DNA of 64,000 bases, taken from sequence record MN850651.1, one strand, 5' to 3'. The position numbers and the translations under genes are program-made. This stretch comes from Escherichia phage moskry. Shown piece by piece: positions 1-64,000 of the stretch. The notes below the pieces were generated by a model. That model made no database searches. It worked only from the letters and a program-made list of their open reading frames with translations, and had not been told where the DNA came from. How positions within the stretch are numbered: the first letter of the stretch is position 1; the number at the start of each line of letters is the position of its first letter.

Positions 1-1
1 T

Positions 2-319
2 GGGGCTACTCTAATTAGTGGGTCTCAGGTTGTTGGTTTTGGCCTAAGCAACGGTGTCGTGCCTGGTACAAGCCAATATATTGCAAAGTCGTCAACAGAA
101 GGTAACCACACCCATAGTTGGTCAGGAACTACTAGCGCTACGGGTAACCATGCTCATACTGTGGGTATTGGTGCCCATACACATACTGTAGGTATTGGTG
201 CCCACTCTCATTCGGTAGCGATTGGTTCCCACGGACATACAATAACTGTAAATGCCACAGGAAATACAGAAAACACAGTTAAAAACGTCGCTTTTAACTA
301 TATCGTTCGTTTAGCATAA
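2..319 (+). CDS. 37: long tail fibre distal subunit, C-terminal part (gp37-like); 5' end upstream of window
   Basis: Frame open from window start to stop at 317-319; His-x-His repeat block ([38 protein letters not shown]) and C-terminal ..NYIVRLA typical of T-even gp37 tip; followed by gp38 and holin as in T4. Confidence 0.7.
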
Positions 320-324
320 GGAGA

Positions 325-345
325 AGGGACTTCGGTCCCTTTTTA
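325..345 (+). promoter_or_regulatory. RNA hairpin GGGAC-UUCG-GUCCC plus U-run between the Shine-Dalgarno (GGAG near 320) and the AUG of gene 38
   Basis: Perfect stem with UUCG loop read directly; the SD is about 27 nt from the AUG and the hairpin would bring them together, as described for T4 gene 38. Could also act as an attenuator. Confidence 0.5.
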
Positions 346-349
346 TAAT

Positions 350-901
350 ATGAAACTCTATCACTATTATTTTGACACTAAAGAATTTTACAAAGAAGAA
401 AATTATAAACCATTAAAAGGCGTAGGATTTCCGGCTCATTCGACACCAAAAAAACCTTTAGACCCTAAAGAAGGCTATGCTGTTGTATTTGATGAACGCG
501 AACAAGAATGGGTATATGTTGAAGACCATCGTGGAAAAACAGTATGGACTTATGATAAGCAAAAAATTGTTATTGACACTCCAGGTGCTCTTCAAAATGT
601 TACTACAGAAGAACCCGGTGAATTTGACATTTGGACCGATGACGGGTGGAAGGAAGATGAAGCATATAAACGCGTAGTTCAACGTGATAAGAAAATTCAT
701 GAACTCTATAAATTATTCAGTGTTTTAAGTTCTCTTATTGACGCAGATGTTGCTAATAGAGAAGAAAAACGAAAATTTAAAGAGCTCAAAAAATTCTTTG
801 CTCTTTTAGAAAAACATGAACATCTTGGCGGCGAATTCCCTAAATTCCCTGACCTTGAAAACAAATCTATTATCAAAGCGATTATAAATATCTTTAAGTA
901 A
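350..901 (+). CDS. 38: tail fibre assembly chaperone gp38 (T4-type, 183 aa)
   Basis: 183 aa, N-terminus MKLYHYYFDTKEFYKEENYKP matches my recollection of T4 gp38; synteny gp37-gp38-t. Confidence 0.85.
   Translation: MKLYHYYFDTKEFYKEENYKPLKGVGFPAHSTPKKPLDPKEGYAVVFDEREQEWVYVEDHRGKTVWTYDKQKIVIDTPGALQNVTTEEPGEFDIWTDDGWKEDEAYKRVVQRDKKIHELYKLFSVLSSLIDADVANREEKRKFKELKKFFALLEKHEHLGGEFPKFPDLENKSIIKAIINIFK
883..890 (+). promoter_or_regulatory. T4 late promoter box TATAAATA upstream of holin t
   Basis: Exact TATAAATA octamer about 20 nt upstream of the t start codon, inside the 3' end of gene 38. Confidence 0.55.
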
Positions 902-910
902 GGAGGTATT

Positions 911-1570
911 ATGGCAACACCAAAAGTATCATTTTCGCCTAGTGATATTCTATTTGGGTTGCTAGATCGTATTTTCAAAGATAACGCTACTGGAAAGGTT
1001 TTAATGTCTCGAGTAGCGGTAATTATTCTTTTGTTCCTAATGGCACTAATATGGTACAAAGGAAGTATTTTGCTGGATTATTATGTAAGAGCTAAGTATG
1101 ATACTTATACTGAAATAATCCAAAAAGAACGAGCTTTACGTTTTGAATCTGCGGCTCTAGAACAACTGCAAATAGTTCATATCTCATCTGGTGCAGATTT
1201 TAGTGCTGTGTATTCTTTCAGACCTAAAAACTTAAATTATTTTGTCGACCTTATAGCTTATGAAGGCAAACTACCTAGCACAATTTCTGAAAAGTCCCTT
1301 GGCGGATTCCCAGTGGATAAAACGGCCGATGAATATATAATTCATTTAAGCGGCCGTCATTTCTCATCTAAATCAGAATTTGCATTTTTGCCTACAAAAT
1401 CTAAGACTGCCGAACTTTCTTATATGTATAGCTGTCCATACTTTAATTTGGATAACATCTATGCTGGAACTGTGACGATGTATTGGTATAAGGGGAATAA
1501 TATACTTGAGGAAGATCGCTTAGCGGCTATATGCAACCAAGCGGTCCGAATACTAGGAAGGGCTAAATAA
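911..1570 (+). CDS. t: holin T (lysis inhibition holin)
   Basis: 219 aa; N-terminus MATPKVSFSPSDILFGLLDRIFKDNATGKVL with one TM segment, matches T4 holin t as I recall it; SD AAGGAGG upstream. Confidence 0.9.
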   Translation: MATPKVSFSPSDILFGLLDRIFKDNATGKVLMSRVAVIILLFLMALIWYKGSILLDYYVRAKYDTYTEIIQKERALRFESAALEQLQIVHISSGADFSAVYSFRPKNLNYFVDLIAYEGKLPSTISEKSLGGFPVDKTADEYIIHLSGRHFSSKSEFAFLPTKSKTAELSYMYSCPYFNLDNIYAGTVTMYWYKGNNILEEDRLAAICNQAVRILGRAK

Positions 1571-1843
1571 TTAGTTGTTAGAATACATCGCTAAATGACG
1601 ATAAATATTTTCAAAACCTTCATTGAATTCACTAATCAGTGTTTTCTTTTCTTCGGCAGTTAAATTTGTAATTAGTTTTCTGAACGAATTCTGATTTAGC
1701 TGCCGACCATCTTTTTTAATTCCAATCTCATTCAAGAATCCGATGAAACTTGCTCGGTCTTCAACAATATCTTCCCTAGAGAATTTAATCAAAATAGAAG
1801 CAATAGTAATAATTTCACGTACGATTTCAATGTCTTTATTCAT
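1571..1843 (-). CDS. asiA: anti-sigma70 protein AsiA
   Basis: 90 aa, MNKDIEIVREIITIASILIKFSREDIVE.. closely matches T4 AsiA from memory; position after t as in T4. Confidence 0.9.
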   Translation of the reverse strand: MNKDIEIVREIITIASILIKFSREDIVEDRASFIGFLNEIGIKKDGRQLNQNSFRKLITNLTAEEKKTLISEFNEGFENIYRHLAMYSNN

Positions 1844-1889
1844 AACGTTTTATTCATTCCACTTAGTTGATATGGATATAGTACCATTA

Positions 1890-2105
1890 TCAGTGTTGAT
1901 TGTAAACGGCTTTTTCTACGCTTTTAACGTAATTGGTATAGTCTTCCTGTTCGTACGAGTGTAAGGCTAAGAACAGAGCTAATAATTCATTATAGACTAA
2001 GGCCTCACGCTCACGTTCGGCCTCTACTACGTTCTGAAGATTATGACTCATATCGTTCCTTATAACTATCAATGTAATCCTGTATGTCAAAGAATGACAT
2101 TTCAT
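1890..2105 (-). CDS. hypothetical small early protein (start uncertain, likely internal Met)
   Basis: ORF track only; overlaps the next ORF by about 65 nt so the 5' end is doubtful. Confidence 0.25.
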   Translation of the reverse strand: MKCHSLTYRITLIVIRNDMSHNLQNVVEAEREREALVYNELLALFLALHSYEQEDYTNYVKSVEKAVYNQH

Positions 2106-2439
2106 ATTCTAGGACATTAAGAGCCCGTTCTTCAGTATAGTCAGAACCAAAGACGATAGTGATTTCACCAGGCTTCATATGATTGAAATCGACACTAAAA
2201 GGAATACGAGAACATACTTCGTCTGCCATATCTACGATAACACTACGACACACTTCTCGGTTAACCTGATAAAGCTCTGCAAGTTCTTCACATCGAATAA
2301 CAAGTTCAGTGGCAGGATTTTCTTTGATTTTAGTAAGCATAGTCTTTACCCTTATGTTTTTGTTTACGTTTAGATTGAAGTTCTGATTTCTTTTTGTCCT
2401 TATGGACGGAAGCCTTATTGAAATCATGTTTTGCCACAA
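2041..2439 (-). CDS. hypothetical acidic early protein (occupies the arn position of T4)
   Basis: ORF track; basic N-terminal extension then acidic body; alternative start at 2340. Identity with Arn not verifiable from memory. Confidence 0.4.
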   Translation of the reverse strand: MWQNMISIRLPSIRTKRNQNFNLNVNKNIRVKTMLTKIKENPATELVIRCEELAELYQVNREVCRSVIVDMADEVCSRIPFSVDFNHMKPGEITIVFGSDYTEERALNVLEYEMSFFDIQDYIDSYKERYES

Positions 2440-2642
2440 GATTGTTCATAATGCTTTATAACCTCGTTTAAACATTTACTAGTGAAAGAAAACTTTTTAG
2501 CCACAGAACATTCGATAATGTGCTCTTTCAAATCTTTAGAGTCGGTATAACCCATCTCAATAATAAAGTGGCGAATTAAAGCTTTATTCTTATCATTAAC
2601 AGAATTAAAATAATCTGCTTTAGAATCAATTATTCTCATCAT
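2424..2642 (-). CDS. hypothetical protein
   Basis: ORF track, co-oriented with neighbours, small stop/start overlap. Confidence 0.4.
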   Translation of the reverse strand: MMRIIDSKADYFNSVNDKNKALIRHFIIEMGYTDSKDLKEHIIECSVAKKFSFTSKCLNEVIKHYEQSCGKT

Positions 2643-2907
2643 CTAATTTCCTTAATTGATATTGCAACGAGCTAATAATTTCTTCGTTCATTTTAATATA
2701 CATGTCACGCAAGAAAGGTTTTAATCCATCACGAATAATTGCTAACGTATCACCTTTACATAAATTAACCAAATAAGGATGGTCTAAAGCGTCCCAACCA
2801 GGCTGATTAGCATACATACCATAGTTTTCTTCCATCATAGCATTCAGGCGTTTGATATGATTAATGTGGGCTTCAATAGCATCAATCTGGAGTTGTTTAA
2901 GATTCAT
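2626..2907 (-). CDS. hypothetical protein
   Basis: ORF track; tight packing with neighbours. Confidence 0.45.
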   Translation of the reverse strand: MNLKQLQIDAIEAHINHIKRLNAMMEENYGMYANQPGWDALDHPYLVNLCKGDTLAIIRDGLKPFLRDMYIKMNEEIISSLQYQLRKLDDENN

Positions 2908-3368
2908 TAGTAAAGGTCCTCAGAGTAAAGTTCTTTTTCATTACCACCACGTTCAATACGTACTTGTCCAGCGTAAGTTGCAATAATCATTGCTTCTTCA
3001 CGTGTCCAGTAATTAGAGTATTGATCAATAAAGCCTTGGTCGTCGCCACAAACTTGCTGCGAGACTAATTGAGGACCAACTATATCAAGTACTTCAGCCA
3101 TATCTTTAGAGTAATGACGAGCACCTGGAATAATAAGAGTTCGTCCATCTTTTAATTTAAAACGATTAGCTGCACAGACAATTCGTCGTTGATACTTTTG
3201 GTTTTCATCCCAATACAGAGTCTGCCAACAGATTTCAGGAACTTCATCTAAAACATTTTGTTCTGTATATTCACCGCCGTAAGAAGCTAATTTAGCAGCC
3301 AGACTTTCCGGAGTCTCACGCGACAAAGCTTTATCTAACAGAGCTAAACGTTCTTTAAAAGTTTTCAT
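2907..3368 (-). CDS. hypothetical protein
   Basis: 153-aa ORF, start overlaps the stop of the upstream gene (coupled). Confidence 0.5.
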
Positions 3369-3694
3369 TTAAACCATCCTTTAATACGTTGCCAAATAGA
3401 TTTTTGTGCTTGTTTATTTACACCAATCGAACGAATAACCGGTTGTGACTGCTGATATTCTTTATAATCTTCTTTATAGATTTCGTAAGCTGCATCAACA
3501 AATGAACTGATCGCTGCCATGTAGTTTTTACGAAGGCCAAATGGCGCGTCATTATTTTCACGAATAACCGTATATTGGCCTGCTTTAATCTTTACAATTG
3601 TCCCTAAATAAGCCCCGTGGTACCAAATATCCCATCCTTCCTGAGTAGGTTCTGCACATTTACGAAGTTCGTTAATAATATTCAGCTTATTCAT
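3365..3694 (-). CDS. hypothetical protein
   Basis: 109-aa ORF immediately downstream of motA. Confidence 0.5.
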
Positions 3695-3704
3695 TATGTA
3701 TTCC

Positions 3705-4337
3705 TCACAGTACGTTAGTTACAAGGGTAATGATTTCTTTGGACACATTAGGGAAGTCAATGTAAGTATATTTACCACCGATCTTAATCTTAACATCATT
3801 TTCAAGAGAAGTAAACAGCTTTGATTCAGTTTCTGACATGTTGTATGCAAAGATTCTAAGAGAACCATCTCGACGAATTTCGATCTGACGAATACCTAGA
3901 ACTCGTTTAGCGAATCGAACTTCTAAGTTACTACGGTTTTCACCAATTTCTTTAACTTCAACTTTATCTTTAATATTTTCAAAAACAAAGTTTGCTAATT
4001 CATGCATTTCAGGAGTAACTCCACGTGCTTTTCTAGTGTTACGTTTCTGAAGAAGTTCTGGAGCATTTTCTTGGGCAAAGAGGTCTGCAGCTTTTTGGAT
4101 AATATCCATTGCTTCGCCTGTTGCTACAAGTCCATCACCGGATTTTTCGACTAAACCTTTCTTAATCAATACACCAATGTTAGAGTTAACAACCGACGCA
4201 TTGTATTCTGCTTCCAGAGCTTCACGGACATTGGCAGCAGTGGTGAAGTTGTTCTTAATGATATAAACCATTATTGCAGCAGTTTTTTCATTCAGAGCGT
4301 TTTCAGAAGCTTTGATGATGTAAGTAACTTTAGACAT
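3705..4337 (-). CDS. motA: middle-transcription activator MotA
   Basis: 210 aa; MSKVTYIIKASENALNEKTAA.. and NSNIGVLIKKGLVEKSGDGL motif match T4 MotA as recalled; SD GGAGAAA upstream. Confidence 0.9.
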   Translation of the reverse strand: MSKVTYIIKASENALNEKTAAIMVYIIKNNFTTAANVREALEAEYNASVVNSNIGVLIKKGLVEKSGDGLVATGEAMDIIQKAADLFAQENAPELLQKRNTRKARGVTPEMHELANFVFENIKDKVEVKEIGENRSNLEVRFAKRVLGIRQIEIRRDGSLRIFAYNMSETESKLFTSLENDVKIKIGGKYTYIDFPNVSKEIITLVTNVL

Positions 4338-4376
4338 TTTATTTCTCCAATTTGGGTGTTTTGTTTTGATAGGTCT

Positions 4377-4405
4377 ATACTATCATGTTTGAAGCAAAAG
4401 TAAAC
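4377..4405 (-). promoter_or_regulatory. early sigma70-type promoter for motA (GTTTAC-N17-TAGTAT)
   Basis: Read on - strand: GTTTAC, 17-nt spacer, TAGTAT, then conserved AGACCTATCAA; about 40 nt upstream of the motA ATG. Confidence 0.55.
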
Positions 4406-4424
4406 TGTTTTGTGAGAAAAATGC

Positions 4425-4448
4425 ACAAAAGGGAGCCCGAAGGCTCCC
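4425..4448 (-). terminator. rho-independent terminator hairpin downstream of gene 52
   Basis: GGGAGCC-CGAA-GGCTCCC stem-loop followed on - strand by a UUUUGU run. Confidence 0.6.
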
Positions 4449-4524
4449 TAATCATGTTTGTCCAACCAATACAGCCAAATCACTAGTACAGCTATTGCAC
4501 CGAGAAATCCTAAGGCTAGGGCAC

Positions 4525-5850
4525 TCAAAGTGCCTCCAAGTCTTTAGTGTACTCGGTCACAACATCAGTAGACTTCCAATACTCATTTTCTTCTTTCTTA
4601 GCTTTAGCTTCTTCTGCTAGTTTACGTGCTTCGTCGGAAGTGATATGGAAGATGTTAAGACCTACCAGTTTATCGACATGTTCTTTATACATTTCGATTT
4701 GTGCTAGCTCTTCAGTCAAAGCTTTACGAGTCTTGCCCTGAATCACAATTTCACCTGTAATAACTTTTTTGATGAAGTGTGCCTTAGCAAAAGCAAGTTT
4801 AAATGCTTTTTCAGATTCAAGGATTTTGTTGTCAATACGTTTCTGAACGTAAGTCTTACGGACTTCAACAAAATCTTTGATTAAGTCCACTACGTTATCG
4901 TAGACAGCTAATTTACCCTTTTCATTAATCACTGTGATGTTTTGTGAACGACGTTCGATTAGACTAAAATCTTTCATGATTTTTTCATGACGTAGCTCTT
5001 CGTCATCAGGAAGCGAGTACTCTTTACGGAACTTCACCTTAAACCCAAAGCCGTGTTCACCGCAATCATCTTCCCATGAGATTAGACCTTTGTCTTCCAA
5101 CGGGTCAAGAACCTTACTCACATACGTTTCACGGTCAAATTTATACGGGATTTCAGTTATCTGCATTTGAGTTCGAGATGTGAACTTATATGTCCCGTGA
5201 ATCTCATAACGCCCATCAACTTCATGTACTTCACCACGGAATTCCGGGAATTCAACTTTTGGCTTAGTGACATTTTTACCTTGAAGAGCTTGTAATACGG
5301 CCTTTTTGACTGATTTAAAACTATGAGGCAGAATATTTGTTGCGTAACCGGTTGCAATACCAGAGACGCCATTCAAAAGAACTGTCGGAATAATAGGAAG
5401 ATAGAATTTTGGTGGAATGTGTTCTTTATCTTCATGAGCTGGAGCATATTCAGTATCTTTATATACGTTATAGAAATTTTTACTTACACGAGCAAAAATA
5501 TAACGAGATGCTGCAGCTTTTTGGACTGTTCTAGAACCAAAGTTGCCTTGGCCATCTAACAGTGGATAGTTGTTGTTCCATGTGTTAGCCATCAATGCAC
5601 CTGCATCTTGTGCAGAAGATTCACCGTGGTGATAACCTAAATCTGCAACACCACCTGCAATTGACGCAAGTTTATGAAATTTTTCTTTATTACCACGAGC
5701 CAAATCTAACGCACGATGAACCACAAAACGTTGAACCGGCTTAAATCCATCAATCATGTTTGGGATTGCACGGTTTTCAACGGTGTACATCGCATATGCT
5801 AAGGCTTCGTTATCAATAATACTTTTTAGATTACGAGAATTCAATTGCAT
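4525..5850 (-). CDS. 52: DNA topoisomerase II medium subunit gp52
   Basis: 441 aa; GyrA-like N-terminus (..RAIPNMIDGFKPVQRFVV.., active-site region) matching T4 gp52. Confidence 0.95.
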   Translation of the reverse strand: MQLNSRNLKSIIDNEALAYAMYTVENRAIPNMIDGFKPVQRFVVHRALDLARGNKEKFHKLASIAGGVADLGYHHGESSAQDAGALMANTWNNNYPLLDGQGNFGSRTVQKAAASRYIFARVSKNFYNVYKDTEYAPAHEDKEHIPPKFYLPIIPTVLLNGVSGIATGYATNILPHSFKSVKKAVLQALQGKNVTKPKVEFPEFRGEVHEVDGRYEIHGTYKFTSRTQMQITEIPYKFDRETYVSKVLDPLEDKGLISWEDDCGEHGFGFKVKFRKEYSLPDDEELRHEKIMKDFSLIERRSQNITVINEKGKLAVYDNVVDLIKDFVEVRKTYVQKRIDNKILESEKAFKLAFAKAHFIKKVITGEIVIQGKTRKALTEELAQIEMYKEHVDKLVGLNIFHITSDEARKLAEEAKAKKEENEYWKSTDVVTEYTKDLEAL

Positions 5851-5854
5851 ATTT

Positions 5855-5995
5855 TCACCATATTAATGAACGAATAGCCATTATAACATCTGAAATGAAA
5901 AGCACTACTTGGATTAGTCCAAACATCACACCATAATACAGAACCGTAAGCAACAACAAGAGCCCGAAGGCTCCTGCTAGGATTTTCTTAATCAT
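5855..5995 (-). CDS. tiny hydrophobic protein (46 aa)
   Basis: Not in ORF track (<60 aa). MIKKILAGAFGLLLLLTVLYYGVMFGLIQVV..; start overlaps the stop of the upstream tiny ORF as TAATG; between gene 52 and ndd where T4 has 52.1/ac/stp-type small genes. Confidence 0.35.
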   Translation of the reverse strand: MIKKILAGAFGLLLLLTVLYYGVMFGLIQVVLFISDVIMAIRSLIW

Positions 5996-6141
5996 TACTC
6001 GCCTTTTAACACGTTAATAAGAGCTAAGACCGCTAAGGTGCCTTGTGATACGGCCTGTTGAAATACTGTTGTTTCGCCTGTAACTAAAGTGTTAACGAAT
6101 AAAAACGACCAACACAGCAATGCAATAATCCATGATACCAT
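5995..6141 (-). CDS. tiny hydrophobic protein (48 aa)
   Basis: Not in ORF track. MVSWIIALLCWSFLFVNTLVTGETTVFQQAVSQGTLAVLALINVLKGE; single TM helix. Confidence 0.35.
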   Translation of the reverse strand: MVSWIIALLCWSFLFVNTLVTGETTVFQQAVSQGTLAVLALINVLKGE

Positions 6142-6193
6142 TTTAATTACCTCAAAAATAAATTAAAGGCCCAACTTAATAGGCCCGTATAAA

Positions 6194-6640
6194 TTAGTAA
6201 CTCTGCAGAATGAATTTGAAATTATCTGCCAGAAGACGGTTCATTTCAGTGAGTGTTTGATATTCTGATGTATGGTTGCGAGTGAATGCCAGAGCCAATT
6301 GTCCTTTACCATAACCAGTAGTCAGGGGTTTCATGTTCTTAGCTGCAACAAAGATTACATCATATTCAATATTGTTAGTGCCCATAGTACGGGCTAGTTG
6401 CGAACGGCCTTGACGAATGTGAGAAAGAATTGCATCCAACCCTTGTTTAGAACGTTGACGTCCTACAAAGAATCGTGCTGCTACTTGTCGCCAATCAGAT
6501 GAACCTTTAACAAAGAAGTAAAAACCTTCACGAGAACGAAACTCTTTAGAAACTTCAGAACCGTATTCACCATTACGAACTACTGCAACAACTTCACCGC
6601 CAACTGCCAGAAGGTCTTTACGAGTTAAATATTTGGACAT
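6194..6640 (-). CDS. ndd: nucleoid disruption protein Ndd
   Basis: 148 aa; ..[70 protein letters not shown] matches T4 Ndd from memory. Confidence 0.85.
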
Positions 6641-6684
6641 GCTAATTTCCTCAATTGATTAATGTTTTTGTAATCCATGAGAGC

Positions 6685-6713
6685 ATTATACTCTGCTCTC
6701 AAGAGTTTGTACA
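6685..6713 (-). promoter_or_regulatory. early promoter upstream of ndd (TGTACA-N17-TATAAT) with dyad GAGAGCA/TGCTCTC flanking the -10
   Basis: Read directly on - strand. Confidence 0.5.
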
Positions 6714-6716
6714 ATT

Positions 6717-6917
6717 TTATTCGGCCATATCAGAACGTTCAAAAAGCTCTTCAACAGTTAAACATTCAGTGTCATCTTCAATAAAGAATCGAGTCCAACA
6801 CGTTGGGGCGATACAGTTATGAGTTTGTCCGGCGATAGAAGCTACACGAATAAGCTGCTGACCATTATTCAGAACAAATTTTTCACCAATTTCAACATCT
6901 TTAAAAAGCTTAGCCAT
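6717..6917 (-). CDS. hypothetical protein (66 aa)
   Basis: ORF track; SD GAGGAA before ATG; own promoter upstream. Confidence 0.45.
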   Translation of the reverse strand: MAKLFKDVEIGEKFVLNNGQQLIRVASIAGQTHNCIAPTCWTRFFIEDDTECLTVEELFERSDMAE

Positions 6918-6945
6918 TTTGTGTTCCTCATGTTTCAGTAGGACT

Positions 6946-6975
6946 ACTATACCATAATCCTACCTTGATGTAAAC
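6946..6975 (-). promoter_or_regulatory. early promoter GTTTAC-N18-TATAGT
   Basis: Consensus hexamers plus downstream AGTCCTA box; upstream of the 6717-6917 gene. Confidence 0.5.
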
Positions 6976-7167
6976 AATTAAATTACATTAAAATATGTTA
7001 AAGCCAACCATGTTCCAGTGAACGAACATGCGATGTAAAACCCCGTATCACAAATTGTTCTTAGTACAATAAGAAGTGCATTTTTCATAAGTACCTCAAC
7101 ACAATTGAAAATATTATACAAATCATAGGGATACTAAGCAACCATATTCCGATCCACATTTTAGAGC

Positions 7168-7431
7168 TCATATCTCAACTTCCGTGAGTTCCATATATCC
7201 TTTGTTGATAACCTCTTTAAGATCTTTAGAAAGAATAACACCAAAATGGTCATTCATATGTCCATTAACTAAACGAGTTATTTCGGCTTCAGATGACATA
7301 TAAGGCACGTCTGAGTCCCAATGAGATAGACTTAAATGAGTATAAATCATCCCTTCGTCATCTGCAGTGTTGTACATTGAAACAAATTCGCCTGTTACTT
7401 TATGTTTTGCGTAGAAAAATTTAAATTTCAT
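7168..7431 (-). CDS. hypothetical protein (87 aa)
   Basis: ORF track; SD AAGAGGA before ATG. Confidence 0.5.
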   Translation of the reverse strand: MKFKFFYAKHKVTGEFVSMYNTADDEGMIYTHLSLSHWDSDVPYMSSEAEITRLVNGHMNDHFGVILSKDLKEVINKGYMELTEVEI

Positions 7432-7457
7432 GATGTTATCCTCTTTTAGATAGGACT

Positions 7458-7487
7458 ACTATATCATAGTCCTACTTAGTTGTAAAC
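7458..7487 (-). promoter_or_regulatory. early promoter GTTTAC-N18-TATAGT embedded in dyad TAGGACT/AGTCCTA
   Basis: Read directly; upstream of the 7168-7431 gene. Confidence 0.5.
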
Positions 7488-7499
7488 ACTTTTATGAAA

Positions 7500-7976
7500 T
7501 TAAAGATGAAGATACCACCCGTTGTAGTTGCTCTTGCGGACGATTTTCTTTAGGTCTTCATGGTCTCCCACAAACTTTATAGAATAAGAGAAGACGTCAG
7601 GTGAGGTTTCTTTGACATCTAATATAATAATGCAATCTGCGACTCGATGATTCAAGAAGGGCCCTATATTGATTCCATTACCACCCGGATAATCACCACT
7701 GTATCCTGTGGTAACCGAAATCCATTTAGAATCTATCTGGTGTGTCTTGACTTCTACACGAATTCCACAATACTTGGGATGAGCTAACACGTCCCATGCA
7801 TACGTGTACGGGTCTTCTACGTCTTCAATACCTTTATTAACATATCCATCTAGCCAATTTGCTACTACATACTCTGCAAAGACTGCAACCTTACAACGTC
7901 GAACAACGTCTTCTTTTATTTGACCTGGATCTTGTTTCAACGAGTACCGAGCAGTATCAGCGATCTTAACCTTCAT
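7500..7976 (-). CDS. hypothetical protein (about 158 aa; track ORF extends to 8120)
   Basis: ORF track 7500-8120 overlaps the upstream gene by 128 nt; internal Met (MKVKIADTARYSL) gives a non-overlapping start. Lies at the position where T4 has denB; identity unverified. Confidence 0.4.
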   Translation of the reverse strand: MKVKIADTARYSLKQDPGQIKEDVVRRCKVAVFAEYVVANWLDGYVNKGIEDVEDPYTYAWDVLAHPKYCGIRVEVKTHQIDSKWISVTTGYSGDYPGGNGINIGPFLNHRVADCIIILDVKETSPDVFSYSIKFVGDHEDLKKIVRKSNYNGWYLHL

Positions 7977-7992
7977 TTCGCTAGTCAAAAAC

Positions 7993-8280
7993 TCATTCGA
8001 CAGGATAAATGTCGGAAGACTCTTCAGCCTCAACAGTCCCAAGTTCGTCTTTACCATAGATACCTCTGATGTGTAGTTCACCAAAATAAATGCGGTCACC
8101 TTCTTCAAGATATTCTGCATCTACAGGCGGAATTTCAATAACAACTTCGTCGCATTCTAACCAGCCGTAGTGTGCATCACCAGGATGTTTTACCAATTTA
8201 GCACAATAAACTGATTTACACTTATGATGACCACGAAGATTAGCAATTTTGGATTCTGATACGTCAAATGGATGAATCAT
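7993..8280 (-). CDS. hypothetical protein (95 aa)
   Basis: ORF track; first gene after the rIIB terminator. Confidence 0.4.
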   Translation of the reverse strand: MIHPFDVSESKIANLRGHHKCKSVYCAKLVKHPGDAHYGWLECDEVVIEIPPVDAEYLEEGDRIYFGELHIRGIYGKDELGTVEAEESSDIYPVE

Positions 8281-8295
8281 AATTACCCCTAAAGA

Positions 8296-8315
8296 AAAAG
8301 GGGACCGAAGTCCCC
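8296..8315 (-). terminator. terminator hairpin downstream of rIIB
   Basis: GGGGAC-CGAA-GUCCCC followed on - strand by UUUUUCUUU. Confidence 0.6.
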
Positions 8316-8320
8316 AATTA

Positions 8321-9268
8321 TTATTCTGTAAATAATTCAGTAACGTCTGAAATTACTTCATAACGACAAGTACGCATCTTAGCATCGCCATAGTCAACCG
8401 GGATGGATACAACATCACGTGGATGAACTTTAACCTTAACAACTTTATCTGAGCTAGAACCAAAGTAACGAATATATGATTTAGCACAAACATGTAGACC
8501 ACGGGAGCAGGTTTGAGTATCATCATCGTTAACACGAGTACGAGGCATTGAAACAACTTTACCTGGCGAGTTATCAAATGTGCCACTATAGCAATCTAAA
8601 TAGTCTTTACGAACTACTTTCCACGCATAGAAATGCCCATCTTCAGTGATTTCAATATCGTTTGCAACCAAGAAGTCGAATAAACGTTGTACAGCTTTTT
8701 CGCTTGGGTTTTCTAACAGGTTTTCAAGGAACGGCAGATAGAATTTAAAGTCTTCGCCTTTTTCCATAGAATCAATAATACGATTAACCAGTCCTGAACG
8801 AATTTCTATACCTTGATAAAATAAACTACCACCTTCAATAGTAACATTACCGTCAACAAACTTAGTAATAGCTTTCTTGATGTTAATAAGTTCGACAGCT
8901 TTACTAAGGTTTCCTGCGACCAGATTAGCTTTAATTTCTTCAAAATTTGCATGACTTGATGGGGTCGCATTGTATGCTACGCGTCCTTCAATGATTGAAA
9001 TAAATTTAGATGACGCGTTCCATACGATTTCTGGACGATGACCTGTAATAATAGGTTCATTATTTTCTGGAACTTCTTCGATTACATAAGAGGCATCGTT
9101 TGCTTCAGGGACAACGCCTTCTGCTTTAAAATTCTTAACAATCTTACGAAGAGTATCTGTTGAAATGTCGAAGTAATCGGCAATTTCTTTACGAGTCCAT
9201 TTGCCTGATTTGACCAGGCCGTAAGCTTCTAACTGTTCTTCTTGGGACAAGCATTTGATATTGTACAT
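8321..9268 (-). CDS. rIIB: rIIB protein
   Basis: 315 aa; MYNIKCL.., ..RVNDDDTQTCSRGLHVC.KSYIR.FGSSS.KVVKVKVHPRDVVSIP.. match T4 rIIB from memory. Confidence 0.95.
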   Translation of the reverse strand: MYNIKCLSQEEQLEAYGLVKSGKWTRKEIADYFDISTDTLRKIVKNFKAEGVVPEANDASYVIEEVPENNEPIITGHRPEIVWNASSKFISIIEGRVAYNATPSSHANFEEIKANLVAGNLSKAVELINIKKAITKFVDGNVTIEGGSLFYQGIEIRSGLVNRIIDSMEKGEDFKFYLPFLENLLENPSEKAVQRLFDFLVANDIEITEDGHFYAWKVVRKDYLDCYSGTFDNSPGKVVSMPRTRVNDDDTQTCSRGLHVCAKSYIRYFGSSSDKVVKVKVHPRDVVSIPVDYGDAKMRTCRYEVISDVTELFTE

Positions 9269-9277
9269 AATGTTTCC

Positions 9278-11491
9278 TTATTTGGCCGCTTCCACGGCCT
9301 TCATGAATTTAACGATTTGAGCGACCTGTTCTTTAGAAAGAGTACCACGTCGTCCCATGTATTCTGACACAATATGATAATTGGTTTCAAATTCAATAAC
9401 CATTTTATCATCATTATCGTAAGCATTATCTTTAAGCTTATCGAAAATTTTAGCACACAATTCTAACTTCTTATTCAGGTCTGTATTAGTAGCACCTGCG
9501 AATCGATTCCATCCCCAGCGATTATTTACTGTTGAGAGTTTTGCAAAGTCTTTACTGATTTCTTTGTTCTTAGAGCTAAAATACTTACTAAGGAAGTTAA
9601 GCTCTTCGTTACGAGTAATATGATTCAAATAAGGCTGTGCTCTACGACTTGGTGATACATACTCATCATAATCCACTTTATCAATTAGCGTAATATAGTC
9701 GTTAATTGATTTTTCGAACAAGCATTCTACTTCACCAAGTTTACGAACTTTCTTAGCAATCTGTGGACGGACTACAGTGAACTCTTTAATACCTGACAAA
9801 TCAGCAATACGGGTCAAGAAATTAGAGTCATAGTTCAACCAACCTTTATCTGCGTCAAGACATTCAGCATTAGAACGATTACGAACTATAGCATAACCTT
9901 GGATTTCATCAGCTTCACTCGCTGGAATAAAGAGATCTTCCGATACCCAAACATCGTTTTCATTCTTAAAGAACCGATGAGCACTTGGGGATTTAGGACG
10001 AGGCCCATTAGAACGAGTCTTGACTTCAATCCACGGCTTAACGATTTGTAAAAGCTCTGAAGTCTTGTACATGTTAATGTTGTCGCCATCAAAGATAACT
10101 TTAAGACGTTCCAGAAGTTTCATTGCATCTTCGTCTGTAGGGTCAACGAATAGTACGCTTTTACCAAAACCTCGTGGAACTTTACCGTTTAATTTAACCT
10201 CGTCTTTAGACATTTCAATTGAATTAAGAGCTCGCATTAACGGAACGCGTCCCTTAACGTCGTCAATAACAATTTCAACGTTTTTAATGTTAATGCCAAT
10301 CAGACTGTTAATTGAAATAGTTGCCGATGAGCTACCACTTTCACGAATACGACGAAGACGAGGGGATTCAACGATATCGTATACGACGCCAAGATTACAC
10401 CACTCAGGCCCCATTTTAAAACGTTTGTACAACTCAGAATAAGTTAGTTGTTCTTTAGAATATTTCAGTGATTCAATATTAGAACCAGCTTTTTCCATGT
10501 ATTTACGAGCGGTATAACCAAGAGAATCAATTTCACGGAACACATGACGTGGATATTCACAATCAATCCATTTCTTAGAATCTTCAGCAAATAATTTTGC
10601 ATCGATTTCTGCAACGCGTTTATGGATATTTGCTACTGTACGTTTATCAAATGACAATGCTTCACGAGACGGGGCTACATCTAGTTCACCCATAGGGAAT
10701 TTAATATAAGCTGTAGTGCATCGCGTCATCATCCATGTTTGTTCTTTAATAACACTTCCGATTGGATATACAATACCACCATAAACAGCCATGATATTAC
10801 CACGTTCACCCCATGGAGCTTCCTTGGCCAAATATACATCGTCAAATTCAGGAAAGTATTTAATATCTTTAACACCACGAACTTCTGCAATATCACCTAG
10901 AGGACGCATAACATATGCAATTTCGGATGCGAACTTTTCAAAATCTTCTGGGTTAACCGGTACAACTACTTCTACACCCGTACGGTCATCAGGGCCCATC
11001 TTATCTACAAAGGTTGGCTTAATCTGTGGACCACTGTCATCTTGGTAGATTACGTAACCACGAACTTCACCGTTGTGATAAGACGTAAGGTTAAACGTAT
11101 CAGTATATGCTAGTGGAGCTTTAGAGCCGAGTCCGAATCCACCAATGAAATCGTTACTCGATGTTTTAGTTGAAGCAAAATATGAGTTATAGATTCCTGG
11201 CTCTTCGTCATTACCTCGAATGGTGAAATCACTCATACCAGGACCAAAGTCTCGAACTACAAAACGTGGGTCTAAACGACCTGGAGCCTGAACAATAAAT
11301 TTATCAGTGCAACCATTAAGAATTTGTCCATCGATACAGTTTGTGATTAATTCACGTACACAAGCCAATTCTTTGTTTGTATAAAGGTCGTTAGACAAAA
11401 TCTTATAAACTTTGCTATTGCCTTGAATAGTGAATGCTGTGCTCTTACCGCCTGAACCAATAATCGTTTCTTTAGCCGTTTCAATAATCAT
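9278..11491 (-). CDS. rIIA: rIIA protein
   Basis: 737 aa; N-terminal ATPase-like region (..VRELITNCIDG..FGPGMSDF..GGFGLGSK..) matching T4 rIIA. Confidence 0.95.
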   Translation of the reverse strand: MIIETAKETIIGSGGKSTAFTIQGNSKVYKILSNDLYTNKELACVRELITNCIDGQILNGCTDKFIVQAPGRLDPRFVVRDFGPGMSDFTIRGNDEEPGIYNSYFASTKTSSNDFIGGFGLGSKAPLAYTDTFNLTSYHNGEVRGYVIYQDDSGPQIKPTFVDKMGPDDRTGVEVVVPVNPEDFEKFASEIAYVMRPLGDIAEVRGVKDIKYFPEFDDVYLAKEAPWGERGNIMAVYGGIVYPIGSVIKEQTWMMTRCTTAYIKFPMGELDVAPSREALSFDKRTVANIHKRVAEIDAKLFAEDSKKWIDCEYPRHVFREIDSLGYTARKYMEKAGSNIESLKYSKEQLTYSELYKRFKMGPEWCNLGVVYDIVESPRLRRIRESGSSSATISINSLIGINIKNVEIVIDDVKGRVPLMRALNSIEMSKDEVKLNGKVPRGFGKSVLFVDPTDEDAMKLLERLKVIFDGDNINMYKTSELLQIVKPWIEVKTRSNGPRPKSPSAHRFFKNENDVWVSEDLFIPASEADEIQGYAIVRNRSNAECLDADKGWLNYDSNFLTRIADLSGIKEFTVVRPQIAKKVRKLGEVECLFEKSINDYITLIDKVDYDEYVSPSRRAQPYLNHITRNEELNFLSKYFSSKNKEISKDFAKLSTVNNRWGWNRFAGATNTDLNKKLELCAKIFDKLKDNAYDNDDKMVIEFETNYHIVSEYMGRRGTLSKEQVAQIVKFMKAVEAAK

Positions 11492-11503
11492 ATTTTTCTC
11501 TCA

Positions 11504-11704
11504 TCACAAGTTACGTTTAAAAATTTCTGCTACTTCAAGAAGTTCTTCTTTAGTAGCTGTATCGGTTTGTATTTTATATCGAATTTCTTTAAAGCGTTCT
11601 TTAAAGGACTCTGCTGACTCGATATCAAAAAATCTTTGGATAAGCCGGAATTCCCGGAGCACTGCTTTATCAAAAAGTTCCAAGTCCACGTTATATGTTC
11701 TCAT
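11504..11704 (-). CDS. rIIA.1: rIIA.1-like small protein
   Basis: 66-aa ORF directly downstream of rIIA, as in T4. Confidence 0.55.
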   Translation of the reverse strand: MRTYNVDLELFDKAVLREFRLIQRFFDIESAESFKERFKEIRYKIQTDTATKEELLEVAEIFKRNL

Positions 11705-11796
11705 AATATTCTCTTCAGTAGATTCCTAGGGCACTATTACTAAAGACCATATAATTTATCATCTTATGTGTAATAGTGCCTCAGGCTATTCAGGAT

Positions 11797-12897
11797 TTAC
11801 GCTGTGAAGATTTTATCCCACATCGCAACAACTGCATCTCGATTATACTTCTTCCATACTGCTTCAGCACGTTTAACTCGAGCTTCGTATGTGTCAGTGA
11901 ATTCTAATACAGCTTTTGTGTAAAGCGCAACTACTTCTTTCTTAGGAGTAGAGGAATCAATTTCTACACGCACAGTATCTGGGTCGTATTCGAATGTCGC
12001 ATGAGGATAATCCTTAAAAACTAACTGGATTACAGGGACACCTTTAGAGATGGCTTCAATAGAACTATTCTCTACCGTACCTGTGTCAGGACACGTATTA
12101 ATAAGTGCTTTAGCTGTTTTAAGACATTCCATAATTTCACTGTGTGGAGCATCAATAATAACAGGATATTTAGCTGGTGGTGCCCATTTGCTTGGACAAT
12201 AACCAATACCATTTTCGCCTAGTGCTTTAATCGCTTCAAGAGCAACATCAGTACGACGCATTTTAGTGTCATAACGTTGTGCACTAATAATCAGATCAGT
12301 CGCCGGAAGAACTTCAGGTTTCTCATTCAAACAAATAACCGGATAATCTTCGGCTTCAAACAACGGATTTGCTCGCCAATAATCATAATCGATTTTGTCA
12401 GTCAGACCTGAAGTCATATAACAATATTTGCGTTCAAATTCACGGAAGGCTTTAGTAGGAGCATAACTCTTACCGCCATTCTTATGAATTTGAATAGTTT
12501 GGTCCCAAATTTGAACAATGCCACGAGATACCGGTTCAAATGGTGTTGCCATAAAATTCTTGTGAACTTTAGAGAGACCTGCGTCTTTAATTGCCTGAAC
12601 GGTTAGTTTAGTCGGTTCCATAGTAACAACAAAATCGTATTCATGGATGCCGGCTAGTTCAACAATCTTACGAGCCATAGTATAACTCATACCTAGACTG
12701 AATTTAGTCAGATGACCAACAGGATGGTGTGTAACTTTCCAGTCACCAAACGTGTCGTTATCAAAGCCGATATAATCAATATCAGCACCGATGGACACAA
12801 GATATTTCAACACGTTCAAATGAACCGCTTCAAGACCACCTTGTACACGTTCTGGGTTAAATGGGACTGCGCGAGATGGGATAAACATAACTTTCAT
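11797..12897 (-). CDS. putative glycosyltransferase (GT-B-like), candidate DNA sugar transferase
   Basis: 366 aa; C-terminal ..ENSSIEAISKGVPVIQL.. resembles the E-x-G-x-PV(I/V) region of GT-B transferases; sits between rIIA.1 and gene 39 where T4 has gene 60/mobA. Fold assignment is inference only. Confidence 0.45.
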   Translation of the reverse strand: MKVMFIPSRAVPFNPERVQGGLEAVHLNVLKYLVSIGADIDYIGFDNDTFGDWKVTHHPVGHLTKFSLGMSYTMARKIVELAGIHEYDFVVTMEPTKLTVQAIKDAGLSKVHKNFMATPFEPVSRGIVQIWDQTIQIHKNGGKSYAPTKAFREFERKYCYMTSGLTDKIDYDYWRANPLFEAEDYPVICLNEKPEVLPATDLIISAQRYDTKMRRTDVALEAIKALGENGIGYCPSKWAPPAKYPVIIDAPHSEIMECLKTAKALINTCPDTGTVENSSIEAISKGVPVIQLVFKDYPHATFEYDPDTVRVEIDSSTPKKEVVALYTKAVLEFTDTYEARVKRAEAVWKKYNRDAVVAMWDKIFTA

Positions 12898-12923
12898 AAT
12901 TAAGCCTTATTAAAATTAAAATG

Positions 12924-12941
12924 AAGCTCCCGAAGGAGCTT
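12924..12941 (-). terminator. hairpin overlapping the gene 39 stop codon
   Basis: AAGCUCC-CGAA-GGAGCUU stem-loop followed by an AU-rich tract. Confidence 0.45.
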
Positions 12942-14757
12942 AGGACATCCATTCTTTACGAAGTTCTGAATCATCACCCATCAACATTTCAAAGAGTTCT
13001 TTCCAATTTTCAGGAAGTTTAACTACGTCGTACACAGGGTTCTGAATCATTTCACGATATTCTGTCTTTTCAAGGGAGCCCAATCCCTTGATGTATCGAA
13101 TACTATGCTTAGGCAGTGTATCTTTAACTTCTTCATACTCAGCTACAGTATAAAACCATTTTTGAGTTTTGCCAATTTGTGCAATAATTACAGGCGTTTT
13201 AACAAAGCGAATACGTCCTTGTTCAAACAATTCAGGCCAATTACTAAAGAAAGCAAGCAAAGCCGGATAGATACTTCCAAGACCGTCATGATCTGCATCG
13301 GTCATAATTGCAATATTACGATAGTTCGTATTCTCTGCCTTTTCACCAAGAATAAGACCTGTGATAGCACAGATATCGAAGAGCTCTTTGTTCTTCATCA
13401 TATCAGCATATGACATACCCCAGCTATTCATCACCTTACCACGTAATGGGAATCCGCCGTGTAGTTCACGGTCACGAACATCAATGAGATAACCAATTGC
13501 AGAATCACCTTCTGTTAAGAACAATGTCGTATCTGCATCTTTACCACATTGGTTAGCTTTAATATGCTTATGAACCTTAGCTTTAGTTGCCTTTTTAGCT
13601 GCTTTAGTTTCTGCAGCCTTTTCTGCTGCCAATTTACGAGCTAATGCTGCTTCAACAATAGGCATAATCAAGGCTTCGTTTTTAAGAAGTGCCTGAGCAA
13701 TTTTCTTAGCATCTAATTGGATATGATTACGAATATCACCATACGTTGACGTTAAACGTTCTTTAGTCTGAGAATCAAAACGCATGTTGCTCATGTCTCT
13801 AATAAACATCAACATTGTGAGACATTCTTTAACACGAGCTTTAGTGACTTCAATACCCTTATATTTCTTTTTAATACCCGGCAAAAGATGTTCGCAGATA
13901 TCATCCATTACACATTCAACATGATGACCACCATTTTTAGTATGGATGTTATTCACATAAGTTAAATGACGGAAGCCGTCTGGTGATGTTGTGAATGCTA
14001 TAGAGACTTTATCATTTTCTTGAATGATGTTATCTTCGCCAAATTGTTTAGCAAATCGTTTAAAATTACCATCAACCTTTTTACCATTAAATGTGAACTT
14101 GATATCAGGATAAACGACTGCCAATGTTTGAAGTCGGTCTAAAGTAATATCTAAATAAATTTGAGATAAATTATGCTCTTCAAATGAAGAGAAATCAGGA
14201 GTGAAGATTACTTTAGTGCCTTTACCTTTAGATTTCTTAGAAGACCATGATTTGTTTTCCATTCCGTTTGAACAGTTAACAGTGATTTCATTTTCGCCAT
14301 CTGACGTGATGCCTGTAAACAACGTAGAGAAGATATTAGTTAAACTACTCCCGACGCCGTTCATACCACCAGTCTTGCGTTCAGAGTCATCACCAAAGTT
14401 ACCACCGGCCTTTGGAATAGTCCAGGCTGCTACAGGCCCAGGAATTTGTTCACCTGTTTGGTCGGTAACTAAACCTTGAGGAATACCACGTCCATTATCT
14501 TCCACCGAAACTTGATTATTTTTAATTTGCACATCAATTTTATTTGCAAACTTAAATGATGTACGAATAGCTTCATCAACCGAGTTGTCAATAATCTCAT
14601 CGATTAATTTAACCAGACCAGGAACATATTCAACTTGTTGATATTTACCAAACAAAAAACGCTCATGTGCTTCTTTAGCTGAAGAACCAATATACATACC
14701 ACTACGTTTCTTAATATGTTCTACATCTGACAATACCTTAATTTCATTTTTAATCAT
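12940..14757 (-). CDS. 39: DNA topoisomerase II large subunit gp39 (unsplit, GyrB-like ATPase + Toprim)
   Basis: 605 aa single ORF; ..DNSVDEAI.., ..ENEITVNC.., C-terminal Toprim ..IMTDADHDGLGSIYPALL..; includes the region encoded separately by gene 60 in T4. Confidence 0.95.
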   Translation of the reverse strand: MIKNEIKVLSDVEHIKKRSGMYIGSSAKEAHERFLFGKYQQVEYVPGLVKLIDEIIDNSVDEAIRTSFKFANKIDVQIKNNQVSVEDNGRGIPQGLVTDQTGEQIPGPVAAWTIPKAGGNFGDDSERKTGGMNGVGSSLTNIFSTLFTGITSDGENEITVNCSNGMENKSWSSKKSKGKGTKVIFTPDFSSFEEHNLSQIYLDITLDRLQTLAVVYPDIKFTFNGKKVDGNFKRFAKQFGEDNIIQENDKVSIAFTTSPDGFRHLTYVNNIHTKNGGHHVECVMDDICEHLLPGIKKKYKGIEVTKARVKECLTMLMFIRDMSNMRFDSQTKERLTSTYGDIRNHIQLDAKKIAQALLKNEALIMPIVEAALARKLAAEKAAETKAAKKATKAKVHKHIKANQCGKDADTTLFLTEGDSAIGYLIDVRDRELHGGFPLRGKVMNSWGMSYADMMKNKELFDICAITGLILGEKAENTNYRNIAIMTDADHDGLGSIYPALLAFFSNWPELFEQGRIRFVKTPVIIAQIGKTQKWFYTVAEYEEVKDTLPKHSIRYIKGLGSLEKTEYREMIQNPVYDVVKLPENWKELFEMLMGDDSELRKEWMS

Positions 14758-14803
14758 GTTGTCTCCTCGTTATGAAGGTATTCTATCATCCGAAATCTAA
14801 AGC

Positions 14804-14820
14804 AAAAAGGGCCGAAGCCC
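14804..14820 (-). terminator. terminator hairpin after the 14821-15243 gene
   Basis: GGGC-CGAA-GCCC preceded on + strand by an A-run (U-run on - strand). Confidence 0.5.
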
Positions 14821-15243
14821 TTATTTAAATTTAATTTTCTGAAGTGCATCAATTGCAGCCAAACGCCCTTGTTCACTTTTAACTGTAATGACCACATCGC
14901 CTGATACGATCACCGAACCATCAACAAATTCTATAGAGCCTTTTTTGAAATCGACAGCTGTATCTGGTTCCGGAACTTCTTCAAAGAATTTAAATTCTGC
15001 ACCATAAAGCAGAATATCACCTTGCATACTAATGATTGTACGTCCAGGTCCATCGGTTTCAGCGGCAATCATTGAAACACCGTAACCAATCATCTCTTCT
15101 ACAATAAAATCTCTTGATAATAAAACTGTATGCAGAGTAGTGTTAAGACGTTTACCAGTTGTATTAAGAATTCTCAAGAAATTATCTTCTTGACCTTTGA
15201 TAATACGATATTTCTTACCAACTTCAAAACCTTTAAAAGCCAT
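14821..15243 (-). CDS. hypothetical protein (140 aa)
   Basis: ORF track; position corresponds to the 39.x/goF region of T4, identity unverified. Confidence 0.5.
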   Translation of the reverse strand: MAFKGFEVGKKYRIIKGQEDNFLRILNTTGKRLNTTLHTVLLSRDFIVEEMIGYGVSMIAAETDGPGRTIISMQGDILLYGAEFKFFEEVPEPDTAVDFKKGSIEFVDGSVIVSGDVVITVKSEQGRLAAIDALQKIKFK

Positions 15244-15245
15244 AA

Positions 15246-15425
15246 TTAACCCTTCTTAAGTAAGTCGTAAAAACCACCGTTCACATGTTTAGGAGCAGAA
15301 ACCCGACGAGTAGACAGACGATGACATTCAGGGCAAACATCGTTTTCTCGTTCAGAAATTCTTTTAATTTTTTCATATTCATGACCACAATCTTCAGATT
15401 GGCATTTATAGTCGTATAACGGCAT
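15246..15425 (-). CDS. zinc-ribbon protein (FmdB-like, 59 aa)
   Basis: Not in ORF track. [47 protein letters not shown]..; CxxC..CxxC; start overlaps the upstream stop as TAATG. Confidence 0.5.
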   Translation of the reverse strand: MPLYDYKCQSEDCGHEYEKIKRISERENDVCPECHRLSTRRVSAPKHVNGGFYDLLKKG

Positions 15426-15856
15426 TATTGTTCCTTAAAGTGAGCTTTCAACATTTGATACAATGACCATGCCTGGTCATTATTTTCGATAGTAATCGTC
15501 ATCACAGGAAATTCAGACAATTCGTCAAGTTCACCAGAATCTTGCTCTTCAGACGCTTGATATGGATTTCCAACTTCATCAAAAAACTCTGCTTCATTCG
15601 TGGAGAGCCAGATAAAGTTTTCATCAAGGATATCACCGCCTGTTGCGTATCCAACCATGCCAGTAGATGTCACAATTTTAGTAGGACGACCAAGATGGTC
15701 AACATCTAATACTTTAAATGGTTCCATGCCAAGACGTCGTGCATAAATCCCATTATCAGTGTGGTCTTTAATAAACTCTTCTTGGGCACGTTTATCTTTA
15801 AATTGGTACCATGAATTAACGCGGAATTTATTAGCCATTAGTAAGTTTCCTTCCAA
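15425..15856 (-). CDS. hypothetical acidic protein (143 aa)
   Basis: ORF track. Confidence 0.5.
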
Positions 15857-16065
15857 TAAGTTGTACCGTTTTCAGTGATTTCACGGAAGATACCATAGAT
15901 AGGCATTTCATCACCGAGTTTTTCGTAAACGTAAACCACTTCAGTGTAGCATAAAAATTCAGTCCAGTTTTTCTGTACAACAACTAAATCAGGATTAAAC
16001 AGAACATCTTCAAACTCATCGATGTTTGAATCAGTAGTTACGTTTTTAATGATTTGACGTTTCAT
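15838..16065 (-). CDS. hypothetical protein (75 aa; track ORF extends to 16110)
   Basis: The track's 5' extension runs into the promoter; internal Met MKRQIIKNV.. is preceded by SD GAGGAG. Confidence 0.45.
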
Positions 16066-16093
16066 AATATTCTCCTCTTGTTTTGATAGGTCT

Positions 16094-16122
16094 ATAGTAT
16101 CATAGACCATAGTTGTTGTACA
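16094..16122 (-). promoter_or_regulatory. early promoter (TGTACA-N17-TACTAT) with dyad GGUCUAU/AUAGACC
   Basis: Read directly; followed by AGACCTATCAAAAC box. Confidence 0.5.
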
Positions 16123-16647
16123 TCATTTTAGCAAAATAAAATCAACTTGTTCTGCCAATGAACGTCTAAACATTAATTGACAACTTCCGAGGATGAAATC
16201 AGGTGCTTCATAGACCGCGATGTAGTATCCTTTAGCTTTCAAGAGTTCAACATCCACCTGGTCATCAAACCATGCATAAACCGCGTCAACACTTTCAAAT
16301 CCAAAATAGAACTCTTGAGCCCAATCTTCGTTCAATTCAAATGTGTGCTCAATTCTATAGTATCTTAAGATATTTTGTTCAAGGAGTTTGTCTTCATTTA
16401 CTGTAGGACGATTAGGGACATTATAGTTGTCGCCGTGATGGTAGAAGTTACCTGAGAGTATTCCATGTTTATCAAGGAATTCCCATGTTTCTTCAGAGTT
16501 GTCAGTGCCAGACCAACCGTATGGCGAACGAGGTTCTTTATTCCAAGAGGTTTCCCAAATTCTGACGGCTTTACCGTCTTTGATAGCAATTCCTGGTAAT
16601 GATTCACGTTGAGTACAAAAACTACGTTCTACGCGGTAAACTAACAT
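16123..16647 (-). CDS. hypothetical protein (174 aa)
   Basis: ORF track; SD GAGGAG 8 nt before ATG; own promoter. Confidence 0.5.
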   Translation of the reverse strand: MLVYRVERSFCTQRESLPGIAIKDGKAVRIWETSWNKEPRSPYGWSGTDNSEETWEFLDKHGILSGNFYHHGDNYNVPNRPTVNEDKLLEQNILRYYRIEHTFELNEDWAQEFYFGFESVDAVYAWFDDQVDVELLKAKGYYIAVYEAPDFILGSCQLMFRRSLAEQVDFILLK

Positions 16648-16652
16648 ATTAT

Positions 16653-16695
16653 TCTCCTCTGGTTGACATGGTTATAATATCAAAACCAGAGGAGA
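16653..16695 (-). promoter_or_regulatory. 13-bp inverted repeat (UUCUCCUCUGGUU / AACCAGAGGAGAA) able to sequester the SD of the 16647 gene in read-through RNA; promoter -10 lies in the loop
   Basis: Perfect complementarity read in sequence; the 3' arm contains the GAGGAG SD. Confidence 0.5.
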
Positions 16696-16702
16696 AGTAA
16701 AC
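16674..16702 (-). promoter_or_regulatory. early promoter GTTTAC-N17-TATTAT
   Basis: Consensus hexamers; transcripts starting here would lack the 5' arm of the SD-occluding hairpin. Confidence 0.5.
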
Positions 16703-16706
16703 AATT

Positions 16707-17126
16707 TTATGCGAAAGCAGCTGGGCTATATTTTTTAATTTGGAATTCAGGAACTACCATGAACTGACCAGCGAAAACGATGTTATAAAGCTTAACACCA
16801 TCTTCTACCCAACGGTCGCTAATAAATCCGGCGATTTGCTTAGTTTTCCATGGCGTTCCATCAGTTGCCGCAGCAATAGTGAATTCATGGTCTTTTTCAA
16901 CAGAAACTGATCTGCATAGTCCCCATTTGAACGCTTTTTCTTCTGGTTCAATGAACTGGCTTGAGACGTAGCCAATATTACCATTAGCATCACGAACTTT
17001 AACTTGGTTACGACCAAAAACCGGATCACTCACAGAAAGAACTTCAACCAACTTCCCGGCAACTTTAGAGCGAGAAGCAACAGATACATATACGTAATCA
17101 CCTGTAGAGAGATTTACAATATTCAT
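16707..17126 (-). CDS. hypothetical protein, member A of a tandem paralog trio
   Basis: 139 aa; shares N-terminal ..ASRSK.AGKLVEV.. and C-terminal ..GFISD.WVEDG.KLYNIVF.G.F.VV.. with the next gene. Confidence 0.55.
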   Translation of the reverse strand: MNIVNLSTGDYVYVSVASRSKVAGKLVEVLSVSDPVFGRNQVKVRDANGNIGYVSSQFIEPEEKAFKWGLCRSVSVEKDHEFTIAAATDGTPWKTKQIAGFISDRWVEDGVKLYNIVFAGQFMVVPEFQIKKYSPAAFA

Positions 17127-17135
17127 AATAATTCC

Positions 17136-17600
17136 TTAAGCTTTACGAGGAGACACATAGCGAGTGATTTCAGATTCTTTAACAACTCGGAAGTCACCTA
17201 AGAATACGATATTGTATAACTTTTCACCATCTTCAACCCATTGGTCACTAATGAAGCCACACATAGTATCAGTTTTGCTTGGATAACCGTATTCATCGAT
17301 GAAGTCAAATTCTTTATCAGTCTGGAATTCAACGCCTTTGCAAAGGGCCCATTTGAACTGTGTAGTAGGCTCAACTATATCGCTTGAAGCAAAGTGGGCA
17401 CTTACACGAGTTTCCAAGAATTTAGGACTTACATAGGCGAACTGAGTTTCAGTTTTTCCAGAACTAGGAATGATTCGAACTTTAACTTCTTTAATACGGC
17501 CCATGCCATTAGTACGAAGTCCTACTACTTCAACCAGCTTTCCTGCAGCTTTAGAACGAGACGCTGTCGATACACGTTTAATTTCACCAATATTAATCAT
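17136..17600 (-). CDS. hypothetical protein, member B of the tandem paralog trio
   Basis: Track ORF 17136-17663 begins inside the promoter; internal Met MINIGEIKRVSTASRSKAAGKLVEV.. aligns with the N-terminus of member A. Confidence 0.5.
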   Translation of the reverse strand: MINIGEIKRVSTASRSKAAGKLVEVVGLRTNGMGRIKEVKVRIIPSSGKTETQFAYVSPKFLETRVSAHFASSDIVEPTTQFKWALCKGVEFQTDKEFDFIDEYGYPSKTDTMCGFISDQWVEDGEKLYNIVFLGDFRVVKESEITRYVSPRKA

Positions 17601-17630
17601 ATTTTTTCTCTCTTTGTTTAAATTGAATTC

Positions 17631-17660
17631 ATTATACTCCATCCATCCTTGGATGTACAA
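17631..17660 (-). promoter_or_regulatory. early promoter, copy 1 of a repeated about 30-bp module (TGTACA-N17-TATAAT)
   Basis: ATTATACTCCATCCATCCTTGGATGTACAA on + strand. Confidence 0.5.
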
Positions 17661-17662
17661 CA

Positions 17663-18157
17663 TTAATTTAGAATATTAACTACTGCACTACGTGGAACAA
17701 CGCTAAAATCACCGGCATGAACAACGTTCAGAAGTTCAACCCCATCTTCAATCCACTGATCAGTTACCCATCCACTCACTGGACCTGCGAACGGACGACG
17801 AATTGAAACAGCTTTACACAACAAATCAGTAGGCTCAATAGGCTTAATCAGAGTACCGTACATACAAGCGATATCCATATCAATACAGATGTCTTTAACG
17901 GGTTCTACTTCTTCAACCAACAGTTCAAAGTCGGTGCTTGGAAGGGCGGTAGTAGAAATTGTACCATATGAATTTTTAATTTCTAAGAATAACCAAGGGC
18001 CTTCAGCTTGTTTGATGAAGTTAACAATAGTGAAACTATTACCTTGAGTGGCACCTAAAATTTCACAAAACTTTTCATAAGCTCGCACTGAAGCACCATA
18101 CCAGTTGATTTGTTTTTCGTCTTTCAGGATGTAAGTAGCCGTAGTATTGATATTCAT
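17663..18157 (-). CDS. hypothetical protein, member C of the tandem paralog trio
   Basis: 164 aa; C-terminal ..SGWVTDQWIEDGVELLNVVHAGDFSVVP.. related to members A and B. Confidence 0.5.
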   Translation of the reverse strand: MNINTTATYILKDEKQINWYGASVRAYEKFCEILGATQGNSFTIVNFIKQAEGPWLFLEIKNSYGTISTTALPSTDFELLVEEVEPVKDICIDMDIACMYGTLIKPIEPTDLLCKAVSIRRPFAGPVSGWVTDQWIEDGVELLNVVHAGDFSVVPRSAVVNILN

Positions 18158-18188
18158 AATGTTTTTCCTGTTTGGTTAAGATAGAAAG

Positions 18189-18218
18189 ATTATACTCCAA
18201 CCATCCTTGGTTGTAAAC
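18189..18218 (-). promoter_or_regulatory. early promoter, copy 2 of the repeated module (GTTTAC-N18-TATAAT)
   Basis: ATTATACTCCAACCATCCTTGGTTGTAAAC on + strand; nearly identical at about 60265 and 61285. Confidence 0.5.
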
Positions 18219-18223
18219 TGATT

Positions 18224-18901
18224 TTATCGCTGTTTTACACTTAACGGGTCAGGATTCTCAGGGACATCTTCAAGGCCAAGCGCATAACGCTGAGCATATT
18301 TTAACATCAAAATATCTTTAGCACAATCGTGAATACTATCATGGGCAACGAATCCTTTTAGCGTACCCATCGGTAATGGACACATACTTAATCCTCGTGT
18401 CAACGAGTAAGCTTCGATTGCCGTACGAATATCGCGTTGGGCCCAGAATTTAACCGGTTCTAATTTATCAGTATCAATCTCTGGTTCAAGAACACCTTCA
18501 TCACGATAGAGGTCACGAATCAAATCAACCAAGATCGGGAAGTCAAAGCTCATACCACGGCACCACATCTGTGATTTCCATTGGTCAACTTTATTAGCTC
18601 GGCAATAGTCTAAAAAGATTTTAATGCCTTCAAGCGTAGTGACATCATCTTCAGACGGAGCCAGGTTTTTACGCGCTTCAGCCGATTGTTCTTTCCACCA
18701 TTTCATAGTGGATTTAGCGAAAACTCGCTTCCCTTTCTGAGAAGCTAAATTAAATTTAATTCGCTTACCTCGTTGAACAAGTTCTTCAAATGATTCAACA
18801 ACTTCAGGGTCGGAATTATATGCAATAACCGCAAGGTCAATAACAGCCGCTTTTGATGTATTGCCGAATGTTTCAAAATCTATAATAACATCAGTGCTCA
18901 T
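18224..18901 (-). CDS. dexA: exonuclease A (DexA, DEDD-type 3'-5' exonuclease)
   Basis: 225 aa; N-terminal ..VIIDFETFGN.. exonuclease motif; immediately downstream of dda as in T4. Confidence 0.8.
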   Translation of the reverse strand: MSTDVIIDFETFGNTSKAAVIDLAVIAYNSDPEVVESFEELVQRGKRIKFNLASQKGKRVFAKSTMKWWKEQSAEARKNLAPSEDDVTTLEGIKIFLDYCRANKVDQWKSQMWCRGMSFDFPILVDLIRDLYRDEGVLEPEIDTDKLEPVKFWAQRDIRTAIEAYSLTRGLSMCPLPMGTLKGFVAHDSIHDCAKDILMLKYAQRYALGLEDVPENPDPLSVKQR

Positions 18902-18910
18902 AATTTTCTC

Positions 18911-20224
18911 TCAAATAAAATGGACGTCAAACCGGCCACGAGTTGTGCCGACATACAATAACTGTTTAGCTAATTCTGAATCGGCATAATGGATACACGG
19001 TGTATAAACAAAGGCCGTGTCAACAGACATACCCTGGGCCTTATGGAAGGTTGATACTGGTAGTGCCTTCACCTTAGTGAACATACGTTTAGCATCCCAG
19101 AATTCGCTCCATGGAGCTTTACCACCTTTATTCCAGAATTTGTATGTTTCTGCGGTCTTAGCCAAAAACAAATTGAATTTATAAAGCTCTTCTTCAGAAG
19201 AAATAACCTTTATATCTTCTCGGATATATTCTTCATCATCCCCATATGTTTCTACTGTAAGATTCCAGTATCGTATCATATATTCGCCTGAAACGCCACG
19301 TGCTTTAACGAATGTAGACGTTTCTACAGCATCTCGAATACGAACGAATTGCCCGTTATTGAAAAGCATTTCAGTCATATTTTTGCCATCTAGCTTGTAC
19401 GTCTTAGTAAACGGCTCTTGTAGAACAATGACTTCGTCTTTAATAAATGGTTTTTCTGTTTCAAGAAGTTTTCGGCGAATAATTGAATTTAACTTGTCCA
19501 CCGACTTATTTGTGAATGCCATCATTCGATTTTCGAAAAGGTCTTCAGGAGTTTTAACGACGTTAAAATAGTTCGTCATATACGATTTAAGGTCTGTATA
19601 TCCATGAACACCGTGCCCATCAACTACTTTATCGTAAATCCATTTGCCATTACGAATATCGGTCGCAACATCAATAATTGGTGCATTGCTACGTTTAACT
19701 TCTGTAAGGTTGCATTGCACGAAGTCTTTGTGAGTGAAGAAAGGACTTAGATACGCAGTTGATTCGCCTGGGTCTACCGGACGAATCTGGCATCGGTCGC
19801 CGATGCCAATTACTGTACACCATTTAGGGATACTAGCTAACATTATTTTAAACAGAGAACGGTCGCACATTGACGCTTCATCAAATAACAGTACACGACA
19901 CAAGGCTAAGTCGGGAACCTTTTTCTGTTCAAACAATACGTTTTCTTCGTATGTAGTTGGGTTGATTTTAAGAATGCTATGAATAGTCGATGCTTCTTGA
20001 CCAGCAAGTTTGCTTAGAACCTTTTTAGCAGCATGTGTAGGGGCTGCTAAAATAATACCTGATTCTCCGGCAGAAATAAGAGCTTCAACGATGAATCTAG
20101 TAAGGGTTGTTTTACCTGTACCAGCAGGCCCATTAATAGTTACGTGATGTTTCTTTTCTTTAATAGCTTTCATAACAACGTTGAAGGCGTTTTTCTGGCC
20201 TTCAGTCAAATCATCAAATGTCAT
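18911..20224 (-). CDS. dda: Dda DNA helicase (SF1B)
   Basis: 437 aa; MTFDDLTEGQKNAFNVVMKAIKEKKHHVTINGPAGTGKTTLT.. matches T4 Dda from memory; Walker A/B motifs. Confidence 0.95.
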   Translation of the reverse strand: MTFDDLTEGQKNAFNVVMKAIKEKKHHVTINGPAGTGKTTLTRFIVEALISAGESGIILAAPTHAAKKVLSKLAGQEASTIHSILKINPTTYEENVLFEQKKVPDLALCRVLLFDEASMCDRSLFKIMLASIPKWCTVIGIGDRCQIRPVDPGESTAYLSPFFTHKDFVQCNLTEVKRSNAPIIDVATDIRNGKWIYDKVVDGHGVHGYTDLKSYMTNYFNVVKTPEDLFENRMMAFTNKSVDKLNSIIRRKLLETEKPFIKDEVIVLQEPFTKTYKLDGKNMTEMLFNNGQFVRIRDAVETSTFVKARGVSGEYMIRYWNLTVETYGDDEEYIREDIKVISSEEELYKFNLFLAKTAETYKFWNKGGKAPWSEFWDAKRMFTKVKALPVSTFHKAQGMSVDTAFVYTPCIHYADSELAKQLLYVGTTRGRFDVHFI

Positions 20225-20532
20225 CGTAAAGTCCCTGCAATTGGAATACTAACAATACGGCCTGTGTCCAGGATTCGTTGATATAATCTTTGCGTCTCCG
20301 CATCTAGTTTAATGTGTTTCATTTCGAGCTTATTAAACCAGAACTTACGCGGAGTTTCGACCATTCTTAGAACTCCCATTTTTAAATCTGTTTTATACTG
20401 TGTTTTCAAAGTATCGAAAACTTTATCTGCAATATCCTTTCTAAAAAATACTGCAGGACGATGCTCATCAAGTGGAACCGGGACAGTAAATCCTTCCATA
20501 TCTCGATAAACTATTGCATATACATAAACCAT
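20221..20532 (-). CDS. hypothetical protein (dda.1 position)
   Basis: 103-aa ORF whose stop overlaps the dda start. Confidence 0.5.
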   Translation of the reverse strand: MVYVYAIVYRDMEGFTVPVPLDEHRPAVFFRKDIADKVFDTLKTQYKTDLKMGVLRMVETPRKFWFNKLEMKHIKLDAETQRLYQRILDTGRIVSIPIAGTLR

Positions 20533-20534
20533 AA

Positions 20535-21281
20535 TTAACCTTTAATCAGTTGGAATAATGATGCGCTAAGTGGTAAGCCACGTTTCAATTTTAATTTACC
20601 AATGAAACCAATCTTTTCAAAACGTTGCAGACCTTGGATAACTTTATCATATGTATCGAAAAGCGATTCAGCGTCAGTTAATTTAGTTTTAGTTTTCCAG
20701 TCAGAGCCTTTAAGAAGAACATTGAGTTTAGTAAGTTCATGGCCTTCTGCTTGATGTGAGCCATTAATGCGTGCTTTCAAAGCAACAATTCTAAGTTTAG
20801 ATTCGTTAGATAAAGGTTGATTTTTCATCATGTTCGCCATATGCTTAACACGATTTTCACGTTTTGCTCGGATTTTTAAAATAGTACCATAAACCTTTTT
20901 AATTTGGGTCCATTTCTTCTCGTCGAGATTAAGTTTCTCTACTTTACGGACAGAAGGATTAGCAATACGTCTTGCAACAGCGTCACGTTTCTCAATAAGT
21001 TCTTCTAATGTTAAATCAGAACGAGCGGTGTTATATTTTTTCTTAACTGGGATAACATTACCTTTAATGTAGCCTATATCATTATTAAAACGTTCTAAGG
21101 ATAATTTCTCACCTTCAACAGAGTTATTAAAAGATTCACCTGAGTAAGCGCAGACCTTTTGATCAAGAATGTTTTTAAGGTAATTAAAGTCTAAGTTAAA
21201 ATCCTTAGAGCGTCTCTTCGCAGAAGCTCTGGTGTGGTCAAGACGACGATTGATTTTGTTAATTTTATTATTTGATAACAT
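20535..21281 (-). CDS. srd: hypothetical basic protein; Srd-like by position and size
   Basis: 248 aa, lysine/arginine rich; position dda-srd-modA as in T4. Sequence identity not verifiable from memory. Confidence 0.4.
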   Translation of the reverse strand: MLSNNKINKINRRLDHTRASAKRRSKDFNLDFNYLKNILDQKVCAYSGESFNNSVEGEKLSLERFNNDIGYIKGNVIPVKKKYNTARSDLTLEELIEKRDAVARRIANPSVRKVEKLNLDEKKWTQIKKVYGTILKIRAKRENRVKHMANMMKNQPLSNESKLRIVALKARINGSHQAEGHELTKLNVLLKGSDWKTKTKLTDAESLFDTYDKVIQGLQRFEKIGFIGKLKLKRGLPLSASLFQLIKG

Positions 21282-21331
21282 AATATTTTCCTCTGTCTTA
21301 CGGACGTTAAGGTCATTTAGCTGATAAGCTT

Positions 21332-21360
21332 ATAATATCACGCCCTCAGGTAGTGTACAC
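21332..21360 (-). promoter_or_regulatory. early promoter (GTGTAC-N17-TATTAT) upstream of the srd-like gene
   Basis: Read directly. Confidence 0.4.
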
Positions 21361-21434
21361 TCTTTTTTCATAAAATGCTTTAATTTTTTATGTGTTATAA
21401 TGGTTCTGAGTTCCATCCGGTTATTCCAATTCAG

Positions 21435-22043
21435 TCAGTAACTGACAATAGACAGATTCCAGATTGTATAACGTCCATCTTGAATAATAGAATCTACACG
21501 CAGTGTAGTCCCTATAGGGAGCATAAATTCACATTCGTCGGATATAAGTCTAGCATTAGACCGTCTTGTCGCTTCAGGGAAAGCTCCATTGAACTCACAA
21601 GATGGCGCAGCCAGAATCATGTTAAGCATATGTTCACGGAAGTTGAAAGCAAATGGTGCATCTTTGATGCAGAACATATTAAATGTTCCGTAAAAATTAT
21701 ACGAAGCAAAGTTACGTGCTACACCGAACACTGGGCTGAAGCTCATTACTCTGTCAAATTTAATAATACTACCAATGCCTTTATCATCGAGTGTGGCCAT
21801 AGTTTTCTTAGAGATTCCACGATACATTGTCTCAGGAACAGAAGACGTCCAATTTCTACGAACGATTGAACTTAACTCCTGTTGAATACAGTCTGGCTTG
21901 TTTTCCATACACTGCCAAAGGATGCTTTGTTCATTATCGTTGAATTGACTATCAATTTCGTACTGCAATACATCTTGATATTCGGGGTTTTGAGCACGAC
22001 GAACCATTTCTTCAATTTCACACTCGTTATACGGCATAAACAT
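21435..22043 (-). CDS. modA: ADP-ribosyltransferase ModA-like
   Basis: 202 aa; R (..TMYRGIS..), S-x-S (..SFSP..) and E-x-E (..DECEFMLP..) motifs of R-S-E mono-ADP-ribosyltransferases. Confidence 0.7.
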   Translation of the reverse strand: MFMPYNECEIEEMVRRAQNPEYQDVLQYEIDSQFNDNEQSILWQCMENKPDCIQQELSSIVRRNWTSSVPETMYRGISKKTMATLDDKGIGSIIKFDRVMSFSPVFGVARNFASYNFYGTFNMFCIKDAPFAFNFREHMLNMILAAPSCEFNGAFPEATRRSNARLISDECEFMLPIGTTLRVDSIIQDGRYTIWNLSIVSY

Positions 22044-22071
22044 TTAGGTTTCTCCTGTGGTTGATAAAGGT

Positions 22072-22100
22072 ATAGTATCATCATCGGAAGAGTTTGTACA
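22072..22100 (-). promoter_or_regulatory. early promoter (TGTACA-N17-TACTAT) for modA
   Basis: Read directly; followed by ACCTTTATCAA. Confidence 0.5.
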
Positions 22101-22682
22101 CTAAAAATTCAACATTTTCAAATGAATGATTTTGTATAATCGAGATAAAGGGTCATATTCTAAGTCTTCAATTTCCACAATCTCAAATCTAGAGATACCT
22201 GAGACCATGTACTCTTGTTCAGATTCAATCATATCTAGGACGTCAACACGCTTTTCTTCCATAACATGCTTAGGGTTCTTTCCGGCGAGTACAATGTTAA
22301 CCATGTTTTGGTAGTAATCAAAAATGAATGGAGCATTCCTGAGACTAAGAATAGTGTACGTCTGATATTCCCATCTCCCGGAGAATTGACGAGCTGTACT
22401 GAAATCAGTTGTGAACGATGTTACTCGTCCAGGAGACCAATGGCATCCAACAGAAAGAAGGGAAAGACGTTCTGCTTCTTCTGGAGTTACACCACGGTAG
22501 AGTTCTACCGGTACTGTAGAAGTCATATGCTTACGAACAAGATGGTCTAATTCATAGTGGAAATCCGGGTCTTCCTTAGAATCGGTGCAAGCCCAGAGAA
22601 TGTTTTGTTCTTGGCGGGTGAATTTGCTATCAATCAGATTTGTTAGGTATTCACGTTCTTGAAGTTCAGATTGACATGTCAT
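22101..22682 (-). CDS. modB: ADP-ribosyltransferase ModB-like
   Basis: 193 aa paralog of the preceding gene; ..LYRGVT.., ..SFTTD.., ..EQEYMV.. Confidence 0.7.
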   Translation of the reverse strand: MTCQSELQEREYLTNLIDSKFTRQEQNILWACTDSKEDPDFHYELDHLVRKHMTSTVPVELYRGVTPEEAERLSLLSVGCHWSPGRVTSFTTDFSTARQFSGRWEYQTYTILSLRNAPFIFDYYQNMVNIVLAGKNPKHVMEEKRVDVLDMIESEQEYMVSGISRFEIVEIEDLEYDPLSRLYKIIHLKMLNF

Positions 22683-22709
22683 GATAGACCTCCATTTAAA
22701 GATAAGCCT

Positions 22710-22738
22710 ATCATAACACGAGAGGAGGGAATGTAAAC
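22710..22738 (-). promoter_or_regulatory. early promoter GTTTAC-N17-TATGAT for modB
   Basis: Read directly. Confidence 0.5.
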
Positions 22739-22898
22739 TACTTTTTAAGCTTTCCTACTAAAGGTCCATCAGGACCAGGTTGTTCTAACATGAATAAGGA
22801 TGCTTTAAAAAGCAATGTCAACCCTTTCACCATTCGATACCATGTCTCAAAGTCTTTTTCCTTGATTTCTAGTAAGAATTTCTCTTTAAATTTCTCTT

Positions 22899-23087
22899 TC
22901 ATTTCCAAGGACTCCATGGTGGAGGGTCGTCATAATAAGAGGCAAGGTCTTTCAGGGCTTCAACAGGTAAACTAAAGCCGTGTCGTTGTATAATACTATC
23001 TAGTTCATCAATAAGTTCACTACGATGCACTTTAGGAGCCTCAACTTCAGGCTCGTCAAACATACTCATAAGGTCCATATTATTCAC
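22899..23087 (-). CDS. hypothetical protein (62 aa)
   Basis: ORF track. Confidence 0.35.
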   Translation of the reverse strand: MNNMDLMSMFDEPEVEAPKVHRSELIDELDSIIQRHGFSLPVEALKDLASYYDDPPPWSPWK

Positions 23088-23544
23088 CTAAATAAAAACT
23101 AGCAGGTTCAGAGAATGTTTCTAGTGCTACACCTTTTGTCTTAAAAAATTTCCAAATAGCTCGTTGCAAATGGATTAAATCTGCTAATGATGTAATAAAG
23201 TATTTTTTGGCAAAATACTTATGGTCTCGCTTTTCAAACAAGTCTAAACGCTTTTCAGGATTCACATAAACTGCATTTTCCGTAGATTCATAACCTAAGT
23301 CCTTTATGCCTTCTTCAAGACTAAACGGAGAATTTTTAGAACGAGTAATAGCTCCAACTCGCTCTACACGAATTTTGTAACCTTTAGGAATCTGTAATTT
23401 GCAGAATTCTTCTACGATATATTGCGGATTATTTAGACTTTTGTTAATGAGAATAGCTATTTCTAGTGGAGTCTTATCTTCCACTGGTATATGTTTAAAT
23501 GACTTGGCTTCAAGCAAATACATTTTAAATAGCATAGCATCCAT
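23080..23544 (-). CDS. hypothetical protein (154 aa)
   Basis: ORF track; coupled to the upstream gene. Confidence 0.5.
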   Translation of the reverse strand: MDAMLFKMYLLEAKSFKHIPVEDKTPLEIAILINKSLNNPQYIVEEFCKLQIPKGYKIRVERVGAITRSKNSPFSLEEGIKDLGYESTENAVYVNPEKRLDLFEKRDHKYFAKKYFITSLADLIHLQRAIWKFFKTKGVALETFSEPASFYLGE

Positions 23545-23750
23545 TATAATTTCCTCGATGGTTCACCCATATAAAGTTTTACAATACGTTCGCCTTCATC
23601 TTCGACGAGTTTTTCTTCATGTTTCTGGAATTCTTTAGCCATATTCTCTTCAAGAACATCCAGCCAATCTTCTGGACCGACACCATCGTCCCAGCTTTTA
23701 AACCATTTAACTATCTTGTTCATTCGCAGCTCCCTGAGCTTGAACCACAA
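23544..23750 (-). CDS. hypothetical protein (68 aa)
   Basis: ORF track. Confidence 0.45.
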   Translation of the reverse strand: MWFKLRELRMNKIVKWFKSWDDGVGPEDWLDVLEENMAKEFQKHEEKLVEDEGERIVKLYMGEPSRKL

Positions 23751-23908
23751 TCAGAATAACTTGACCCGGAATCACCAGGCCAAGACGATACGTATGAATG
23801 ATTATAACTTGAAGAGTTTGAAGCAGACTTAGGACGAATAACTTCTTCCATCATGCCGTCACCAATGTATTCCCAACTTTTTTCGTGTGTATCAGGAATA
23901 GGCATCAT
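23720..23908 (-). CDS. hypothetical Ser-rich small protein (track ORF extends to 24028)
   Basis: Internal Met preceded by SD GAAGG gives a non-overlapping gene. Confidence 0.3.
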   Translation of the reverse strand: MMPIPDTHEKSWEYIGDGMMEEVIRPKSASNSSSYNHSYVSSWPGDSGSSYSDCGSSSGSCE

Positions 23909-23921
23909 ACCTTCGCCTGGT

Positions 23922-24149
23922 TTAACAGCAAATAACTTCTTCAGTATCGTAAGCATTAATTGTTCCTCGAACAAAACGAACACCACCATCATCCCAGCGG
24001 ATTTCGGCATTAAATTTGACGTCTTCACTATCCATCATGAATGAGTGTACGACTACATCATCGTAATATCCAAGACCGTATTTCAACGAAACTTCTTGAG
24101 CAATCAAAGCACCTAATGTGTTATTAGGTTTAATCCAACGATTTAACAT
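23922..24149 (-). CDS. hypothetical protein (75 aa; track ORF extends to 24218)
   Basis: Internal Met MLNRWIKPNNTLG.. preceded by SD AGAGGAG and a promoter; the track extension overlaps the promoter. Confidence 0.4.
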   Translation of the reverse strand: MLNRWIKPNNTLGALIAQEVSLKYGLGYYDDVVVHSFMMDSEDVKFNAEIRWDDGGVRFVRGTINAYDTEEVICC

Positions 24150-24177
24150 ATTGTTCTCCTCTTGAGTAAGTAAGAAT

Positions 24178-24207
24178 ATCTTAACACAGTTTTTAGTGGT
24201 TGTAAAC
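24178..24207 (-). promoter_or_regulatory. early promoter GTTTAC-N18-TAAGAT
   Basis: Read directly. Confidence 0.45.
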
Positions 24208-24215
24208 TGTAGAAA

Positions 24216-24244
24216 CAAAAAAAAAAGGAATCCCGAAGGATTCC
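24216..24244 (-). terminator. strong rho-independent terminator downstream of soc
   Basis: GGAAUCC-CGAA-GGAUUCC stem-loop followed on - strand by a run of about 10 U. Confidence 0.7.
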
Positions 24245-24253
24245 TTAAATTAT

Positions 24254-24490
24254 TTAACCACTTACTGGTGTAGGGGTAAACATTGCAGCGTTCTTAGTTT
24301 TCCAGTCAGCTGCATCAGAAACTACAGTAGAATATGCCGCCTTTTCAGAAGGAAAGGTCTGATAATGAGAATCTGCAATACGATGCTCGTTAGAATAGAT
24401 TTCAAATGGTACAGAAACTTCCATACCTTTAACTTCTTTACCTTCACCAGCAGGATGCGTAAAGGTTTTGATGTTTACATAACCACCCAT
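24254..24490 (-). CDS. soc: small outer capsid protein Soc
   Basis: 78 aa; ..GYVNIKTF.., ..HYQTFPSEKAAYSTV.. match T4 Soc from memory. Confidence 0.85.
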   Translation of the reverse strand: MGGYVNIKTFTHPAGEGKEVKGMEVSVPFEIYSNEHRIADSHYQTFPSEKAAYSTVVSDAADWKTKNAAMFTPTPVSG

Positions 24491-24492
24491 AA

Positions 24493-24813
24493 TTAACTCC
24501 TTTGTTGTTTAATTACAGGTGTATTTATAATGAATTTCTTCGGGACAATAAAATATCCGAATTTAGCTAATATAACAACATCACCGTTAATTATTACCGG
24601 AGAATAATCATCTGGAGTATTAAATTTCCAGTGGAGTCTAGTATTATATCCATCAGAGCCGAATGCTTTATTAGCCGGTCTCCCGGCTTTTTGCCATGCA
24701 TAAAAATCAAGTTTCATTTGCAACCCAATCAACCATATGTAGATTGTCTGATAATTGACTAACATGCTGAAGCTGATTAGACAGGAGCTTACAAATAAGC
24801 TCACTGTTATCAT
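24493..24813 (-). CDS. hypothetical protein with N-terminal hydrophobic segment
   Basis: ORF track 24493-24831 (TTG start in track); first ATG at 24813; weak RBS. Confidence 0.3.
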   Translation of the reverse strand: MITVSLFVSSCLISFSMLVNYQTIYIWLIGLQMKLDFYAWQKAGRPANKAFGSDGYNTRLHWKFNTPDDYSPVIINGDVVILAKFGYFIVPKKFIINTPVIKQQRS

Positions 24814-24879
24814 TTTTAAATAGCTGGTCAATACGTTTCTTGTGGGCTTTCTTAAGCTGTCGTTTATTTAAACGAGCCA

Positions 24880-25401
24880 TTAGTAACCTCGGTCTTGGCG
24901 AGCGAAGTTTTCAGCATTCTTCAGGTAATACAGTTTAAAGATTTCTTCAGCGGAAAGACCCAGACCTTGGAACATATTCAGAACAAAGTGGAGGATATCA
25001 ATCATCTCGAATTTAATTTCAAGCTGGTCTTCAGGAGACAGTTCATCGATACGACGATTTCGATATTCAGCGTGTTGTGCCTTCCACGGCTTCCATACAC
25101 TGCTGGCGGCTTTTTCACCGTTGCTCATACCACCAAGTGAAGTCAGCAGTTCACGAAATTCATCATCAATATAATCTTTCTGATTACGCAGCCAATCAAC
25201 AACATCACCAGCAGTGGCCAATTCATCAGGATGTTTGTTATGTTCAGGCTTGTCATTTGCCAGACGAACCTGTAAAGATTTCTGCATATCAAGCATTACC
25301 TGCAGTGGGTCTTTATCTTCGTGAATCAGAGCATTAAAATAAGCTTCTTCTGCTTTATCAACACCAGAAATAAGTTGTGAACATTCGTTAAAGTGTGCCA
25401 T
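24880..25401 (-). CDS. 56: dCTP pyrophosphatase (dCTPase/dUTPase) gp56
   Basis: 173 aa from MAHFNECSQLISGVDKAEE..; ..DPLQVMLDMQ..LQVRLAN.., ..LEIKFEMIDILHFVLNMF.GLG.. match T4 gp56 from memory. Confidence 0.9.
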   Translation of the reverse strand: MAHFNECSQLISGVDKAEEAYFNALIHEDKDPLQVMLDMQKSLQVRLANDKPEHNKHPDELATAGDVVDWLRNQKDYIDDEFRELLTSLGGMSNGEKAASSVWKPWKAQHAEYRNRRIDELSPEDQLEIKFEMIDILHFVLNMFQGLGLSAEEIFKLYYLKNAENFARQDRGY

Positions 25402-25489
25402 TATTTTTCCTTTCAATTCAGTATAAGAGAGTTAATTCTAACATTAATTTTATAAAGCGTAATAAATAATAGGTAACTAAGGAGATATT

Positions 25490-25687
25490 ATGTTTAAACT
25501 TCCATCGTTAATCAACGCTATTAAAGGCAATAAAAAGAAAACTGCTATCGCTGCAATAGTTGTAGGTGGCATTATTTCATGGAACTTCGGGATTGCACCA
25601 TTGTTAGTTGCCCATGGTATTATAGTTCCTTCTGTTCCATTGGATACTGTAGTTGATTTGGCCTTTGCTATTATAGGGCTTGTTTAA
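25490..25687 (+). CDS. small membrane protein (65 aa), plus strand
   Basis: Strong SD TAAGGAG 7 nt before ATG; hydrophobic (..AIAAIVVGGIISWNFGIAPLLVAHGIIV..); 3' end converges on and overlaps the primase stop. Confidence 0.5.
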   Translation: MFKLPSLINAIKGNKKKTAIAAIVVGGIISWNFGIAPLLVAHGIIVPSVPLDTVVDLAFAIIGLV

Positions 25688-26706
25688 ATCTTCGAATAAC
25701 GAGATAATCTCATTTTAGCATGCAACCCACTTGAAATATTCTGTTTCATATATTCTAAAATTTCTTGTGGTGTTGCATTTTCTTTCATTACCATATCATT
25801 CACATCCTTTGATCTCCATGGAGCTCGATCCCAGAACATGACACGTTCGCCTGCATCAACTAATCGCTTCATACGAGCTATAGTATCCGGATGCCTAGGT
25901 TCATTATCCATTACCCATACCCGACGCTCTTTAAATGGTACCACATCTAAATCTATTGAGCCGCCTGTAATAGCGATTGCATTGGGTATGAATAAACTAT
26001 CAATAGGACCTTCCATTACCCAGACGTCCCCTTCCTTAACACGTTCAACACCATAAATTTTTGTTGCAGACTCAAACGCTTTAATAGTGATATATTTCTG
26101 AGGAGCATCTTTACGAAGTGCACGTCCTTGAAATGACTCGGCCTTCCCATCTTTATTAAAAATAGGAATAACTAAACGTGGTTCGGGAATCTCTTTCTTA
26201 TACGTACCAGGTTGAATCTTGTTGACCAATTTAGGCCATTCTAATGTGAACCATAATCTGTTCCATGATTCTTTAGGAATGCATCGAGACTTAACATATT
26301 TCACAATAGGATGCTCTTCAGGCAGCTTGTCCAGACGAGAACAAGACGGCAAAGAATTTATAGTCTTTTTCTCCGGTTCTGGTTTATGTTCAGGAACCTT
26401 TTCAATCTTTGGTTCCATTCTAGCTTTTTCTTTACGAACTTCCATTAGATACTCACGATAAAGCTCTTCATCATACTCTTTTAAGTATCCGGAAATTGTA
26501 TTGTGGTATTGACAATTATAGCAATGTACATTACCAGGAGTACCGCCATAATACCATCCGCGAGCTTTCATTGCATCTGTTTGGGAGTCGCCACAAACTG
26601 GACATCGAAATGTTAATTTAAATGTGCTTGAATTATTGATTTGTCTAAAACGAGGTAGGTGAGAAAACGCACGATAAGCAAATTCATTATCTATCCATTC
26701 AGCCAT
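25684..26706 (-). CDS. 61: DNA primase gp61
   Basis: 340 aa; N-terminal zinc ribbon (CPVCGDS..CYNCQ), Toprim-like core; matches T4 gp61 in length and motifs. Confidence 0.9.
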   Translation of the reverse strand: MAEWIDNEFAYRAFSHLPRFRQINNSSTFKLTFRCPVCGDSQTDAMKARGWYYGGTPGNVHCYNCQYHNTISGYLKEYDEELYREYLMEVRKEKARMEPKIEKVPEHKPEPEKKTINSLPSCSRLDKLPEEHPIVKYVKSRCIPKESWNRLWFTLEWPKLVNKIQPGTYKKEIPEPRLVIPIFNKDGKAESFQGRALRKDAPQKYITIKAFESATKIYGVERVKEGDVWVMEGPIDSLFIPNAIAITGGSIDLDVVPFKERRVWVMDNEPRHPDTIARMKRLVDAGERVMFWDRAPWRSKDVNDMVMKENATPQEILEYMKQNISSGLHAKMRLSRYSKI

Positions 26707-26745
26707 AGTATTCTCCAGAGGCCTTATTAATTTAAGGCCATCATA

Positions 26746-27240
26746 TCACAACTTATTAATATTTACTTTAATTCGCTTTCTTTTCTTGGAAGGAATTTGT
26801 TCTGGACCTTTATTTACGACTGCACCTGTAGTTGTTCCTGATGCAATAGCTTGAGGACTGCCGCCTGAATCACCAGCAACCATATCCTCAAATAAAGGGA
26901 GTTCTTTAAATATTTCTTTCTGTTGTTCTTCCGTAATGTTATAGCGTGAAGCTACAGCACTCCAGGCAGACATCATTGAGGCCATTCCATTAAGACCCGG
27001 AACAGTGCTCATCATTCGCTTCATTGAACGAACTGAAGCATGAAAAGGTGTATACGCCGCTTTTTCTTCGGGAGTAGAAGGACGTTTAAGAACACTTCCA
27101 CGTTCATCGATGATTTTGGCTTCGTATGCTTTCCATTCGGTAAAAGGTTTTTGCATTAGTCGAATAAACTTATATGCATAAACAGAATCTATTGCAGTGT
27201 TAATAATACCCATAGGTACCTCCTGAGTATATTTAATCAA
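26746..27240 (-). CDS. hypothetical protein (164 aa)
   Basis: ORF track. Confidence 0.5.
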   Translation of the reverse strand: MIKYTQEVPMGIINTAIDSVYAYKFIRLMQKPFTEWKAYEAKIIDERGSVLKRPSTPEEKAAYTPFHASVRSMKRMMSTVPGLNGMASMMSAWSAVASRYNITEEQQKEIFKELPLFEDMVAGDSGGSPQAIASGTTTGAVVNKGPEQIPSKKRKRIKVNINKL

Positions 27241-27430
27241 TTACAAAGATCGCTTTGTCACCATTTATATCTGTGACTTCATATGTAGTGCCTTCATACT
27301 GTGGAATATTCCAAATTACACCATCATTAGCTTTTACGCTAATATGGCATTGGCGTTTTGAAACAACTTCATAATCTTCAAAACTTGTAAAAACACTAAT
27401 TTTAGAACCAGTGCAAATTGCAGTAGTCAT
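27233..27430 (-). CDS. hypothetical protein (65 aa)
   Basis: ORF track. Confidence 0.4.
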   Translation of the reverse strand: MTTAICTGSKISVFTSFEDYEVVSKRQCHISVKANDGVIWNIPQYEGTTYEVTDINGDKAIFVID

Positions 27431-27431
27431 T

Positions 27432-28091
27432 TTAACCTCGATTCATAAATGCATTAAATATTTGGTCATCAACAGAAATTTCTAATTCGACTTCAATTGC
27501 TTCAGCCTTTTCTTCAGGTGGTAATTCATATCCACACACTACAATTTTTTCATCGATATCAAAATATACAGAAGCAATACGATTAATGTTATTTTCAGTT
27601 AAGTCTAAATCAACATCAACATCTTTTTGACCTACACTTAAAGGATAACTAATACGGGTTATTTTATTATCTTTAACAAAGAGTCCACCAACATACTCTG
27701 TACTACGTTTGAAGTCTACACGTTTCCGAATTGAAAGATATGATACATCTTTACCGTGAGCTCGGCTCATAGGACATAATGAATAGCTAGAATAAGAGAT
27801 GTCAAATCCTACACCTTCAATATGAGCCAACGTGTCATGATTAAACCAATTATAATCATATGCCAAATCCATTATATTGTAATATGTGAAAGGCACAGGA
27901 TTAACATCATATGTTGTACCTTTAAAATCTGCCCAGGCAACGATTTCGTTATCTTTAACAATTACAAAAATTACACCAATATGATATCCGTTATTATTTT
28001 CGTTCGGCGTTATATTATAACATTGTGCATTAGGAAATTTACCATATTTAAATGGTGCGTTTTTGTGCATATAATAAATCATATTATTCAC
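27432..28091 (-). CDS. hypothetical protein (219 aa)
   Basis: ORF track; start overlaps the upstream stop. Confidence 0.5.
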   Translation of the reverse strand: MNNMIYYMHKNAPFKYGKFPNAQCYNITPNENNNGYHIGVIFVIVKDNEIVAWADFKGTTYDVNPVPFTYYNIMDLAYDYNWFNHDTLAHIEGVGFDISYSSYSLCPMSRAHGKDVSYLSIRKRVDFKRSTEYVGGLFVKDNKITRISYPLSVGQKDVDVDLDLTENNINRIASVYFDIDEKIVVCGYELPPEEKAEAIEVELEISVDDQIFNAFMNRG

Positions 28092-28377
28092 CTGTGATTT
28101 CGGTTACGATATCTTTGTTATCGAAATTAGGGTCACAATACAAAACATAATTGTACTGCATGATACCGCCGGACTTAAGTTGTTCAACAACTTTATTGAC
28201 CATATTAGGACGGTCTCGTTTAGTGATGTTCATGATATCAGAGAAGATTTGTTGTTCAACATCTTCTTGATTTGCAGTCATTGACCACTCACAGAGGTCT
28301 TTATCATAACCTGCCGTAACTGGAGCCGGTGCACATGATACTGCAAGTAAGATTGCTGCCAATGATAACTTTTTCAT
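28084..28377 (-). CDS. sp: Spackle-like periplasmic protein (lysozyme inhibitor / superinfection exclusion)
   Basis: 97 aa with signal peptide MKKLSLAAILLAVSCAPAPVTAG, then ..YDKDLCEWSMTA.., ..GGIMQYNYVLYCD..; size and features match T4 Sp as recalled. Confidence 0.6.
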   Translation of the reverse strand: MKKLSLAAILLAVSCAPAPVTAGYDKDLCEWSMTANQEDVEQQIFSDIMNITKRDRPNMVNKVVEQLKSGGIMQYNYVLYCDPNFDNKDIVTEITGE

Positions 28378-28406
28378 TTTAACTCCTTAGTTGATTTGAT
28401 AGGACT

Positions 28407-28436
28407 ACTATAACATAGTCCATCTATAATGTAAAC
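28407..28436 (-). promoter_or_regulatory. early promoter GTTTAC-N18-TATAGT
   Basis: Read directly, with dyad GGACUA/UAGUCC around the -10. Confidence 0.5.
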
Positions 28437-28440
28437 AAGT

Positions 28441-28689
28441 TTATTCTTTTTCGCGAATAATAATTACTTGTTGAGGCTGCTGAGCAGATTTCTTTTCGGC
28501 AACGATAGACCAAATTAAAGTTCCAATCCAACCAATCATCGTCCAGTTAAAGAGTAAAGATACAAAGAAGATTGCTGTTGTGCCTTTTGTGCCACGAATA
28601 AGTGCGATTACCCAAGGCAACATGTAAATGATGATTGAACCAATACCTGCGATTAAAACTGCTACTGAACTAGCCACGAATAATTCCAT
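28441..28689 (-). CDS. two-TM membrane protein, superinfection-immunity (Imm)-like
   Basis: 82 aa; ..YMLPWVIALIRGTKGTTAIFFVSLLFNWTMIGWIGTLIWSIV.. resembles the LPxxIA..R....NWT.IGW pattern of Imm-family proteins (from memory). Confidence 0.4.
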   Translation of the reverse strand: MELFVASSVAVLIAGIGSIIIYMLPWVIALIRGTKGTTAIFFVSLLFNWTMIGWIGTLIWSIVAEKKSAQQPQQVIIIREKE

Positions 28690-28750
28690 GTTAATTTCCT
28701 CTTGATTTGTTATGTTTATAGTATCTTGTTTTAACTTTGGTGTAAACCAA

Positions 28751-29119
28751 TTAATTAAATTTGTTTAAACGTTCAATACACTGGACGTAGTTATTCGCTA
28801 TTTGTTTCTGGGTAGGCTCTTTACCAGTTGTTTCAACATAGCGAATGAATGCGATTTCAGTAGCCTGTAAACAATGCTCTTTAACACGTTGTTCTTTTGA
28901 CAATGCTACAGTATCAGAGTCACGATAACGTTGAGCATGGGCATCAGCTTGAATCATTCGATTACCTACAGTAACCGGGTCTTCCACTTCAACTTTAGGT
29001 TGTTCATATTGTTTAACATTCGGATTGTAAATCAATTGGCCAACGTTATTAGGGATAAAGCCATGGGCACCACATCCGGTTAATCCAAATACCATTGCTA
29101 AAGCGATTAATTTTTTCAT
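28751..29119 (-). CDS. putative lipoprotein
   Basis: Signal peptide with lipobox (..AMVFGLTGC) at the N-terminus; 122 aa. Confidence 0.55.
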   Translation of the reverse strand: MKKLIALAMVFGLTGCGAHGFIPNNVGQLIYNPNVKQYEQPKVEVEDPVTVGNRMIQADAHAQRYRDSDTVALSKEQRVKEHCLQATEIAFIRYVETTGKEPTQKQIANNYVQCIERLNKFN

Positions 29120-29147
29120 TTCAATTTCCTCTGTAGTTGATAGAAAG

Positions 29148-29177
29148 ATAGTAACACAGTATGTGGGGCCTGTAAAC
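29148..29177 (-). promoter_or_regulatory. early promoter GTTTAC-N18-TACTAT
   Basis: Read directly. Confidence 0.5.
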
Positions 29178-29179
29178 AG

Positions 29180-29437
29180 CTATTTTAAACTTTTGCGAAA
29201 TTTGCGTTTTTCTTGACGAATCTGTCGTTTAGTCGGACGTACAGCAAATTTAACGAAGTCCACTTTGCCGTGTGGAAACTTTTCAGATGCTTCACAGTCC
29301 ATCATTAGTTCCCATCCTTCCAGAATAAGAGCTTTCCATTGTGTAGTTGATGCAAATTCGTATGTTGATGGTTTAAACACAGTTGAATACATATTATCCT
29401 CTGAAATCAGCTTCAAAAACTTTCTCGTCATTAACAA
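29180..29437 (-). CDS. hypothetical protein (85 aa; TTG start in track)
   Basis: ORF track; 5' end overlaps dmd by about 44 nt, start may be the internal Met. Confidence 0.35.
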   Translation of the reverse strand: MLMTRKFLKLISEDNMYSTVFKPSTYEFASTTQWKALILEGWELMMDCEASEKFPHGKVDFVKFAVRPTKRQIRQEKRKFRKSLK

Positions 29438-29588
29438 ATGCTTTAACTAATGCGTTGTTCACTTCAGCAAACTGCATGGTAGCCCACATGATATGCTCTT
29501 TGTCTGTTATATCCATGCGGATTTCTTTGGTAAACATACTACCATTTTCAAACCAACCAATAAAAACTACTTTAGCAAACTCTTCCAT
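29394..29588 (-). CDS. dmd: Dmd-like antitoxin (discriminator of mRNA degradation)
   Basis: 64 aa; ..KVVFIGWFENGSMFTKEI.., ..WATMQFAEVNNALVKAF.. resemble T4 Dmd as I recall it. Confidence 0.55.
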   Translation of the reverse strand: MEEFAKVVFIGWFENGSMFTKEIRMDITDKEHIMWATMQFAEVNNALVKAFVNDEKVFEADFRG

Positions 29589-29906
29589 TTAGATTTCCTC
29601 ACAGAACGCCCATTCAGCATGATAAACTGTAGCGCCTTTAGTATCATTCATTTGAACTACATCTACCGGAGAAATTACTCGATAGAGACGTGGTTCACCT
29701 CCATAAGAGCGTGCTGCTCGTCCTGCATAAATCTTTGCTAAACCGATATCTTCAGTAAAGAATACACGATCCAAGTTTTTCTTACGTCCAGTTTCAGACA
29801 GAACTCCTGTTTCCTCAGGAGGACAAAGCATGTTTTCGATGTTAGCTGAACTACTTGAACCGTGATAAAAAATCTTAAATTCTGCTTTACAATCGATGGT
29901 TTTCAT
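29589..29906 (-). CDS. hypothetical protein (105 aa)
   Basis: ORF track. Confidence 0.5.
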   Translation of the reverse strand: MKTIDCKAEFKIFYHGSSSSANIENMLCPPEETGVLSETGRKKNLDRVFFTEDIGLAKIYAGRAARSYGGEPRLYRVISPVDVVQMNDTKGATVYHAEWAFCEEI

Positions 29907-29932
29907 TTTGTTCTCCAGTAGTTGATAGGTCT

Positions 29933-29960
29933 ATAATAACACAACTACTGGAGAAGTAAA
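29933..29960 (-). promoter_or_regulatory. early promoter GTTTAC-N16/17-TATTAT
   Basis: Read directly; followed by AGACCTATCAAC. Confidence 0.5.
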
Positions 29961-29961
29961 C

Positions 29962-30336
29962 TTAAAAACGTAATTTAGATATATCTGCGTTGATTTCGTT
30001 TTGGTTCGCGTCATATGCAATTAAACGAACCGCTTTAGATGGGTCATTCAATGCATAGAAATGATGGAACATTGCTCGAACGATATCACCATTTACGAGT
30101 TCTACCTGGATAGGAGAACCTTTTTCGAGTTGGAAATGTTCATAAGCTTTGATGGTTCGTAGATAATCAAGTTTTTGATTTCCAGCTCCAACTATTTGTA
30201 CGATACGTTTGCCCATGTTTTCCATACGAGATACAATAGTTTTAGGAGCAAGAATAACGTAGGTTGCCAGCGGAGAAACTACTTCAACAGTTGTGTTTTC
30301 GGTGATTGCAGTAAAAATTGCTTGAGACATATTCAT
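29962..30336 (-). CDS. hypothetical protein (124 aa)
   Basis: ORF track. Confidence 0.5.
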   Translation of the reverse strand: MNMSQAIFTAITENTTVEVVSPLATYVILAPKTIVSRMENMGKRIVQIVGAGNQKLDYLRTIKAYEHFQLEKGSPIQVELVNGDIVRAMFHHFYALNDPSKAVRLIAYDANQNEINADISKLRF

Positions 30337-30365
30337 AATGTTTTCCTCTTGGTTAGTGTAAGTAC

Positions 30366-30395
30366 ATCATATCATGCCTAGAGGAAGATGTAAAC
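30366..30395 (-). promoter_or_regulatory. early promoter GTTTAC-N18-TATGAT
   Basis: Read directly, between the gene 41 terminator hairpin and the next gene. Confidence 0.5.
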
Positions 30396-30401
30396 CCCGA
30401 A

Positions 30402-30424
30402 AGGAGACCGAAGTCTCCTTTTTA
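30402..30424. terminator. hairpin AGGAGAC-CGAA-GUCUCCU downstream of gene 41, with U-run on the + strand
   Basis: Perfect 7-bp stem; T5 run follows on + strand; may stop antisense transcripts or stabilise the gene 41 mRNA 3' end. Confidence 0.5.
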
Positions 30425-31867
30425 TTAAAATTTTAACTCATTGGCTAAGCTATCTAGGTCAGCACGTGTTGCTTTGGCTTTACCTACGCGTTCCGTACGA
30501 TTCACCTCTGCCTGACGCATCTGAGCACCTGCGTTTTCATTTACTGTGTTAGGTGTGTTCATGCCTTCTTGCTCAATCTCAATCCATTTCTGGTTGCCTT
30601 TACGTACACCCATCAGGAATTTATTCCACTTATTCTTATCACCATATCGTGATTTGATTTGTTTGATAAGTTGTTGTTCAGCTTGTGCAAGTTCTTCGGT
30701 TTCAATTACGGCCAACATGAAATCTGCCGTTGCTGGTAAACCTGCTGATTCTGCAATATCGCTCATGTTCATGTCTGAAGCATCCCATGCTGCACGTCCT
30801 ACTTGAGCTGCAGTCCATAGAACTGTTTCAGATTCTACTGCTAATGCACGAAGTTCTTCTGCGATAGCTTTAACTAATGTGTAGCTATTTTCAGTGTAAA
30901 CTCTGATACGACAAGACCCACAAATACCTAAGTAATCAACCATGATTACAGATGGCACAAAATTCTTCTTAAGTTTTAACTCATTAAGCAATGCACGGAA
31001 TGTATTAGCATTAGCTCCACCAGTAGGATACTGTTTAACTACTAAACGTCCTAATGTAGATTTTGAACGCCATTTTTCCATCTTGGCTTTATATTCAGCA
31101 TAAGATACGTTACCATCATCGATATCATCGAGTGATACGTCAAGCATGTTTGCATCTATACGCTTAGCACAAACTTCTTCAGCCATTTCCATGGAAATAT
31201 AAAGAACATTATGACCTGTTTGAAGATAATCTGCAGCAAGTGAACAAAGGCCTAAAGATTTACCAACGTTAACACCAGCCATTAAAACATTCAGTGTACC
31301 TGTTTCTGCGCCGCCTTTGGTGATTTTATTCAGAATGTTTAATTTGAACGGGACCTTACGTGCTTTATTTAGATAAGAAAGCCAGCGTGCTTCGTAGTCT
31401 TCCATCCAGTCATGTCCAACATAACTATCAAACGAAATTGAAAGTGCTTGACGCATAATATCAGGAATAGCTCCTACATCAGGCATTTTCTTGTTACGTT
31501 GTTCTGGAGGTAGTTCAGCATTAGACTGAATCTCAATGATTTTGGATGTAGCATTATACATCGCTTTTTGCTGGACATATTTCTCAGTTTCTTTAACCAA
31601 CCATTCGTGGTCTTCAGGAGTATCAGCCAATTTTTCAATTAGGTCTGAAGTTCCTTTATATTCGGCTTCAGTTAAAGAACTGTTATCTAAAGCCACCTTT
31701 AATGCATTGATGGATGGCATTGCATTATATTCGTTAACGTGGCTCTTTATAATTTTAAAGACATTTTTTGCCGGTCCACGCTCAAAATACTCAGAATCCA
31801 TATAAGGCCAGACCTTAGAAAAATAAGCCTGGTCGTATACTAGATGAGACAAAATAATTTCTACCAC
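30425..31867 (-). CDS. 41: replicative DNA helicase gp41 (DnaB-like)
   Basis: 480 aa; near-identical to T4 gp41 as recalled (MVEIILSHL.., Walker A ..GVNVGKSLGL..). Confidence 0.95.
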   Translation of the reverse strand: MVEIILSHLVYDQAYFSKVWPYMDSEYFERGPAKNVFKIIKSHVNEYNAMPSINALKVALDNSSLTEAEYKGTSDLIEKLADTPEDHEWLVKETEKYVQQKAMYNATSKIIEIQSNAELPPEQRNKKMPDVGAIPDIMRQALSISFDSYVGHDWMEDYEARWLSYLNKARKVPFKLNILNKITKGGAETGTLNVLMAGVNVGKSLGLCSLAADYLQTGHNVLYISMEMAEEVCAKRIDANMLDVSLDDIDDGNVSYAEYKAKMEKWRSKSTLGRLVVKQYPTGGANANTFRALLNELKLKKNFVPSVIMVDYLGICGSCRIRVYTENSYTLVKAIAEELRALAVESETVLWTAAQVGRAAWDASDMNMSDIAESAGLPATADFMLAVIETEELAQAEQQLIKQIKSRYGDKNKWNKFLMGVRKGNQKWIEIEQEGMNTPNTVNENAGAQMRQAEVNRTERVGKAKATRADLDSLANELKF

Positions 31868-31876
31868 GATAACTCC

Positions 31877-32239
31877 TTAAAAGAATTTAAATTTTTTCTT
31901 GGTTCGTTCATTAAAAGCTTGTTGTACTTGCATTGTAACACATTTTTCAACATGTGGTGCAAGTTCTGCTTTTCTGTCCTGATCAAGAACTGCAAAGTCC
32001 ATTACGATTTTACCATCAACCCAGTCTAGTTTTGTAATATAGACTATATGATGAGAACCGTCTTCAAGTGTAATCAGAATCTCTTGAATGACATTTTCCA
32101 TTGCTGAACGGACAATTTTAAGAGATTCATTAAACACTCGTTCTTTGCGAATGTCTTCCCCTTCCGAAGAAGGGGATTCATCAACGATTTCTAGATTTAA
32201 ATCATCGAGATTATTCATCGAAATCTTCCATTTCGTCAA
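31877..32239 (-). CDS. 40: gp40-like protein (by position between gene 41 and uvsX)
   Basis: 120-aa ORF; synteny only. Confidence 0.45.
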   Translation of the reverse strand: MTKWKISMNNLDDLNLEIVDESPSSEGEDIRKERVFNESLKIVRSAMENVIQEILITLEDGSHHIVYITKLDWVDGKIVMDFAVLDQDRKAELAPHVEKCVTMQVQQAFNERTKKKFKFF

Positions 32240-33383
32240 GGTCGTTTTCTATATCTGCTGCAGACGGAGCATCAGAAGTTTTAACAGGAACTTTAGTTGT
32301 TGCTTTGCAATTAATAAGGTCGTTAACAGCGTCATCAACTTCTTTAATAGAAGAGATAGCACCTAGTTTATATTTAGTTTCAATTGCATCTCGGAAAGGT
32401 TTGTGTTTAAACAAAGGTCCCCAGAATTCTACACAATCAGTAGCTTTAGCACGCCATGATTTTTCTTCACGAATCATTTCACCTGTTTCTTCGTCAAGGA
32501 ATTCACGAGCATACCAACCGGCTTTAGGCTTAACTACAAAACCAATTTCAGTTGCCATTTCTAACAAGCCACTGAATGGGTCAATACCGCCATCAAAATT
32601 AACCGTGATTGGGAAAGTAGATTTCTCTTTAACTGTACGAGATTTTTCTGCTTTCAACGTGAAGTCATAACCGGTCAATTCTGTACCTTCTTTAACCTGA
32701 CGTTTAGAGATAAAGAATACAGTGTTAGCAGAGTAAAGAATACCTGTACCACCACCCATAATCTCTTTAGGATATAGTCCGCCGATTTCCATTGCTGTAT
32801 GGTTGATTGCAACACACGGAATATCTTTAATAGTCAGATAAGGAGTCACAATACGGAACAGAGATTTAAGTGCCTTAGCACGAGACATATCACCTACAAC
32901 TTTCTCGTTCAATGCATCTTCGGTTTCTTTCTTAGATGCAGTATTACCAATCGAGTCAATAAAGATAATAACTTTATCACCGCGTTCAATAGCGTCAAGC
33001 TGATTAGTCATATCGACTTTAAGTTGTTCGACAGACTGAATTGGTGTATGAACTACACGGTCTAAATCGACACCCATCGAACGGAAGTAAGATTCTGAAG
33101 CACCGAATTCTGAGTCATAAAACAAACAGATTGCATCTTTATATTTCTTCATATACGCTGCAACCATAGTTAGTCCAAACAATGTTTTAAAATGTTTAGA
33201 AGGTGCAGCAAAAATAGTCAAGCCTGATTGCAATCCTGCATTCAGAGCACCACCTAGTGCAATATTCAACATCGGAATACGAGTAGGGACTTCATCACGA
33301 TTATTAAACAGCTTAGACTTAGTCAAGTCTGCAGTCATTTTAGAAGTAGAAGCTTTAATCAGACGAGATTTTAAATCAGACAT
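32211..33383 (-). CDS. uvsX: UvsX RecA-like recombinase
   Basis: 390 aa; ..RIPMLNIALGG.., Walker A-like ..FAAPSKHFKT.., overall match to T4 UvsX. Confidence 0.95.
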   Translation of the reverse strand: MSDLKSRLIKASTSKMTADLTKSKLFNNRDEVPTRIPMLNIALGGALNAGLQSGLTIFAAPSKHFKTLFGLTMVAAYMKKYKDAICLFYDSEFGASESYFRSMGVDLDRVVHTPIQSVEQLKVDMTNQLDAIERGDKVIIFIDSIGNTASKKETEDALNEKVVGDMSRAKALKSLFRIVTPYLTIKDIPCVAINHTAMEIGGLYPKEIMGGGTGILYSANTVFFISKRQVKEGTELTGYDFTLKAEKSRTVKEKSTFPITVNFDGGIDPFSGLLEMATEIGFVVKPKAGWYAREFLDEETGEMIREEKSWRAKATDCVEFWGPLFKHKPFRDAIETKYKLGAISSIKEVDDAVNDLINCKATTKVPVKTSDAPSAADIENDLDEMEDFDE

Positions 33384-33481
33384 TGTATTTTTCCATAGGC
33401 ATCATTATATTTTACTCATGTTTAAAAGATAAGATGATTATATACTAAGGGTTATACAGCATTTAAAAATTTAAATGGCTC

Positions 33482-34030
33482 TTAACGAGCCCATTTAATG
33501 ATTTCTGTAATCAAATAATTACGTTCGCTTGCATTAAATCCTATAACTTTGTTAGCACCATCATGATTAAGTAATTGATACGTTTGGATTTTGTTATGAA
33601 TTGCAAACTCTTCAAAATATGAAATGACTGTATTAAAACCGAATGAAGACAAAGTAATAAGGTCGTCTTCAAAACTTTCAGTCATTTCGTTACGTGTTAA
33701 AATAATTGTGAACACATCATGGTTTTGGCAAAGACGAACATAATCCTGTTCATAAACATCAAGAACCGAGTCCGCATCTTGTCGAATACGTCCATAAACC
33801 CAGTTACTAATATATCCACGGTCTAACAGATAAATCTTAGTAGGGTCTAAATAATTCAACATCGTTTCGAAACAGCCGACTTCATTTCGAGACTTAACAT
33901 CGAAACGCCCATCAACTGTTCGTTTAGGGAAATCAATCTTTACATATCTTTCACTAATTTCCATTATGTCATTAATGAAAGTTGTTTTACCAGCATTATC
34001 CGGCCCGTCTACTAAAATAATTTTAGCCAT
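33482..34030 (-). CDS. P-loop kinase (nucleotide- or sugar-kinase-like), function unknown
   Basis: 182 aa; Walker A ..ILVDGPDNAGKTTF.. near the N-terminus, ..YLLDRGY.. downstream; not present at this position in T4. Confidence 0.5.
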   Translation of the reverse strand: MAKIILVDGPDNAGKTTFINDIMEISERYVKIDFPKRTVDGRFDVKSRNEVGCFETMLNYLDPTKIYLLDRGYISNWVYGRIRQDADSVLDVYEQDYVRLCQNHDVFTIILTRNEMTESFEDDLITLSSFGFNTVISYFEEFAIHNKIQTYQLLNHDGANKVIGFNASERNYLITEIIKWAR

Positions 34031-34031
34031 T

Positions 34032-34931
34032 TTATTCCTCGATTACGACATCTTCGTATTTAGGTATATTATACGGTGAAGAAATTAAAGCATTAAAGTA
34101 GATGAACTCACCAAGACCTGGATGGAATACTTCTTCAGGATTTTCGAAATATTGAATCTTCGGACGTCCTTTAAGAATTTGATAGTACTCAGTTTTAGTT
34201 GGATTAAAAATTCGAATCAGCGCTTCTTCAGGATACTTATTTCTGTCGAAGCTATTATTTGGATCGGTTATATAAAGCGGTTGACCTAATTGAATTGCGC
34301 ATTCAACCACTTGTTCAAAACGATAACACGGGTCACTAATTCGAAATGGATGAAAAATACCATCTAGATGAATAGGAGCCAAATCACCTACAAGACGCTG
34401 CATGATGGAAGGACGTATAACTTTCTGAGTTACGATAATCTTATTACCATCTGCACCTGCGTTAACCAGCACTTCTTTTTGACGTTCATTCAACACAGTA
34501 GTTTGAAGTGAACTATTAACTGACAACATATCGGTTTTTAAGAATTCGTCAATATAAAAACGTGGTTTATTAGGGTCTGCCGTGATATTGAAATTGAATT
34601 CTACATCAAAAGCGCCGTCATAACCAGTGATATCTGTTATTAGAAAATCACAATCATAATAAGCAATTAATGAATCAACCACAAATTCATTTTCAGACCA
34701 GAAATATTTACGAGTGTTATACGCGTTATCTTTATACCATAATGGAACAAACTTAAATTCCGGGAAAAGACGTTCACATTCTTTAATATCAGATGCATTA
34801 CGTGGATATGTAATCACATCACCTGGATTAGCACGGTGCAAATGAAGTTGGAAGTTGCCATCCTTAAGGATAGCATACTGTCCAGTTTCATAAGACCGCA
34901 TACTCAAAATAGGTACGCGGAAAATAGCCAT
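34032..34931 (-). CDS. hypothetical protein (299 aa) occupying the T4 beta-glucosyltransferase position
   Basis: ORF track; stop/start coupled to the kinase and hydroxymethylase genes; no motif I can assign with confidence. Confidence 0.5.
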   Translation of the reverse strand: MAIFRVPILSMRSYETGQYAILKDGNFQLHLHRANPGDVITYPRNASDIKECERLFPEFKFVPLWYKDNAYNTRKYFWSENEFVVDSLIAYYDCDFLITDITGYDGAFDVEFNFNITADPNKPRFYIDEFLKTDMLSVNSSLQTTVLNERQKEVLVNAGADGNKIIVTQKVIRPSIMQRLVGDLAPIHLDGIFHPFRISDPCYRFEQVVECAIQLGQPLYITDPNNSFDRNKYPEEALIRIFNPTKTEYYQILKGRPKIQYFENPEEVFHPGLGEFIYFNALISSPYNIPKYEDVVIEE

Positions 34932-35647
34932 TAGTCAAGAAATCCTTTAACATAATCAAAATCACGTTCAAACACATGGGCACTTACCATGGTATGAGTA
35001 TAATCACCAACTTCTACACCACATTCGTTAGCGATATAATGAAGTAATTTTCCTTGGAGATAAAAATCCAACTGCATAACAACAGCACAGTTCTGAGAAC
35101 GCATATGACAGTGGGTATAAAGCTTACCATCACGAATATAATAAGTCACTGAGTCAGTACATGGATATTCAAGTGTTTCGTCCGAATCAAGCAAAGCCTG
35201 ATCAGAACTTTCTAGAATTTGGAACACAACTCTTCGAGAGTTAGGTTTCTCTTTAAGTTCTTTTAGAAGAGCCGGTAATTGGGCCGCAATGCGAGGACCG
35301 TAGAAAGTGTTGAAGTTTGCAGGCAAAGCGTCTGATTTAGGTTTAGAAATAAATTTAGCGACATTAGGATATGCCTTAAACGCTTCTTCTGCATCAGTAC
35401 CACCAGAAATCATAAACTTCCAGAAGTCTTCGGCATATTCATAAGAGATGCGGTTAATACGTGGGTCGGTCATTTTGAATGATGATGGATTGTCAACAAC
35501 TACTGTCATGGACCCGATTTCATTACAACGTCCAATACGAGAATTAGTTACGAATTCGGGGTTTTCTAAAATTTCACGATTGACTGCTTTAAATGCGGTT
35601 TGAAAATCTGCGGCTTTGATATATTTCATTGTGTTATGTTTTCCCAT
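34931..35647 (-). CDS. 42: thymidylate-synthase-fold dNMP hydroxymethylase (gene-42-like, probably dCMP-specific)
   Basis: 238 aa; ..LEYPCTDSVTYYIRDGKLYTHCHMRSQNCAVVMQLDFY.. aligns with the TS/dCMP-HMase catalytic Cys segment (P-C..Y.(I/V)RD(G/K)K..(Q/N)..RS.D) with Asp at the base-specificity position. Confidence 0.65.
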   Translation of the reverse strand: MGKHNTMKYIKAADFQTAFKAVNREILENPEFVTNSRIGRCNEIGSMTVVVDNPSSFKMTDPRINRISYEYAEDFWKFMISGGTDAEEAFKAYPNVAKFISKPKSDALPANFNTFYGPRIAAQLPALLKELKEKPNSRRVVFQILESSDQALLDSDETLEYPCTDSVTYYIRDGKLYTHCHMRSQNCAVVMQLDFYLQGKLLHYIANECGVEVGDYTHTMVSAHVFERDFDYVKGFLD

Positions 35648-35689
35648 GTTTACCTCAATACAATTTATTATATACTCAATTCGTAAAGC

Positions 35690-35929
35690 TTATTTGAATT
35701 TCTTAGCAATGTTGATATAACGTAAAGCTTCAGAATCTATACTTCCAAGAACACTATGAAGGAATGCATCAGCGTAGTATTCTAGTTGAACAGGTTCTTT
35801 AATCGCTTTAGCCGCTTTAGTTTCAAACAGGCCCATAAGGGCCTTTTTAAGAATTTGTTCGTTGCTATTAATTTTTATGGTCAAAATCTCTTCATTAAGT
35901 TGGTGGTTAAAAGTTTTTCTAGAAATCAT
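35690..35929 (-). CDS. hypothetical protein (79 aa)
   Basis: ORF track; overlaps the upstream gene by 4 nt. Confidence 0.4.
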   Translation of the reverse strand: MISRKTFNHQLNEEILTIKINSNEQILKKALMGLFETKAAKAIKEPVQLEYYADAFLHSVLGSIDSEALRYINIAKKFK

Positions 35930-37104
35930 TCCGGGTACCTCAAAGCGTCGTCAGAGTTAGTTATATCAATAATAGATATAGAATTTTCTGATAACCCATT
36001 TTTAGATAACTGGCGTTTATAATATCTTTCACAATATGTACACGTCGTCCCGCAGATTTCATTAGCACAATCGAAATCTGGATGTCTGAACCACCTTTTT
36101 TCTAAAAAGCCGTCTAACAAAGAGGTTTCAATATTTACCGTATGTGAAAACTCGGTCTCATTTTCAAGAGTGAAAATGGTCTCTAAAGGCTTCCACAATT
36201 CCAACAAATTACCTTCAAACTTTTCAGAAGCATAAGCTTCAAGAACTTTCAAAATGTAGTCGGTGCTACCTGTACGTCCCGAAACTTTAAATTGAGTGAT
36301 ACCAATATCGTTATAAAGTTTCAAATCTTGGGGACGAACAAAACGAGTTCTCAACCAGTTAAATGGGTCTGTATCACGAGCTTTAATACAGTGCTGCATA
36401 GGATATCCGTTTAAGGATTTAGCATCATCAGCCGTAACATCAGTACTATGGAAAATATAGCAAGAGTCACGATAGCTACAATGTGTTGTATACCCTTTAC
36501 CAGCATTAGAACAGAACTCATTTACAAGAACTTCAAATATTATATTGTTCTTATTGCAAAACTCTGCTGCACGCTTCAGGAAAGAAACTGAACGGTTCTT
36601 ATGAATTCCACAGCAGACCTTTTTGATATTATATTGGTCATGCAAGTATTTGATTTGAGTTACAGCATCGACATGTAGAATTGTTGAAACTTCAATCTCA
36701 ATGTCTTTATTGACTTCACGAACAATTTCCATAACAACAGGGTTAGCGATAGTAATACGCCATACGCCTATTGACCAAAGATACTGAACATAATCCTGAA
36801 TAGCTTTCTTCTTCCACTCAACTAGTTCTCTTTTTGAACCAGGATTTATCGTGTTGAGTGTATAGTTAAAGCAAATACCTAATTCGTTACAACGTTTAAC
36901 GTAGTCTTCTAACATCTTTTTGTCAACGTCAGGAAGCCTAAAATCAGGTCTGGCTGCTACAAAAGCCATTTCTCTTGTAGAGCCGTATACTTCGTTTATC
37001 AAGCTATTAGGATAAGTTTTATTGAGCTCTACGATTTTATCAAGAAGAGCTAAATCAAAATTCGTTCCGATTTTAAAAGTATTCATTTTTTTTTTGCATC
37101 TCAC
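35926..37104 (-). CDS. Cys-rich protein of unknown function (392 aa); candidate metal-dependent enzyme/transferase
   Basis: ORF track; Cys clusters (..EFCSNAGKGYTTHCSYRDSCY.. and C-terminal ..CANEICGTTCTYC..); part of the sugar module. Confidence 0.5.
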   Translation of the reverse strand: MRCKKKMNTFKIGTNFDLALLDKIVELNKTYPNSLINEVYGSTREMAFVAARPDFRLPDVDKKMLEDYVKRCNELGICFNYTLNTINPGSKRELVEWKKKAIQDYVQYLWSIGVWRITIANPVVMEIVREVNKDIEIEVSTILHVDAVTQIKYLHDQYNIKKVCCGIHKNRSVSFLKRAAEFCNKNNIIFEVLVNEFCSNAGKGYTTHCSYRDSCYIFHSTDVTADDAKSLNGYPMQHCIKARDTDPFNWLRTRFVRPQDLKLYNDIGITQFKVSGRTGSTDYILKVLEAYASEKFEGNLLELWKPLETIFTLENETEFSHTVNIETSLLDGFLEKRWFRHPDFDCANEICGTTCTYCERYYKRQLSKNGLSENSISIIDITNSDDALRYPE

Positions 37105-37145
37105 GTTAATTGATGCGATGGTTTTTGCAGGTCTTACTTAAATTA

Positions 37146-37547
37146 TTATAGATTAGGTTTATATGATTTAAATGTTTCGAATTCGCCTTTATTCATAAGA
37201 GCTTTGAATTCGTCAGGACGCATAGCTTTGTCGTCGATAATCCAATCATATACTGGTTTATGTGTTAGCAAATTATGGTACTTCAAGCCAATGTTTGCTA
37301 AGTTCTGAATCAGACTTGGGAGAATGTCAATTGCTATACGACCAGGACCTACTGACTTCATACCGCGAGCAGTGTAAAGCGTTATGGTATGCCCTGCATC
37401 ATACAGGGCATTAATGGCAGACACCATTTCGACGTCTGGTTTGAAGTTCACGTAATCACGATTGTTATTCCACTCTGTTATACAATCATCGACATCAAAA
37501 CAAAGATTAAGCATGTTTTCTACACGGTGCATTAGATTCGTTCCCAT
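37146..37547 (-). CDS. HAD-superfamily phosphatase (small, cap-less)
   Basis: 133 aa; motif I ..LCFDVDDCIT.., motif II ..TLYTARG.., motif IV ..WIIDDK.. Confidence 0.55.
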   Translation of the reverse strand: MGTNLMHRVENMLNLCFDVDDCITEWNNNRDYVNFKPDVEMVSAINALYDAGHTITLYTARGMKSVGPGRIAIDILPSLIQNLANIGLKYHNLLTHKPVYDWIIDDKAMRPDEFKALMNKGEFETFKSYKPNL

Positions 37548-39217
37548 TGATGAGTGATATCGCCACCAATTGGGCGATAAGAAACACCAGTTTCTTTATC
37601 AGTTAGTACCCATTTACCAGGATTTTTTGTAATCAGAGTAGCCGTTACAGGTTCTGCTACGTCATAACTAATAGAGCCGTCTTGAAGTACACGGCCCATG
37701 TTACGTAATTGCTTAGTCAGAAGTTCCATACCTTTATAATATGCAGCTACCGCTTTAAGTGGATTATTCTTGAAATAACCACCTAATGCAATCCAGATAA
37801 TTGCCACTGCCAAATGATGATACTCGTTAAACGAACTCATCTTTCCATATTTGTAAACTAATGGATTGATGTTAATAGTCACATTACAAGTTGTTTCATC
37901 AATAGTAAACTGTCCCCAGGTCGGATTAGCGTTGAATTCATCATAACCTGAAACAGCATAAAGCACTTTAGCTTCATCGTACAATTTTGGCCCGTAAATC
38001 TTGGTTTCCCCAAAATATCCACGAGGGTCGATAAACTTGACTTCGCCGTTATCAGTAATCATAGTATTACTGAAGTTCGGGTCACCATGAATAACAGAGT
38101 ACTGTCCCTGAGAACGGTTATGATAACGAATAAGGTGTTCTAAAGCTTGTTTCAGCATTGGCTTCAGACGCCCAATCTTAGTGTAGTTCACATGGGTGAT
38201 TTTACCAAATGAATCAATCAATGGTTGAATGCTTTCACAACGATCAATAACTTTCGTATAGAATTCTTTAGTGAAATCACGGCGAACAGTTTCAGGACTT
38301 ACAAAATAAGTGTCTGTGCTGAATTTCAGTGCATCTAAAATTGCATCAACAATTTGTGGACGAGCAAGACTTGATTTGGATTTAATATATTCAAATGCCG
38401 GCTTACCTTTAATGCGTTCCATTTCAAAGTTATTTTCATTAACAGAAACTAACTGAGGAACTGAATCTGATTTCACTTTAAGATACCATGAAATCTCATC
38501 TTTCTGAAGAGCTCGACCCTGTTCGGTTAATGCGAATTTAGTTACAGTTTCTTCACCAATTTCAACTGCATTAAAACTACGATTAAGTTCACGAACTTCA
38601 TGAGCTTTTTCAAGTTTAGGCATATCACCTAAATCAATTAGATTCATAAGCTCTGATTTATTGAATGCGCTGCCGTAAAGGAATTCTACGAAATCGCGTC
38701 CTTTGCAGTATTCATGAATTTCCTCATCGGTAGAACCCATATAGAATTCCCAGTCTTTGAACTGATAAATTCCTACAACATTACCACCTGTTGAACCTAC
38801 GTTAGTGATATTTTCACCGTCGAAATTATATCGACATTCGTCACCCTTAACATAGATTGCGTTAACATTCCAAGACCATGAACCAAAATCGGGAATAATA
38901 TCACACCAGTTAACAATTACATTATGGCCGTCTAAATCTTTGTGTAATTTAGCAAGAGCATAAGCAGAACCGTACGCTTCATCAACTGTACGAATAGTCA
39001 CATTGAACCCTTCTTGCTCACAATAAGCTCGAACAGTTTCAGCAAATTTTGAATGAACTACTACAATAATTTCATCTGCGCCAAGGTCAGAATAAATTGT
39101 ATACAAATTGCTCAGAATAGTGTCTTGTTTATAGTTAACAAGCACCTTAGGAATATGATGCGTTATTGGATATAAACGAGTCGCCAGTCCAGCACCAAGA
39201 ATAACAGCTTTTTTCAT
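37532..39217 (-). CDS. bifunctional sugar-1-phosphate nucleotidyltransferase (N) / APH-choline-kinase-like anomeric sugar kinase (C)
   Basis: 561 aa; N-terminus MKKAVILGAGLATRLYPITHHIPKVLV (G-x-G-x-R-L-x-P-x-T..PK-x-L nucleotidyltransferase signature); C-terminal ..VIHGDPNFSNTMIT..VKFIDPRGYFG.. (H-G-D-x-x-x-N and I-D-x-x kinase motifs). Confidence 0.7.
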   Translation of the reverse strand: MKKAVILGAGLATRLYPITHHIPKVLVNYKQDTILSNLYTIYSDLGADEIIVVVHSKFAETVRAYCEQEGFNVTIRTVDEAYGSAYALAKLHKDLDGHNVIVNWCDIIPDFGSWSWNVNAIYVKGDECRYNFDGENITNVGSTGGNVVGIYQFKDWEFYMGSTDEEIHEYCKGRDFVEFLYGSAFNKSELMNLIDLGDMPKLEKAHEVRELNRSFNAVEIGEETVTKFALTEQGRALQKDEISWYLKVKSDSVPQLVSVNENNFEMERIKGKPAFEYIKSKSSLARPQIVDAILDALKFSTDTYFVSPETVRRDFTKEFYTKVIDRCESIQPLIDSFGKITHVNYTKIGRLKPMLKQALEHLIRYHNRSQGQYSVIHGDPNFSNTMITDNGEVKFIDPRGYFGETKIYGPKLYDEAKVLYAVSGYDEFNANPTWGQFTIDETTCNVTININPLVYKYGKMSSFNEYHHLAVAIIWIALGGYFKNNPLKAVAAYYKGMELLTKQLRNMGRVLQDGSISYDVAEPVTATLITKNPGKWVLTDKETGVSYRPIGGDITHQWERI

Positions 39218-39245
39218 GTTGAAGTCCTCATTGGTAAGTAGGAGT

Positions 39246-39270
39246 ATTGTACACTATTCTAGTTAAAGCA
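39246..39270 (-). promoter_or_regulatory. candidate MotA-dependent middle promoter (MotA box TGCTTTA, 12 nt, -10 TACAAT) upstream of the nucleotidyltransferase/kinase gene
   Basis: Read on - strand: GAATGCTTTAAC..TACAAT about 30 nt upstream of the ATG. Confidence 0.4.
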
Positions 39271-39398
39271 TTCATACTTTGCTTGTAGTCCAATCATAAT
39301 CCATCCAATTACAAGTGTTGGAATCATTACTGGAGCCGTTAAGCTCCAGTAGATAGTCATGACAAGCATCAATAGTAAAAGTCCTATTGTTATTGCTT

Positions 39399-40034
39399 TC
39401 ATTGTTCGCCTCGTAACATGGCACCTAGTGCACCGCCTGGATGGAACTTAAGGAAGTCATTAGAGGTAAATCCACGCTCAGACGAAAGGTTGATAGCGAA
39501 CGTATCGATAAGCGCTAACAACAATGTAGTGGACATAGTCGGAGCTAAAGAGTTCTCGTCAACTTCTACCGCGATACCGGTACAGAACGTATAATCAAAA
39601 AGAGCTTCGTATTCTTGTGGAATGTCAGGGTTACAATGCAACAGAATCTGTTTGACGTTCGGGCGAATCATTTTAAGATGCTTAGCCACGCCTATCATTT
39701 CTTCAGTTTTACCAGAACGACTAATATGAATCAACACATCATTAGGCGCAATGAATCCTGCATCACCGTGAGAATAATGCCCAGTGTTCAAGTACATACT
39801 AGGGATACCGAGTGAAGCAAATGTCTCAGAAGCTTTAGTTGCAATATTAGCATTCTTACCAACACCTGTAATAATTACTCGGCTTTCATAATTACTAAGT
39901 CCCGGGCGTCGAAGAGTTTCTAGAATAGCATTATAACGAGCAGGGTTTTGACTAATTACTTTGGCCATAGCGGCCAAAGAAGAAGCTTGTTTTATGATTG
40001 CGTCAATAGCGATAGTAATAGGAGTAGTTTTCAT
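39399..40034 (-). CDS. SIS-domain sugar-phosphate isomerase (arabinose-5-phosphate isomerase-like, no CBS domains)
   Basis: 211 aa; ..ITGVGKNANIATKASETFASLGIPS.., ..HISRSGKTEE.. typical SIS (KpsF/GutQ/KdsD-type) motifs. Confidence 0.65.
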   Translation of the reverse strand: MKTTPITIAIDAIIKQASSLAAMAKVISQNPARYNAILETLRRPGLSNYESRVIITGVGKNANIATKASETFASLGIPSMYLNTGHYSHGDAGFIAPNDVLIHISRSGKTEEMIGVAKHLKMIRPNVKQILLHCNPDIPQEYEALFDYTFCTGIAVEVDENSLAPTMSTTLLLALIDTFAINLSSERGFTSNDFLKFHPGGALGAMLRGEQ

Positions 40035-40074
40035 ATTTCTCTCATTTAATTAGTTTACCGTCCATGTCATTATA

Positions 40075-42786
40075 TCAAAAATCGAACATATCGAACAGAG
40101 ATGCTTTCTTCTCGTAATCGAGTTTCGCCGCTGATGTGAATCCTTCAAGTGGTTTAATAAATGTCTTCTCAAGGAGAACCGTGTAGTCCATCCAATGAAG
40201 TACATCATCTTTGATTAAATCAGTGATTTCAGTACCAGAAGGCCATGCGATACATTTATCACCGAATGGGTTTCCTTCACGTAAAGGCAGAACATATACT
40301 TTTTCACCTTCTACAACTTGTGGTGCATCGATATTACCTTTGATAGCCCGGTTATACGTCAGAATTCCACGAATATGGAACGGGCATTTAGGACCAGGGA
40401 ATCCACCTACATCATATTTAGCAATGTTATTCGCAGAAGATACCGACGCGATGCTAATATAATTCAATTGACGGAATTCTTTTTCAAACTCTTTAAAATA
40501 TTCTTGTAATGATTCTTCACCTTCTTGAAGCATACGACGAATACATTCCTTAAGAGCTTTCTGTACTGCTTTAGGGGTTGAAGATTTCTGTGTTTCGAGA
40601 CCCATGATTTTAAGCTTAGGTTCAGCGTATCTAGTTCCTTCCATATCCCACACGTTTAATGCATAACGTTTCTTACCAGTCCAAAATCCACCAATACCTT
40701 TAGAACCAAGCGGAGGTCCAGCGATAGCTTCTCGGTCCATGAACATCAAATGTTGCTTATTATTCATGTATTCGCACATTTCACGGAAACCTCTATCAAT
40801 AGCAGGTTCCATACGTTCACGAGCGAACTTATCTAAGAAGTCTACCCAATGGTTAGTATCGCGGAATTTAGATTCACCAACCTTATCAATAATTTTATCT
40901 GCAGATACGTAAATGGAGTCTGTATCACCATATAGAACGAAAGCTTCACCTTCTGTACCACAAACTTCATTCAGATATTCATTAACTTTACGTTCAATCC
41001 ACTGTAAAGCCATTTGACCAAATGTTGTGATTGCAGTAGCATTACGCAAATCGTAATAACGGAACCAAACGTTGCCAAGTGCACCATAAAGTGAGTTGAT
41101 AAGCAATTTACGGTTAATTTGGGCAGTCATACCTGCAACTTCAGTACGTTGAGCTCTAAACAACATTTCATTAAGAGATTTAGCAGACAACTTTTTAATC
41201 TTTTCTTTAATCTCATCGCTAAAGTCGAAACGATAATCAACATCTAATGGTTCGTCAACAGAAAGATTAGGATTATGCAACGCCTCTTTAATTATTTCAC
41301 CATTACGTTGAGCCGCAAGCATATAACCTTTATGTTCTTTACGTTGATTAAAGACTTTAGTGATTTCAGTTGGAACTACACCATCACGGTCTTTATAATA
41401 CATCATGCCGTTAGGAGAGCAACTGTACACATCAGAAGGACGTTCAGCAACAGCGTTAATATAATCATGCAATGGAGCTACTTTAAACGTTCCTGCTATT
41501 GTTTCTGGGCTAATATTCACTTGGCGAATAATACTTGGATACAGAGATGTAAGGTCGAAACTCATTACATATTTGTATCGATTTGGAATAGGTTCCTTAA
41601 CAAAAGCGCCAGGATAAGGTTGAACTGGATGCGAACGACCTTGTGGAATCACCTTGTTCTGCTCTTTAAGGCTATTGAAAATAATAGCGTCCCAAGTTTT
41701 AATTGGACTGAACACAGATTGAATCTGAATTTTAGCATAATACCCCATGTCCAAACTCAAGTTAATGAACTGGCGTTTAGCATCAATTTGCAATACACGA
41801 TACACGTCGATAATGTTATAAGAAATATATCGTTGGTGATTGCTTTCACGAAGCTTAGAAATAGGGCCGTCATATTTCAGTTTACCAACGTTCAATTCAA
41901 ATTCTGAAATGTAATCCAGAGAATATGACGGTTGGTTCGTGAAAGAGAACTTTTTGTAAAGGTCAATGTAATCAAGAACAGAGATACCGAACAATGTAAT
42001 GATTTCACGAGAACCATACATGTTTTCGATAACTTTAACACGAGTTTTACGATGTGGTGATAAACGTTTCGCAGTAGATTCGCCAAAAATATTCTTGATT
42101 CGGTTATACACATATGGAATATCAAATGACTCAACGTTCCATCCAGTCAAAATGACAGGAGTTTTCTGTTGCCAGAAGTTGAGATATTCCATCAATAATT
42201 CTTTTTCATTATCAAACGGCATATAAACGATTTTGTCGATAATTTCGGATGGAACTTCATCACCACCTTGTTCTTGAAGCTTAGCTGCAATTTCGATAGA
42301 CCATTCTTCTACATTACCATATGGAGAATTCAATAGATCAAATACGTAGAACCTGTCGTCAATTGAGTCATAATGGGTGATGGCATCAATTGGATGTTTT
42401 GCTTGTGACGGCTCAGGGAACCCATCCGGAGATGTTACTTCGATGTCGAAGTTAGCCACACGAATTTTTGTATGGTCGTATTTGATTTCATAGTTATAAG
42501 TGTCAGACAAATACGCCAATTTGAAATCGTCCATGCCAAGTGCTTCAAGTCCGATATCTTCCATGCGTTTAATCCATTGGGAGGCATCACGCATATTAGC
42601 GAACAACTTACGAGTACACGGCTTACCGTAGATATCGAAATATTTCGTAGCCTGACTTTCTGGACAATGAGCAAACAGTGATGGTTTATATTCTACTTCA
42701 CGAGTACGTTCACGGCCATTAGAATCGATGTAACGTTCAAAAATTGAATCACCAATCTGTTCAACCGTTAAGTAAAATTCTTTCAT
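40075..42786 (-). CDS. 43: DNA polymerase gp43 (family B, RB69-type)
   Basis: 903 aa; N-terminus MKEFYLTVEQIGDSIFERYIDSNGRERTREVEYKPSLFAHCPE.. and exo/pol motifs (..FDIEV.., ..YGDTDS..) match the RB69 polymerase sequence as I remember it. Confidence 0.97.
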   Translation of the reverse strand: MKEFYLTVEQIGDSIFERYIDSNGRERTREVEYKPSLFAHCPESQATKYFDIYGKPCTRKLFANMRDASQWIKRMEDIGLEALGMDDFKLAYLSDTYNYEIKYDHTKIRVANFDIEVTSPDGFPEPSQAKHPIDAITHYDSIDDRFYVFDLLNSPYGNVEEWSIEIAAKLQEQGGDEVPSEIIDKIVYMPFDNEKELLMEYLNFWQQKTPVILTGWNVESFDIPYVYNRIKNIFGESTAKRLSPHRKTRVKVIENMYGSREIITLFGISVLDYIDLYKKFSFTNQPSYSLDYISEFELNVGKLKYDGPISKLRESNHQRYISYNIIDVYRVLQIDAKRQFINLSLDMGYYAKIQIQSVFSPIKTWDAIIFNSLKEQNKVIPQGRSHPVQPYPGAFVKEPIPNRYKYVMSFDLTSLYPSIIRQVNISPETIAGTFKVAPLHDYINAVAERPSDVYSCSPNGMMYYKDRDGVVPTEITKVFNQRKEHKGYMLAAQRNGEIIKEALHNPNLSVDEPLDVDYRFDFSDEIKEKIKKLSAKSLNEMLFRAQRTEVAGMTAQINRKLLINSLYGALGNVWFRYYDLRNATAITTFGQMALQWIERKVNEYLNEVCGTEGEAFVLYGDTDSIYVSADKIIDKVGESKFRDTNHWVDFLDKFARERMEPAIDRGFREMCEYMNNKQHLMFMDREAIAGPPLGSKGIGGFWTGKKRYALNVWDMEGTRYAEPKLKIMGLETQKSSTPKAVQKALKECIRRMLQEGEESLQEYFKEFEKEFRQLNYISIASVSSANNIAKYDVGGFPGPKCPFHIRGILTYNRAIKGNIDAPQVVEGEKVYVLPLREGNPFGDKCIAWPSGTEITDLIKDDVLHWMDYTVLLEKTFIKPLEGFTSAAKLDYEKKASLFDMFDF

Positions 42787-42845
42787 TTAATTTCCTTTAG
42801 ACGAGTTATTGTCTTTTGTTTGTTGATGAACTTATTATACTCCAA

Positions 42846-42863
42846 ATGGGACCGAAGTCCCAT
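42846..42863 (-). terminator. hairpin AUGGGAC-CGAA-GUCCCAU between regA and gene 43 (terminator/RNA-stability element); TATAAT box follows at about 42834-42839
   Basis: Perfect stem read directly; flanks are not strongly U-rich. Confidence 0.4.
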
Positions 42864-42867
42864 TGCT

Positions 42868-43236
42868 TTAATTACCAATTGTATATTTTGCTTTCAAAGT
42901 CCAGTCATCTTTCTGTTTAAAAGAGATAACACGGAAGTTATTAGTTAGGCCAAACAGATCTTCACGAGCAGAGTCTTCAATAACAATCAATCCCCAGTCT
43001 TCAAGCAACTGGGCAATCGAATCACGTCGTTGGTAGTCTTCACCATCAATATCAACTTGACGCCCGTCCATACGCAACATTTCTTTAAAGTGGACGATGT
43101 AATATTTACCTTGCTTTTGGAGGATATGACAGGACTGATAAAGAACTTTATCCTTGTTATTAGCGATGCCCATACGGGTCAGAGTCTCTTTGACTTTAAG
43201 AAAATCTTCGGGGTTCTTCAATTTAATTTCGATCAT
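42868..43236 (-). CDS. regA: translational repressor RegA
   Basis: 122 aa from internal Met MIEIKLKNPEDFLKVKETLTRMGIANNKDKVLYQSCHILQK.. matching T4 RegA; track ORF has a 3-codon extension. Confidence 0.9.
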   Translation of the reverse strand: MIEIKLKNPEDFLKVKETLTRMGIANNKDKVLYQSCHILQKQGKYYIVHFKEMLRMDGRQVDIDGEDYQRRDSIAQLLEDWGLIVIEDSAREDLFGLTNNFRVISFKQKDDWTLKAKYTIGN

Positions 43237-43238
43237 TT

Positions 43239-43802
43239 TTACCATTCCAATGCTAATTTTTTAAATTGTTTTTGTTCTTTCACATTTTTTGTAACTTCTT
43301 TGAGAAACTCATCAGTGACCATGGCCTTCAGTTCTTTAAGGACTATTGGCAGCTTGTTATTTTTTTCAAGGAGCCGCTTATACTCGGTAGCATCATTCAT
43401 GTTGATTGTGTAACGTTTCATCAACAGTTTGATAACTAGTAACTCTGAAGTGTCTTCGACTAGTTTAGCCCATTTAGAGAATCGACGACCATGCGGAATT
43501 GCCGCCATCATATAGTTGAAGTGCGCTTCATCACTTAATTCAGAACCGACTAAGTTCATCATGTAAACGGCTGGCATACATTCCGGGAACTGTGATAATG
43601 AGTTCTCAACCATAAATTTTGAGTAGTCGACCTGAGCAATTGACATAGATTTCTTTTCATTAATAGCATTAATGATTTTAAAGAATTCATTCTCAGGTTT
43701 TTCTTTAAACATGTCAGCACATTTTTGAATCGCATCAGCGTCGTTAGACTTCCATGCGATTTGGTGCTCGTTAAGCTGGACGTCATCATCAAATAAGTTC
43801 AT
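43239..43802 (-). CDS. 62: clamp loader small subunit gp62
   Basis: 187 aa, position and size as T4 gp62. Confidence 0.85.
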
Positions 43803-43803
43803 A

Positions 43804-44766
43804 TTATTTCCAAGTCAGTTCGCAGGTCAGTTGAAGAAGCATATACATAACATGTAATTCAATATTACTTGCTAATCCATGAAACTTATTATTTTCGCCT
43901 GCAATTTCATAAAGCGAAATAATACTTTTACCAGGTGCAACTTGGTCATAACATTCTGAAACTAATTTATCGATGAACCATGAATAATCTGCAGCATATT
44001 TTGGAGCTAATGCACGAAGTTGTTTGATATCTTTGTTCTTCATTGCTTCGATAACATCAGAGACTGTGCCACGGTCATTAGTTACGATAGACAAAATACC
44101 AGCATCAAGAACACCTTTAGACGAGTACTGGTCTAATTGTCCAATTGTACGGCGAAAGTCCGGAAAGTTCTTTTTAACCAGAGCTGCAACAACTTTCATA
44201 TCAGCGATTTCGATATTTTCGTTCTTACAGATTTCAACCATACGATGAATCATTTTCTTCATCATCGAGATTTTATCTTCTTCGGTTGGACGTCCGAATT
44301 CGATAACTCGACAACGACTACGTAATGGTTCAATAATTCCATCGATGTTGTTAGCAGTAATAATAATAGAACAGTTACTAGAGAATTCTTCCATGAATGT
44401 ACGAAGATGGCGTTGTGATTCGGCGAGGCCACTACGGTCAAATTCATCGATAACGATAACTTTCGGCTTGCCTTCCATTGAGACTGAACGAGCAAATGCA
44501 GTTAACGGACCGCGTACAAAATCAATCTTACAATCAGAACCGTTGACGAACATCATTTCAGCATTGATATCATTACATAATGCTTTTGCTACGGTTGTTT
44601 TACCTGTACCAGGAGAAGGAGAGTGCAAAATAATATGAGGAAGTTTTCCTTTAGATACTAAAGACTTGAATGTTTCATGGTCATACGCAGGCAGAATACA
44701 TTCGTCAATGGAAGAAGGACGATATTTCTGTTCTAGAATGTGTTCTTTGGAATTGATAGTAATCAT
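43804..44766 (-). CDS. 44: clamp loader ATPase subunit gp44 (AAA+)
   Basis: 320 aa; Walker A ..[10 protein letters not shown].., Walker B ..VIVIDEFD.., SRC motif ..LRSRC.. Confidence 0.95.
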
Positions 44767-44841
44767 GTAATTTTCCTCATTATCATTAAACTGGAGGATT
44801 TCTCCTCCATAATCGTATCACAATAAACGTAAAGCTTTGAC

Positions 44842-45528
44842 TTAGAAGTCGTGAGTAGAATCGGCTTCCATCGCAATAACATAACTTACTTGAGAGCTTT
44901 CAAACTTGGCTGCAACTTTATCACCGGCTCCCCACAACATTACTTTATAGTTACCTGGTTGGATTTTCATATTAGCCATATTGATTACGAAGTTAAAGTT
45001 ATTAGAACCGTCATAATCAGTAAGAGTCAAAGAATACTTAGGACGAGTTAGTCCGGAATCTTCAACTTTATTGTAACCGTTGATAACAATTTTACCATCT
45101 TTATTTGTAATAGCAATTGTATCAATCTGAAGACCACGTGAAACTCGAAGCAATTGTTGAAGGTCTTCAGCTTTAATTTCAGTAATCACAGAAGCCACTG
45201 GGAATTGAATTGGCTTATTAGGAAAAACAATGGTGCTCTTGTCAGCGGCAGGCCAATAAACTGTGGAACGTGTATCTGCAATTTTAATGTTGCCATCAGT
45301 GTGCATTGAAATTTCAGCATCATCAGACACTAGACTCAAAATGCTTAAGAAGCTATTCAAATCATAAAGTGCTACGTCAAAATCAATTTCATCAGAGATA
45401 TTTGCTTCCGCATAAGTGGTGCCATTAACTGCACGAGTCATAATAAATTTACCTTGACTCAGCAGAATGCCGGAGTTAATAGAGGCAAAGTTTTTCAGAA
45501 TAGCGATAGTATCTTTAGACAGTTTCAT
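44842..45528 (-). CDS. 45: sliding clamp gp45
   Basis: 228 aa from MKLSKDTIAILKNFASINSGILL.. matching RB69/T4 gp45; track ORF has a 5-codon extension. Confidence 0.95.
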   Translation of the reverse strand: MKLSKDTIAILKNFASINSGILLSQGKFIMTRAVNGTTYAEANISDEIDFDVALYDLNSFLSILSLVSDDAEISMHTDGNIKIADTRSTVYWPAADKSTIVFPNKPIQFPVASVITEIKAEDLQQLLRVSRGLQIDTIAITNKDGKIVINGYNKVEDSGLTRPKYSLTLTDYDGSNNFNFVINMANMKIQPGNYKVMLWGAGDKVAAKFESSQVSYVIAMEADSTHDF

Positions 45529-45570
45529 TTTATTTCCTTTCAAGACAATTCAAAGTTTATAACAAATTTA

Positions 45571-45987
45571 TTATGCAGCAACCATCTGCTTTTTAATAGC
45601 TTCAGGCAGTGATTCAATATATTCTGGAATTTTAGAAGCAACAATTTCGCCAGCGGCAATTAGTTGTTCGTCGGCATCAACACAGTAGAAATCTTCCAGA
45701 CGCTCAGAACCGTCTTTATCAAGAATGATTTTTCCGCCGGCTTCAATAGAATCTTTATAGTGCTTACGCATCAGATGAATCCACATATCAGATACATCAT
45801 TATCAATAAAACCATAAATCATAAAACGAGTTTCTTGTGGCAAAGATTGGAGTTTTTTAGCACTTGCGTCATCACAATGCAGGACCCATGCTTTACGAAC
45901 ACGATTATGGTTATGTGGGTTAGCGTCAGTACGGATAGAAGTAACTTTCAGATCAGCAGCAGTGAAACCTTTAGCAGTAGTAAACAT
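45571..45987 (-). CDS. rpbA: RpbA-like protein (by position)
   Basis: 138-aa ORF between gene 45 and 45.2, as in T4. Confidence 0.45.
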   Translation of the reverse strand: MFTTAKGFTAADLKVTSIRTDANPHNHNRVRKAWVLHCDDASAKKLQSLPQETRFMIYGFIDNDVSDMWIHLMRKHYKDSIEAGGKIILDKDGSERLEDFYCVDADEQLIAAGEIVASKIPEYIESLPEAIKKQMVAA

Positions 45988-45999
45988 ATTATTTCTCTC

Positions 46000-46200
46000 T
46001 TATTCGTAGAAGTCGGTAACTGTCCATGCGGAATTGCGATTAGACATTATTTTATTATACTCATCTTTAAAAGCAGATTTGAGCATTTGTTCAGTAACAA
46101 TATGTTCTTCACCTGAAAACGTATTGGTCAAAACATATTTTTTAATTTCAGGGACAACGAGAAGATGTTGGCCAGTTGAATACTCCATGTTGTTCTCCAT
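46000..46200 (-). CDS. hypothetical protein (45.2 position)
   Basis: 66-aa ORF. Confidence 0.45.
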   Translation of the reverse strand: MENNMEYSTGQHLLVVPEIKKYVLTNTFSGEEHIVTEQMLKSAFKDEYNKIMSNRNSAWTVTDFYE

Positions 46201-46242
46201 TTAATTTGATGTGGTCATTATAACCACATCGTGTTAAAGCGT

Positions 46243-47931
46243 TTATGAAACAGTCATTACCGTAAATCGTCCAACTTTGCTCATCTGAAGATGTTGTCCA
46301 TAACGTTGAGGGTCATGGTCTCGATGAGAGATAATGAACACATTAGTATTTTGTAAACTTCCAAGAATGGTATCTATAGCCTTAACAGCCTCAGAATCGA
46401 CAGCACCATCAAAAACCTCATCAAGAATCAGAGTGTTGATTTTAACACCAGAGACCTTTTCAGCAATATCTCGCCATGTAAACAACAACGCGATATCGAT
46501 ACGTGCCTTTTCACCTTGACTAAATGAAGCATAACTAAAATCTTCACGACCACGTGATTTTATAGATTCATTGAATTCTTCATCAATAGAAAACACGTAA
46601 TCAGCTTCCATGATTTTAAGATAATGGTTAATCTGCTTGTTGAACAGAGGCACATATTTTTTAATGATAGCACCTTTAATACCAGAATCTTTTAACATAT
46701 CTGTGATAATACCACGATGGTATTTTTCAAGAACGATATCCGATTTTGTTTTAATGATTTTATCAAGTTCTTTTTGAAGCAAAGCTATCTCATCGGCATG
46801 GTCGATAAATTCCGCCGAGGCTTGTTCTATTGCAGCTTTAACTTTCTTAGCTTTATCAATAGTGGCAATCATTGCTTGTTTCTTGGTACGAATATCAGAT
46901 GCAAGGTCCTGTTTAGTCTTAACATTAGCTCTATATTCGTCCACTAGGACACTCAGATTATCTCTGTGACAGGTAAGTTGCTCGAATGAGTGATTACATT
47001 CATGAAGCTTATCGGTAATCTTAGAGACAATAGGATCACCCTGGTGCAACTGTGATGCACAAGTAGGACATGTACCACCATCATGATACATCTTAATAAC
47101 TTTGTTATATGAGTCGATTTTAGATTTAATCAAGAATGCTTCTTGTCCGATCTTGTTGAATGCCTCAGTAGGGTCTTCATCAAGAACGATATTAAGTAGT
47201 CGCTCATTAGCTTCTTCGATTTCTGCTTTTAATGAACGAGCTTCTTTGGCTAGGTCGTCATACATATTCTGTAGACGCGCTACATTATCACCAGATAATT
47301 TCTTTTGACGTTCGATATTCTCGTTATAAATCTTAATTTGTTGGATAACACCATCTTTCTTAGCATCGAGAACTTGTCCCTGGGAATTAAGTTCTCGAAC
47401 TTGAGACTTATTGATTTTATCCATTTCGGCGAGTGTGCCGACTTCTAAAAGGTCTTCGACAAGTTTTCTACGAGCAGGGGTGCTAAGAGCCATGAAAGGG
47501 GTATACCCTGCCGTCCCAAGCACAACGATCTGTTTAAAAGACGCGTATGACATTCCGATGCTACGTTCAAATTCTTCTTGGAAGTCACGACTGCTGGCAG
47601 ATTCATCAAGACGAACACCGTCAACGGAGATTTCGAAAATATTGGGCTTTTGGCCTCGTTTAATGAAGTATTTTTTATCATCGAATTCCATCCAAAGCTC
47701 AACTAAGAGCTCTTTCTTGTTCGTGCTATTAATGATTTGTCCTTTCTTAACATCACGAAATGGTTTACCGAAAAGTCCGAAAGTAATGGCTTCTAACATC
47801 GTAGATTTACCACCGCCATTTTTACCAGTGATTAATGTCTTTTGGACTTTATCTAATTGGATATCAATAGGATTCCCACCTACCGACATGATGTTTTGAT
47901 AACGAACACGATTTAATTTAAATGATTTCAT
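46243..47931 (-). CDS. 46: recombination endonuclease subunit gp46 (Rad50/SbcC-like ATPase)
   Basis: 562 aa; Walker A ..ITGKNGGGKSTMLEAI.., long coiled-coil middle, C-terminal signature/D-loop (..LILDEVFDG..). Confidence 0.95.
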   Translation of the reverse strand: MKSFKLNRVRYQNIMSVGGNPIDIQLDKVQKTLITGKNGGGKSTMLEAITFGLFGKPFRDVKKGQIINSTNKKELLVELWMEFDDKKYFIKRGQKPNIFEISVDGVRLDESASSRDFQEEFERSIGMSYASFKQIVVLGTAGYTPFMALSTPARRKLVEDLLEVGTLAEMDKINKSQVRELNSQGQVLDAKKDGVIQQIKIYNENIERQKKLSGDNVARLQNMYDDLAKEARSLKAEIEEANERLLNIVLDEDPTEAFNKIGQEAFLIKSKIDSYNKVIKMYHDGGTCPTCASQLHQGDPIVSKITDKLHECNHSFEQLTCHRDNLSVLVDEYRANVKTKQDLASDIRTKKQAMIATIDKAKKVKAAIEQASAEFIDHADEIALLQKELDKIIKTKSDIVLEKYHRGIITDMLKDSGIKGAIIKKYVPLFNKQINHYLKIMEADYVFSIDEEFNESIKSRGREDFSYASFSQGEKARIDIALLFTWRDIAEKVSGVKINTLILDEVFDGAVDSEAVKAIDTILGSLQNTNVFIISHRDHDPQRYGQHLQMSKVGRFTVMTVS

Positions 47932-48182
47932 ATGTATTCTCTTCGAATGAAGTCCTCTACATATTTTAACATGTCATCTCTATCAGCAAAATATTCATCT
48001 AGTTCTGCATACATAACAACACCTGGCGCGTACTCACAGGTAACATACATTGTTCCAAAGAAACGAGGAGTTGATTCCTCGTAATTCTCAGTCCATTCAA
48101 CGATACCAATATAACCGTCACCAATACTAAATTCATGACGATGGATTTCATAATCAGTCTTCGTCATTATACGCATCCTCAA
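47928..48182 (-). CDS. hypothetical protein (46.1 position)
   Basis: 84-aa ORF overlapping the gene 46 start by 4 nt. Confidence 0.5.
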   Translation of the reverse strand: MRMRIMTKTDYEIHRHEFSIGDGYIGIVEWTENYEESTPRFFGTMYVTCEYAPGVVMYAELDEYFADRDDMLKYVEDFIRREYI

Positions 48183-48411
48183 TACACGCTTCAGCCATTT
48201 TAAGAATAGAACTGGGAGTATCGTTGTCCATTATATTAAAGCTAAATTCAATAGCCCAGTCGGTGCAGACATGAACTGCTTTAACTTCATTGCCTTCAAC
48301 GCGTAATGGCTCAATCCAATACTTGATAGTGTTCTCGAATCCATCATCATCTTTAACGTCTATTTCAACTTCAAGCCCGAGCCCAGCATTGTTAAATTCA
48401 TCTAAAGTCAT
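48154..48411 (-). CDS. hypothetical acidic protein (46.2 position)
   Basis: 85-aa ORF. Confidence 0.45.
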   Translation of the reverse strand: MTLDEFNNAGLGLEVEIDVKDDDGFENTIKYWIEPLRVEGNEVKAVHVCTDWAIEFSFNIMDNDTPSSILKMAEACIEDAYNDED

Positions 48412-49427
48412 TGTGTTGCCTCAATATAAAGTTCGTTGGAATATTTGACCAGCGCTTCTCTGTCTTCGTCTGAGATATCTGGAATCGCGTCAATATATTC
48501 TTTAATGATATCTTGAAGTGATTTAATCTCGATTTCCTGGTCGTCATCAGATTCAACACTGTTATCAACTTTAGAAACCATACGAAGAGAGTGAACTACT
48601 TTTTCAAGTTCAGATTCAAACTTAGTCAAATCTGAATCAATTTCTGATACTATAACACGTACGGCTAGATTAGTATAATCAGAATAATTGATTTTGCCTT
48701 TAAACGGATAAGTGATTCGTCGATGCCATGTTGTTTCATTAGGAATAAATTCCATACGTTCAACATCAGTGTCAAATACCCAGAATCCTCGAGGGTCGTT
48801 CTCATCACCTGCAGTAAGGGTCCATGGTGTCCCAATATATTTGACGTTAGCAGCTTCAGAGATTGTGTGGAAGTGGCCGGACCAGACTTGTTTATAGGTC
48901 TTTAAGAAATCAGGTTCAAGCCCATGAGACTTCATTCCTTTATAGAAATAAAAGCCGTTCAGTTCCCAGTGACCAACACAATACGCAGCAGAAGAAGTCT
49001 TGATGTGCTCTAAGATTTCACCTGTATTTTCTTCACACATCCATGGAACGATATCAATCAGACATCCGTCAAAATCTACAGTAGTTGGATGTTCGTAAAT
49101 AGTAAAGTTTTCAAATTGAGTTAACAATTCAGAAACAGTGTTAGGTGTTATTGTATTTTTAAACGCCATGTCATGGTTTCCTATCGTGACATGAACGTGA
49201 ATGCCTGCTTTAGAAATCATATCAACGATTTCACGATTGAATTCCATTGTACGATGTGTTATTGCTTTACGGACGTCAAACCAATCACCGTACTGAATCC
49301 AAGTTTTAATCCCGTGTTTCTTAGAGTATTCAATTGCTTGACGAATACCGTCACGTTGAATATCTTGGACCCATGGGTCGTCTTGTTTGACTCCGATATG
49401 GAAGTCGCCTAAGTGCAAAATTTTCAT
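48408..49427 (-). CDS. 47: recombination endonuclease subunit gp47 (Mre11/SbcD-like phosphoesterase)
   Basis: 339 aa; calcineurin-like motifs ..MKILHLGDFHIG.., ..GDWFD.., ..GNHD.. Confidence 0.95.
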   Translation of the reverse strand: MKILHLGDFHIGVKQDDPWVQDIQRDGIRQAIEYSKKHGIKTWIQYGDWFDVRKAITHRTMEFNREIVDMISKAGIHVHVTIGNHDMAFKNTITPNTVSELLTQFENFTIYEHPTTVDFDGCLIDIVPWMCEENTGEILEHIKTSSAAYCVGHWELNGFYFYKGMKSHGLEPDFLKTYKQVWSGHFHTISEAANVKYIGTPWTLTAGDENDPRGFWVFDTDVERMEFIPNETTWHRRITYPFKGKINYSDYTNLAVRVIVSEIDSDLTKFESELEKVVHSLRMVSKVDNSVESDDDQEIEIKSLQDIIKEYIDAIPDISDEDREALVKYSNELYIEATQ

Positions 49428-49473
49428 ATTATTTCCTCATTAGTTAATTCATTTTATCATCCGTTTATAAAGC

Positions 49474-49499
49474 AAAAAAAAGGAACTCCGAAGAGTTCC
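49474..49499 (-). terminator. terminator hairpin upstream of gene 47 / downstream of a small ORF
   Basis: GGAACUC-CGAA-GAGUUCC followed on - strand by a U8 run. Confidence 0.6.
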
Positions 49500-49672
49500 T
49501 ATCCACATAGTACACCGTACAGAGGCTCATTTGAACTTTTAAATCGAATGGGCTTGTATGTAATAGTTCCTTCGGCTTTAGCTTTATCATAAGACTCTTT
49601 AAAACGTCTCATTCTTTCTGCTTTGCCTTTACTGATTTTATCGAAATTTTCAGAAGTCGGGATGTTCGTCAT
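49499..49672 (-). CDS. small hypothetical protein (57 aa)
   Basis: Not in ORF track; MTNIPTSENFDKISKGKAERMRRFKESYDKAKAEGTITYKPIRFKSSNEPLYGVLCG; occupies the region where T4 carries alpha-gt. Confidence 0.3.
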   Translation of the reverse strand: MTNIPTSENFDKISKGKAERMRRFKESYDKAKAEGTITYKPIRFKSSNEPLYGVLCG

Positions 49673-49711
49673 GCATAATCACCTCTCAGAAAATACCTAA
49701 ATCGATTTCTC

Positions 49712-49918
49712 TCATCGTTTCCACCATTTCTTAACTTGAAATGAATCAACCCACACGAGTTGTTTTGGGTCTGCCTTTACAATAGGCGGACAAATTTCTG
49801 TAATAGAACCGTCGTGATATTCCTTTTCGGAAATTTTAACACAAAGAGGACCACCTAATTTAATGGTGAACCCTGCGTTCAGCTTCAGACGTTTAAACTT
49901 TGTTTGAACTAGCGCCAT
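49712..49918 (-). CDS. hypothetical protein (track ORF extends to 49933)
   Basis: ORF track. Confidence 0.35.
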   Translation of the reverse strand: MALVQTKFKRLKLNAGFTIKLGGPLCVKISEKEYHDGSITEICPPIVKADPKQLVWVDSFQVKKWWKR

Positions 49919-50216
49919 TAATGATGTCCTCAATAGCCTGACGAGTAGTAATCCACTGGATTTTAATTAACTTGTCATTATATGGTTGTCGTAGAATATC
50001 CCGAGATTTCTTAATAGCATATTCATAAGCTTCGAAGTTGTTTTGAATTGCTGCTTCTTGAGCATGAGCATAAAGACGGTTTAGTTCAAAACGATTCTTT
50101 TTAAGAATCTTTTCAGATTTTTTACGTGCTTCAGCTTCATTTTTCTTTTGGATTTCTTGTAGCATTTTAGCTACTGCATCTTCTGCTTCTTTATTTTCAA
50201 TAATCTCGGTAGTCAT
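49893..50216 (-). CDS. hypothetical protein (107 aa), Lys/Glu-rich
   Basis: ORF track. Confidence 0.45.
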   Translation of the reverse strand: MTTEIIENKEAEDAVAKMLQEIQKKNEAEARKKSEKILKKNRFELNRLYAHAQEAAIQNNFEAYEYAIKKSRDILRQPYNDKLIKIQWITTRQAIEDIINGASSNKV

Positions 50217-50217
50217 A

Positions 50218-50433
50218 TTATCTCATTAAATTAAAATAAAAACGTCCATCCTCTTCAATACAGAACTCATACTCAACCGGAGTCCCATTTATCGAAAATG
50301 ACACGTCATGTGGGTTCAAAGGGTCGATGTCAAAATTAATTTTAAATTCACGACCCAACAATTTTACCAAATAAGGGATTGCTTCGTCAAAAGGTTCTTC
50401 TAAGTAGTTAGAGATGTCAATTGTCATCCTCAT
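50218..50433 (-). CDS. hypothetical protein (track ORF extends to 50511 into gene 55)
   Basis: Internal Met ([10 protein letters not shown]..) just downstream of the gene 55 stop. Confidence 0.4.
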
Positions 50434-50974
50434 ATAAAAAATCCAAACTAGGCGAATCGCTAACAACTTCCTTCTTTTCAGCCCCAGGAGCTTTATAAGC
50501 GGATTCTTCATAATGCGTCATTTTATCGTAGATGTCTTGAATAAACGTTTCATCTACCAACGCTACCATATCATCGTCATGACTGTCGTAGACATTATGA
50601 ACGAAGTAACTATATTTCTTTGCAACTTCCTTACGTTCTTTTTTGATACGTTGGACAAAAGCATTAAAACAAGCTCGAGTTATGTATGCATGTGGGTTAT
50701 TGTACTTAGTTTCGTCGAAATTATGAAGTCCCTTAATAGAGGCTTCAATCCCATCTGCAATCATCTCCTGCTTCCAAGACTGGGTATATCCTGAAAAGTT
50801 GAAACGTTTGGACAGGCCTTCGGCGATAAGCATAATTGCTAAACCGATGGTATCATTCTGACGAATAATTTTGTTTGGGTCTTTATTATTTAAGAGCTCC
50901 TTTTTCCACTCGATTATAGCGGCGAGAAGCTCTTTATTATTCACATAGTTATTTTTAGGTTTTTGTTCAGTCAT
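50417..50974 (-). CDS. 55: late-transcription sigma factor gp55
   Basis: 185 aa from ATG ([17 protein letters not shown]..); ..[49 protein letters not shown].. matches T4 gp55 from memory; the track start at 50992 is a TTG. Confidence 0.9.
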
Positions 50975-51046
50975 AAGTACCTCTTGGCTCAATTCATAGG
51001 TCTATTATATCATAATATTTAGAGACCTATCTTAAAGCACGAGATA

Positions 51047-51316
51047 CTATCGGAGCAAACAATACGCCTGGAATACTTTTTCCATTAAACGTTTGAACTC
51101 ATGGATATCGATATAAAGCTCAGTAAGACCGGCATTATAAAGAAAATCTAAAAAGTTCTCATGTGTTTCGTTATAGTCGCCTTCGTTTAATTGAGATACA
51201 TGAGTTTCCCAAAAACCAACACCTTTAACGAATGGAAAATACGTGACTTTCATGTATTCGTCAACATAAAATTCGCCCAGCTTTTCTTCAGTTATACTGA
51301 TTCGAGTTATTTTCAT
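51047..51316 (-). CDS. hypothetical protein (89 aa)
   Basis: ORF track. Confidence 0.45.
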   Translation of the reverse strand: MKITRISITEEKLGEFYVDEYMKVTYFPFVKGVGFWETHVSQLNEGDYNETHENFLDFLYNAGLTELYIDIHEFKRLMEKVFQAYCLLR

Positions 51317-51540
51317 TCTAGTTCCTTTGCTGCTTCAAGAGCAGCATCCAGCGAATCAAATTGGTCAACGAAATCAATATTCAACGCATCGTCAACCGTA
51401 GCATATAACCACCATTGTTTGAATTCGTATTCTAGGATAAATCCAGGCCCTTCAATCTGAGGAAGACCTAGGCTATTTGTACCAACTTCGTAACCAGCTA
51501 GACGCAGGTCATTAATCAAAGTTTCTGTTAATACGCTCAT
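51313..51540 (-). CDS. hypothetical acidic protein (75 aa)
   Basis: ORF track; coupled to flanking genes. Confidence 0.45.
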   Translation of the reverse strand: MSVLTETLINDLRLAGYEVGTNSLGLPQIEGPGFILEYEFKQWWLYATVDDALNIDFVDQFDSLDAALEAAKELE

Positions 51541-51869
51541 TTTACCGCCTTAACAATTTTCAGGTCAACGAATTTTTTCTTACGTTGATTTTTCATACGA
51601 CGGATAGTCTTTTCAGAGATTTCATGTTTCTGATAAGCTTTAGATTCAACACCAAATGCAGCAACGTCAAATTCAGAAAGAATATATTGTACTAGAATTT
51701 CACGAATAGAATTACGTCCAATTTTCTGGTCGTGTTTTTGCATGATTTCATAAAGACGGAATTCCCACGCATCAAGAACTTGAGGAGTAACAATATTGCC
51801 AGATTCCAGAAGAGCAACAACTTTATCGAAAGCGAAAGAATTAACTACGTTTTTGATTTTAGTAGACAT
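51537..51869 (-). CDS. hypothetical protein (110 aa; track ORF extends to 51917)
   Basis: Internal Met MSTKIKNVVN.. preceded by SD GAGGAA; the track extension overlaps the promoter. Confidence 0.45.
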   Translation of the reverse strand: MSTKIKNVVNSFAFDKVVALLESGNIVTPQVLDAWEFRLYEIMQKHDQKIGRNSIREILVQYILSEFDVAAFGVESKAYQKHEISEKTIRRMKNQRKKKFVDLKIVKAVK

Positions 51870-51906
51870 ATTATTTTCCTCGGTTATTTTATTATCCAAC
51901 GAGAGA

Positions 51907-51935
51907 ATTATACTCATCTCTCAAGAGTTTGTATA
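51907..51935 (-). promoter_or_regulatory. early promoter (TATACA-N17-TATAAT) with dyad GAGAGA/TCTCTC
   Basis: Read directly. Confidence 0.45.
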
Positions 51936-52175
51936 CTATTTTTTAAGCATGAAAAGTAAGTAATTTGTATCACGTGGAGTAATATCAACACCCATATCAA
52001 AGATGCCTTTATAGATTGGGTATTTGTTTTCGGTTGTATCGAAGCTGAAACTATTTCCATCACAACTAACAGTAATAGCATCTGTTAAAATGTCATACTC
52101 AATCCTAACAATTGAATCCCCAATTTTAACGTCGAGGTGTTTTTTGAATTTGATAAAATCTAATTCTTGGGCCAT
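51936..52175 (-). CDS. hypothetical protein (79 aa)
   Basis: ORF track. Confidence 0.4.
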   Translation of the reverse strand: MAQELDFIKFKKHLDVKIGDSIVRIEYDILTDAITVSCDGNSFSFDTTENKYPIYKGIFDMGVDITPRDTNYLLFMLKK

Positions 52176-52238
52176 GATATTTTACTCATTTTAAGACGAT
52201 AGGAAGATAATAACATGTCTTCCTATCGTTGTACATTA

Positions 52239-52451
52239 TTAACCGAACTTTTTAGCGCCTTTCCAGCCTTCGTACATAACTGCACAAGTCAATAGTACAG
52301 CGTGCTGGCATTCTTTGTATTTGTAAACCCAGAACCAGCGTAAGAAGTCTTCATCCTCAACGCCGTTGAGTTTCATATTGGCAAAGAATTCTGCACGTTC
52401 TTCACGAAGCTTTTGCGATAACATAGATTCAGGATTCATTTTGTGTTCCAC
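52239..52451 (-). CDS. hypothetical protein (70 aa)
   Basis: ORF track. Confidence 0.4.
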   Translation of the reverse strand: MEHKMNPESMLSQKLREERAEFFANMKLNGVEDEDFLRWFWVYKYKECQHAVLLTCAVMYEGWKGAKKFG

Positions 52452-52570
52452 GCCCCATTTTCATCGATGAACTTAATCCAGTCATTTACAGACCATTTAG
52501 TTGTATCACCCTTTGGATTAACATTTAAAGTGTATAATCCCTGCTTAAAAAGCATTCGTTTGATATTCAT
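52436..52570 (-). CDS. small hypothetical protein (track ORF extends to 52663)
   Basis: Track ORF overlaps the upstream gene; internal Met start suggested. Confidence 0.3.
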   Translation of the reverse strand: MNIKRMLFKQGLYTLNVNPKGDTTKWSVNDWIKFIDENGAWNTK

Positions 52571-52577
52571 AATTTCC

Positions 52578-52871
52578 TCAACTGTAACGATAACATTCGT
52601 TAGCTTTACGTTTGGCTTCAGTATGAGAAGTATTATAATCATAATCTTCTTTACTGTAAACATCTTTTTTCAACTTACGAACTTCTTTGCGGAGTTGTCG
52701 ATTCATTTCGTTCTTGACTTCAGAATCAACGCCTTTCATACGTTTCCATTTATCTGAGCGGAAGATGTTTTCAACCATGTCTTTGTGGCTAACACCGTCA
52801 GGAGCTTTACGCTTACCAAAATAGTCGTAATCGCGAACTTTCAAATCTTTACGACGATATGTTTTACCCAT
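52578..52871 (-). CDS. hypothetical basic protein (track ORF extends to 52901)
   Basis: ORF track; Lys/Arg-rich. Confidence 0.4.
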   Translation of the reverse strand: MGKTYRRKDLKVRDYDYFGKRKAPDGVSHKDMVENIFRSDKWKRMKGVDSEVKNEMNRQLRKEVRKLKKDVYSKEDYDYNTSHTEAKRKANECYRYS

Positions 52872-52878
52872 AAGTACC

Positions 52879-53127
52879 TCAGAGGTTGATTGATACGACA
52901 CGTTTGATAAAATTCACTTCACTTACTGAAAGGTCTTTAAGACCGATTGATTCTAAACGCTGAGTAAGCGTCAACATCGGGATATAATCCCAATGAGTTT
53001 TATTTGCTTGATAAGTACGGACGCCATTAGCAATTTCAACATGCAAATCGGAAATGGTAACGAATACCAGACGCTCGTCATCAACTTTAAGGGTTAGAAC
53101 AACTTTCTTTGAATCTAAACTAATCAT
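52879..53127 (-). CDS. hypothetical protein (82 aa)
   Basis: ORF track. Confidence 0.4.
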   Translation of the reverse strand: MISLDSKKVVLTLKVDDERLVFVTISDLHVEIANGVRTYQANKTHWDYIPMLTLTQRLESIGLKDLSVSEVNFIKRVVSINL

Positions 53128-53306
53128 GGCTTAATTTCCTTCGCAATTGAACAGAAGATACCACGGTCACAAAGCATTTCGCCAATTTCTGGATATTTGA
53201 TTGAACGGTACCAAACATCCAGGCTTGAAACTCTGGTTATCTGTACTGCATTACCGTTGACAGAATAGTACTGGTCAACCTTAATTTCTTTATCTTCAAT
53301 TGTCAT
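53124..53306 (-). CDS. hypothetical protein (60 aa; track ORF extends to 53468)
   Basis: Internal Met MTIEDKEIKV.. preceded by SD AGAGGA and a promoter; the track extension spans the promoter. Confidence 0.4.
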   Translation of the reverse strand: MTIEDKEIKVDQYYSVNGNAVQITRVSSLDVWYRSIKYPEIGEMLCDRGIFCSIAKEIKP

Positions 53307-53334
53307 TTTATTTTCCTCTATAGTAGATGGTTTA

Positions 53335-53363
53335 ATCTTAACACATTTATTGAGGATGTAAAC
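53335..53363 (-). promoter_or_regulatory. early promoter GTTTAC-N17-TAAGAT
   Basis: Read directly. Confidence 0.45.
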
Positions 53364-53472
53364 TGTTTTATGAAAATATTTTTTGATTTGAGAGGGGCAC
53401 AAGGAGATAGTGAAGTGAAGATTCCAATGGATTATATTAGAAATGAGATAAAGAAGACCAGGCGGCACCTGG

Positions 53473-53796
53473 TCAATCTTCTATGATATCAGAGTCATAT
53501 CCTAATGAAATCAAGGACTTTTTAAACTCTGCAATATTCTTTTGTTTCTTATCATTTAAAAATATGACAGGATAACGAATATTAAGTGAAGTGAATCCTG
53601 CACGTTTAGCAAGAGATACGATTAAAGGACGGTCATATTCAATCTTACCATTATTAGTGAGGACTTTATAAAATGTATAAGGAGCATTGAGCTCCTTTAA
53701 AAGTTTTGTAACAGTATAACATCCTGGACAACGTCCAACTTCTTCAGGGATGCCATAAATTTCAATCTTGTTCTTTAAGTTCGAGTTTTGTTCCAC
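53473..53796 (-). CDS. thioredoxin/glutaredoxin-like protein with CxxC (NrdH position)
   Basis: ..IEIYGIPEEVGRCPGCYTV.. redox motif; probable GTG start at 53796 preceded by SD AAGGAA (track ORF begins at 53925 and overlaps the upstream gene). Confidence 0.4.
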   Translation of the reverse strand: MEQNSNLKNKIEIYGIPEEVGRCPGCYTVTKLLKELNAPYTFYKVLTNNGKIEYDRPLIVSLAKRAGFTSLNIRYPVIFLNDKKQKNIAEFKKSLISLGYDSDIIED

Positions 53797-54079
53797 GAGA
53801 AATAATTCCTTGGTAAGCCCAATAAGGAGGATTAACAGAATCCTCACCAGAGTTTTCTTCAGGAAAATAAACCTGGATAACGAAGCCGGATTCATCAAAG
53901 GTAAAATAAACCGTAGGCAGTTCACCTAACAAATCGGCACGAGCGTTGATTTCTTCGAGGTCTTGTTCACGTCCAGCCCAAAAACTAGGATTTAGACTAC
54001 ATTCATAGAAATAATAGTCATTACCGAACATATCAAAACCTTTCCAACTCTCTACCACATACCGCTCAAAACTAATCAT
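53762..54079 (-). CDS. hypothetical protein (105 aa)
   Basis: ORF track. Confidence 0.4.
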   Translation of the reverse strand: MISFERYVVESWKGFDMFGNDYYFYECSLNPSFWAGREQDLEEINARADLLGELPTVYFTFDESGFVIQVYFPEENSGEDSVNPPYWAYQGIISRGTKLELKEQD

Positions 54080-54081
54080 AA

Positions 54082-54297
54082 TTAAGCCTTTTTATCAAGA
54101 ACAGAATTCAGTTTATTAGTAATTTTGTCCAAACGTTCATTGAATTCGCTGGAGGATAAACCCTTTTCTGGAGAAATTAAACTAATCACGAAAAATACAC
54201 CAGTAAAAGGAATAAGAAAAATAGCTCCAACTGCCATAAACAAAAAGAACGTTACAGTTGTAAGAAAATCAGCTAAACCTTTACGAAATTTATACAT
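54082..54297 (-). CDS. small membrane protein (71 aa)
   Basis: ORF track; central hydrophobic stretch. Confidence 0.4.
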   Translation of the reverse strand: MYKFRKGLADFLTTVTFFLFMAVGAIFLIPFTGVFFVISLISPEKGLSSSEFNERLDKITNKLNSVLDKKA

Positions 54298-54407
54298 ATT
54301 TACCCTTAATTAACTAAGCATTGATAAGCACTAAACTATATTGGGAATAAAATTCTGGACCAAAACGAAAAATCATATCATTTATAGTATCCATAATATA
54401 ATTCAAT

Positions 54408-54878
54408 TTAATCATGTTTCCACACCCCATCTGTATTTGACCAAAGTCGCTGATTATCTGATCCTCGCCACAGCTTTTTAGTCGGAAGATTTTTCTCATA
54501 CTTCCCATCAATAATAACATCAACATATTTAAGCATTTCTAGTTGTTTAATATCTTCAAACTTATATCCTGTCCACAACCAAATGCTTTTATTAGGATAA
54601 AGATTTTTTACTGTTTGAGCAATGCGATGAATAACATCTCGGTTATCAGGATAGAGAGGGTCTCCTCCTGTTATAGTTAATCCTTCTATATAATCATTAT
54701 TCAAACATTCAATTAATTGTTCTAGTGTCTCTCCAGTGAATGGAGCACCATTTCTAGCGTTCCATGTTGATTTATTATAACACCCTTCACATTTATGCAA
54801 ACAACCTGTAACGAAAAGAACGACCCTACAACCAGGGCCATTCACAAAATCGCAAGGATAAAATCTATCATAATTCAT
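54408..54878 (-). CDS. nrdG: anaerobic ribonucleotide reductase activating protein NrdG (radical SAM)
   Basis: 156 aa; CxxxCxxC (..GCLHKCEGCYN..), ..GLTITGGDP..; overlaps the nrdD stop. Confidence 0.9.
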   Translation of the reverse strand: MNYDRFYPCDFVNGPGCRVVLFVTGCLHKCEGCYNKSTWNARNGAPFTGETLEQLIECLNNDYIEGLTITGGDPLYPDNRDVIHRIAQTVKNLYPNKSIWLWTGYKFEDIKQLEMLKYVDVIIDGKYEKNLPTKKLWRGSDNQRLWSNTDGVWKHD

Positions 54879-56692
54879 TGGTGTTTAACCCTATGCATGA
54901 TTTCTTTATTTTTGCCTAGATTAAATCCGCGTTCGTTCGGGTTTCCAAGATAACCGCATGTTCTTCTTATAGTGTTCATCTTTTTAGGATCAGTTTCTCC
55001 GCAAACTGAACAAACAAATCCATTTTCGGTAGGAGTCATTTCATGAGTACTTCCACATGTAAAACATTTATCTACTGGCATATTAACACCAAAATAATCT
55101 AAATGTTGTGCAGCATAATCCCAGACAGCCTCAAGTCCCTTTAAATTGTTTTTCATATCTGGAAGTTCAACATAAGAAATGTGACCACCTGTCGCAATGA
55201 AATGATATGGCGCTTCACGAGAAATCTTTTCAAACGGAGTAATATTTTCTTCTACTGAAACATGGAAACTATTAGTGTACCAGCCTTTATCAGTGACATC
55301 CTTTACACTTCCATATTTTTCTGTATCAAGTTTACAGAAGCGATAACAAAGGTTTTCAGCAGGAGTGGAATATAAACTAAAAGCAAATCCGGTTCTTTCA
55401 GTCCACTGTTTAAGATGAGCATTCATTTTAGTTAAAATTTCTTGTCCAATATCACGACCGACAAGAATATTCAATTCGTGAATACCAATGTATCCTAGGG
55501 ACACTGAACTTCTACCGTTTTTAAATAACTCAATTATATCGTCATCAGGTTTAAGACGAACCCCGAATGCACCTTCTTGGTAAAGAATAGGAGCAACAGT
55601 CGCTTTAACTCCTTTTAAGGAACTAATTCTACACATCAAAGCTTCAAAACACAGGTCCATTCGTTCATTGAACAATTCGGCAAATTTCTGTTCATTGAAT
55701 TGTGTTCCAATATAAGAATCTAACGCAATACGAGGAAGATTCAGTGTTACAACGCCAAGATTATTGCGTCCATCAAGAATTTCATTGCCAGTTGAATCTT
55801 TCCATACGCTCAAGAAACTACGGCAGCCCATTGGAGAAACAGGAACTGAAGAACCGGTAATAGCTTTATTATTCTTAACCGAAATAATATCAGGATACAT
55901 TCTTTTGCTTGCGCACTCTAGAGCAAGCTGCTTAATATCATAGTTCGGATCATCTTTATAAAGATTAACACCTTCTTCAACAAACATAACAAGCTTAGGG
56001 AAAATAGGAGTTATTCCATCACGACCAAGACCTTTAATGCGGTTTTTAAGAATTGCTTTCTGAATCATTCGTTCAGTCCAGTCGGTTCCTGTACCAAATG
56101 TAATTGTTACAAAAGGAGTCTGTCCGTTTGAACTAAAGAGAGTATTTACTTCATATTCATAAGCTTGGAATGCATCGTATACGTCTTTTTCTGTTTTAGA
56201 TTGAGCATAATTCAACGCATCAGCGATTTGCCATTTTTCTGCATCTTCAACATGTTTAGCGTATGTGCGTTTAACATAAGGAGAAAGAACTTTATCGACA
56301 TTCGCAAATGTAGTTCCGCCATATTGGTGTGAAGCAACTTGTGCGGTAATTTGTGCCATAATTGCAGTAGCAACGCCAATAGATTTAGGCGTTTCAATTT
56401 GAGCATTGCCTAATTTAAATCCATTCTCAAGCATCCCCTTTAAATCGACTAAACAGCAATTGGTAAACGGAAGAGCAGGAGAATAATCAATATCATGCAT
56501 GTGAATGATTCCGCTTTCATGCGCATGCATAATAAAAGACGGGACCATATTTTTGGCAATGTGCTTAGACACAATACCAGCCATAAGGTCCCGTTGAGTT
56601 GGAAAAACACGAGAATCTTTATTAGCATTCTCGTTCAAAAGATCTTTATTAGTTTTATAAATTAATCCTTCAATTTCTTTTTCAATTTTCAT
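54875..56692 (-). CDS. nrdD: anaerobic ribonucleotide reductase large subunit NrdD (class III), intronless
   Basis: 605 aa uninterrupted; C-terminal Zn ribbon (CFTCGS..CSVCG) and glycyl-radical motif ..RRTCGYLG.. Confidence 0.95.
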   Translation of the reverse strand: MKIEKEIEGLIYKTNKDLLNENANKDSRVFPTQRDLMAGIVSKHIAKNMVPSFIMHAHESGIIHMHDIDYSPALPFTNCCLVDLKGMLENGFKLGNAQIETPKSIGVATAIMAQITAQVASHQYGGTTFANVDKVLSPYVKRTYAKHVEDAEKWQIADALNYAQSKTEKDVYDAFQAYEYEVNTLFSSNGQTPFVTITFGTGTDWTERMIQKAILKNRIKGLGRDGITPIFPKLVMFVEEGVNLYKDDPNYDIKQLALECASKRMYPDIISVKNNKAITGSSVPVSPMGCRSFLSVWKDSTGNEILDGRNNLGVVTLNLPRIALDSYIGTQFNEQKFAELFNERMDLCFEALMCRISSLKGVKATVAPILYQEGAFGVRLKPDDDIIELFKNGRSSVSLGYIGIHELNILVGRDIGQEILTKMNAHLKQWTERTGFAFSLYSTPAENLCYRFCKLDTEKYGSVKDVTDKGWYTNSFHVSVEENITPFEKISREAPYHFIATGGHISYVELPDMKNNLKGLEAVWDYAAQHLDYFGVNMPVDKCFTCGSTHEMTPTENGFVCSVCGETDPKKMNTIRRTCGYLGNPNERGFNLGKNKEIMHRVKHQ

Positions 56693-57162
56693 TTTAAACT
56701 CTTTCTAAGCTGCTTTTTGAATGAAGCTATTAATTGTGTTTTAGTATCAGATTCATTATATTCAAATCCTCTTTGAAGCATCTCGGTCATCATTTCCTCT
56801 TTACCTAGTCTTGAGAACTCTTTAGTTTTGTCTGGAACAAAATTAGGATGGACATTATTATCAGAATAGTCTTGTTTCAAATAAGCAAGAAGAGCTTCAA
56901 GCCATTCGAGGTAATCAACGTTTTGACCTTTAAGACCAGAACGGTTGAACTTATGCTTCATTTGACCTTCTGCTGCATTGCACAGGTTACATAGTAAACC
57001 ACGAACCTTACCAGCTTTTGGCCCGTTTAATTCATGGTCGTGGTCAAGATGGTTACCTTGAACATCAGGGTCTAATTCACGGTGGCAAATAGGACACTTA
57101 CCATTCTGTGCATCATAAAATTTTTGTTTTTCTTCTTTATATTTTGCGCCTGATAATAACAT
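56689..57162 (-). CDS. 49: endonuclease VII (Holliday junction resolvase) gp49
   Basis: 157 aa; MLLSGAKYKEEKQKFYDAQNGKCPIC.. and ..HLDHDHELNGPKAGKVRGLLCNLCNAAEG.. match T4 endo VII from memory. Confidence 0.9.
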   Translation of the reverse strand: MLLSGAKYKEEKQKFYDAQNGKCPICHRELDPDVQGNHLDHDHELNGPKAGKVRGLLCNLCNAAEGQMKHKFNRSGLKGQNVDYLEWLEALLAYLKQDYSDNNVHPNFVPDKTKEFSRLGKEEMMTEMLQRGFEYNESDTKTQLIASFKKQLRKSLK

Positions 57163-57197
57163 GATAAACCCTTACCTTAAATAGATAAGGGTATTTA

Positions 57198-57623
57198 TTA
57201 ACTTAAACGTCTTTCTAAATATTCAATGTATTCTGCGGCTGCTTGCATCAGGTTACCTTCATAGCCGTCGTTATTTTCTTGTCCGGCTAATTTAGCTAAT
57301 GCATAAGAAATTCGTTCACCTTCGAATTCACCAAGTTTACTACCTAGCACATCCGCAATATCAGCCGAATCAATTTCTTCGAGTTCATCTATTGAATGGG
57401 ATTCCCAGAAGCACCAAAGAGAAGTATCACGGTCATAGATGCAAAGTTTCTCACCTGTGTTCAACATCACTTCGATAATGCCATGGTCGCCATAACCATC
57501 TTCGGTAGTAGTACCAATTACCTTGATGATCGTATCTTTCTTTAATTCAGGAAACTTGACTTGTAGTTCTTCATCTTCTTTAACAATCTTGAACCATTTA
57601 CCGCGAGTTTCAGAAATATTCAT
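57198..57623 (-). CDS. hypothetical acidic protein (pin position of T4; track ORF extends to 57761)
   Basis: Internal Met start chosen to avoid overlap with the upstream small ORF. Confidence 0.4.
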   Translation of the reverse strand: MNISETRGKWFKIVKEDEELQVKFPELKKDTIIKVIGTTTEDGYGDHGIIEVMLNTGEKLCIYDRDTSLWCFWESHSIDELEEIDSADIADVLGSKLGEFEGERISYALAKLAGQENNDGYEGNLMQAAAEYIEYLERRLS

Positions 57624-57624
57624 A

Positions 57625-57795
57625 TCAATATTCTCTATAAAAGTTACGATGAGAACGTTTAGCTTTGCGAAGCTGACGTTTAGTAGGACGAACTGTAAAT
57701 GGTTGTCCAGAGAAAAAATTCGGATCGGTTTTAATAAGCAAATACCAATCATGTTTGCCATTTTTTAATAAACGGTACAATAATTTAACTTGCAT
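57625..57795 (-). CDS. small basic protein (track ORF extends to 57822)
   Basis: ORF track. Confidence 0.3.
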   Translation of the reverse strand: MQVKLLYRLLKNGKHDWYLLIKTDPNFFSGQPFTVRPTKRQLRKAKRSHRNFYREY

Positions 57796-57923
57796 AATAA
57801 TCTCTTCCCATTTCCATATCAATTAATTCATTTATTGAAGGTTCATCATAACACGTTTCTTCGTCGTTGTAAACTGATTCGACGTCTGGCTCGACCGTCT
57901 CCCATCGAGCCGAATACCATGGT

Positions 57924-58133
57924 TTAACCGCGGAGCTTATTGAGCTCTTCATAATCAACCCAAGATTCTAGCCCAGATGGCAAATCAGATTCAATTTCCC
58001 AAAGAAGCTCTTCAATTTTCTGAAGACGATCTAATTCTTCAACAGGAATAGTAACCATTGATGGAGCTCTTGCTGCACTAATATCGTAAATCATATTTAC
58101 CCCAGTTTGACCACACAATCGCCATATTTCCAC
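57924..58133 (-). CDS. hypothetical protein (69 aa)
   Basis: ORF track. Confidence 0.35.
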   Translation of the reverse strand: MEIWRLCGQTGVNMIYDISAARAPSMVTIPVEELDRLQKIEELLWEIESDLPSGLESWVDYEELNKLRG

Positions 58134-58312
58134 TTAGAAATAGACTTTTCGCCATTAGAATAATAAACTTCGAGTTTAGCACGATTATTTTTAATTTGAA
58201 TAACCTTGGCTGTCATCAAAGTTCCATACCCATAGTAAACTGCAACTTCATCACCTACATATACCGCGTTTCCACGGTAGTCATGGATATAATCAGTTCC
58301 TTTAAGCATCAT
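58097..58312 (-). CDS. hypothetical protein (71 aa)
   Basis: ORF track. Confidence 0.4.
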   Translation of the reverse strand: MMLKGTDYIHDYRGNAVYVGDEVAVYYGYGTLMTAKVIQIKNNRAKLEVYYSNGEKSISKWKYGDCVVKLG

Positions 58313-58572
58313 TTAAAATATTCCCGCAGTTGATCAAATCCACCAATGTGACTTCCGTCAGGAGCAAACACTTGAGGCATAGTCAATCCAACTTGTGATT
58401 TACGTCCAAGCTTAACCAGAAGCTCAGCAATTTTTTCTTCATCGAATACACCTTTTTCTGGCATAACATTAATGAATTCAAATGGCTGTTTCTTAACAGT
58501 CAGCAATCGTTTAGCATTATCACAATAAATGCATTTATGAATAGTAGAGTCATACCCGTACACTTTAAACAT
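58309..58572 (-). CDS. nrdC: thioredoxin/glutaredoxin NrdC
   Basis: 87 aa from MFKVYGYDSTIHKCIYCDNAKRLL..; ..GLTMPQVFAPDGSHIGGFDQLREYFK matches T4 NrdC from memory. Confidence 0.85.
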   Translation of the reverse strand: MFKVYGYDSTIHKCIYCDNAKRLLTVKKQPFEFINVMPEKGVFDEEKIAELLVKLGRKSQVGLTMPQVFAPDGSHIGGFDQLREYFK

Positions 58573-58978
58573 TATTTTTCCTTTCATCGATTAAATATGC
58601 AACGCCAAATACAATACATGTAATAAAACCTGTGATACAGATAGAAACCAACAACACTGTACCAAAGAACCAAATCAGGTTATCTTTAGTAGTTTGTTTG
58701 ATATCCATCTCACGAATTTCTATAGCTATCGTATCACCTTTATTCAGAAGCGTATAAAACGAAGGTGATACACGCCTGTCAAAAACTCGTCCTTGTTCAT
58801 CTTTATAAACTGCAATAAATTCTAATTTAGAATATTTTCCTGTAGATTGTCCTGAGATTAATTCCACTACCTCCACAGGAATTACTTTAGTTTCCATGTA
58901 AGTATTCTGGCTGTTCCAAATGAATGGAATGATGGCAAAAACTAAAGCTGCGATAAAACAACGAAGGCTATATCTCAT
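58565..58978 (-). CDS. membrane protein (137 aa, N- and C-terminal TM segments)
   Basis: ORF track; hydrophobic termini. Confidence 0.5.
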   Translation of the reverse strand: MRYSLRCFIAALVFAIIPFIWNSQNTYMETKVIPVEVVELISGQSTGKYSKLEFIAVYKDEQGRVFDRRVSPSFYTLLNKGDTIAIEIREMDIKQTTKDNLIWFFGTVLLVSICITGFITCIVFGVAYLIDERKNNV

Positions 58979-59283
58979 TATAATGTTCTCTCAAATTTGT
59001 GGAAGCATTTACGGCATTTCAATTTCAAGTTATCAGTGGTCCAGTTAACCAGTTGGACTTGGATAGTTCCACATTCCGGGCATGGATGTTTTGCTGCCGA
59101 TTTGGCAGCATTTTCACGTCGTTCAACCATTTTCATTATTTCGTTCCATGCCGGAGGAACGAACTCTTCTTCACCGTGGATTTTATCTCGCTGAACAAAT
59201 TCGATCTTTGAACTATCGTCAATAAACTTAACCAAGCCATGATTAGTGCTCATATCAATATCCTCTAAAAGACGTAGTTTCAT
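58978..59283 (-). CDS. zinc-ribbon protein (101 aa)
   Basis: ..CPECGTIQV..CRKCFHKF.. near the C-terminus. Confidence 0.5.
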   Translation of the reverse strand: MKLRLLEDIDMSTNHGLVKFIDDSSKIEFVQRDKIHGEEEFVPPAWNEIMKMVERRENAAKSAAKHPCPECGTIQVQLVNWTTDNLKLKCRKCFHKFERTL

Positions 59284-60233
59284 TATAACACCTCAATGGC
59301 ATTTCGTAAACCATCCGCTTTCGCATTCAGAGCTTTTAACGATTTAGTTTGTTCTGCAATCTGGGCTTCGACTTCTTTCAGACGAGATTTGAGATATTCG
59401 CGTTCTTCTCTTAAGTTATCAACTTTTTCTGCTTTAGGCTCTTTAATAGGCTTAGGCTTATACTCGTTAGGGTTCTTCAACTTAATTTGAATGCGAGAAC
59501 TGTATAACATTGAACCATTATCTTCGGTTTCATCATACATTTCTACCACGTCCATGATTCTTAACATCATGCGAAGTTTATAAGACAGCGAACGAACGGT
59601 TTTGTTGCGCTTATTAATTTCTTCGGCTTTCATGGTACCGAGATTACGTGAGTAGTAATAAGGAACCTGGATATCAATTGATAATGATGCGTTACCATTA
59701 CCGGTTGGTTTGAATACTGCAGTAACCCAATCTTTAACATGAACTTTATTTGTACGATCATCGCCGCCTGTGAATAATTTACGAGAATGTTTAAAAAGCA
59801 TATTCACTTGGTTATTGAATTCACAAGCAAATTTATCAGCAAATTTAGTTTCAGGAATGGTAGATAACCAATCAGCCAAATGAGTCTTTTTAACATCATT
59901 AACAATAGTGAATTCAACCAAATCGGTTTTAGATGTCACAGATTTAATAAAGCTCGGCTTCATAAAGTTTTTAATGTTATCGCGAGCTACAGTAGAAGAT
60001 AATAAACGAGAACGTTTGAACCATTGAAGCAACGTCCCTAACGAATGAGAATACGCATTTTGAGTATCTTTACAGATATGATTTTCTTGGCCTATGTATG
60101 TACCAAAATCGCGAAGAATACCACTTACTACATCTCGGTGTGGAACATCAAATCCTAGTGCACCAGAAGCACGTTGGGCATGAACGTTAGCGATAAGACC
60201 TGCAAAGTATTCAATGTAATGTGAACGTGTCAT
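59283..60233 (-). CDS. hypothetical protein with C-terminal coiled coil (316 aa)
   Basis: ORF track; heptad-like C-terminal 50 aa (..LKSRLKEVEAQIAEQTKSLKALNAKADGLRNAIEVL). Confidence 0.5.
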   Translation of the reverse strand: MTRSHYIEYFAGLIANVHAQRASGALGFDVPHRDVVSGILRDFGTYIGQENHICKDTQNAYSHSLGTLLQWFKRSRLLSSTVARDNIKNFMKPSFIKSVTSKTDLVEFTIVNDVKKTHLADWLSTIPETKFADKFACEFNNQVNMLFKHSRKLFTGGDDRTNKVHVKDWVTAVFKPTGNGNASLSIDIQVPYYYSRNLGTMKAEEINKRNKTVRSLSYKLRMMLRIMDVVEMYDETEDNGSMLYSSRIQIKLKNPNEYKPKPIKEPKAEKVDNLREEREYLKSRLKEVEAQIAEQTKSLKALNAKADGLRNAIEVL

Positions 60234-60260
60234 AATATTTTCCTCTCATTAAGATAGATT

Positions 60261-60290
60261 CATTATACTCCAACCATCCTTGGTTGTAAA
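60261..60290 (-). promoter_or_regulatory. early promoter, copy 3 of the repeated module (GTTTAC-N18-TATAAT)
   Basis: ATTATACTCCAACCATCCTTGGTTGTAAAC, identical to the copy at about 18189. Confidence 0.5.
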
Positions 60291-60295
60291 CTATT

Positions 60296-61255
60296 TTATG
60301 ATTTTAATGCATTCATTGCGTTAAAAAGTTTAGAATACTGCAACTGGAGATTCGTTACAACACTTTGAGCATCACGAAGTTTAGCTTGTGCTTTGTCAAG
60401 TTCAACAGACAGTTGGTCCATAGTGGCCTTGATTTGATTATAATGGTAATCTTCGGCCGGAAGAAGGTCATTAGAAACATTTAGTTTTACTGCAGACAGT
60501 TTGCACACATTTGGCAAACCTTTAAACATTGATTTACCCGAAGTAGAATAAGCACTTAGGACTTCGGCCTGTTCAATTGGGGTCCCAGTAAGCGATGCTT
60601 CAAACGTTGCATTTTCCTTTTTAAGATTTTGATAATATTCGGAGTCTTTGTGCCACCATGGCGCAGGAACCTTTTTACCAATAGATACACGAGCCTGGAT
60701 AGCGATATGGCCCTTATTCTTGATAGGGTTGATAATATTAAGCTCACGAGAATAAATTGCTTTAATCTGGTGAATATTATCACCTAAAACTTCCAACGCT
60801 TGGTGGAATACACGAGCAACGTTATCATTCTTAGGTTTATACGTAAGAGTGAACTCATTCTCACTGATAACCATGATTTCCAACTTATCGTAAGTATATT
60901 TCAAATGTTTCATGTTAATTGCTTGAGGATGAATACGAGAAGCAATGGCCATCAGATTGTTAAGGTTATTCCGGAACTGCTTAGCGAAATATTGTCCTTC
61001 ACCGCCAATACAAAAATTACGAAGTTTCTGTTTGGCTAATAAACGGCTGAACTCACCATTTTTAATGAACTCTTTAACGGGTGTGTTAGTAACGCATTCA
61101 AATTGAGTAAACTTACGAGAAGTAATCCCATAATATGAACAGACTTCCTCAATCTCTTCAGGAGTCTTTACAGGCATACGGATAGGATTAGGTCCTGGAG
61201 TATATGCGTTCGAGGTAAATTCTTTGATAAGTTCTTTACGTGTAATAAAAGCCAT
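60296..61255 (-). CDS. hypothetical protein with C-terminal coiled coil (319 aa)
   Basis: ORF track; C-terminal ..LDKAQAKLRDAQSVVTNLQLQYSKLFNAMNALKS. Confidence 0.5.
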   Translation of the reverse strand: MAFITRKELIKEFTSNAYTPGPNPIRMPVKTPEEIEEVCSYYGITSRKFTQFECVTNTPVKEFIKNGEFSRLLAKQKLRNFCIGGEGQYFAKQFRNNLNNLMAIASRIHPQAINMKHLKYTYDKLEIMVISENEFTLTYKPKNDNVARVFHQALEVLGDNIHQIKAIYSRELNIINPIKNKGHIAIQARVSIGKKVPAPWWHKDSEYYQNLKKENATFEASLTGTPIEQAEVLSAYSTSGKSMFKGLPNVCKLSAVKLNVSNDLLPAEDYHYNQIKATMDQLSVELDKAQAKLRDAQSVVTNLQLQYSKLFNAMNALKS

Positions 61256-61281
61256 TTTATATTCCTCATGTTGAAAAATTT

Positions 61282-61310
61282 ATTATACTCCAACCATCCT
61301 TGGTTGTACA
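61282..61310 (-). promoter_or_regulatory. early promoter, copy 4 of the repeated module (TGTACA-N17-TATAAT)
   Basis: ATTATACTCCAACCATCCTTGGTTGTACA. Confidence 0.5.
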
Positions 61311-62306
61311 TCATTCCTTAAGAAGTTTTACTACTTGAATAAGATTAGCTCGTTCTGTTTTATTTTTACCATTTAAGCCTGCTAATCGTGAGATTTCATC
61401 GTCAGTCTGTTGAATAGTTACATTAAGTTCGTTAATCAAAGCTTCAAAGTATTTGATTTGCTCAGCATGTTTTGATTCAAATTTCTGAACAGGAATAACG
61501 TCTTGGTTCAGTTCATCAATAAGGTCTTTAAGAGCATCTTCTTGGTTGATATCATATTCAACTTCTTTTATTTCTTCAACGAGCTCGTCTTTATATCTAA
61601 CGTCTTTTAGTCCTGGTGCTGGTCCTGAAATCTCTTCTTTAAGAGTACAAACATATCCAATACGGTATCCAATGCCGTCTCGCTTGATATCAACTTCGTC
61701 GATAAATCCACAATGTTTAAGACCAGAGCCGATTAGGTCAAAATATCCTTGACGTCGTCCTTCAAACGTTACACGAACTACTAAGACAGTTTTACCTGCA
61801 ACCTTTTGAAGCTCACATTTATAAAAGTCAGTTGAACCTGAATAACTTGGATGAGTTTTAAAGTTCATCTGACGATCTAGGCCCATTTGTAAGCGTGCTG
61901 TTACGGCCATAAAACGTGTTTGGTTCTCGTTAAGATGAGCAACAATCCATTTCAAAGGCATTTTACACTGTTCACGACCGAACAAATCAGTACGTCCTAG
62001 ATTACGCAGGATGTTGTTAGAGTTAATCATCGACAGAACGTTAAGTTTATTCAGCGCGCTGAAGATTCCATCAGCCATTGATTTTCCATAACCTTTACAC
62101 GCTTTAATAAGTGCTCGCGGCAGATTAGTATAGATTTCAGACGGCATATGAAAATCAAATTTACTAACCAGTAATTGATGAACTTGGATAGCAATTTGTT
62201 CATAATTAAGTGCTCTGCGATCGTTATGGTCTTTAAACCACACTTTAATCTGTGAAGCACATAAACCGTTAATTTCATGTTTTACCGCATCAGATGTAAT
62301 GCTCAT
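61311..62306 (-). CDS. hypothetical protein with C-terminal coiled coil (331 aa)
   Basis: ORF track. Confidence 0.5.
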   Translation of the reverse strand: MSITSDAVKHEINGLCASQIKVWFKDHNDRRALNYEQIAIQVHQLLVSKFDFHMPSEIYTNLPRALIKACKGYGKSMADGIFSALNKLNVLSMINSNNILRNLGRTDLFGREQCKMPLKWIVAHLNENQTRFMAVTARLQMGLDRQMNFKTHPSYSGSTDFYKCELQKVAGKTVLVVRVTFEGRRQGYFDLIGSGLKHCGFIDEVDIKRDGIGYRIGYVCTLKEEISGPAPGLKDVRYKDELVEEIKEVEYDINQEDALKDLIDELNQDVIPVQKFESKHAEQIKYFEALINELNVTIQQTDDEISRLAGLNGKNKTERANLIQVVKLLKE

Positions 62307-62368
62307 AACTATTTCCTCAGATTGAATTGGAACTCAAAACCATTATAACCCGTCCTTGGGTAAAGCGT

Positions 62369-62893
62369 TTATGCGTGAACCGTCTTTAAACGTTCTTCAA
62401 ATTTCCGAAGAAGTGCTTGGCGTTCTGCTCGTTGTTCCGTATAAGTTTTAATACGACCTGAAGTGAGGGCGTATTGTTCGTTTACCGATTCCTTCATAAA
62501 ATCAGGAATCTCACGACAAGCTTTTATTTCGTCGAACTTGTCAATAACTGCTTGTTGTTCTGCAATCAGATTGTTGTAGTATTCGATATCCGATTTAATG
62601 TTTTGGATATCAGACTCAGTAGGCATGTTACGTGCTTTACGTTTTGCCTGATACTCTGCGTTTGTAGCACGACTCCAGTGAAGAGTACGTTTTTTGTTAG
62701 TGTTTTTATAGACTTCCAAAATCCCAACTGAATCGATGATAACAATCCAGTTCCAACGGCTTTTGTAAATCTCTCCTCCAGAAACGGTAATCTCGTTACC
62801 GCATGCTACTTCATTAAAGAACTTGCTTTGTGCTTCAGATTTAAATTTACCGTCGTTATAATTTACCAGGTTGAAAATATCTTTAGCGTTCAT
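62369..62893 (-). CDS. hypothetical protein (174 aa)
   Basis: ORF track. Confidence 0.5.
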   Translation of the reverse strand: MNAKDIFNLVNYNDGKFKSEAQSKFFNEVACGNEITVSGGEIYKSRWNWIVIIDSVGILEVYKNTNKKRTLHWSRATNAEYQAKRKARNMPTESDIQNIKSDIEYYNNLIAEQQAVIDKFDEIKACREIPDFMKESVNEQYALTSGRIKTYTEQRAERQALLRKFEERLKTVHA

Positions 62894-62920
62894 GTTTTAC
62901 CTCCAGTAGTTGATAGGTCT

Positions 62921-62949
62921 ATAATAACATAACTATAGACCTTGTAAAC
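62921..62949 (-). promoter_or_regulatory. early promoter GTTTAC-N17-TATTAT
   Basis: Read directly; followed by AGACCTATCAAC. Confidence 0.5.
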
Positions 62950-62951
62950 AA

Positions 62952-63239
62952 CTAAAAGAAACTTTTTTCGGTATTTTTTCCACTGAACCAAACCGACTTC
63001 GGGATTTTTTGTAATTTTTCAGATTTAAGTTTCTCTTCCAGTTCTTTCTTATATACACCCTTGTCGTACTGGAGCATCTCTATGGCATTCTTTTGCAAAC
63101 GATCTAAGGTAATTAAGGCTTTAGTTTTTCCTTTCAAGGAAGAGTCCTGGCGAACCTCCTCGCTATATTGCATCGTAGAACTAACCATACGATGAGCATA
63201 CAGTTCGACTGCGGCTTTAATTTTTTGCATAAAATCCAT
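62952..63239 (-). CDS. hypothetical protein (95 aa)
   Basis: ORF track. Confidence 0.4.
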   Translation of the reverse strand: MDFMQKIKAAVELYAHRMVSSTMQYSEEVRQDSSLKGKTKALITLDRLQKNAIEMLQYDKGVYKKELEEKLKSEKLQKIPKSVWFSGKNTEKSFF

Positions 63240-63377
63240 AACATATCCTCTTTGATTTGTACATCATTATTTTTAAATATTTCTATGCCCTCAGTAGGTT
63301 CCTGGTGTCCTTCTTTGAGGTAAGCCATATGATTATTCATCTTTATGGCTTTTGTTACCTCAGAACTTCCTATAAGC

Positions 63378-64000
63378 TTATTTCAGTAAAGTTACTTCAG
63401 AGATTTCCTCCCAACCATCTTTATCAGTTGAAATAAAATCTGCTACATAAAGAGCCGTACGTAATGATACATTGCGAAGACGAGATACGTTAGCCTTCAT
63501 CCAGGACAATGCTTTATACGTTTCTGCATCAGTCAGACCACGTTTCTGCATCATGTCAGTAGATAATATTACATCTTCAACTCGAACCATAATCTCTTCA
63601 TTAGAGTGTACTCCAAGGTCGAGATACACTGAACGAGATACTAAAGCTTGAAGGTGTGGAGCAAGTTTCGAACCGCGTTCTAACTCTTTATCGATATCAA
63701 CGTTTGTAATGAAAACGATAGTACCTTCAAACTCAAATTCTTTATCAATACCCTTATCATCGAGATAAGATGACGCAGTGCTCCAACAAACTTTGCGTTT
63801 ATCTCCGGTATCTAATGCTGCTTTAAGAAGATTCAAGATGTCCATATCTGAGAATACGTCAACGTCATCGATTAAGAGAACGCTGTCTGCATCACGGTTG
63901 AGCCAAAGTTGTTCGTAAAGGCCAATACCAGAGATTTTACCATTAATGCTTTTGTATTTGATGAAACCATTATCATTAGCATTATTAAGTGCTTTATCCA
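63378..64000 (-). CDS. hypothetical protein, N-terminal part beyond window end; possible ATPase (Walker-B-like LLIDDVD)
   Basis: Track ORF 63378-63845 starts at a Met with no RBS, and the same frame stays open to position 64000 (..SINGKISGIGLYEQLWLNRDADSVLLIDDVDVFSDMDILN..). Confidence 0.45.
   Translation of the reverse strand, partial: DKALNNANDNGFIKYKSINGKISGIGLYEQLWLNRDADSVLLIDDVDVFSDMDILNLLKAALDTGDKRKVCWSTASSYLDDKGIDKEFEFEGTIVFITNVDIDKELERGSKLAPHLQALVSRSVYLDLGVHSNEEIMVRVEDVILSTDMMQKRGLTDAETYKALSWMKANVSRLRNVSLRTALYVADFISTDKDGWEEISEVTLLK

Follow-up and report, generated by a model that had tools for sequence, protein, structure and literature searches.

A U32-family protein of phage DNA-hypermodification clusters as a candidate oxygen-independent pyrimidine C5-hydroxylase

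The modification cluster of phage moskry

The window analysed here, a stretch of 64,000 nucleotides of Escherichia phage moskry (MN850651.1), carries on its minus strand a cluster of co-oriented genes with overlapping stop and start codons that corresponds to the DNA-modification cluster of phage RB69. Within it, an open reading frame at 35926..37104 (minus strand) encodes a cysteine-rich, predicted Fe-S protein of the U32 family, the orthologue of RB69 gp50; the locus has 97.8% DNA identity to RB69. Counted from a GTG codon, the frame is 392 aa long, as the first-pass annotation had it; since every homologue in our alignment starts at an internal MNTFK and the GTG has no obvious ribosome-binding site, translation most probably begins at the ATG at 37086, which would give a protein of 386 aa. 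Promoter-like and terminator-like sites between 33300 and 40200 show no excess over shuffled sequence, and we therefore make no claim about an operon beyond the shared orientation and overlapping codons.

On one side, the gene is followed by a 79-aa frame (35690..35929, minus; RB69 gp49 orthologue) that overlaps its stop by 4 nt and has no Pfam match, and then by a thymidylate-synthase homologue (34931..35647, minus; RB69 gp48 orthologue; Pfam Thymidylat_synt, E 2e-15). Next come a 299-aa glycosyltransferase (34032..34931, minus; phrog_3891, E 4e-155), which is the RB69 gp46:47 'arabinosyltransferase 1' (PMC13326640 Table 1), and the last gene of the cluster, a thymidylate-kinase-like nucleotide kinase (33482..34030, minus; RB69 gp45; phrog_761, E 6e-45; PMC13326640 Table 1). 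On the other side lie an AfhF-like HAD-type phosphatase of the UDP-arabinose pathway (37146..37547, minus; RB69 gp51; phrog_1238, E 5e-43; PMC13326640), an AfhE-like bifunctional nucleotidyltransferase and sugar kinase (37532..39217, minus; RB69 gp52:53; Pfam NTP_transferase with weak kinase-family matches, phrog_4098; PMC13326640) that forms an intact 561-aa frame in the window, and an arabinose-5-phosphate isomerase with a SIS domain (39399..40034, minus; RB69 gp55; Pfam SIS, E 2e-10; phrog_5670, E 2e-116). A homologue of RB69 gp3, a putative second (beta) arabinosyltransferase, is encoded away from the cluster (11800..12897, minus; tblastn 98.6% identity over 366 aa; PMC13326640 Table 1).

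Three further genes, all on the minus strand, set the metabolic background. A dCTPase (gp56; 24883..25401; tblastn 99.4% to RB69 gp56, Pfam dUTPase_2) removes dCTP, so that the phage has to rely on modified dCMP being supplied. An anaerobic ribonucleotide reductase (nrdD, 54878-56692; Pfam NRDD, E 5e-171, and Gly_radical) and its radical-SAM activase (nrdG, 54411-54878; Pfam Fer4_12, E 9e-49, and Radical_SAM) show a phage equipped for replication in anoxic hosts.

RB69 DNA contains arabinosylated 5-hydroxycytosine (5hoC), hydroxylated by an O2- and flavin-dependent thymidylate-synthase homologue (Lee et al., NAR 2026; PMC13326640). By experiment, including 18O2 labelling, that homologue, gp48, is a 5-hydroxy-dCMP synthase, and together with a kinase it is enough to bring 5hoC into DNA under aerobic conditions (PMC13326640). 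The first-pass annotation had set our gene beside a hydroxymethylase and taken hydroxymethylcytosine as the base to be decorated. Its position between the thymidylate-synthase homologue and the HAD phosphatase stands, with the 79-aa frame intervening, but the enzyme label and the base both have to be replaced, by 5-hydroxy-dCMP synthase and 5-hydroxycytosine. Lee et al. leave gp50 unexplained, with the label 'sugar or heterocycle reductase' in their Table 1 (PMC13326640), and the gene goes without discussion in the Thomas 2018 and Thanatos papers. For phage HY126, the GenBank record names no genes at the corresponding locus. He et al. are said to have dissected the HY126 pathway, including its 5-hydroxy-dCMP synthase homologue, in Nat Chem Biol in 2026.

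A separate branch of the U32 family

The protein had at first seemed to contain no motif that could be placed. Pfam supplies one: Peptidase_U32 (PF01136) matches aa 100-292 with an E-value of 7.7e-11 and scores 42.2 bits, where the gathering threshold is 22.4. It is the only domain that the Pfam search finds, and it is also the precomputed annotation of nearly all homologues. A fold search agrees, with the U32 protein 5d88 as best match and other TIM barrels, the fold of the U32 superfamily, making up the rest. To our knowledge, Mk0906 (PDB 5d88) is the only U32 structure solved, and a PDB sequence search with our protein returned zero matches. The protein is a member of the U32 Fe-S superfamily.

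This assignment bears directly on the suggestion that the gene product transfers or elaborates the sugar of the modification, which its place within a sugar and modification cluster had made attractive. The protein has the U32 TIM-barrel fold and neither a GT-A nor a GT-B fold, no glycosyltransferase matches it in Pfam, PHROG or NCBIfam, and the glycosyltransferase-fold proteins of the system are gp46:47 and gp3 (PMC13326640). Acinetobacter and Dhakavirus phages, moreover, carry the same cluster without this gene, and the U32 gene recurs in phages that have a glycosyltransferase but no arabinose-synthesis genes, which speaks against sugar elaboration. We consider either role very improbable; what survives of the earlier suggestion is that the gene is functionally part of the DNA-modification cluster.

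Both GenBank and PHROGs (phrog_5757) list the protein as 'peptidase U32', and an inherited annotation of this kind could be taken to mean a protease or collagenase. The name is historical and goes back to a few old reports; we know of no defined catalytic residues in U32 'peptidases'. Genetics links every member of the family characterised in this way to hydroxylation (PMC6599085, PMC6747719, PMC10990095), and the conserved set of presumed Fe-S cysteines, the genomic context and the prephenate-supplying neighbours described below have no connection with proteolysis. There is, in our judgement, hardly any chance that the protein is a protease.

The abundance of cysteine exceeds chance: 13 of the 386 residues (3.4%) are cysteines, against a median of 1.15% among the 45 long minus-strand open reading frames of the window. 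Both motifs noted in the first pass, C198-x10-C209-x5-C215 and the C-terminal Cys4 motif C346-x4-C351-x3-C355-x2-C358 (aa 346-358), are present, and their seven cysteines, like C239, are 100% conserved across 82 non-identical homologues whose overall identity is only 40-87%; C164 and C183 are kept in 81 of the 82. In most U32 proteins, conserved cysteines hold a [4Fe-4S] cluster (PMC6747719), and because the cysteines are invariant here, the predicted metal or Fe-S site, proposed earlier as Zn or Fe-S, is very likely.

Fe-S clusters suit electron transfer, and the protein could instead be a redox helper or tailoring enzyme that re-reduces the flavin of the thymidylate-synthase-type hydroxylase, or that reduces or oxidises the sugar or base after attachment. 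The reductase label given to gp50 in RB69 (PMC13326640 Table 1) points this way, as does the presence of methylenetetrahydrofolate reductases and sugar-phosphate TIM barrels among the lower-ranked fold matches. We regard this role as unlikely and favour a hydroxylase, the activity to which the characterised members of the family are linked. In Escherichia coli, RlhA (YdcP) is required for ho5C in 23S rRNA and TrhP (YegQ) for ho5U in tRNA, both in a prephenate-dependent manner, and ho5U formation through TrhP needs no O2 (PMC6599085). For UbiU-UbiV, which serve ubiquinone hydroxylation without O2, the oxygen donor is prephenate, which has been proposed to hold generally across U32 proteins; in vitro hydroxylation has so far been shown for no member (PMC10990095), so that the function of the family rests on genetics.

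Of the E. coli paralogues, RlhA comes out closest in profile comparison (hhalign, 201 columns, E 3.4e-5, probability 72%), a similarity that is remote at the level of sequence. The Glu and two Cys of the U32 motif that are essential in RlhA (E161, C169, C176) and TrhP (E162, C170, C177) have conserved counterparts in the phage protein. C209 and C215 align with RlhA C169 and C176, spaced by x5 rather than x6, and E161 is aligned with E196, with E191 as an alternative given an 11-residue insertion; E196, C209 and C215 are 100% conserved in the 82 homologues, and E191 is also invariant in a 32-sequence alignment (A1). Of the canonical [4Fe-4S] motif, CX6CX15CX3/4C, only the first two cysteines are present, the positions of RlhA C192 and C196 being A228 and N232 in the phage protein, and other invariant cysteines would therefore need to complete the cluster. 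The invariant C198 and C239, together with C164 and C183, could serve as replacement ligands by analogy with UbiV and with UbiU (CX6CX16CX38C), whose third and fourth ligands likewise lie at non-canonical positions. The UbiU-UbiV heterodimer holds two [4Fe-4S] clusters, which the two invariant cysteine groups of the single phage polypeptide may echo.

Beyond RlhA, the match to TrhP is limited to its N-terminal part (hhalign E 2e-3), and the sole NCBIfam match, to UbiU, scores 18.4 bits where 440 are required, so that the equivalog cut-offs are far from reached. Single-sequence phmmer searches with RlhA, TrhP, UbiU, UbiV and UbiT against all open reading frames, those of the window included, gave no match. 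The link to these four U32 proteins is thus at profile level only, and by these searches the phage protein belongs to a separate, phage-specific U32 subfamily (phrog_5757) outside the RlhA, TrhP, UbiU and UbiV orthologous groups.

RNA and quinones account for every U32 function characterised so far (PMC6599085, PMC10990095), and the phage enzyme might accordingly act on a host molecule, as a takeover or auxiliary metabolic gene for ho5U34 of tRNA, ho5C2501 of rRNA or anaerobic ubiquinone synthesis; a phage chorismate mutase would be equally useful there. Against this, PF01136 is the only domain found in the protein, which lacks the additional C-terminal parts that RlhA (653 aa) and TrhP (453 aa) possess, phmmer found no UbiT- or UbiV-like partner among all open reading frames, and the U32 gene stays constantly within DNA-modification, nucleotide or replication modules. 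A host substrate is in our view distinctly unlikely, and the comparison with RlhA suggests where the phage hydroxylase may differ. RlhA, also with a U32 domain, is required for the prephenate-dependent formation of 5-hydroxycytidine-2501, a cytosine C5 hydroxylation like the one proposed for the phage protein, but it has ribosome-binding capacity, C-terminal domains and the third and fourth canonical cysteines, whereas the phage protein ends in a different, Cys4 module and would act on a deoxynucleotide or on DNA. UbiU-UbiV, although also U32 Fe-S proteins, have a lipid quinone as substrate, work with UbiT and resemble the phage protein weakly.

Partners and distribution of the phage U32 gene

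We searched 10 kb on either side of the U32 gene in 31 distant clusters from uncultured phages. The commonest neighbour is a homologue of the 5hoC-DNA glycosyltransferase (phrog_3891), which lies 1-6 kb from the U32 gene in 22 of the 31. At four loci (L003, L014, L016 and L017) the glycosyltransferase homologue adjoins the U32 gene (E 4e-9 to 7e-17), and all four match phrog_3891. A profile search (E<=10) detected a thymidylate-synthase-type hydroxylase in only one of the 31 clusters within the same 10 kb, and such a gene may lie elsewhere in the other genomes. The modules in which the U32 gene lies always concern DNA modification, nucleotides or replication, and its neighbours there include members of the DNA glycosyltransferase family, dCMP deaminase, kinases and polymerases. 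Tight synteny and this recurrent pairing with a DNA glycosyltransferase family support the view that the U32 gene belongs functionally to the hypermodification cluster.

A second set of neighbours concerns the supply of prephenate. In most related phage genera a chorismate mutase, the prephenate synthase, directly adjoins the U32 gene, as it does in 56 cultured-phage records in all; in Kanagawavirus and Winklervirus, a CM_2 chorismate mutase (E 1e-9 and 2e-11) sits between the U32 gene and the thymidylate-synthase homologue. In 8 of the 31 distant clusters, the U32 gene is followed by chorismate mutase, DAHP synthase or a protein in which both are fused. We considered that the DAHP_synth_1 neighbours might be KDO8P synthases, arabinose-5-phosphate being available, and rejected this since DAHP synthase scores far better (E 1e-47 to 3e-70 vs 4e-14 to 3e-17); two of these proteins carry a fused chorismate mutase domain. 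Equally, the chorismate mutases do not appear to feed a CmoA/CmoX-type carboxy-SAM pathway (PMC12783734), as neither the window nor about 60 further loci contain a CmoA- or CmoB-like frame.

No chorismate mutase was found in the clade of the window, Mosigvirus, where the 79-aa frame (gp49) occupies the slot that holds this gene in related genera. A cryptic chorismate mutase can be dismissed here: gp49 has no CM_2 match, hhalign against a phage chorismate mutase profile gives a probability of 0.2%, and some phages have both genes, as in Yersinia phage TG1, where a gp49-like frame and a chorismate mutase stand side by side. In HY126 the gp49 equivalent is truncated to 40 aa.

The U32 gene is an accessory gene whose distribution tracks host oxygen physiology. 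It occurs in 221 cultured-phage records, all with enteric or Shewanella hosts, against 373 for the thymidylate-synthase homologue, among them 57 from Acinetobacter and 20 from Rhizobium phages without U32. Phages of strict aerobes lack the U32 gene, and most of the related loci seen in genomes and MAGs belong to obligate anaerobes. Dhakavirus VR5, which infects E. coli, has the full cluster without U32, and phage SP18, a close relative, carries NrdD; the gene is therefore dispensable in an enteric host.

A proposed anaerobic route to 5-hydroxycytosine

The window encodes NrdD, NrdG and a dCTPase while the sole characterised route to 5hoC requires O2 (PMC13326640), and a phage so equipped would need an anaerobic route. 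We think it probable that the U32 protein provides it, as an O2-independent, prephenate-dependent pyrimidine C5-hydroxylase that yields 5-hydroxycytosine. Weighing against this are the genetic footing of the U32 function as a whole, the remoteness of the likeness to RlhA, the two missing canonical cysteines, the lack of a chorismate mutase in Mosigvirus, the dispensability of the gene in an enteric host and the ability of gp48 with a kinase to supply 5hoC in air. The most economical substrate would be dCMP, converted to 5-hydroxy-dCMP, although DNA itself could also be hydroxylated; 5-hydroxy-dCMP would then be phosphorylated, built into DNA and arabinosylated by the adjacent glycosyltransferase. 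Prephenate would come from host PheA and TyrA in RB69-like phages and from the phage chorismate mutase in most related genera.

On this view the U32 protein and the neighbouring 5-hydroxy-dCMP synthase, which depends on O2 and flavin, would be twins, one anaerobic and one aerobic, and on balance we take the thymidylate-synthase homologue at 34931..35647 to be the aerobic counterpart of the U32 protein. Such synthases (RB69 gp48, DLP3 gp80 and the HY126 homologue) would share product and pathway with their U32 neighbour but differ from it in their thymidylate synthase fold, their use of flavin and O2, and a function that is proven. The logic resembles that of TrhP with TrhO, UbiU/V with UbiI/H/F, and the phage's own NrdDG with NrdAB. 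TrhP and TrhO hydroxylate one and the same pyrimidine C5 (ho5U34 of tRNA) by two routes, a U32 route independent of O2 and that of an unrelated enzyme which depends on O2, and to these gp50 and gp48 would correspond; the phage pair differs in substrate class and in that its genes are neighbours in one cluster.

If this proposal is correct, it would close a gap in the arabinosyl-5-hydroxycytosine pathway: the only known hydroxylase needs O2, yet the phages have gut bacteria as hosts, encode an anaerobic ribonucleotide reductase and break down dCTP. Viral DNA would also join RNA and quinones as a target of U32 chemistry with prephenate as oxygen donor, and a compact enzyme of one polypeptide, acting on a simple nucleotide, may be the tractable in vitro system the U32 field says is lacking. 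Shikimate-pathway genes in phages would gain a reason, and the signature of U32 plus phrog_3891 glycosyltransferase, to which chorismate mutase or DAHP synthase may be added, would predict hypermodified DNA in many uncultured phages of anoxic environments, including jumbo phages. The modification status of DNA under anoxia bears on evasion of restriction and CRISPR, and through this on the performance of phage therapy in the gut.

More tentatively, and with slightly less than even confidence, we suggest that the U32 and phrog_3891 pair forms a widespread O2-independent pathway by which phages of anoxic habitats produce DNA with glycosylated 5-hydroxypyrimidines. It would then contain the first U32 hydroxylase to act on DNA precursors or DNA, with prephenate as an organic oxygen donor, and chorismate mutase and DAHP synthase would be auxiliary phage genes feeding it. 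T4-like enteric phages, moskry among them, would have added the O2- and flavin-dependent thymidylate-synthase-type enzyme on top, allowing DNA modification over the whole range of oxygen. Phage TET/JBP and TAGT (TET-associated glycosyltransferase) systems similarly pair a base-oxidising enzyme with a DNA glycosyltransferase, but TET/JBP enzymes depend on Fe(II), 2-oxoglutarate and O2 and act on the 5-methyl group in DNA, whereas the U32 enzyme would be O2-independent and act at the ring C5-H. At one distant locus, L016, the U32 gene has a TAGT directly downstream and is accompanied by a UDP-Galf mutase.

The U32 gene and its place in the RB69 pathway

The window phage is an RB69-like, T4-type phage of the genus Mosigvirus, and the 6.7-kb stretch around the gene under study shares 97.8% identity with RB69 and as much as 98.9% with other coliphages. 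The gene (35926-37104, minus strand) is the orthologue of RB69 gp50 (RB69p050), labelled 'peptidase' in databases. It belongs to a minus-strand cluster between the genes for DNA polymerase gp43 and UvsX that encodes an arabinose-5-phosphate isomerase (39399-40034), a 561-aa nucleotidyltransferase/kinase (37532-39217), a HAD phosphatase (37146-37547), the U32 protein itself, a 79-aa ORF (gp49; 35690-35929) that overlaps the U32 stop by 4 nt, a thymidylate synthase (TS) homologue (34931-35647), a 299-aa protein of glycosyltransferase family phrog_3891 (34032-34931) and a thymidylate-kinase-like protein (33482-34030). The 299-aa and 561-aa proteins are intact single ORFs here and are each in two pieces in the RB69 reference record (ORF046c/047c and ORF052c/053c), in agreement with the statement by Lee et al. 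that the RB69 splits are sequencing errors (PMC13326640).

The first-pass annotation described a 392-aa Cys-rich protein, and an ORF of that length, read from a GTG, is indeed present. Translation most probably starts at the ATG at 37086 and yields 386 aa: 31 of 31 aligned homologues begin at an internal MNTFK, and no ribosome-binding site is evident before the GTG. Directly 5' of this ATG, following a weak GAG, comes a stretch of about nine A (37087-37096, minus strand); tracts of a single nucleotide have been put forward as contingency loci in phages (bioRxiv 10.1101/2025.10.21.683753). Cysteine makes up 13 of the 386 residues (3.4%); the median of the window's 45 long minus-strand ORFs is 1.15%, and nrdG and nrdD are its other Cys-rich ORFs. 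Conservation is more telling than content: both motifs noticed at first reading, C198-x10-C209-x5-C215 and C346-x4-C351-x3-C355-x2-C358, are invariant, as is C239, in 82 non-identical homologues with an overall identity of only 40-87%, and C164 and C183 are kept in 81 of them.

The hydroxymethylcytosine originally assumed as substrate base is not supported: RB69 DNA carries arabinosylated 5-hydroxycytosine (5hoC), not arabinosyl-hmC (Lee et al., NAR 2026, PMC13326640). In that pathway the TS homologue gp48 binds flavin and makes 5-hydroxy-dCMP in an O2-dependent reaction, with label from 18O2 entering the product; gp55, gp52:53 and gp51 make UDP-arabinose; and the putative arabinosyltransferases are gp46:47, whose counterpart here is the 299-aa neighbour, and gp3 (PMC13326640). 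The same paper lists gp50 in its Table 1 only, as 'Sugar or heterocycle reductase' from fold matches to 5d88; it does not discuss the protein, its text does not contain U32, peptidase, chorismate or Fe-S, and the Acinetobacter phage DLP3 cluster it describes has no gp50 counterpart (PMC13326640). Databases already contain the gene under a 'U32 peptidase' label, and the surrounding pathway was published in 2026; the literature open to searching gave no link of phage U32 proteins, prephenate or chorismate mutase to DNA hypermodification. What would be new is a U32 hydroxylase turned to viral DNA, with the supply of its oxygen donor encoded by the phage.

A proposed oxygen-independent route to 5-hydroxycytosine

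The best-supported explanation is that the U32 protein is an O2-independent, prephenate-dependent pyrimidine C5-hydroxylase that would supply 5hoC under anoxia, an anaerobic twin of gp48; this proposal is built on homology and gene neighbourhood. Its substrate would be dCMP, because a T4-type phage that destroys dCTP gains from a back-up route only at the nucleotide level; action on DNA is possible, as RlhA and TrhP have polymer substrates. In vitro reconstitution has so far not been achieved for any U32 enzyme.

Despite the family name, no U32 protein with a genetically established role is a protease. RlhA is needed for 5-hydroxycytidine-2501 of 23S rRNA and TrhP for 5-hydroxyuridine-34 of tRNA; both are prephenate-dependent, and TrhP, which operates beside the O2-dependent TrhO, does not require O2 (PMC6599085). 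UbiU and UbiV are [4Fe-4S] proteins required for anaerobic ubiquinone hydroxylation (PMC6747719), with prephenate as the oxygen donor in a chemistry proposed to be general for the family (PMC10990095). When the phage-family profile was compared with these four E. coli paralogues, the best match was RlhA, the cytidine enzyme (E 3.4e-5, 201 columns), followed by TrhP (2e-3) and UbiU (9e-3), with no match to UbiV. Three invariant residues, E196, C209 and C215, align with residues that are essential in RlhA (E161, C169 and C176) and in TrhP (E162, C170 and C177; PMC6599085); owing to an 11-residue hairpin insertion that bears C198, itself invariant, E191 could instead be the counterpart of the essential glutamate. 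The third and fourth canonical cluster cysteines are replaced by A228 and N232, so the cluster would have to be completed by C198 and C239, or by C164 and C183. Cluster-ligand positions vary in UbiU and UbiV as well. The invariant C-terminal Cys4 motif may, speculatively, hold a second cluster or a zinc site. Fold and context speak against both a protease, as the database label has it, and a glycosyltransferase, and with the latter against the earlier suggestion that this protein transfers sugar to DNA.

Glycosyltransferase pairing and a possible prephenate supply

The T4-like U32 clade is tight (76-87% identity); outside it, at 46-59% identity, the protein database contains hundreds of further proteins, each about 360 aa long. 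On their contigs, genes for DnaE polymerase, primase, SSB, dCMP deaminase, ThyX, kinases and UDG-like proteins form what look like replication and nucleotide-metabolism modules of phages. A homologue of the 299-aa arabinosyltransferase lies directly upstream of U32 in three loci (L014, L016, L017) and is a 329-aa protein near U32 in a fourth (L003; blastp E 4e-9 to 7e-17, phrog_3891 E 3e-14 to 4e-29 for the four). We drew 47 loci from IMG/VR and annotated all loci with a panel of cluster proteins; de-duplication at 90% U32 identity left 31 distant clusters, covered to +/-10 kb around U32. A glycosyltransferase lies 1.0-5.7 kb from U32 in 22 of the 31 (and in 18 of those 22 clusters that have 5 kb or more of sequence on each side), a nucleotidyltransferase/kinase occurs in 12, the arabinose-5-phosphate isomerase in nine and chorismate mutase (CM) and/or DAHP synthase in eight. 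The TS-type 5-hydroxy-dCMP synthase occurs in only one, even with a TS profile at E<=10. The conserved core is therefore U32 plus glycosyltransferase. A phrog_3891-type enzyme needs a base hydroxyl, and within +/-10 kb U32 is the only candidate in view for providing it in most distant phages.

These associations also bear on two rivals, which do less well. A reductase of flavin, or of sugar or heterocycle as the published label has it, should occur together with either the TS homologue or arabinose genes, and leaves CM and DAHP synthase unexplained. A host-directed tRNA, rRNA or quinone hydroxylase, the role of the E. coli paralogues, leaves unexplained the constant pairing with DNA glycosyltransferase and nucleotide genes, and the RNA-binding extensions are missing.

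For the proposed hydroxylase, the neighbouring genes suggest a donor supply. Directly 3' of U32, in the slot of the 79-aa ORF, Klebsiella phage KLB31 (Kanagawavirus) and Erwinia phage Virsaitis27 (Winklervirus) encode a small type II CM (Pfam CM_2 E 1.3e-9 and 1.7e-11, both above threshold). By tblastn, this CM is present at the U32/TS locus in 56 phage records, every one a T4-like phage of enteric bacteria or Shewanella. Among distant relatives, a stand-alone CM directly follows U32 on six contigs of about 195-294 kb (L053, L054, L057, L058, L061, L063) and in a Romboutsia MAG; L046, L048/L049, L051 and L060 have DAHP synthase fused to CM, and L003 and L035 have DAHP synthase alone. These neighbours match NCBIfam DAHP synthase (E 1e-47 to 3e-70) far better than KDO8P synthase, an identity we rejected on that score. 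Viruses rarely carry DAHP synthase, the first shikimate-pathway enzyme, as an auxiliary metabolic gene; the genes in these uncultured phages, some with a CM domain at the C-terminal end (L049:7290-8354, L046:8399-9430, L051:8323-9384, L060:11082-12200, L003:9145-9891) lie 1-1.7 kb from U32. No CmoA-type carboxy-SAM synthase, a rival prephenate consumer, was found in the window or any locus.

The window's gp49 was rejected as a CM: it has no Pfam match, hhalign to the CM profile assigns it a probability of 0.2%, and a gp49-like ORF and CM occur together in Yersinia phages. RB69-like phages would therefore have to depend on host prephenate. Translationally coupled to U32 through the 4-nt overlap, gp49 is limited to Mosigvirus, Yersinia (TG1, fHe-Yen9-01), Pectobacterium and Serratia 92A1 phages, with only 40 aa left in HY126. 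The sequences considered here were the window ORF, L068:5218-5340, and L030 and L032 (about 11143-11511). The N-terminal motif of gp49 (..INHKLNEEL..) is similar to the N-terminal extension of the 114-aa CM of Winklervirus and EcS1, which hints at a fusion or remnant relationship.

Several loci depart from this layout. On a 61-kb uncultured phage contig (L016:5777-14179), one block holds a Gly_transf_sug protein, the phrog_3891 glycosyltransferase and a TET-associated glycosyltransferase (TAGT; PF20691, above threshold) flanking U32, a second TAGT-like paralogue, a dUTPase/dCTP deaminase and UDP-galactopyranose mutase, with neither a TET/JBP nor a TS homologue in view; the block is a candidate system for making DNA with galactofuranosylated hydroxypyrimidine. 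A megaphage-like contig of 466 kb and others related to it (L002, L004-L006) have U32 at 8001-9086, after a dCMP deaminase and before a conserved protein of about 250 aa with weak SDR/epimerase similarity; with no phrog_3891 glycosyltransferase within 8 kb of U32, they may use other downstream chemistry or a uracil-based modification. One Bacillota MAG contig (L072) carries two U32 paralogues 4 kb apart (9989-11101 and 15230-16363, the second at E 5e-25 only), which recalls the two-subunit arrangement of UbiU/UbiV.

Host range and oxygen

Cultured phages with U32 (221 records) infect mainly enteric hosts: Escherichia (136), Klebsiella (26), Shigella (14), then Serratia, Proteus, Yersinia, Enterobacter, Providencia, Edwardsiella and seven rarer name groups, among whose sampled rows Shewanella is the only non-enteric host. 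NrdD has a similar host bias. The TS-type synthase (373 records) includes 57 Acinetobacter and 20 Rhizobium phages. Among species-representative genomes, the U32 subfamily occurs in 10 records, one an isolate genome (Phocaeicola faecalis) and most of them MAGs assigned to obligate anaerobes (Oscillospiraceae, Romboutsia, Erysipelotrichales, Tannerella), several with CM and glycosyltransferase as well; binning of phage contigs into MAGs is unreliable, which makes this result supportive only.

The window also encodes the anaerobic ribonucleotide reductase NrdD and its activase NrdG (54411-56692, minus strand; Pfam E 5e-171 and 9e-49) and the dCTPase gp56. NrdD and NrdG show that the phage has O2-dependent and O2-independent versions of one nucleotide-metabolism step. 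It is built for replication without oxygen, has no dCTP to fall back on, and its only characterised 5hoC route is O2-dependent.

Acinetobacter phage Morttis (L013) has the full arabinose/TS/glycosyltransferase cluster and E. coli Dhakavirus VR5 (L012) an arabinose/5hoC cluster, both without U32, CM and gp49. Two facts count against the proposal: VR5 lacks U32, and Shigella phage SP18, a close relative, has NrdD. U32 is thus an optional, accessory gene, also in enteric phages. The T4-like U32 module is a self-contained insert that separates the HAD phosphatase gene from the TS homologue, and in some genera a Seg homing endonuclease lies beside it (Virsaitis27 ORF39, phiR1-RT g051, PEi26).

Follow-up and report, generated by a model that had tools for sequence, protein, structure and literature searches.

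The question raised by this locus of Escherichia phage moskry (sequence record MN850651.1) is what is made by the protein encoded at positions 37532 to 39217, on the minus strand, of the 64,000-nucleotide stretch of DNA that was analysed (the window). A preliminary description, made from the sequence alone, claimed that the protein is a fusion of an N-terminal sugar-1-phosphate nucleotidyltransferase with a C-terminal APH/choline-kinase-like kinase, and that this one polypeptide could turn a free sugar into an NDP-sugar. The fusion was borne out by Pfam, a 42-sequence profile and Foldseek, and we think it probable that the gene is the Mosigvirus orthologue of the AfhE-type enzyme, which supplies UDP-D-arabinofuranose (UDP-Araf) for the arabinosylation of 5-hydroxycytosine in phage DNA.

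37532..39217, minus strand: coding sequence of the AfhE-type bifunctional kinase/nucleotidyltransferase, 561 aa, from an ATG start through the stop codon, equivalent to RB69 ORF53_52c and Bas46_0146

The window belongs to a Mosigvirus similar to RB69, PhAPEC2 and Bas46, and the coding sequence is one uninterrupted ORF of 561 aa. The fusion ORF is encoded in 373 phage records, in 363 of which at least 80% of it was covered in one piece; therefore, a chance ORF was excluded. The protein was 99.6% identical to RB69 ORF053c+052c (ORF53_52c) and 99.3% identical to Bas46_0146, and the identities of homologues were 57% for the DLP-type phages, 53.9% for Maestro, 52% for Serratia phage 92A1 and 54% for Shewanella phage Thanatos-1, all of which are reported to have DNA with arabinosyl- or pentosyl-cytosine. 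One extra C splits the fusion ORF in the RB69 reference record (2003), whereas the ORF in the window is intact. The two-ORF split in RB69 was considered as an argument against a fusion and rejected, because the extra C is a sequencing error and a single 561-residue protein has been shown (Thomas et al. 2018). An AlphaFold2 model of the fusion protein had a pLDDT of 93.6 and a pTM of 0.90, and an alignment of 42 homologues showed the catalytic residues of both domains to be invariant.

38603..39217, minus strand: sugar-1-phosphate nucleotidyltransferase domain with a minimal MurU/LicC/HddC-like fold, aa 1 to 205 (Pfam, PDB profile, Foldseek)
39140..39196, minus strand: nucleotide-binding signature GAGLATRLYPITHHIPKVL, aa 8 to 26, with G10, R14 and K24 invariant

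The search by profile methods detected both domains, the kinase half by means of the 42-sequence profile. For the N-terminal half, the single sequence matched Pfam NTP_transferase over aa 3 to 99 with an E value of 8.5e-10, above the curated cut-off, and the best single-sequence match in the PDB was LicC, a CTP:phosphocholine cytidylyltransferase (2.1e-5). When the 42-sequence profile was compared to the PDB, HddC was the best match of this half (4e-14), and LicC was matched at 1.6e-11. Foldseek with the AlphaFold2 model gave MurU 4y7u at 3e-8 (target-normalised TM-score of 0.66), indicating the presence of a MurU-like minimal uridylyltransferase fold, and also RmlA, LicC and HddC. The NCBIfam MurU models scored 24.8 bits relative to a cut-off of 250, and therefore the fusion protein is not a MurU equivalog. 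The residues G10, R14, K24, D106, D195, G197, D198 and K201 were invariant in the 42 homologues, and the protein thus has both the G-x-G-x3-R-L...K loop and the acidic metal ligands of an RmlA/MurU-like domain. The nucleotidyltransferase signature named in the preliminary description was found, with a different spacing: G-x-G-x-R-L had been given, whereas the actual pattern is G-x-G-x3-R-L-x-P-x-T...PK-x-L, which is the canonical GLGTRL loop with a G-to-A change.

37688..38602, minus strand: APH/choline-kinase (eukaryotic-like kinase) fold domain, aa ~206 to 510 (PDB profile, Foldseek, and Pfam on homologues)
38060..38095, minus strand: catalytic loop VIHGDPNFSNTM, aa 375 to 386, with D379 as the catalytic Asp and N384 as the Mg-binding Asn
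38015..38035, minus strand: FIDPRGY, aa 395 to 401, with D397 as the metal-binding Asp, equivalent to that of DFG
37535..37687, minus strand: C-terminal extension of ~50 aa, aa 511 to 561, mostly beta strands, pLDDT 80 to 88

The kinase fold was recognised by the full-length 42-sequence profile and by the fold search, beyond what the single sequence gave. The single-sequence Pfam matches of this half (Fructosamin_kin, EcKL, RIO1 and APH; E values of 0.002 to 0.03) were all sub-threshold, a phmmer search of the PDB with the kinase domain alone gave no match, and the kinase matches of a profile of 14 C-terminal-domain sequences were weak (E of 0.005 or greater). The 42-sequence profile matched APH(2'')-IIa (3uzr/3ham) at 3e-7 to 5.5e-7 over profile positions 217 to 398, Foldseek with the AlphaFold2 model matched APH(2'')-IIa 3ham at 1.7e-7, and Pfam APH was matched by seven of the 14 homologues of the C-terminal domain, with a best E value of 2e-10. 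Invariant residues in the 42 homologues were K227, E241, G378, D379, N384 and D397, along with the basic residues R213, R326, R399, K417 and K488. It was therefore found that an APH-fold domain with the HGDxxxxN loop and the metal-binding Asp is present, and both the HGDxxxxN Brenner motif and the IDxxxY metal-binding motif of the preliminary description were located, in the catalytic loop and in FIDPRGY, respectively. The C-terminal extension was missing from those of the listed homologues of about 42% identity or less that covered 83 to 91% of the query.

The genes on either side of the fusion are as follows.

39399..40034, minus strand: SIS-domain arabinose-5-phosphate isomerase, KpsF/KdsD-like but lacking CBS domains, the counterpart of RB69 ORF055c (Pfam SIS, 1.7e-10)
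39259..39402, minus strand: hydrophobic small ORF of 47 aa, Bas46_0147, PHROG 3610, the start of which overlaps the SIS stop codon (ATGA)
37146..37547, minus strand: AfhF-like HAD-type phosphatase of 133 aa, RB69 ORF051c, with the motif FDVDDCIT (NCBIfam TIGR01689 capsule biosynthesis phosphatase, 4e-13)
35926..37104, minus strand: U32-family protein, RB69 ORF050c (Pfam Peptidase_U32, 7.7e-11)
34931..35647, minus strand: homologue of thymidylate synthase at the same position as RB69 ORF048c (Pfam Thymidylat_synt, 2.3e-15)
34032..34931, minus strand: 299-aa protein with the position and length of RB69 ORF047c+046c, PHROG 3891, function unknown (synteny)
33482..34030, minus strand: thymidylate-kinase-like nucleotide kinase, RB69 ORF045c (PHROG 761, 5.8e-45)

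The SIS protein also matched NCBIfam KpsF (2e-32) and KdsD (1e-30), as well as PHROG 5670, and the beginning of the HAD gene and the 3′ end of the fusion share 16 nt, a figure that falls to 1 nt with the ATG at 37532 as the start codon. RB69 ORF048c is the 5-hydroxy-dCMP synthase, and ORF047c+046c is listed as putative DNA arabinosyltransferase 1 (Lee et al. 2026, Table 1 for the latter). The fusion is thus linked to an arabinose-5-phosphate isomerase, an AfhF-like HAD phosphatase, a 5-hydroxy-dCMP synthase homologue and one or more putative DNA glycosyltransferases, and in the window, as in RB69 and Bas46, the fusion gene sits side by side with those for the SIS isomerase, the HAD phosphatase, the ThyA homologue and the glycosyltransferase. 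On a 350-kb jumbo-phage contig that encodes a 35%-identical homologue, the order is SIS, GT2, fusion, HAD and ThyA homologue, continuing with an endonuclease-IV-like gene and dCMP deaminase.

The U32 Fe-S protein that adjoins this module shows an unusual degree of conservation and a link to nucleotide metabolism, and it merits a study of its own.

39246..39272, minus strand: candidate MotA-dependent middle promoter, AATGCTTTA at 39272..39264, a 12-nt spacer and TACAAT at 39251..39246 (pattern scan)
39226..39229, minus strand: Shine-Dalgarno sequence GAGG, 8 nt ahead of the ATG at 39217

The candidate middle promoter, which had been noted in the preliminary description and which falls inside the 47-aa ORF at its 3′ end, is well formed and was upheld by pattern counts. 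The composite TGCTTWA-N11-13-TANNNT occurred 11 times in the window relative to 2.0 expected, and none of 100 shuffles reached 11. The excess of the bare MotA box WWTGCTTWA was mild (18 relative to 11.9 expected, with nine of 100 shuffles reaching 18), and so of the MotA patterns only the composite of box and minus-10 element was significantly enriched. A sigma-70 promoter scan of the region showed no enrichment (30 found relative to 28.6 expected) and was therefore given no weight. The promoter remains a candidate, and it is consistent with middle-phase expression.

The enzyme is already known, having been identified in 2018, annotated in 2021 and, in a homologue, biochemically characterised in 2026. 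The fusion protein was proposed to act in UDP-arabinose synthesis (Thomas et al. 2018), the Bas46 record (2021) annotates Bas46_0146 for UDP-arabinose synthesis, and the RB69 protein has been described as the counterpart of AfhE of phage HY126 (Lee et al., NAR 2026). As relayed by Lee et al. (2026), He et al. (2026) reported that HY126 AfhE phosphorylates D-arabinose-5-phosphate at C1 to yield Araf-1,5-bisphosphate (Araf-1,5-P2), that a separate HAD phosphatase, AfhF, removes the 5-phosphate, and that UDP-Araf is then formed by the N-terminal domain of AfhE. Table 1 of Lee et al. (2026) has an older order, with the phosphatase first and the kinase acting on free arabinose. The RB69 DNA contains mono- and di-arabinosylated 5-hydroxycytosine (Lee et al. 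2026), that of Bas46 contains 5-arabinosyl-arabinosyl-hydroxycytosine and that of NP, a Mosigvirus, contains arabinose; in vitro, UDP-Araf serves as a substrate of the DLP3 transferases.

Combining these reports with the gene order, we propose that the upstream SIS isomerase would convert host ribulose-5-phosphate to D-arabinose-5-phosphate, that the C-terminal APH-fold kinase would use ATP to phosphorylate C1 and yield arabinofuranose-1,5-bisphosphate, and that the translationally coupled downstream HAD phosphatase would convert this to arabinofuranose-1-phosphate (Araf-1-P). The N-terminal MurU/RmlA-like domain would then form UDP-Araf from Araf-1-P and UTP, and phage glycosyltransferases would move the arabinose onto 5-hydroxy-dC in DNA. 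Because a 5-phosphate blocks closure of the pyranose ring, phosphorylation of C1 before removal of the 5-phosphate would lock the furanose form of UDP-Araf. The architecture, the intact catalytic residues, the near-identity to RB69 and Bas46, the gene linkage and the promoter come from the present analysis, and the literature is the source of the enzyme activities, of the order of the substrates and of the assignment of UDP, specificity for UTP being a property that sequence alone cannot give. Orthology was measured against the RB69, Bas46, DLP-type and Maestro proteins, and the assayed enzyme is HY126 AfhE; we infer that its activities, their order and UDP apply to this 99%-identical orthologue of the RB69 and Bas46 proteins.

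The same genes could be read in another order, in which the HAD phosphatase makes D-arabinose from arabinose-5-phosphate, the kinase converts it to Ara-1-P and the N-terminal domain converts this to NDP-arabinose. Consecutive steps would be the simplest reason for a two-domain fusion, the folds fit the AmgK-MurU pair, with MurU among the top Foldseek matches and the kinase of the APH family, and Table 1 of Lee et al. assigns to gp51 the dephosphorylation of Araf5p, which gives Ara, and to the C-terminal domain the phosphorylation of Ara, which gives Araf1p. This order is nevertheless unlikely, because AfhE is reported to be an arabinose-5-phosphate kinase and AfhF to act on Araf-1,5-P2 (He et al., as relayed by Lee et al.). 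It also leaves D-arabinose, which by carbohydrate chemistry would be mostly pyranose in solution, as the precursor of a furanose product. The locus includes a dedicated HAD phosphatase gene with translational coupling, in HldE there is already a fusion that catalyses non-consecutive steps, and the invariant R213, R326, R399, K417 and K488 point, weakly, to an anionic substrate, in contrast to the cationic substrates of APH enzymes and choline kinases. Since the substrate would be arabinose-5-phosphate and the AfhF step intervenes, the fusion protein by itself would not be enough to make an NDP-sugar from a free sugar. Therefore, of the activity given in the preliminary description, the NDP-sugar product was supported and the consecutive steps from a free sugar were not, as far as the AfhE and AfhF data relayed by Lee et al. 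extend; D-arabinose, one of the candidate sugars listed there, was supported.

If the architecture were kept with another sugar or nucleotide, the product might be a GDP-pentose or CDP-pentose, or else derive from a heptose or from mannose. HddC, a heptose-1-phosphate guanylyltransferase, is the top profile match of the N-terminal domain (4e-14), the public annotations vary (mannose-1-phosphate guanylyltransferase, phosphoheptose isomerase, GlmU) and the NTP preference cannot be read from the sequence; however, the SIS neighbour matches KpsF/KdsD (1e-30 to 2e-32) and not GmhA, the DNA of RB69, Bas46 and NP carries arabinose and the DLP3 transferases use UDP-Araf in vitro, which makes such a product very unlikely. 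More improbable still is a LicA/LicC-like reading, in which the protein would make a CDP-alcohol from choline or some other alcohol that is not a sugar, even with LicC as the top single-sequence PDB match (2.1e-5), a kinase fold common to choline kinases and the name 'choline kinase' given to some homologues by JGI. The neighbours are all sugar-phosphate and DNA-modification genes, homologues are fused to SIS and HAD domains, and we know of no phosphocholine-bearing product of RB69-like phages.

Several names were considered and rejected. GlmU was rejected because there is no hexapeptide/LbH acetyltransferase domain (no hexapeptide-repeat match at E of 0.1 or less), the model of the C-terminal half has a kinase fold and the NCBIfam GlmU models scored ~22 bits relative to cut-offs of more than 360. 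The domain content does not fit mannose-1-phosphate guanylyltransferase or 'dCMP deaminase | homing endonuclease', nor does it fit the name 'phosphoheptose isomerase' given to SIS or HAD genes. An HldE-type enzyme was also rejected, as there was no PfkB or CTP_transf_like match and the folds are APH-like and RmlA-like.

Outside phages, HAD-SIS-NTP_transferase-APH fusions of 888 to 955 aa were found, in which three gene products are in one chain; as Rosetta-stone proteins, these chains support a joint pathway predicted for the three gene products. Such fusions were present on giant-virus-like contigs, with neighbours encoding RNA polymerase Rpb2, MutS with HNH and a 1553-aa family B DNA polymerase, as well as ubiquitin hydrolase, sulfotransferase, glycosyltransferase and epimerase genes, and the transcriptome of Ceratiomyxa, a slime mould, contained one as well. 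It is possible, and suggested here only tentatively, that the transferase-kinase module extends beyond phage DNA modification, as a route from ribulose-5-phosphate (Ru5P) to NDP-Araf in eukaryotic viruses or eukaryotes that feeds glycans and not DNA. If the four-domain fusions make NDP-D-arabinofuranose, then eukaryotic viruses or eukaryotes would have a nucleotide-sugar pathway that runs from Ru5P through arabinose-5-phosphate, Ara-1,5-P2 and Ara-1-P to NDP-Araf, a pathway of which no description was found in the literature searched. In phages, arabinosylated 5-hydroxycytosine gives shielding from restriction enzymes and DNA-targeting CRISPR, and exposes the phage to type IV systems such as BrxU/GmrSD. 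Because arabinosylation protects phage DNA, the enzyme that supplies UDP-Araf is central to a counter-defence pathway, and it is also of use as a biocatalyst for this rare nucleotide sugar. The reading of the raw sequence had correctly recovered this unusual bifunctional enzyme.

In comparison with known systems, the two-domain architecture is like that of RB69 gp52:53, DLP3 gp82 and HY126 AfhE. The neighbours in the RB69-type system are the same (SIS isomerase, HAD phosphatase, 5-hydroxy-dCMP synthase and arabinosyltransferase), with no functional difference apparent, and RB69, Bas46 and NP, the DNA of which carries arabinosyl-5-hydroxycytosine, are of the same genus as the window phage.

The analogy to the AmgK-MurU salvage pair drawn in the preliminary description was not supported, and the GmhA/HldE/GmhB pathway to ADP- or GDP-heptose is closer. 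In that pathway, an SIS protein (GmhA) isomerises a ketose phosphate, an anomeric kinase (HldE or HddA) yields a bisphosphate, a HAD phosphatase (GmhB) takes off the distal phosphate and the last step is nucleotidyl transfer (by the HldE C-terminal domain or HddC), and the pathway logic is identical to that proposed here. HldE of E. coli is a kinase-nucleotidyltransferase fusion that catalyses non-consecutive steps, and HddC of the GDP-heptose pathway is the best profile match of the fusion N-terminal domain. The kinase folds differ, being PfkB/ribokinase-like in HldE and GHMP in HddA compared to APH/eukaryotic-like in the fusion, as do the transferases, which are of the cytidylyltransferase family in HldE and RmlA-like in the fusion. 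The heptose is destined for LPS, whereas the pentose would be destined for DNA, and so the two are analogous in pathway logic, which does not make the fusion a member.

AmgK is an anomeric sugar kinase of an APH-like family, and MurU is a minimal RmlA-like uridylyltransferase that was among the top structural matches of the fusion. However, AmgK and MurU are separate proteins that act consecutively on a free amino sugar without a phosphatase between them, whereas the fusion is reported to start from a 5-phosphorylated substrate, with a phosphatase acting between its two steps. The Bacteroides enzyme FKP is an L-fucokinase/GDP-fucose pyrophosphorylase in one polypeptide, as is the Leishmania arabino/fucokinase-pyrophosphorylase, which makes NDP-D-arabinose. 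Both resemble the fusion in having a sugar kinase and an NDP-sugar pyrophosphorylase in one chain, but their kinases, which are of the GHMP fold and take free sugars, lead to GDP-sugars in the pyranose form, and the kinase half is not homologous to that of the fusion. LicA and LicC have the same two fold families as the fusion, although they are separate proteins with a non-sugar substrate and an unrelated gene context.

The gene at 37532..39217 (minus strand) was found to be a single ORF with an ATG start, encoding 561 aa in a T4-like phage, and its nucleotide identity to about 150 Mosigvirus genomes (PhAPEC2, ECO26.1, JS09 and RB69 relatives) was 98-99.6%. The three motifs quoted in the preliminary description were each located in this gene:

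39140..39196, minus strand: N-terminal motif GAGLATRLYPITHHIPKVL
38060..38095, minus strand: kinase motif VIHGDPNFSNTM
38015..38035, minus strand: motif FIDPRGY

The nucleotidyltransferase signature, written there as G-x-G-x-R-L, needs correction: the actual pattern is G-x-G-x3-R-L, the canonical GLGTRL loop with a G-to-A replacement.

The claim that the protein fuses a sugar nucleotidyltransferase to an APH/choline-kinase-type domain was borne out by Pfam, by profile searches and by structure prediction, with both domains detected by profile methods. In Pfam, NTP_transferase matched aa 3-99 above the cut-off (E 8.5e-10), and aa 308-409 of the single sequence gave sub-threshold matches to Fructosamin_kin, EcKL, RIO1 and APH; the Pfam APH family was matched by 7 of 14 C-terminal-domain homologues (best E 2e-10). 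We gathered 319 homologues at E <= 1e-3 and aligned 42, reaching down to 29% identity. Positions 1-135 of the resulting profile matched HddC (4e-14), LicC and several mannose-, glucose- and sugar-1-phosphate nucleotidyltransferases, and positions 217-398 matched APH(2'')-IIa (3uzr, 3e-7; 3ham, 5.5e-7). An AlphaFold2 model built on this alignment was confident (pLDDT 93.6, pTM 0.90), and a Foldseek comparison with the PDB related its N-terminal half to MurU (4y7u, 3e-8), RmlA, LicC and HddC and its C-terminal half to APH(2'')-IIa (3ham, 1.7e-7). Across all 42 sequences, G10, R14, K24, D106, D195, G197, D198 and K201 of the transferase half and K227, E241, G378, D379, N384 and D397 of the kinase half were invariant, and H377 was kept in at least 90%. 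Because these catalytic residues are invariant, both active sites are conserved, and no sign of degeneration was seen in either half. The model and the homologue coverage also delimit a tail of about 50 residues past the kinase domain:

37535..37687, minus strand: C-terminal tail, aa 511-561

In the model this tail consists of short beta strands, at a lower pLDDT of 80-88. Among the homologues listed, those with about 42% identity or less and a query coverage of only 83-91% lack it.

The enzyme is already known, and its identity is settled by the literature. It looked novel from sequence alone because PHROGs v4 lists its family (phrog_4098) as 'unknown function' and the majority of GenBank records read 'hypothetical protein'. 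In RB69, the equivalent gene was resequenced by Thomas et al. 2018 (PMC6024577), who found GenBank C-29116 to be an error, expressed a single 561-residue protein and proposed ORF053c/052c and ORF055c for UDP-arabinose synthesis, arguing from Butyrivibrio proteins in which the homologous region is joined to a SIS domain. Consistent with this, the RB69 record AY303349 has one extra C relative to the window and phage Bas46 (GCAGTTCGAAATT versus GCAGTTGAAATT; window 38500..38640, minus strand, versus L008 6075-6220), which breaks the gene into two ORFs, ORF053c and ORF052c, near the domain boundary, and the ORF is intact in the window and Bas46. The Bas46 protein, 99.3% identical, was recorded in 2021 as a 'putative enzyme involved in UDP-arabinose biosynthesis', and Bas46 DNA was reported to contain 5-arabinose-arabinose-hydroxy-cytosine, with the same modifications in Mosigvirus NP. 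In RB69 and DLP3 DNA the base that carries the sugar is 5-hydroxycytosine rather than hmC; it bears one, two or three arabinoses and is produced by a ThyA homologue (Lee et al. 2026, PMC13326640). The enzyme, described as the counterpart of the HY126 kinase-transferase AfhE, had been proposed and annotated earlier, and the biochemistry of a homologue has been characterised. The preliminary structural reading was accurate, and its candidate sugars included the right one.

From gp43 to the thymidylate-kinase-like gene, every gene is on the minus strand, and the module corresponds gene for gene to RB69 ORF055c-ORF045c. In transcription order:

40075..42786, minus strand: gp43 DNA polymerase
second, minus strand: SIS protein, 211 aa, matching the arabinose-5-phosphate isomerases KpsF (2e-32) and KdsD (1e-30)
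39259..39402, minus strand: hydrophobic 47-aa ORF, MKAITIGLLLLMLVMTIYWSLTAPVMIPTLVIGWIMIGLQAKYECFN (PHROG 3610; Bas46_0147)
37532..39217, minus strand: transferase-kinase fusion
fifth, minus strand: HAD phosphatase, 133 aa, TIGR01689 capsule-biosynthesis phosphatase (4e-13), motif FDVDDCIT
35926..37104, minus strand: U32-family protein, equivalent to RB69 ORF050c
seventh, minus strand: 79-aa ORF
eighth, minus strand: thymidylate-synthase homologue (Pfam)
ninth, minus strand: 299-aa protein, then the thymidylate-kinase-like protein (33482..34030)

The HAD start overlaps the final codons of the fusion gene. The strongly hydrophobic 47-aa ORF lies between the isomerase and fusion genes, and its start codon shares the sequence ATGA with the stop codon of the SIS gene; RB69 is annotated here with a different, shorter ORF054c.

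Upstream of the fusion gene lie AATGCTTTA, 12 nt, TACAAT, about 16 nt, GAGG, 8 nt and ATG. As had been suggested, this is the textbook layout of a T4 middle promoter and a candidate MotA promoter; the composite pattern occurs 11 times in the whole window versus 2.0 expected (five-fold), and none of 100 shuffles reached 11. The putative MotA box falls within the last codons of the 47-aa ORF. TGCTTWA-N11-13-TANNNT also occurs at 37940..37965 (minus strand), within the fusion gene and some 390 nt ahead of the HAD start, and at 34068..34092 (minus strand), just upstream of the thymidylate-kinase-like gene.

The best-supported pathway is a five-step route in which the SIS protein would convert ribulose-5-phosphate (Ru5P) to arabinose-5-phosphate, the kinase domain would convert this to arabinofuranose (Araf)-1,5-P2, the HAD protein would yield Araf-1-P, the N-terminal domain would form UDP-Araf, and glycosyltransferases would transfer arabinose to 5-hydroxy-dC in DNA. 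AfhF, the HY126 HAD phosphatase, is described as a Mg-dependent enzyme converting Araf-1,5-P2 to Araf-1-P (He et al., as cited by Lee et al. 2026, PMC13326640). An order starting from free arabinose is still given in Table 1 of Lee et al. 2026 (PMC13326640), and we consider it unlikely; for the reported order we infer a chemical rationale, namely that the 5-phosphate, retained during C1 phosphorylation, locks the furanose ring.

The five-step pathway is independently supported because SIS, fusion, HAD and ThyA-homologue genes cluster around a distant, 35%-identical homologue (P0082) on a 350-kb metagenomic jumbo-phage contig. This similar module (L006 5135-10997) has the order SIS, GT2 glycosyltransferase, P0082, HAD, ThyA homologue, endonuclease-IV-like gene and dCMP deaminase, and therefore the cytosine-glycosylation module extends well past Straboviridae. 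The pathway is also supported because HAD-SIS-transferase-kinase proteins join all three gene products. Such fusions, of 888-955 aa, combine HAD, NTP_transferase and APH-like kinase domains, mostly with SIS (P0103 and P0118 had no SIS match), and are 29-35% identical to the phage protein across about 88% of it:

L002 8001-10781: P0084
L012 9001-11862: P0089
L013 9001-11679: P0118
L005 14-2854: P0092
EukProt transcriptome of the slime mould Ceratiomyxa fruticulosa: P0091

A complete route from Ru5P to NDP-pentose may reside within one polypeptide. Neighbours on the fusion contigs include giant-virus-like genes (Rpb2, RNA_pol_N, MutS+HNH, a 1553-aa PolB, ubiquitin hydrolase, sulfotransferase and RNA ligase) and, on another contig, a Ski2-like helicase, dUTPase, epimerases and GT2. 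No ThyA homologue was found among the contig neighbours of the four-domain fusions, which suggests that these serve glycans rather than DNA. In five further proteins of 786-790 aa (P0106, P0108, P0111, P0112 and P0116), a C-terminal cupin/mannose-6-phosphate-isomerase-like extension, with no reliance on a separate SIS, may represent a different isomerase for the same core or a different sugar.

The U32 protein (35926..37104, minus strand) is conserved far above the rest of the module: identity was at least 80% in all 221 phage records having it, even where the AfhE homologue was 42-54% identical (in one Klebsiella phage, 86% versus 43%). Acinetobacter phages are absent from the hosts listed for it; 57 carry an AfhE homologue. 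Homologues at 50-58% identity (L009 7001-8086, L010 7001-8098 and L011 7001-8083), on large-phage and metagenomic contigs without arabinose genes, adjoin dCMP deaminase, UDG, thymidylate kinase, dNK, NT5C and nucleoside deoxyribosyltransferase. The protein has 10 invariant Cys, including C340-x4-C345-x3-C349-x2-C352, and in Lee et al. 2026 (PMC13326640) it carries no description other than 'sugar or heterocycle reductase'. Because UbiU/V, TrhP and RlhA, which hydroxylate independently of O2, belong to the U32 family (PMC10990095, PMC6599085, PMC5727448) and the ThyA-like 5-hydroxy-dCMP synthase is O2- and flavin-dependent (Lee et al. 2026, PMC13326640), we speculate that it could be an anaerobic pyrimidine C5-hydroxylase complementing that synthase.

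The analogy drawn in the preliminary description with the AmgK-MurU pair holds for the fold families and fails for the substrate and the step order. The heptose pathway (GmhA/HldE/GmhB) follows the same logic as the arabinose route, and HldE is likewise a fusion with non-consecutive steps, although its kinase and transferase folds differ from those of the phage enzyme.

Follow-up and report, generated by a model that had tools for sequence, protein, structure and literature searches.

Gene cluster and setting

The window analyzed here is a 64,000-nt stretch of Escherichia phage moskry (sequence record MN850651.1), and on its minus strand a small HAD phosphatase gene lies within a cluster (33400..40100) flanked by DNA polymerase, uvsX, gp41, and clamp-loader genes (Table 1). 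The cluster matches Escherichia phage RB69 at 97.8% identity and other Mosigvirus genomes at 98-99%, and its gene order (SIS isomerase, nucleotidyltransferase/kinase fusion, HAD phosphatase, thymidylate-synthase-like hydroxylase, glycosyltransferase) is the same in RB69, a20, and JS10. As a preliminary description of this DNA had claimed, the HAD ORF stands next to a fused nucleotidyltransferase/kinase gene, here a 561-aa ORF. In the window, this gene and the 299-aa glycosyltransferase gene are each one unbroken ORF, whereas the RB69 reference has them split into ORF052c/053c and ORF046c/047c (locus L001, 5630..7316 and 2133..3033, respectively). Lee et al. (NAR 2026, PMC13326640) put the RB69 splits down to sequencing errors, with which the intact ORFs of the window agree. 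A promoter scan of 33300..40300 gave 23 candidates against 25.3 in shuffled controls, i.e., no excess, and a terminator scan of the same region gave 5 against 4.1, so that no internal signal is claimed.

Table 1. Features of the HAD phosphatase gene and its cluster, in window positions
Feature	Position	Strand	Details
Longest ORF, HAD phosphatase	37146..37547	minus	133 aa, ATG at 37547; ORF list and translation
Probable true CDS, HAD phosphatase	37146..37532	minus	128 aa, start M6; equals AfhF of PDB 9iqw and the length of RB69p051
Junction TAATG (upstream stop / M6 start, 1-nt overlap)	37530..37534	minus	Conserved in JS10
HAD motif I, FDVDDCIT	37476..37499	minus	Residues 17-24
D18, putative nucleophile	37494..37496	minus	Role from HAD paradigm
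D20, putative general acid/base	37488..37490	minus	Role from HAD paradigm
HAD motif II, TLYTARG	37362..37382	minus	Residues 56-62; T59, then invariant R61-G62
HAD motif III, Lys K97 (invariant K-P)	37257..37259	minus	Missing from the motifs listed in the preliminary description
HAD motif IV, IIDDK	37227..37241	minus	Residues 103-107; D105 and D106, putative Mg2+ ligands
Bifunctional AfhE-like protein	37532..39217	minus	561 aa; Pfam, NCBIfam, literature
SIS-domain arabinose-5-phosphate isomerase, KdsD/KpsF-like	39399..40034	minus	Pfam SIS 1.7e-10; TIGR00393 2.2e-32; RB69p055 annotation
Thymidylate-synthase-like dCMP 5-hydroxylase, source of the 5-hydroxycytosine acceptor	34931..35647	minus	PDB 9iqc/9ir2 match; literature
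Putative DNA arabinosyltransferase	34032..34931	minus	299 aa, one ORF; split ORF046c/047c in RB69 reference

The 561-aa protein matches Pfam NTP_transferase (8.5e-10) and, weakly, kinase families over residues 344-409, while a PDB sequence search retrieved only a distant CTP:phosphocholine cytidylyltransferase. Per Pfam, NCBIfam, and the literature, its N-terminal domain is a sugar-1-phosphate nucleotidyltransferase yielding UDP-arabinose (UDP-Ara), and its C-terminal APH/choline-kinase-like domain phosphorylates arabinose-5-phosphate (Ara5P) at C1. The thymidylate-synthase-like hydroxylase is nearly identical to PDB entries 9iqc/9ir2 over all 238 aa (E 1.1e-160), presumably the structure of the hydroxylase of phage HY126 cited by Lee et al. 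On this basis, the window sequence would be that of HY126 or of a phage very closely related to it. PDB sequence searches with the glycosyltransferase and with the U32-like neighbor described below gave no match.

Some smaller or less well understood genes also lie in the cluster. A putative 50-aa ORF with a GTG start (39272..39424, minus strand) sits between the isomerase gene, with which it shares 26 nt, and the kinase/nucleotidyltransferase gene; at the same site RB69 has the 36-aa ORF054c, described as "similar to T4 42-imm intercistronic region," and a20 has a 47-aa ORF. At the other end, a 182-aa P-loop protein (33482..34030, minus strand) carries the annotation thymidylate kinase (phrog_761), the canonical dNMP kinase of the phage being encoded elsewhere, and presumably phosphorylates 5-hydroxy-dCMP; its entry in Lee et al. 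(PMC13326640) reads "nucleotide kinase." Phage JS10 also keeps the gene for this kinase, adjoining the phosphatase gene.

Between the phosphatase and dCMP 5-hydroxylase genes lies a gene for a 392-aa peptidase-U32-family protein (35926..37104, minus strand; Pfam PF01136, 7.7e-11, and a weak UbiU match). The U32 members RlhA, which makes 5-hydroxycytidine in 23S rRNA, TrhP, and UbiU/V are O2-independent Fe-S hydroxylases. By analogy, the phage protein could make 5-hydroxycytosine anaerobically, in parallel with the O2/flavin-dependent enzyme; no paper connecting U32 proteins and phages with 5-hydroxycytosine came up in a literature search. The RB69 orthologue gp50 is listed, without experiment, as a "sugar or heterocycle reductase" (Lee et al., PMC13326640).

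Start codon and junction with the upstream gene

The preliminary description had the start of the phosphatase gene overlapping the end of the upstream gene by about 16 nt. This holds for the longest ORF, as the 561-aa ORF ends at 37532, but the true start is probably M6, whose ATG (37530..37532) shares a single nucleotide with the upstream stop codon in the sequence TAATG. That junction is kept in phage JS10, where the protein is 62% identical, and M6 is the start both in RefSeq RB69p051 (128 aa) and in the crystallized construct of the phage HY126 protein AfhF (PDB 9iqw). Relative to AfhF, then, the longest ORF in the window has five additional N-terminal codons (MGTNL), which are probably untranslated, and residues 1-7 are disordered in the AlphaFold2 model. 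The JS10 annotation starts at the equivalent of M1. The M1 ATG itself falls within the Gln-Trp codons at the conserved end of the upstream reading frame (HQWERI in the window, HKQWKKI in JS10), so that its conservation is uninformative. None of the three candidate starts (M1, M6, and M12) is preceded by a convincing Shine-Dalgarno sequence, the pairings being weak at -4.9, -4.2, and +0.2 kcal/mol, respectively. With either M1 or M6 as the start, the phosphatase gene would be translationally coupled to the kinase/nucleotidyltransferase gene, with termination-reinitiation the favored mode.

The same junction is occupied by an additional gene in other phages. In a20, a 253-aa homing-endonuclease gene with a GIY-YIG-like N-terminus (locus L008, 2265..3026) lies exactly at the kinase/phosphatase junction, corresponding to window position ~37530, and its ORF starts at the ATG that corresponds to M1 of the window's 133-aa ORF. 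An endonuclease is listed at this junction in Serratia phage CHI14 as well. The a20 phosphatase has a new short N-terminus (MKPLH...), and since this differs from that of the window protein, the residues before about L13 appear dispensable.

HAD fold, identity with AfhF, and related proteins

The ORF list and translation of the relevant coordinates bear out a 133-aa ORF with HAD motifs I, II, and IV, as the preliminary description had listed them. Motif I reads D18-V-D20-D-C22, with Cys at the fifth position where most homologues have Thr, and its DxD aligns to the DLDGT of PDB 1xpj (5e-10, ~30% identity). The proposed nucleophile D18 is thus intact and aligned to the 1xpj Asp, and a set of 28 homologues, the most distant at 35% identity, keeps D18, D20, T59, R61, K97, D105, and D106 without exception. 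By the HAD paradigm, D18 would attack the phosphate to give an aspartyl-phosphate, with D20 as acid/base; T59 and K97 would hold the phosphoryl group, and D105 and D106 would bind Mg2+. A Mg2+ dependence of AfhF is reported from He et al. in the summary given by Lee et al. (PMC13326640). It is tempting to speculate that the invariant R61 binds the 1-phosphate retained in the product.

In the AlphaFold2 model (pLDDT 81), strands and helices alternate in a minimal Rossmannoid core, and the best structural matches of the model are HAD phosphatases throughout. As the first helix of the model follows motif I after only about 20 residues, the protein is predicted to have no cap domain (C0), in line with the cap-less fold proposed earlier. 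A Pfam scan of the 133-aa protein assigned no family. The NCBIfam model TIGR01689 (HAD "capsule biosynthesis phosphatase") matched at 4.3e-13, with 49.3 bits against a cut-off of 162; judged by this profile score, the protein is a relative of TIGR01689 and not a member.

Residues 6-133 are 100% identical (E 7.8e-88) to PDB 9iqw, titled [quoted passage not shown] We are therefore highly confident, at a probability of roughly 0.93, that the gene product is AfhF, a cap-less HAD phosphatase that converts arabinose 1,5-bisphosphate to arabinose-1-phosphate in a UDP-arabinose pathway. Sequence identity, motifs, fold, and gene context were observed in this analysis, and the substrate and regiochemistry are taken from the PDB title and from the summary of He et al. 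in Lee et al. There is no substantial difference between the window protein and AfhF of HY126, RB69 gp51, or gp81 of Acinetobacter phage DLP3. The function and crystal structure of AfhF are already known, and the present gene brings no new biology in this respect.

Other relatives are Vibrio cholerae APC26283 (PDB 1xpj), Bacteroides BT_0820 (PDB 2obb), and the EcbF/BcbF subfamily of TIGR01689, all of which, unlike the phage AfhF, are without a demonstrated substrate. Among phosphatases of defined function, the obvious comparison is with GmhB, the D-glycero-D-manno-heptose 1,7-bisphosphate 7-phosphatase (HAD-IIIA). The phage protein is about 50 residues shorter, scores 14.6 bits with the HAD-IIIA model TIGR01662 (cut-off 44.6), and acts on a pentose rather than a heptose. 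GmhB structures contain a zinc-binding Cys/His loop, which is absent from the phage protein, whose only two Cys are C16 and C22. GmhB is thus a superfamily analogue and not an orthologue. KdsC (Kdo-8-phosphate phosphatase, YrbI) is likewise a cap-less HAD sugar-phosphate phosphatase and acts downstream of the bacterial arabinose-5-phosphate isomerase; it gave no close structural or sequence match to the phage protein.

By tblastn, the protein was found in 383 phage records, usually beside the nucleotidyltransferase/kinase gene, from phages of Escherichia, Shigella, Acinetobacter, Klebsiella, Serratia, Yersinia, Proteus, and other hosts, Dhakavirus included, with more distant copies in T4-like cyanophages. 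The wider family comprises 3,590 representatives at E <= 1e-3 (50% clustering), with fusions to SIS, cytidylyltransferase-like, kinase-like, NeuB, and glycosyltransferase domains; on one bacterial contig a family member adjoins a SIS gene. As far as sequence context goes, this points to sugar-phosphate chemistry and not to nucleic-acid end repair. In Synechococcus phage S-SSM7 (locus L002, 3941..8099), genes for two small nucleotidyltransferases, a carbohydrate kinase, and a nucleotide-sugar epimerase surround that of a 111-aa homologue mis-named "phosphoheptose isomerase," an arrangement suggesting that T4-like cyanophages have a heptose-like NDP-sugar pathway with the same minimal HAD enzyme. 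More generally, the members of the clade of AfhF, 1xpj, and TIGR01689 might be minimal "distal-phosphate" phosphatases doing in many nucleotide-sugar pathways what GmhB does for heptose, with those of cyanophages and bacterial capsule loci as candidates, an idea that we hold tentatively and at somewhat less than even odds.

Place in the UDP-arabinose pathway

RB69 and Acinetobacter phage DLP3 DNA contains arabinosylated 5-hydroxycytosine, not hydroxymethylcytosine (Lee et al., NAR 2026, PMC13326640). The same authors assign RB69 gp55 as the arabinose-5-phosphate isomerase, gp52:53 as an AfhE-like bifunctional Ara5P kinase and UDP-arabinose pyrophosphorylase, and gp51 as an AfhF-like HAD phosphatase acting on Araf1,5P2 to give Araf1P. 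They credit the HY126 enzymology to He et al. 2026 (Nat Chem Biol, doi 10.1038/s41589-026-02150-z), whose order of steps, in their summary, is that the kinase converts Araf5P to Araf1,5P2 and the phosphatase then yields Araf1P.

Applied to the window, the SIS isomerase would convert host ribulose-5-phosphate to arabinose-5-phosphate, and the C-terminal kinase domain of the 561-aa protein would add the anomeric phosphate to give arabinose-1,5-bisphosphate. AfhF would then take the now superfluous 5-phosphate off D-arabinofuranose 1,5-bisphosphate, leaving arabinose-1-phosphate, from which the N-terminal nucleotidyltransferase domain of the same 561-aa protein would make UDP-arabinose. Phage glycosyltransferases would finally transfer arabinose onto 5-hydroxycytosine in the phage DNA, which would protect it against host nucleases. 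The NDP-heptose route runs through the isomerase GmhA, the kinase HldE/HddA, the bisphosphate phosphatase GmhB, and a nucleotidyltransferase, and the order of the arabinose pathway mirrors this GmhA/HldE/GmhB sequence.

Identity to AfhF and gene context both uphold the sugar-phosphate role in arabinose activation that the preliminary description had proposed, but the particular step it named is not supported. In that version, the phosphatase would dephosphorylate arabinose-5-phosphate to free arabinose, which the kinase domain would then phosphorylate at C1 in a salvage-type route. This matches an earlier published prediction, since Table 1 of Lee et al. (PMC13326640) retains the older wording "dephosphorylates Araf5p to Ara" for RB69p051 and DLP3_081, and the kinase domain is indeed akin to the APH/choline type and to anomeric sugar kinases that use unphosphorylated sugars. 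Nevertheless, the substrate named in the PDB deposition is D-arabinose 1,5-diphosphate, and the text of Lee et al. (PMC13326640), following its summary of He et al., has AfhE acting on Araf5P and AfhF on the bisphosphate. The heptose precedent, as generally known, likewise places the kinase before the bisphosphate phosphatase and the nucleotidyltransferase. We thus consider the free-arabinose step improbable.

The suggestion that the protein might instead be the phosphatase half of a split polynucleotide kinase/3'-phosphatase, with nucleic-acid ends as its substrate, fares worse still. Some database records do name homologues "polynucleotide kinase," but closely related RB69 has an intact 299-aa pseT with both domains, and BLASTP of the HAD protein against RB69 PseT gave nothing (E 0.13). 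The phosphatase domain of T4 PseT has a P-loop kinase partner and another substrate class; the kinase adjoining the phage HAD protein is instead APH/choline-kinase-like and fused to a sugar nucleotidyltransferase. In addition, the partners of bacterial family members, by fusion or as neighbors, are SIS isomerases, cytidylyltransferase-like domains, NeuB, and glycosyltransferases, and a sugar-bisphosphate activity is assigned to the identical protein. Taken together, these points leave the split-enzyme reading with hardly any probability. We give similarly little credence to a 5'(3')-deoxyribonucleotidase-like activity in pool editing, e.g., dephosphorylation of dCMP or 5-hydroxy-dCMP in place of a sugar phosphate.

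With AfhF, the bisphosphate phosphatase, as the preferred assignment, the current annotations of this gene deserve attention. The RB69 RefSeq counterpart, RB69p051 (128 aa), is named "phosphoheptose isomerase," a name that comes from phrog_1238 and that is wrong because the protein has a HAD fold. In hundreds of phage records the phosphatase is also called "capsule biosynthesis protein" or "polynucleotide kinase." Pfam offers no model for the AfhF/1xpj/TIGR01689 clade, nearly all of whose members are unannotated or mis-named "phosphoheptose isomerase." The main practical use of the present result lies in correcting this widespread annotation in RefSeq and PHROGs.

Work of 2025 and 2026 (Mahler et al. 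2025; He et al. 2026; Lee et al. 2026) elucidated the pathway itself; per the PDB entry and the summary in Lee et al., that work included a crystal structure of the same protein. The product of the pathway, arabinosyl-5-hydroxycytosine, is found in the DNA of RB69-like and many other T-even-type phages, where it blocks restriction enzymes and has effects on other defenses, CRISPR among them.
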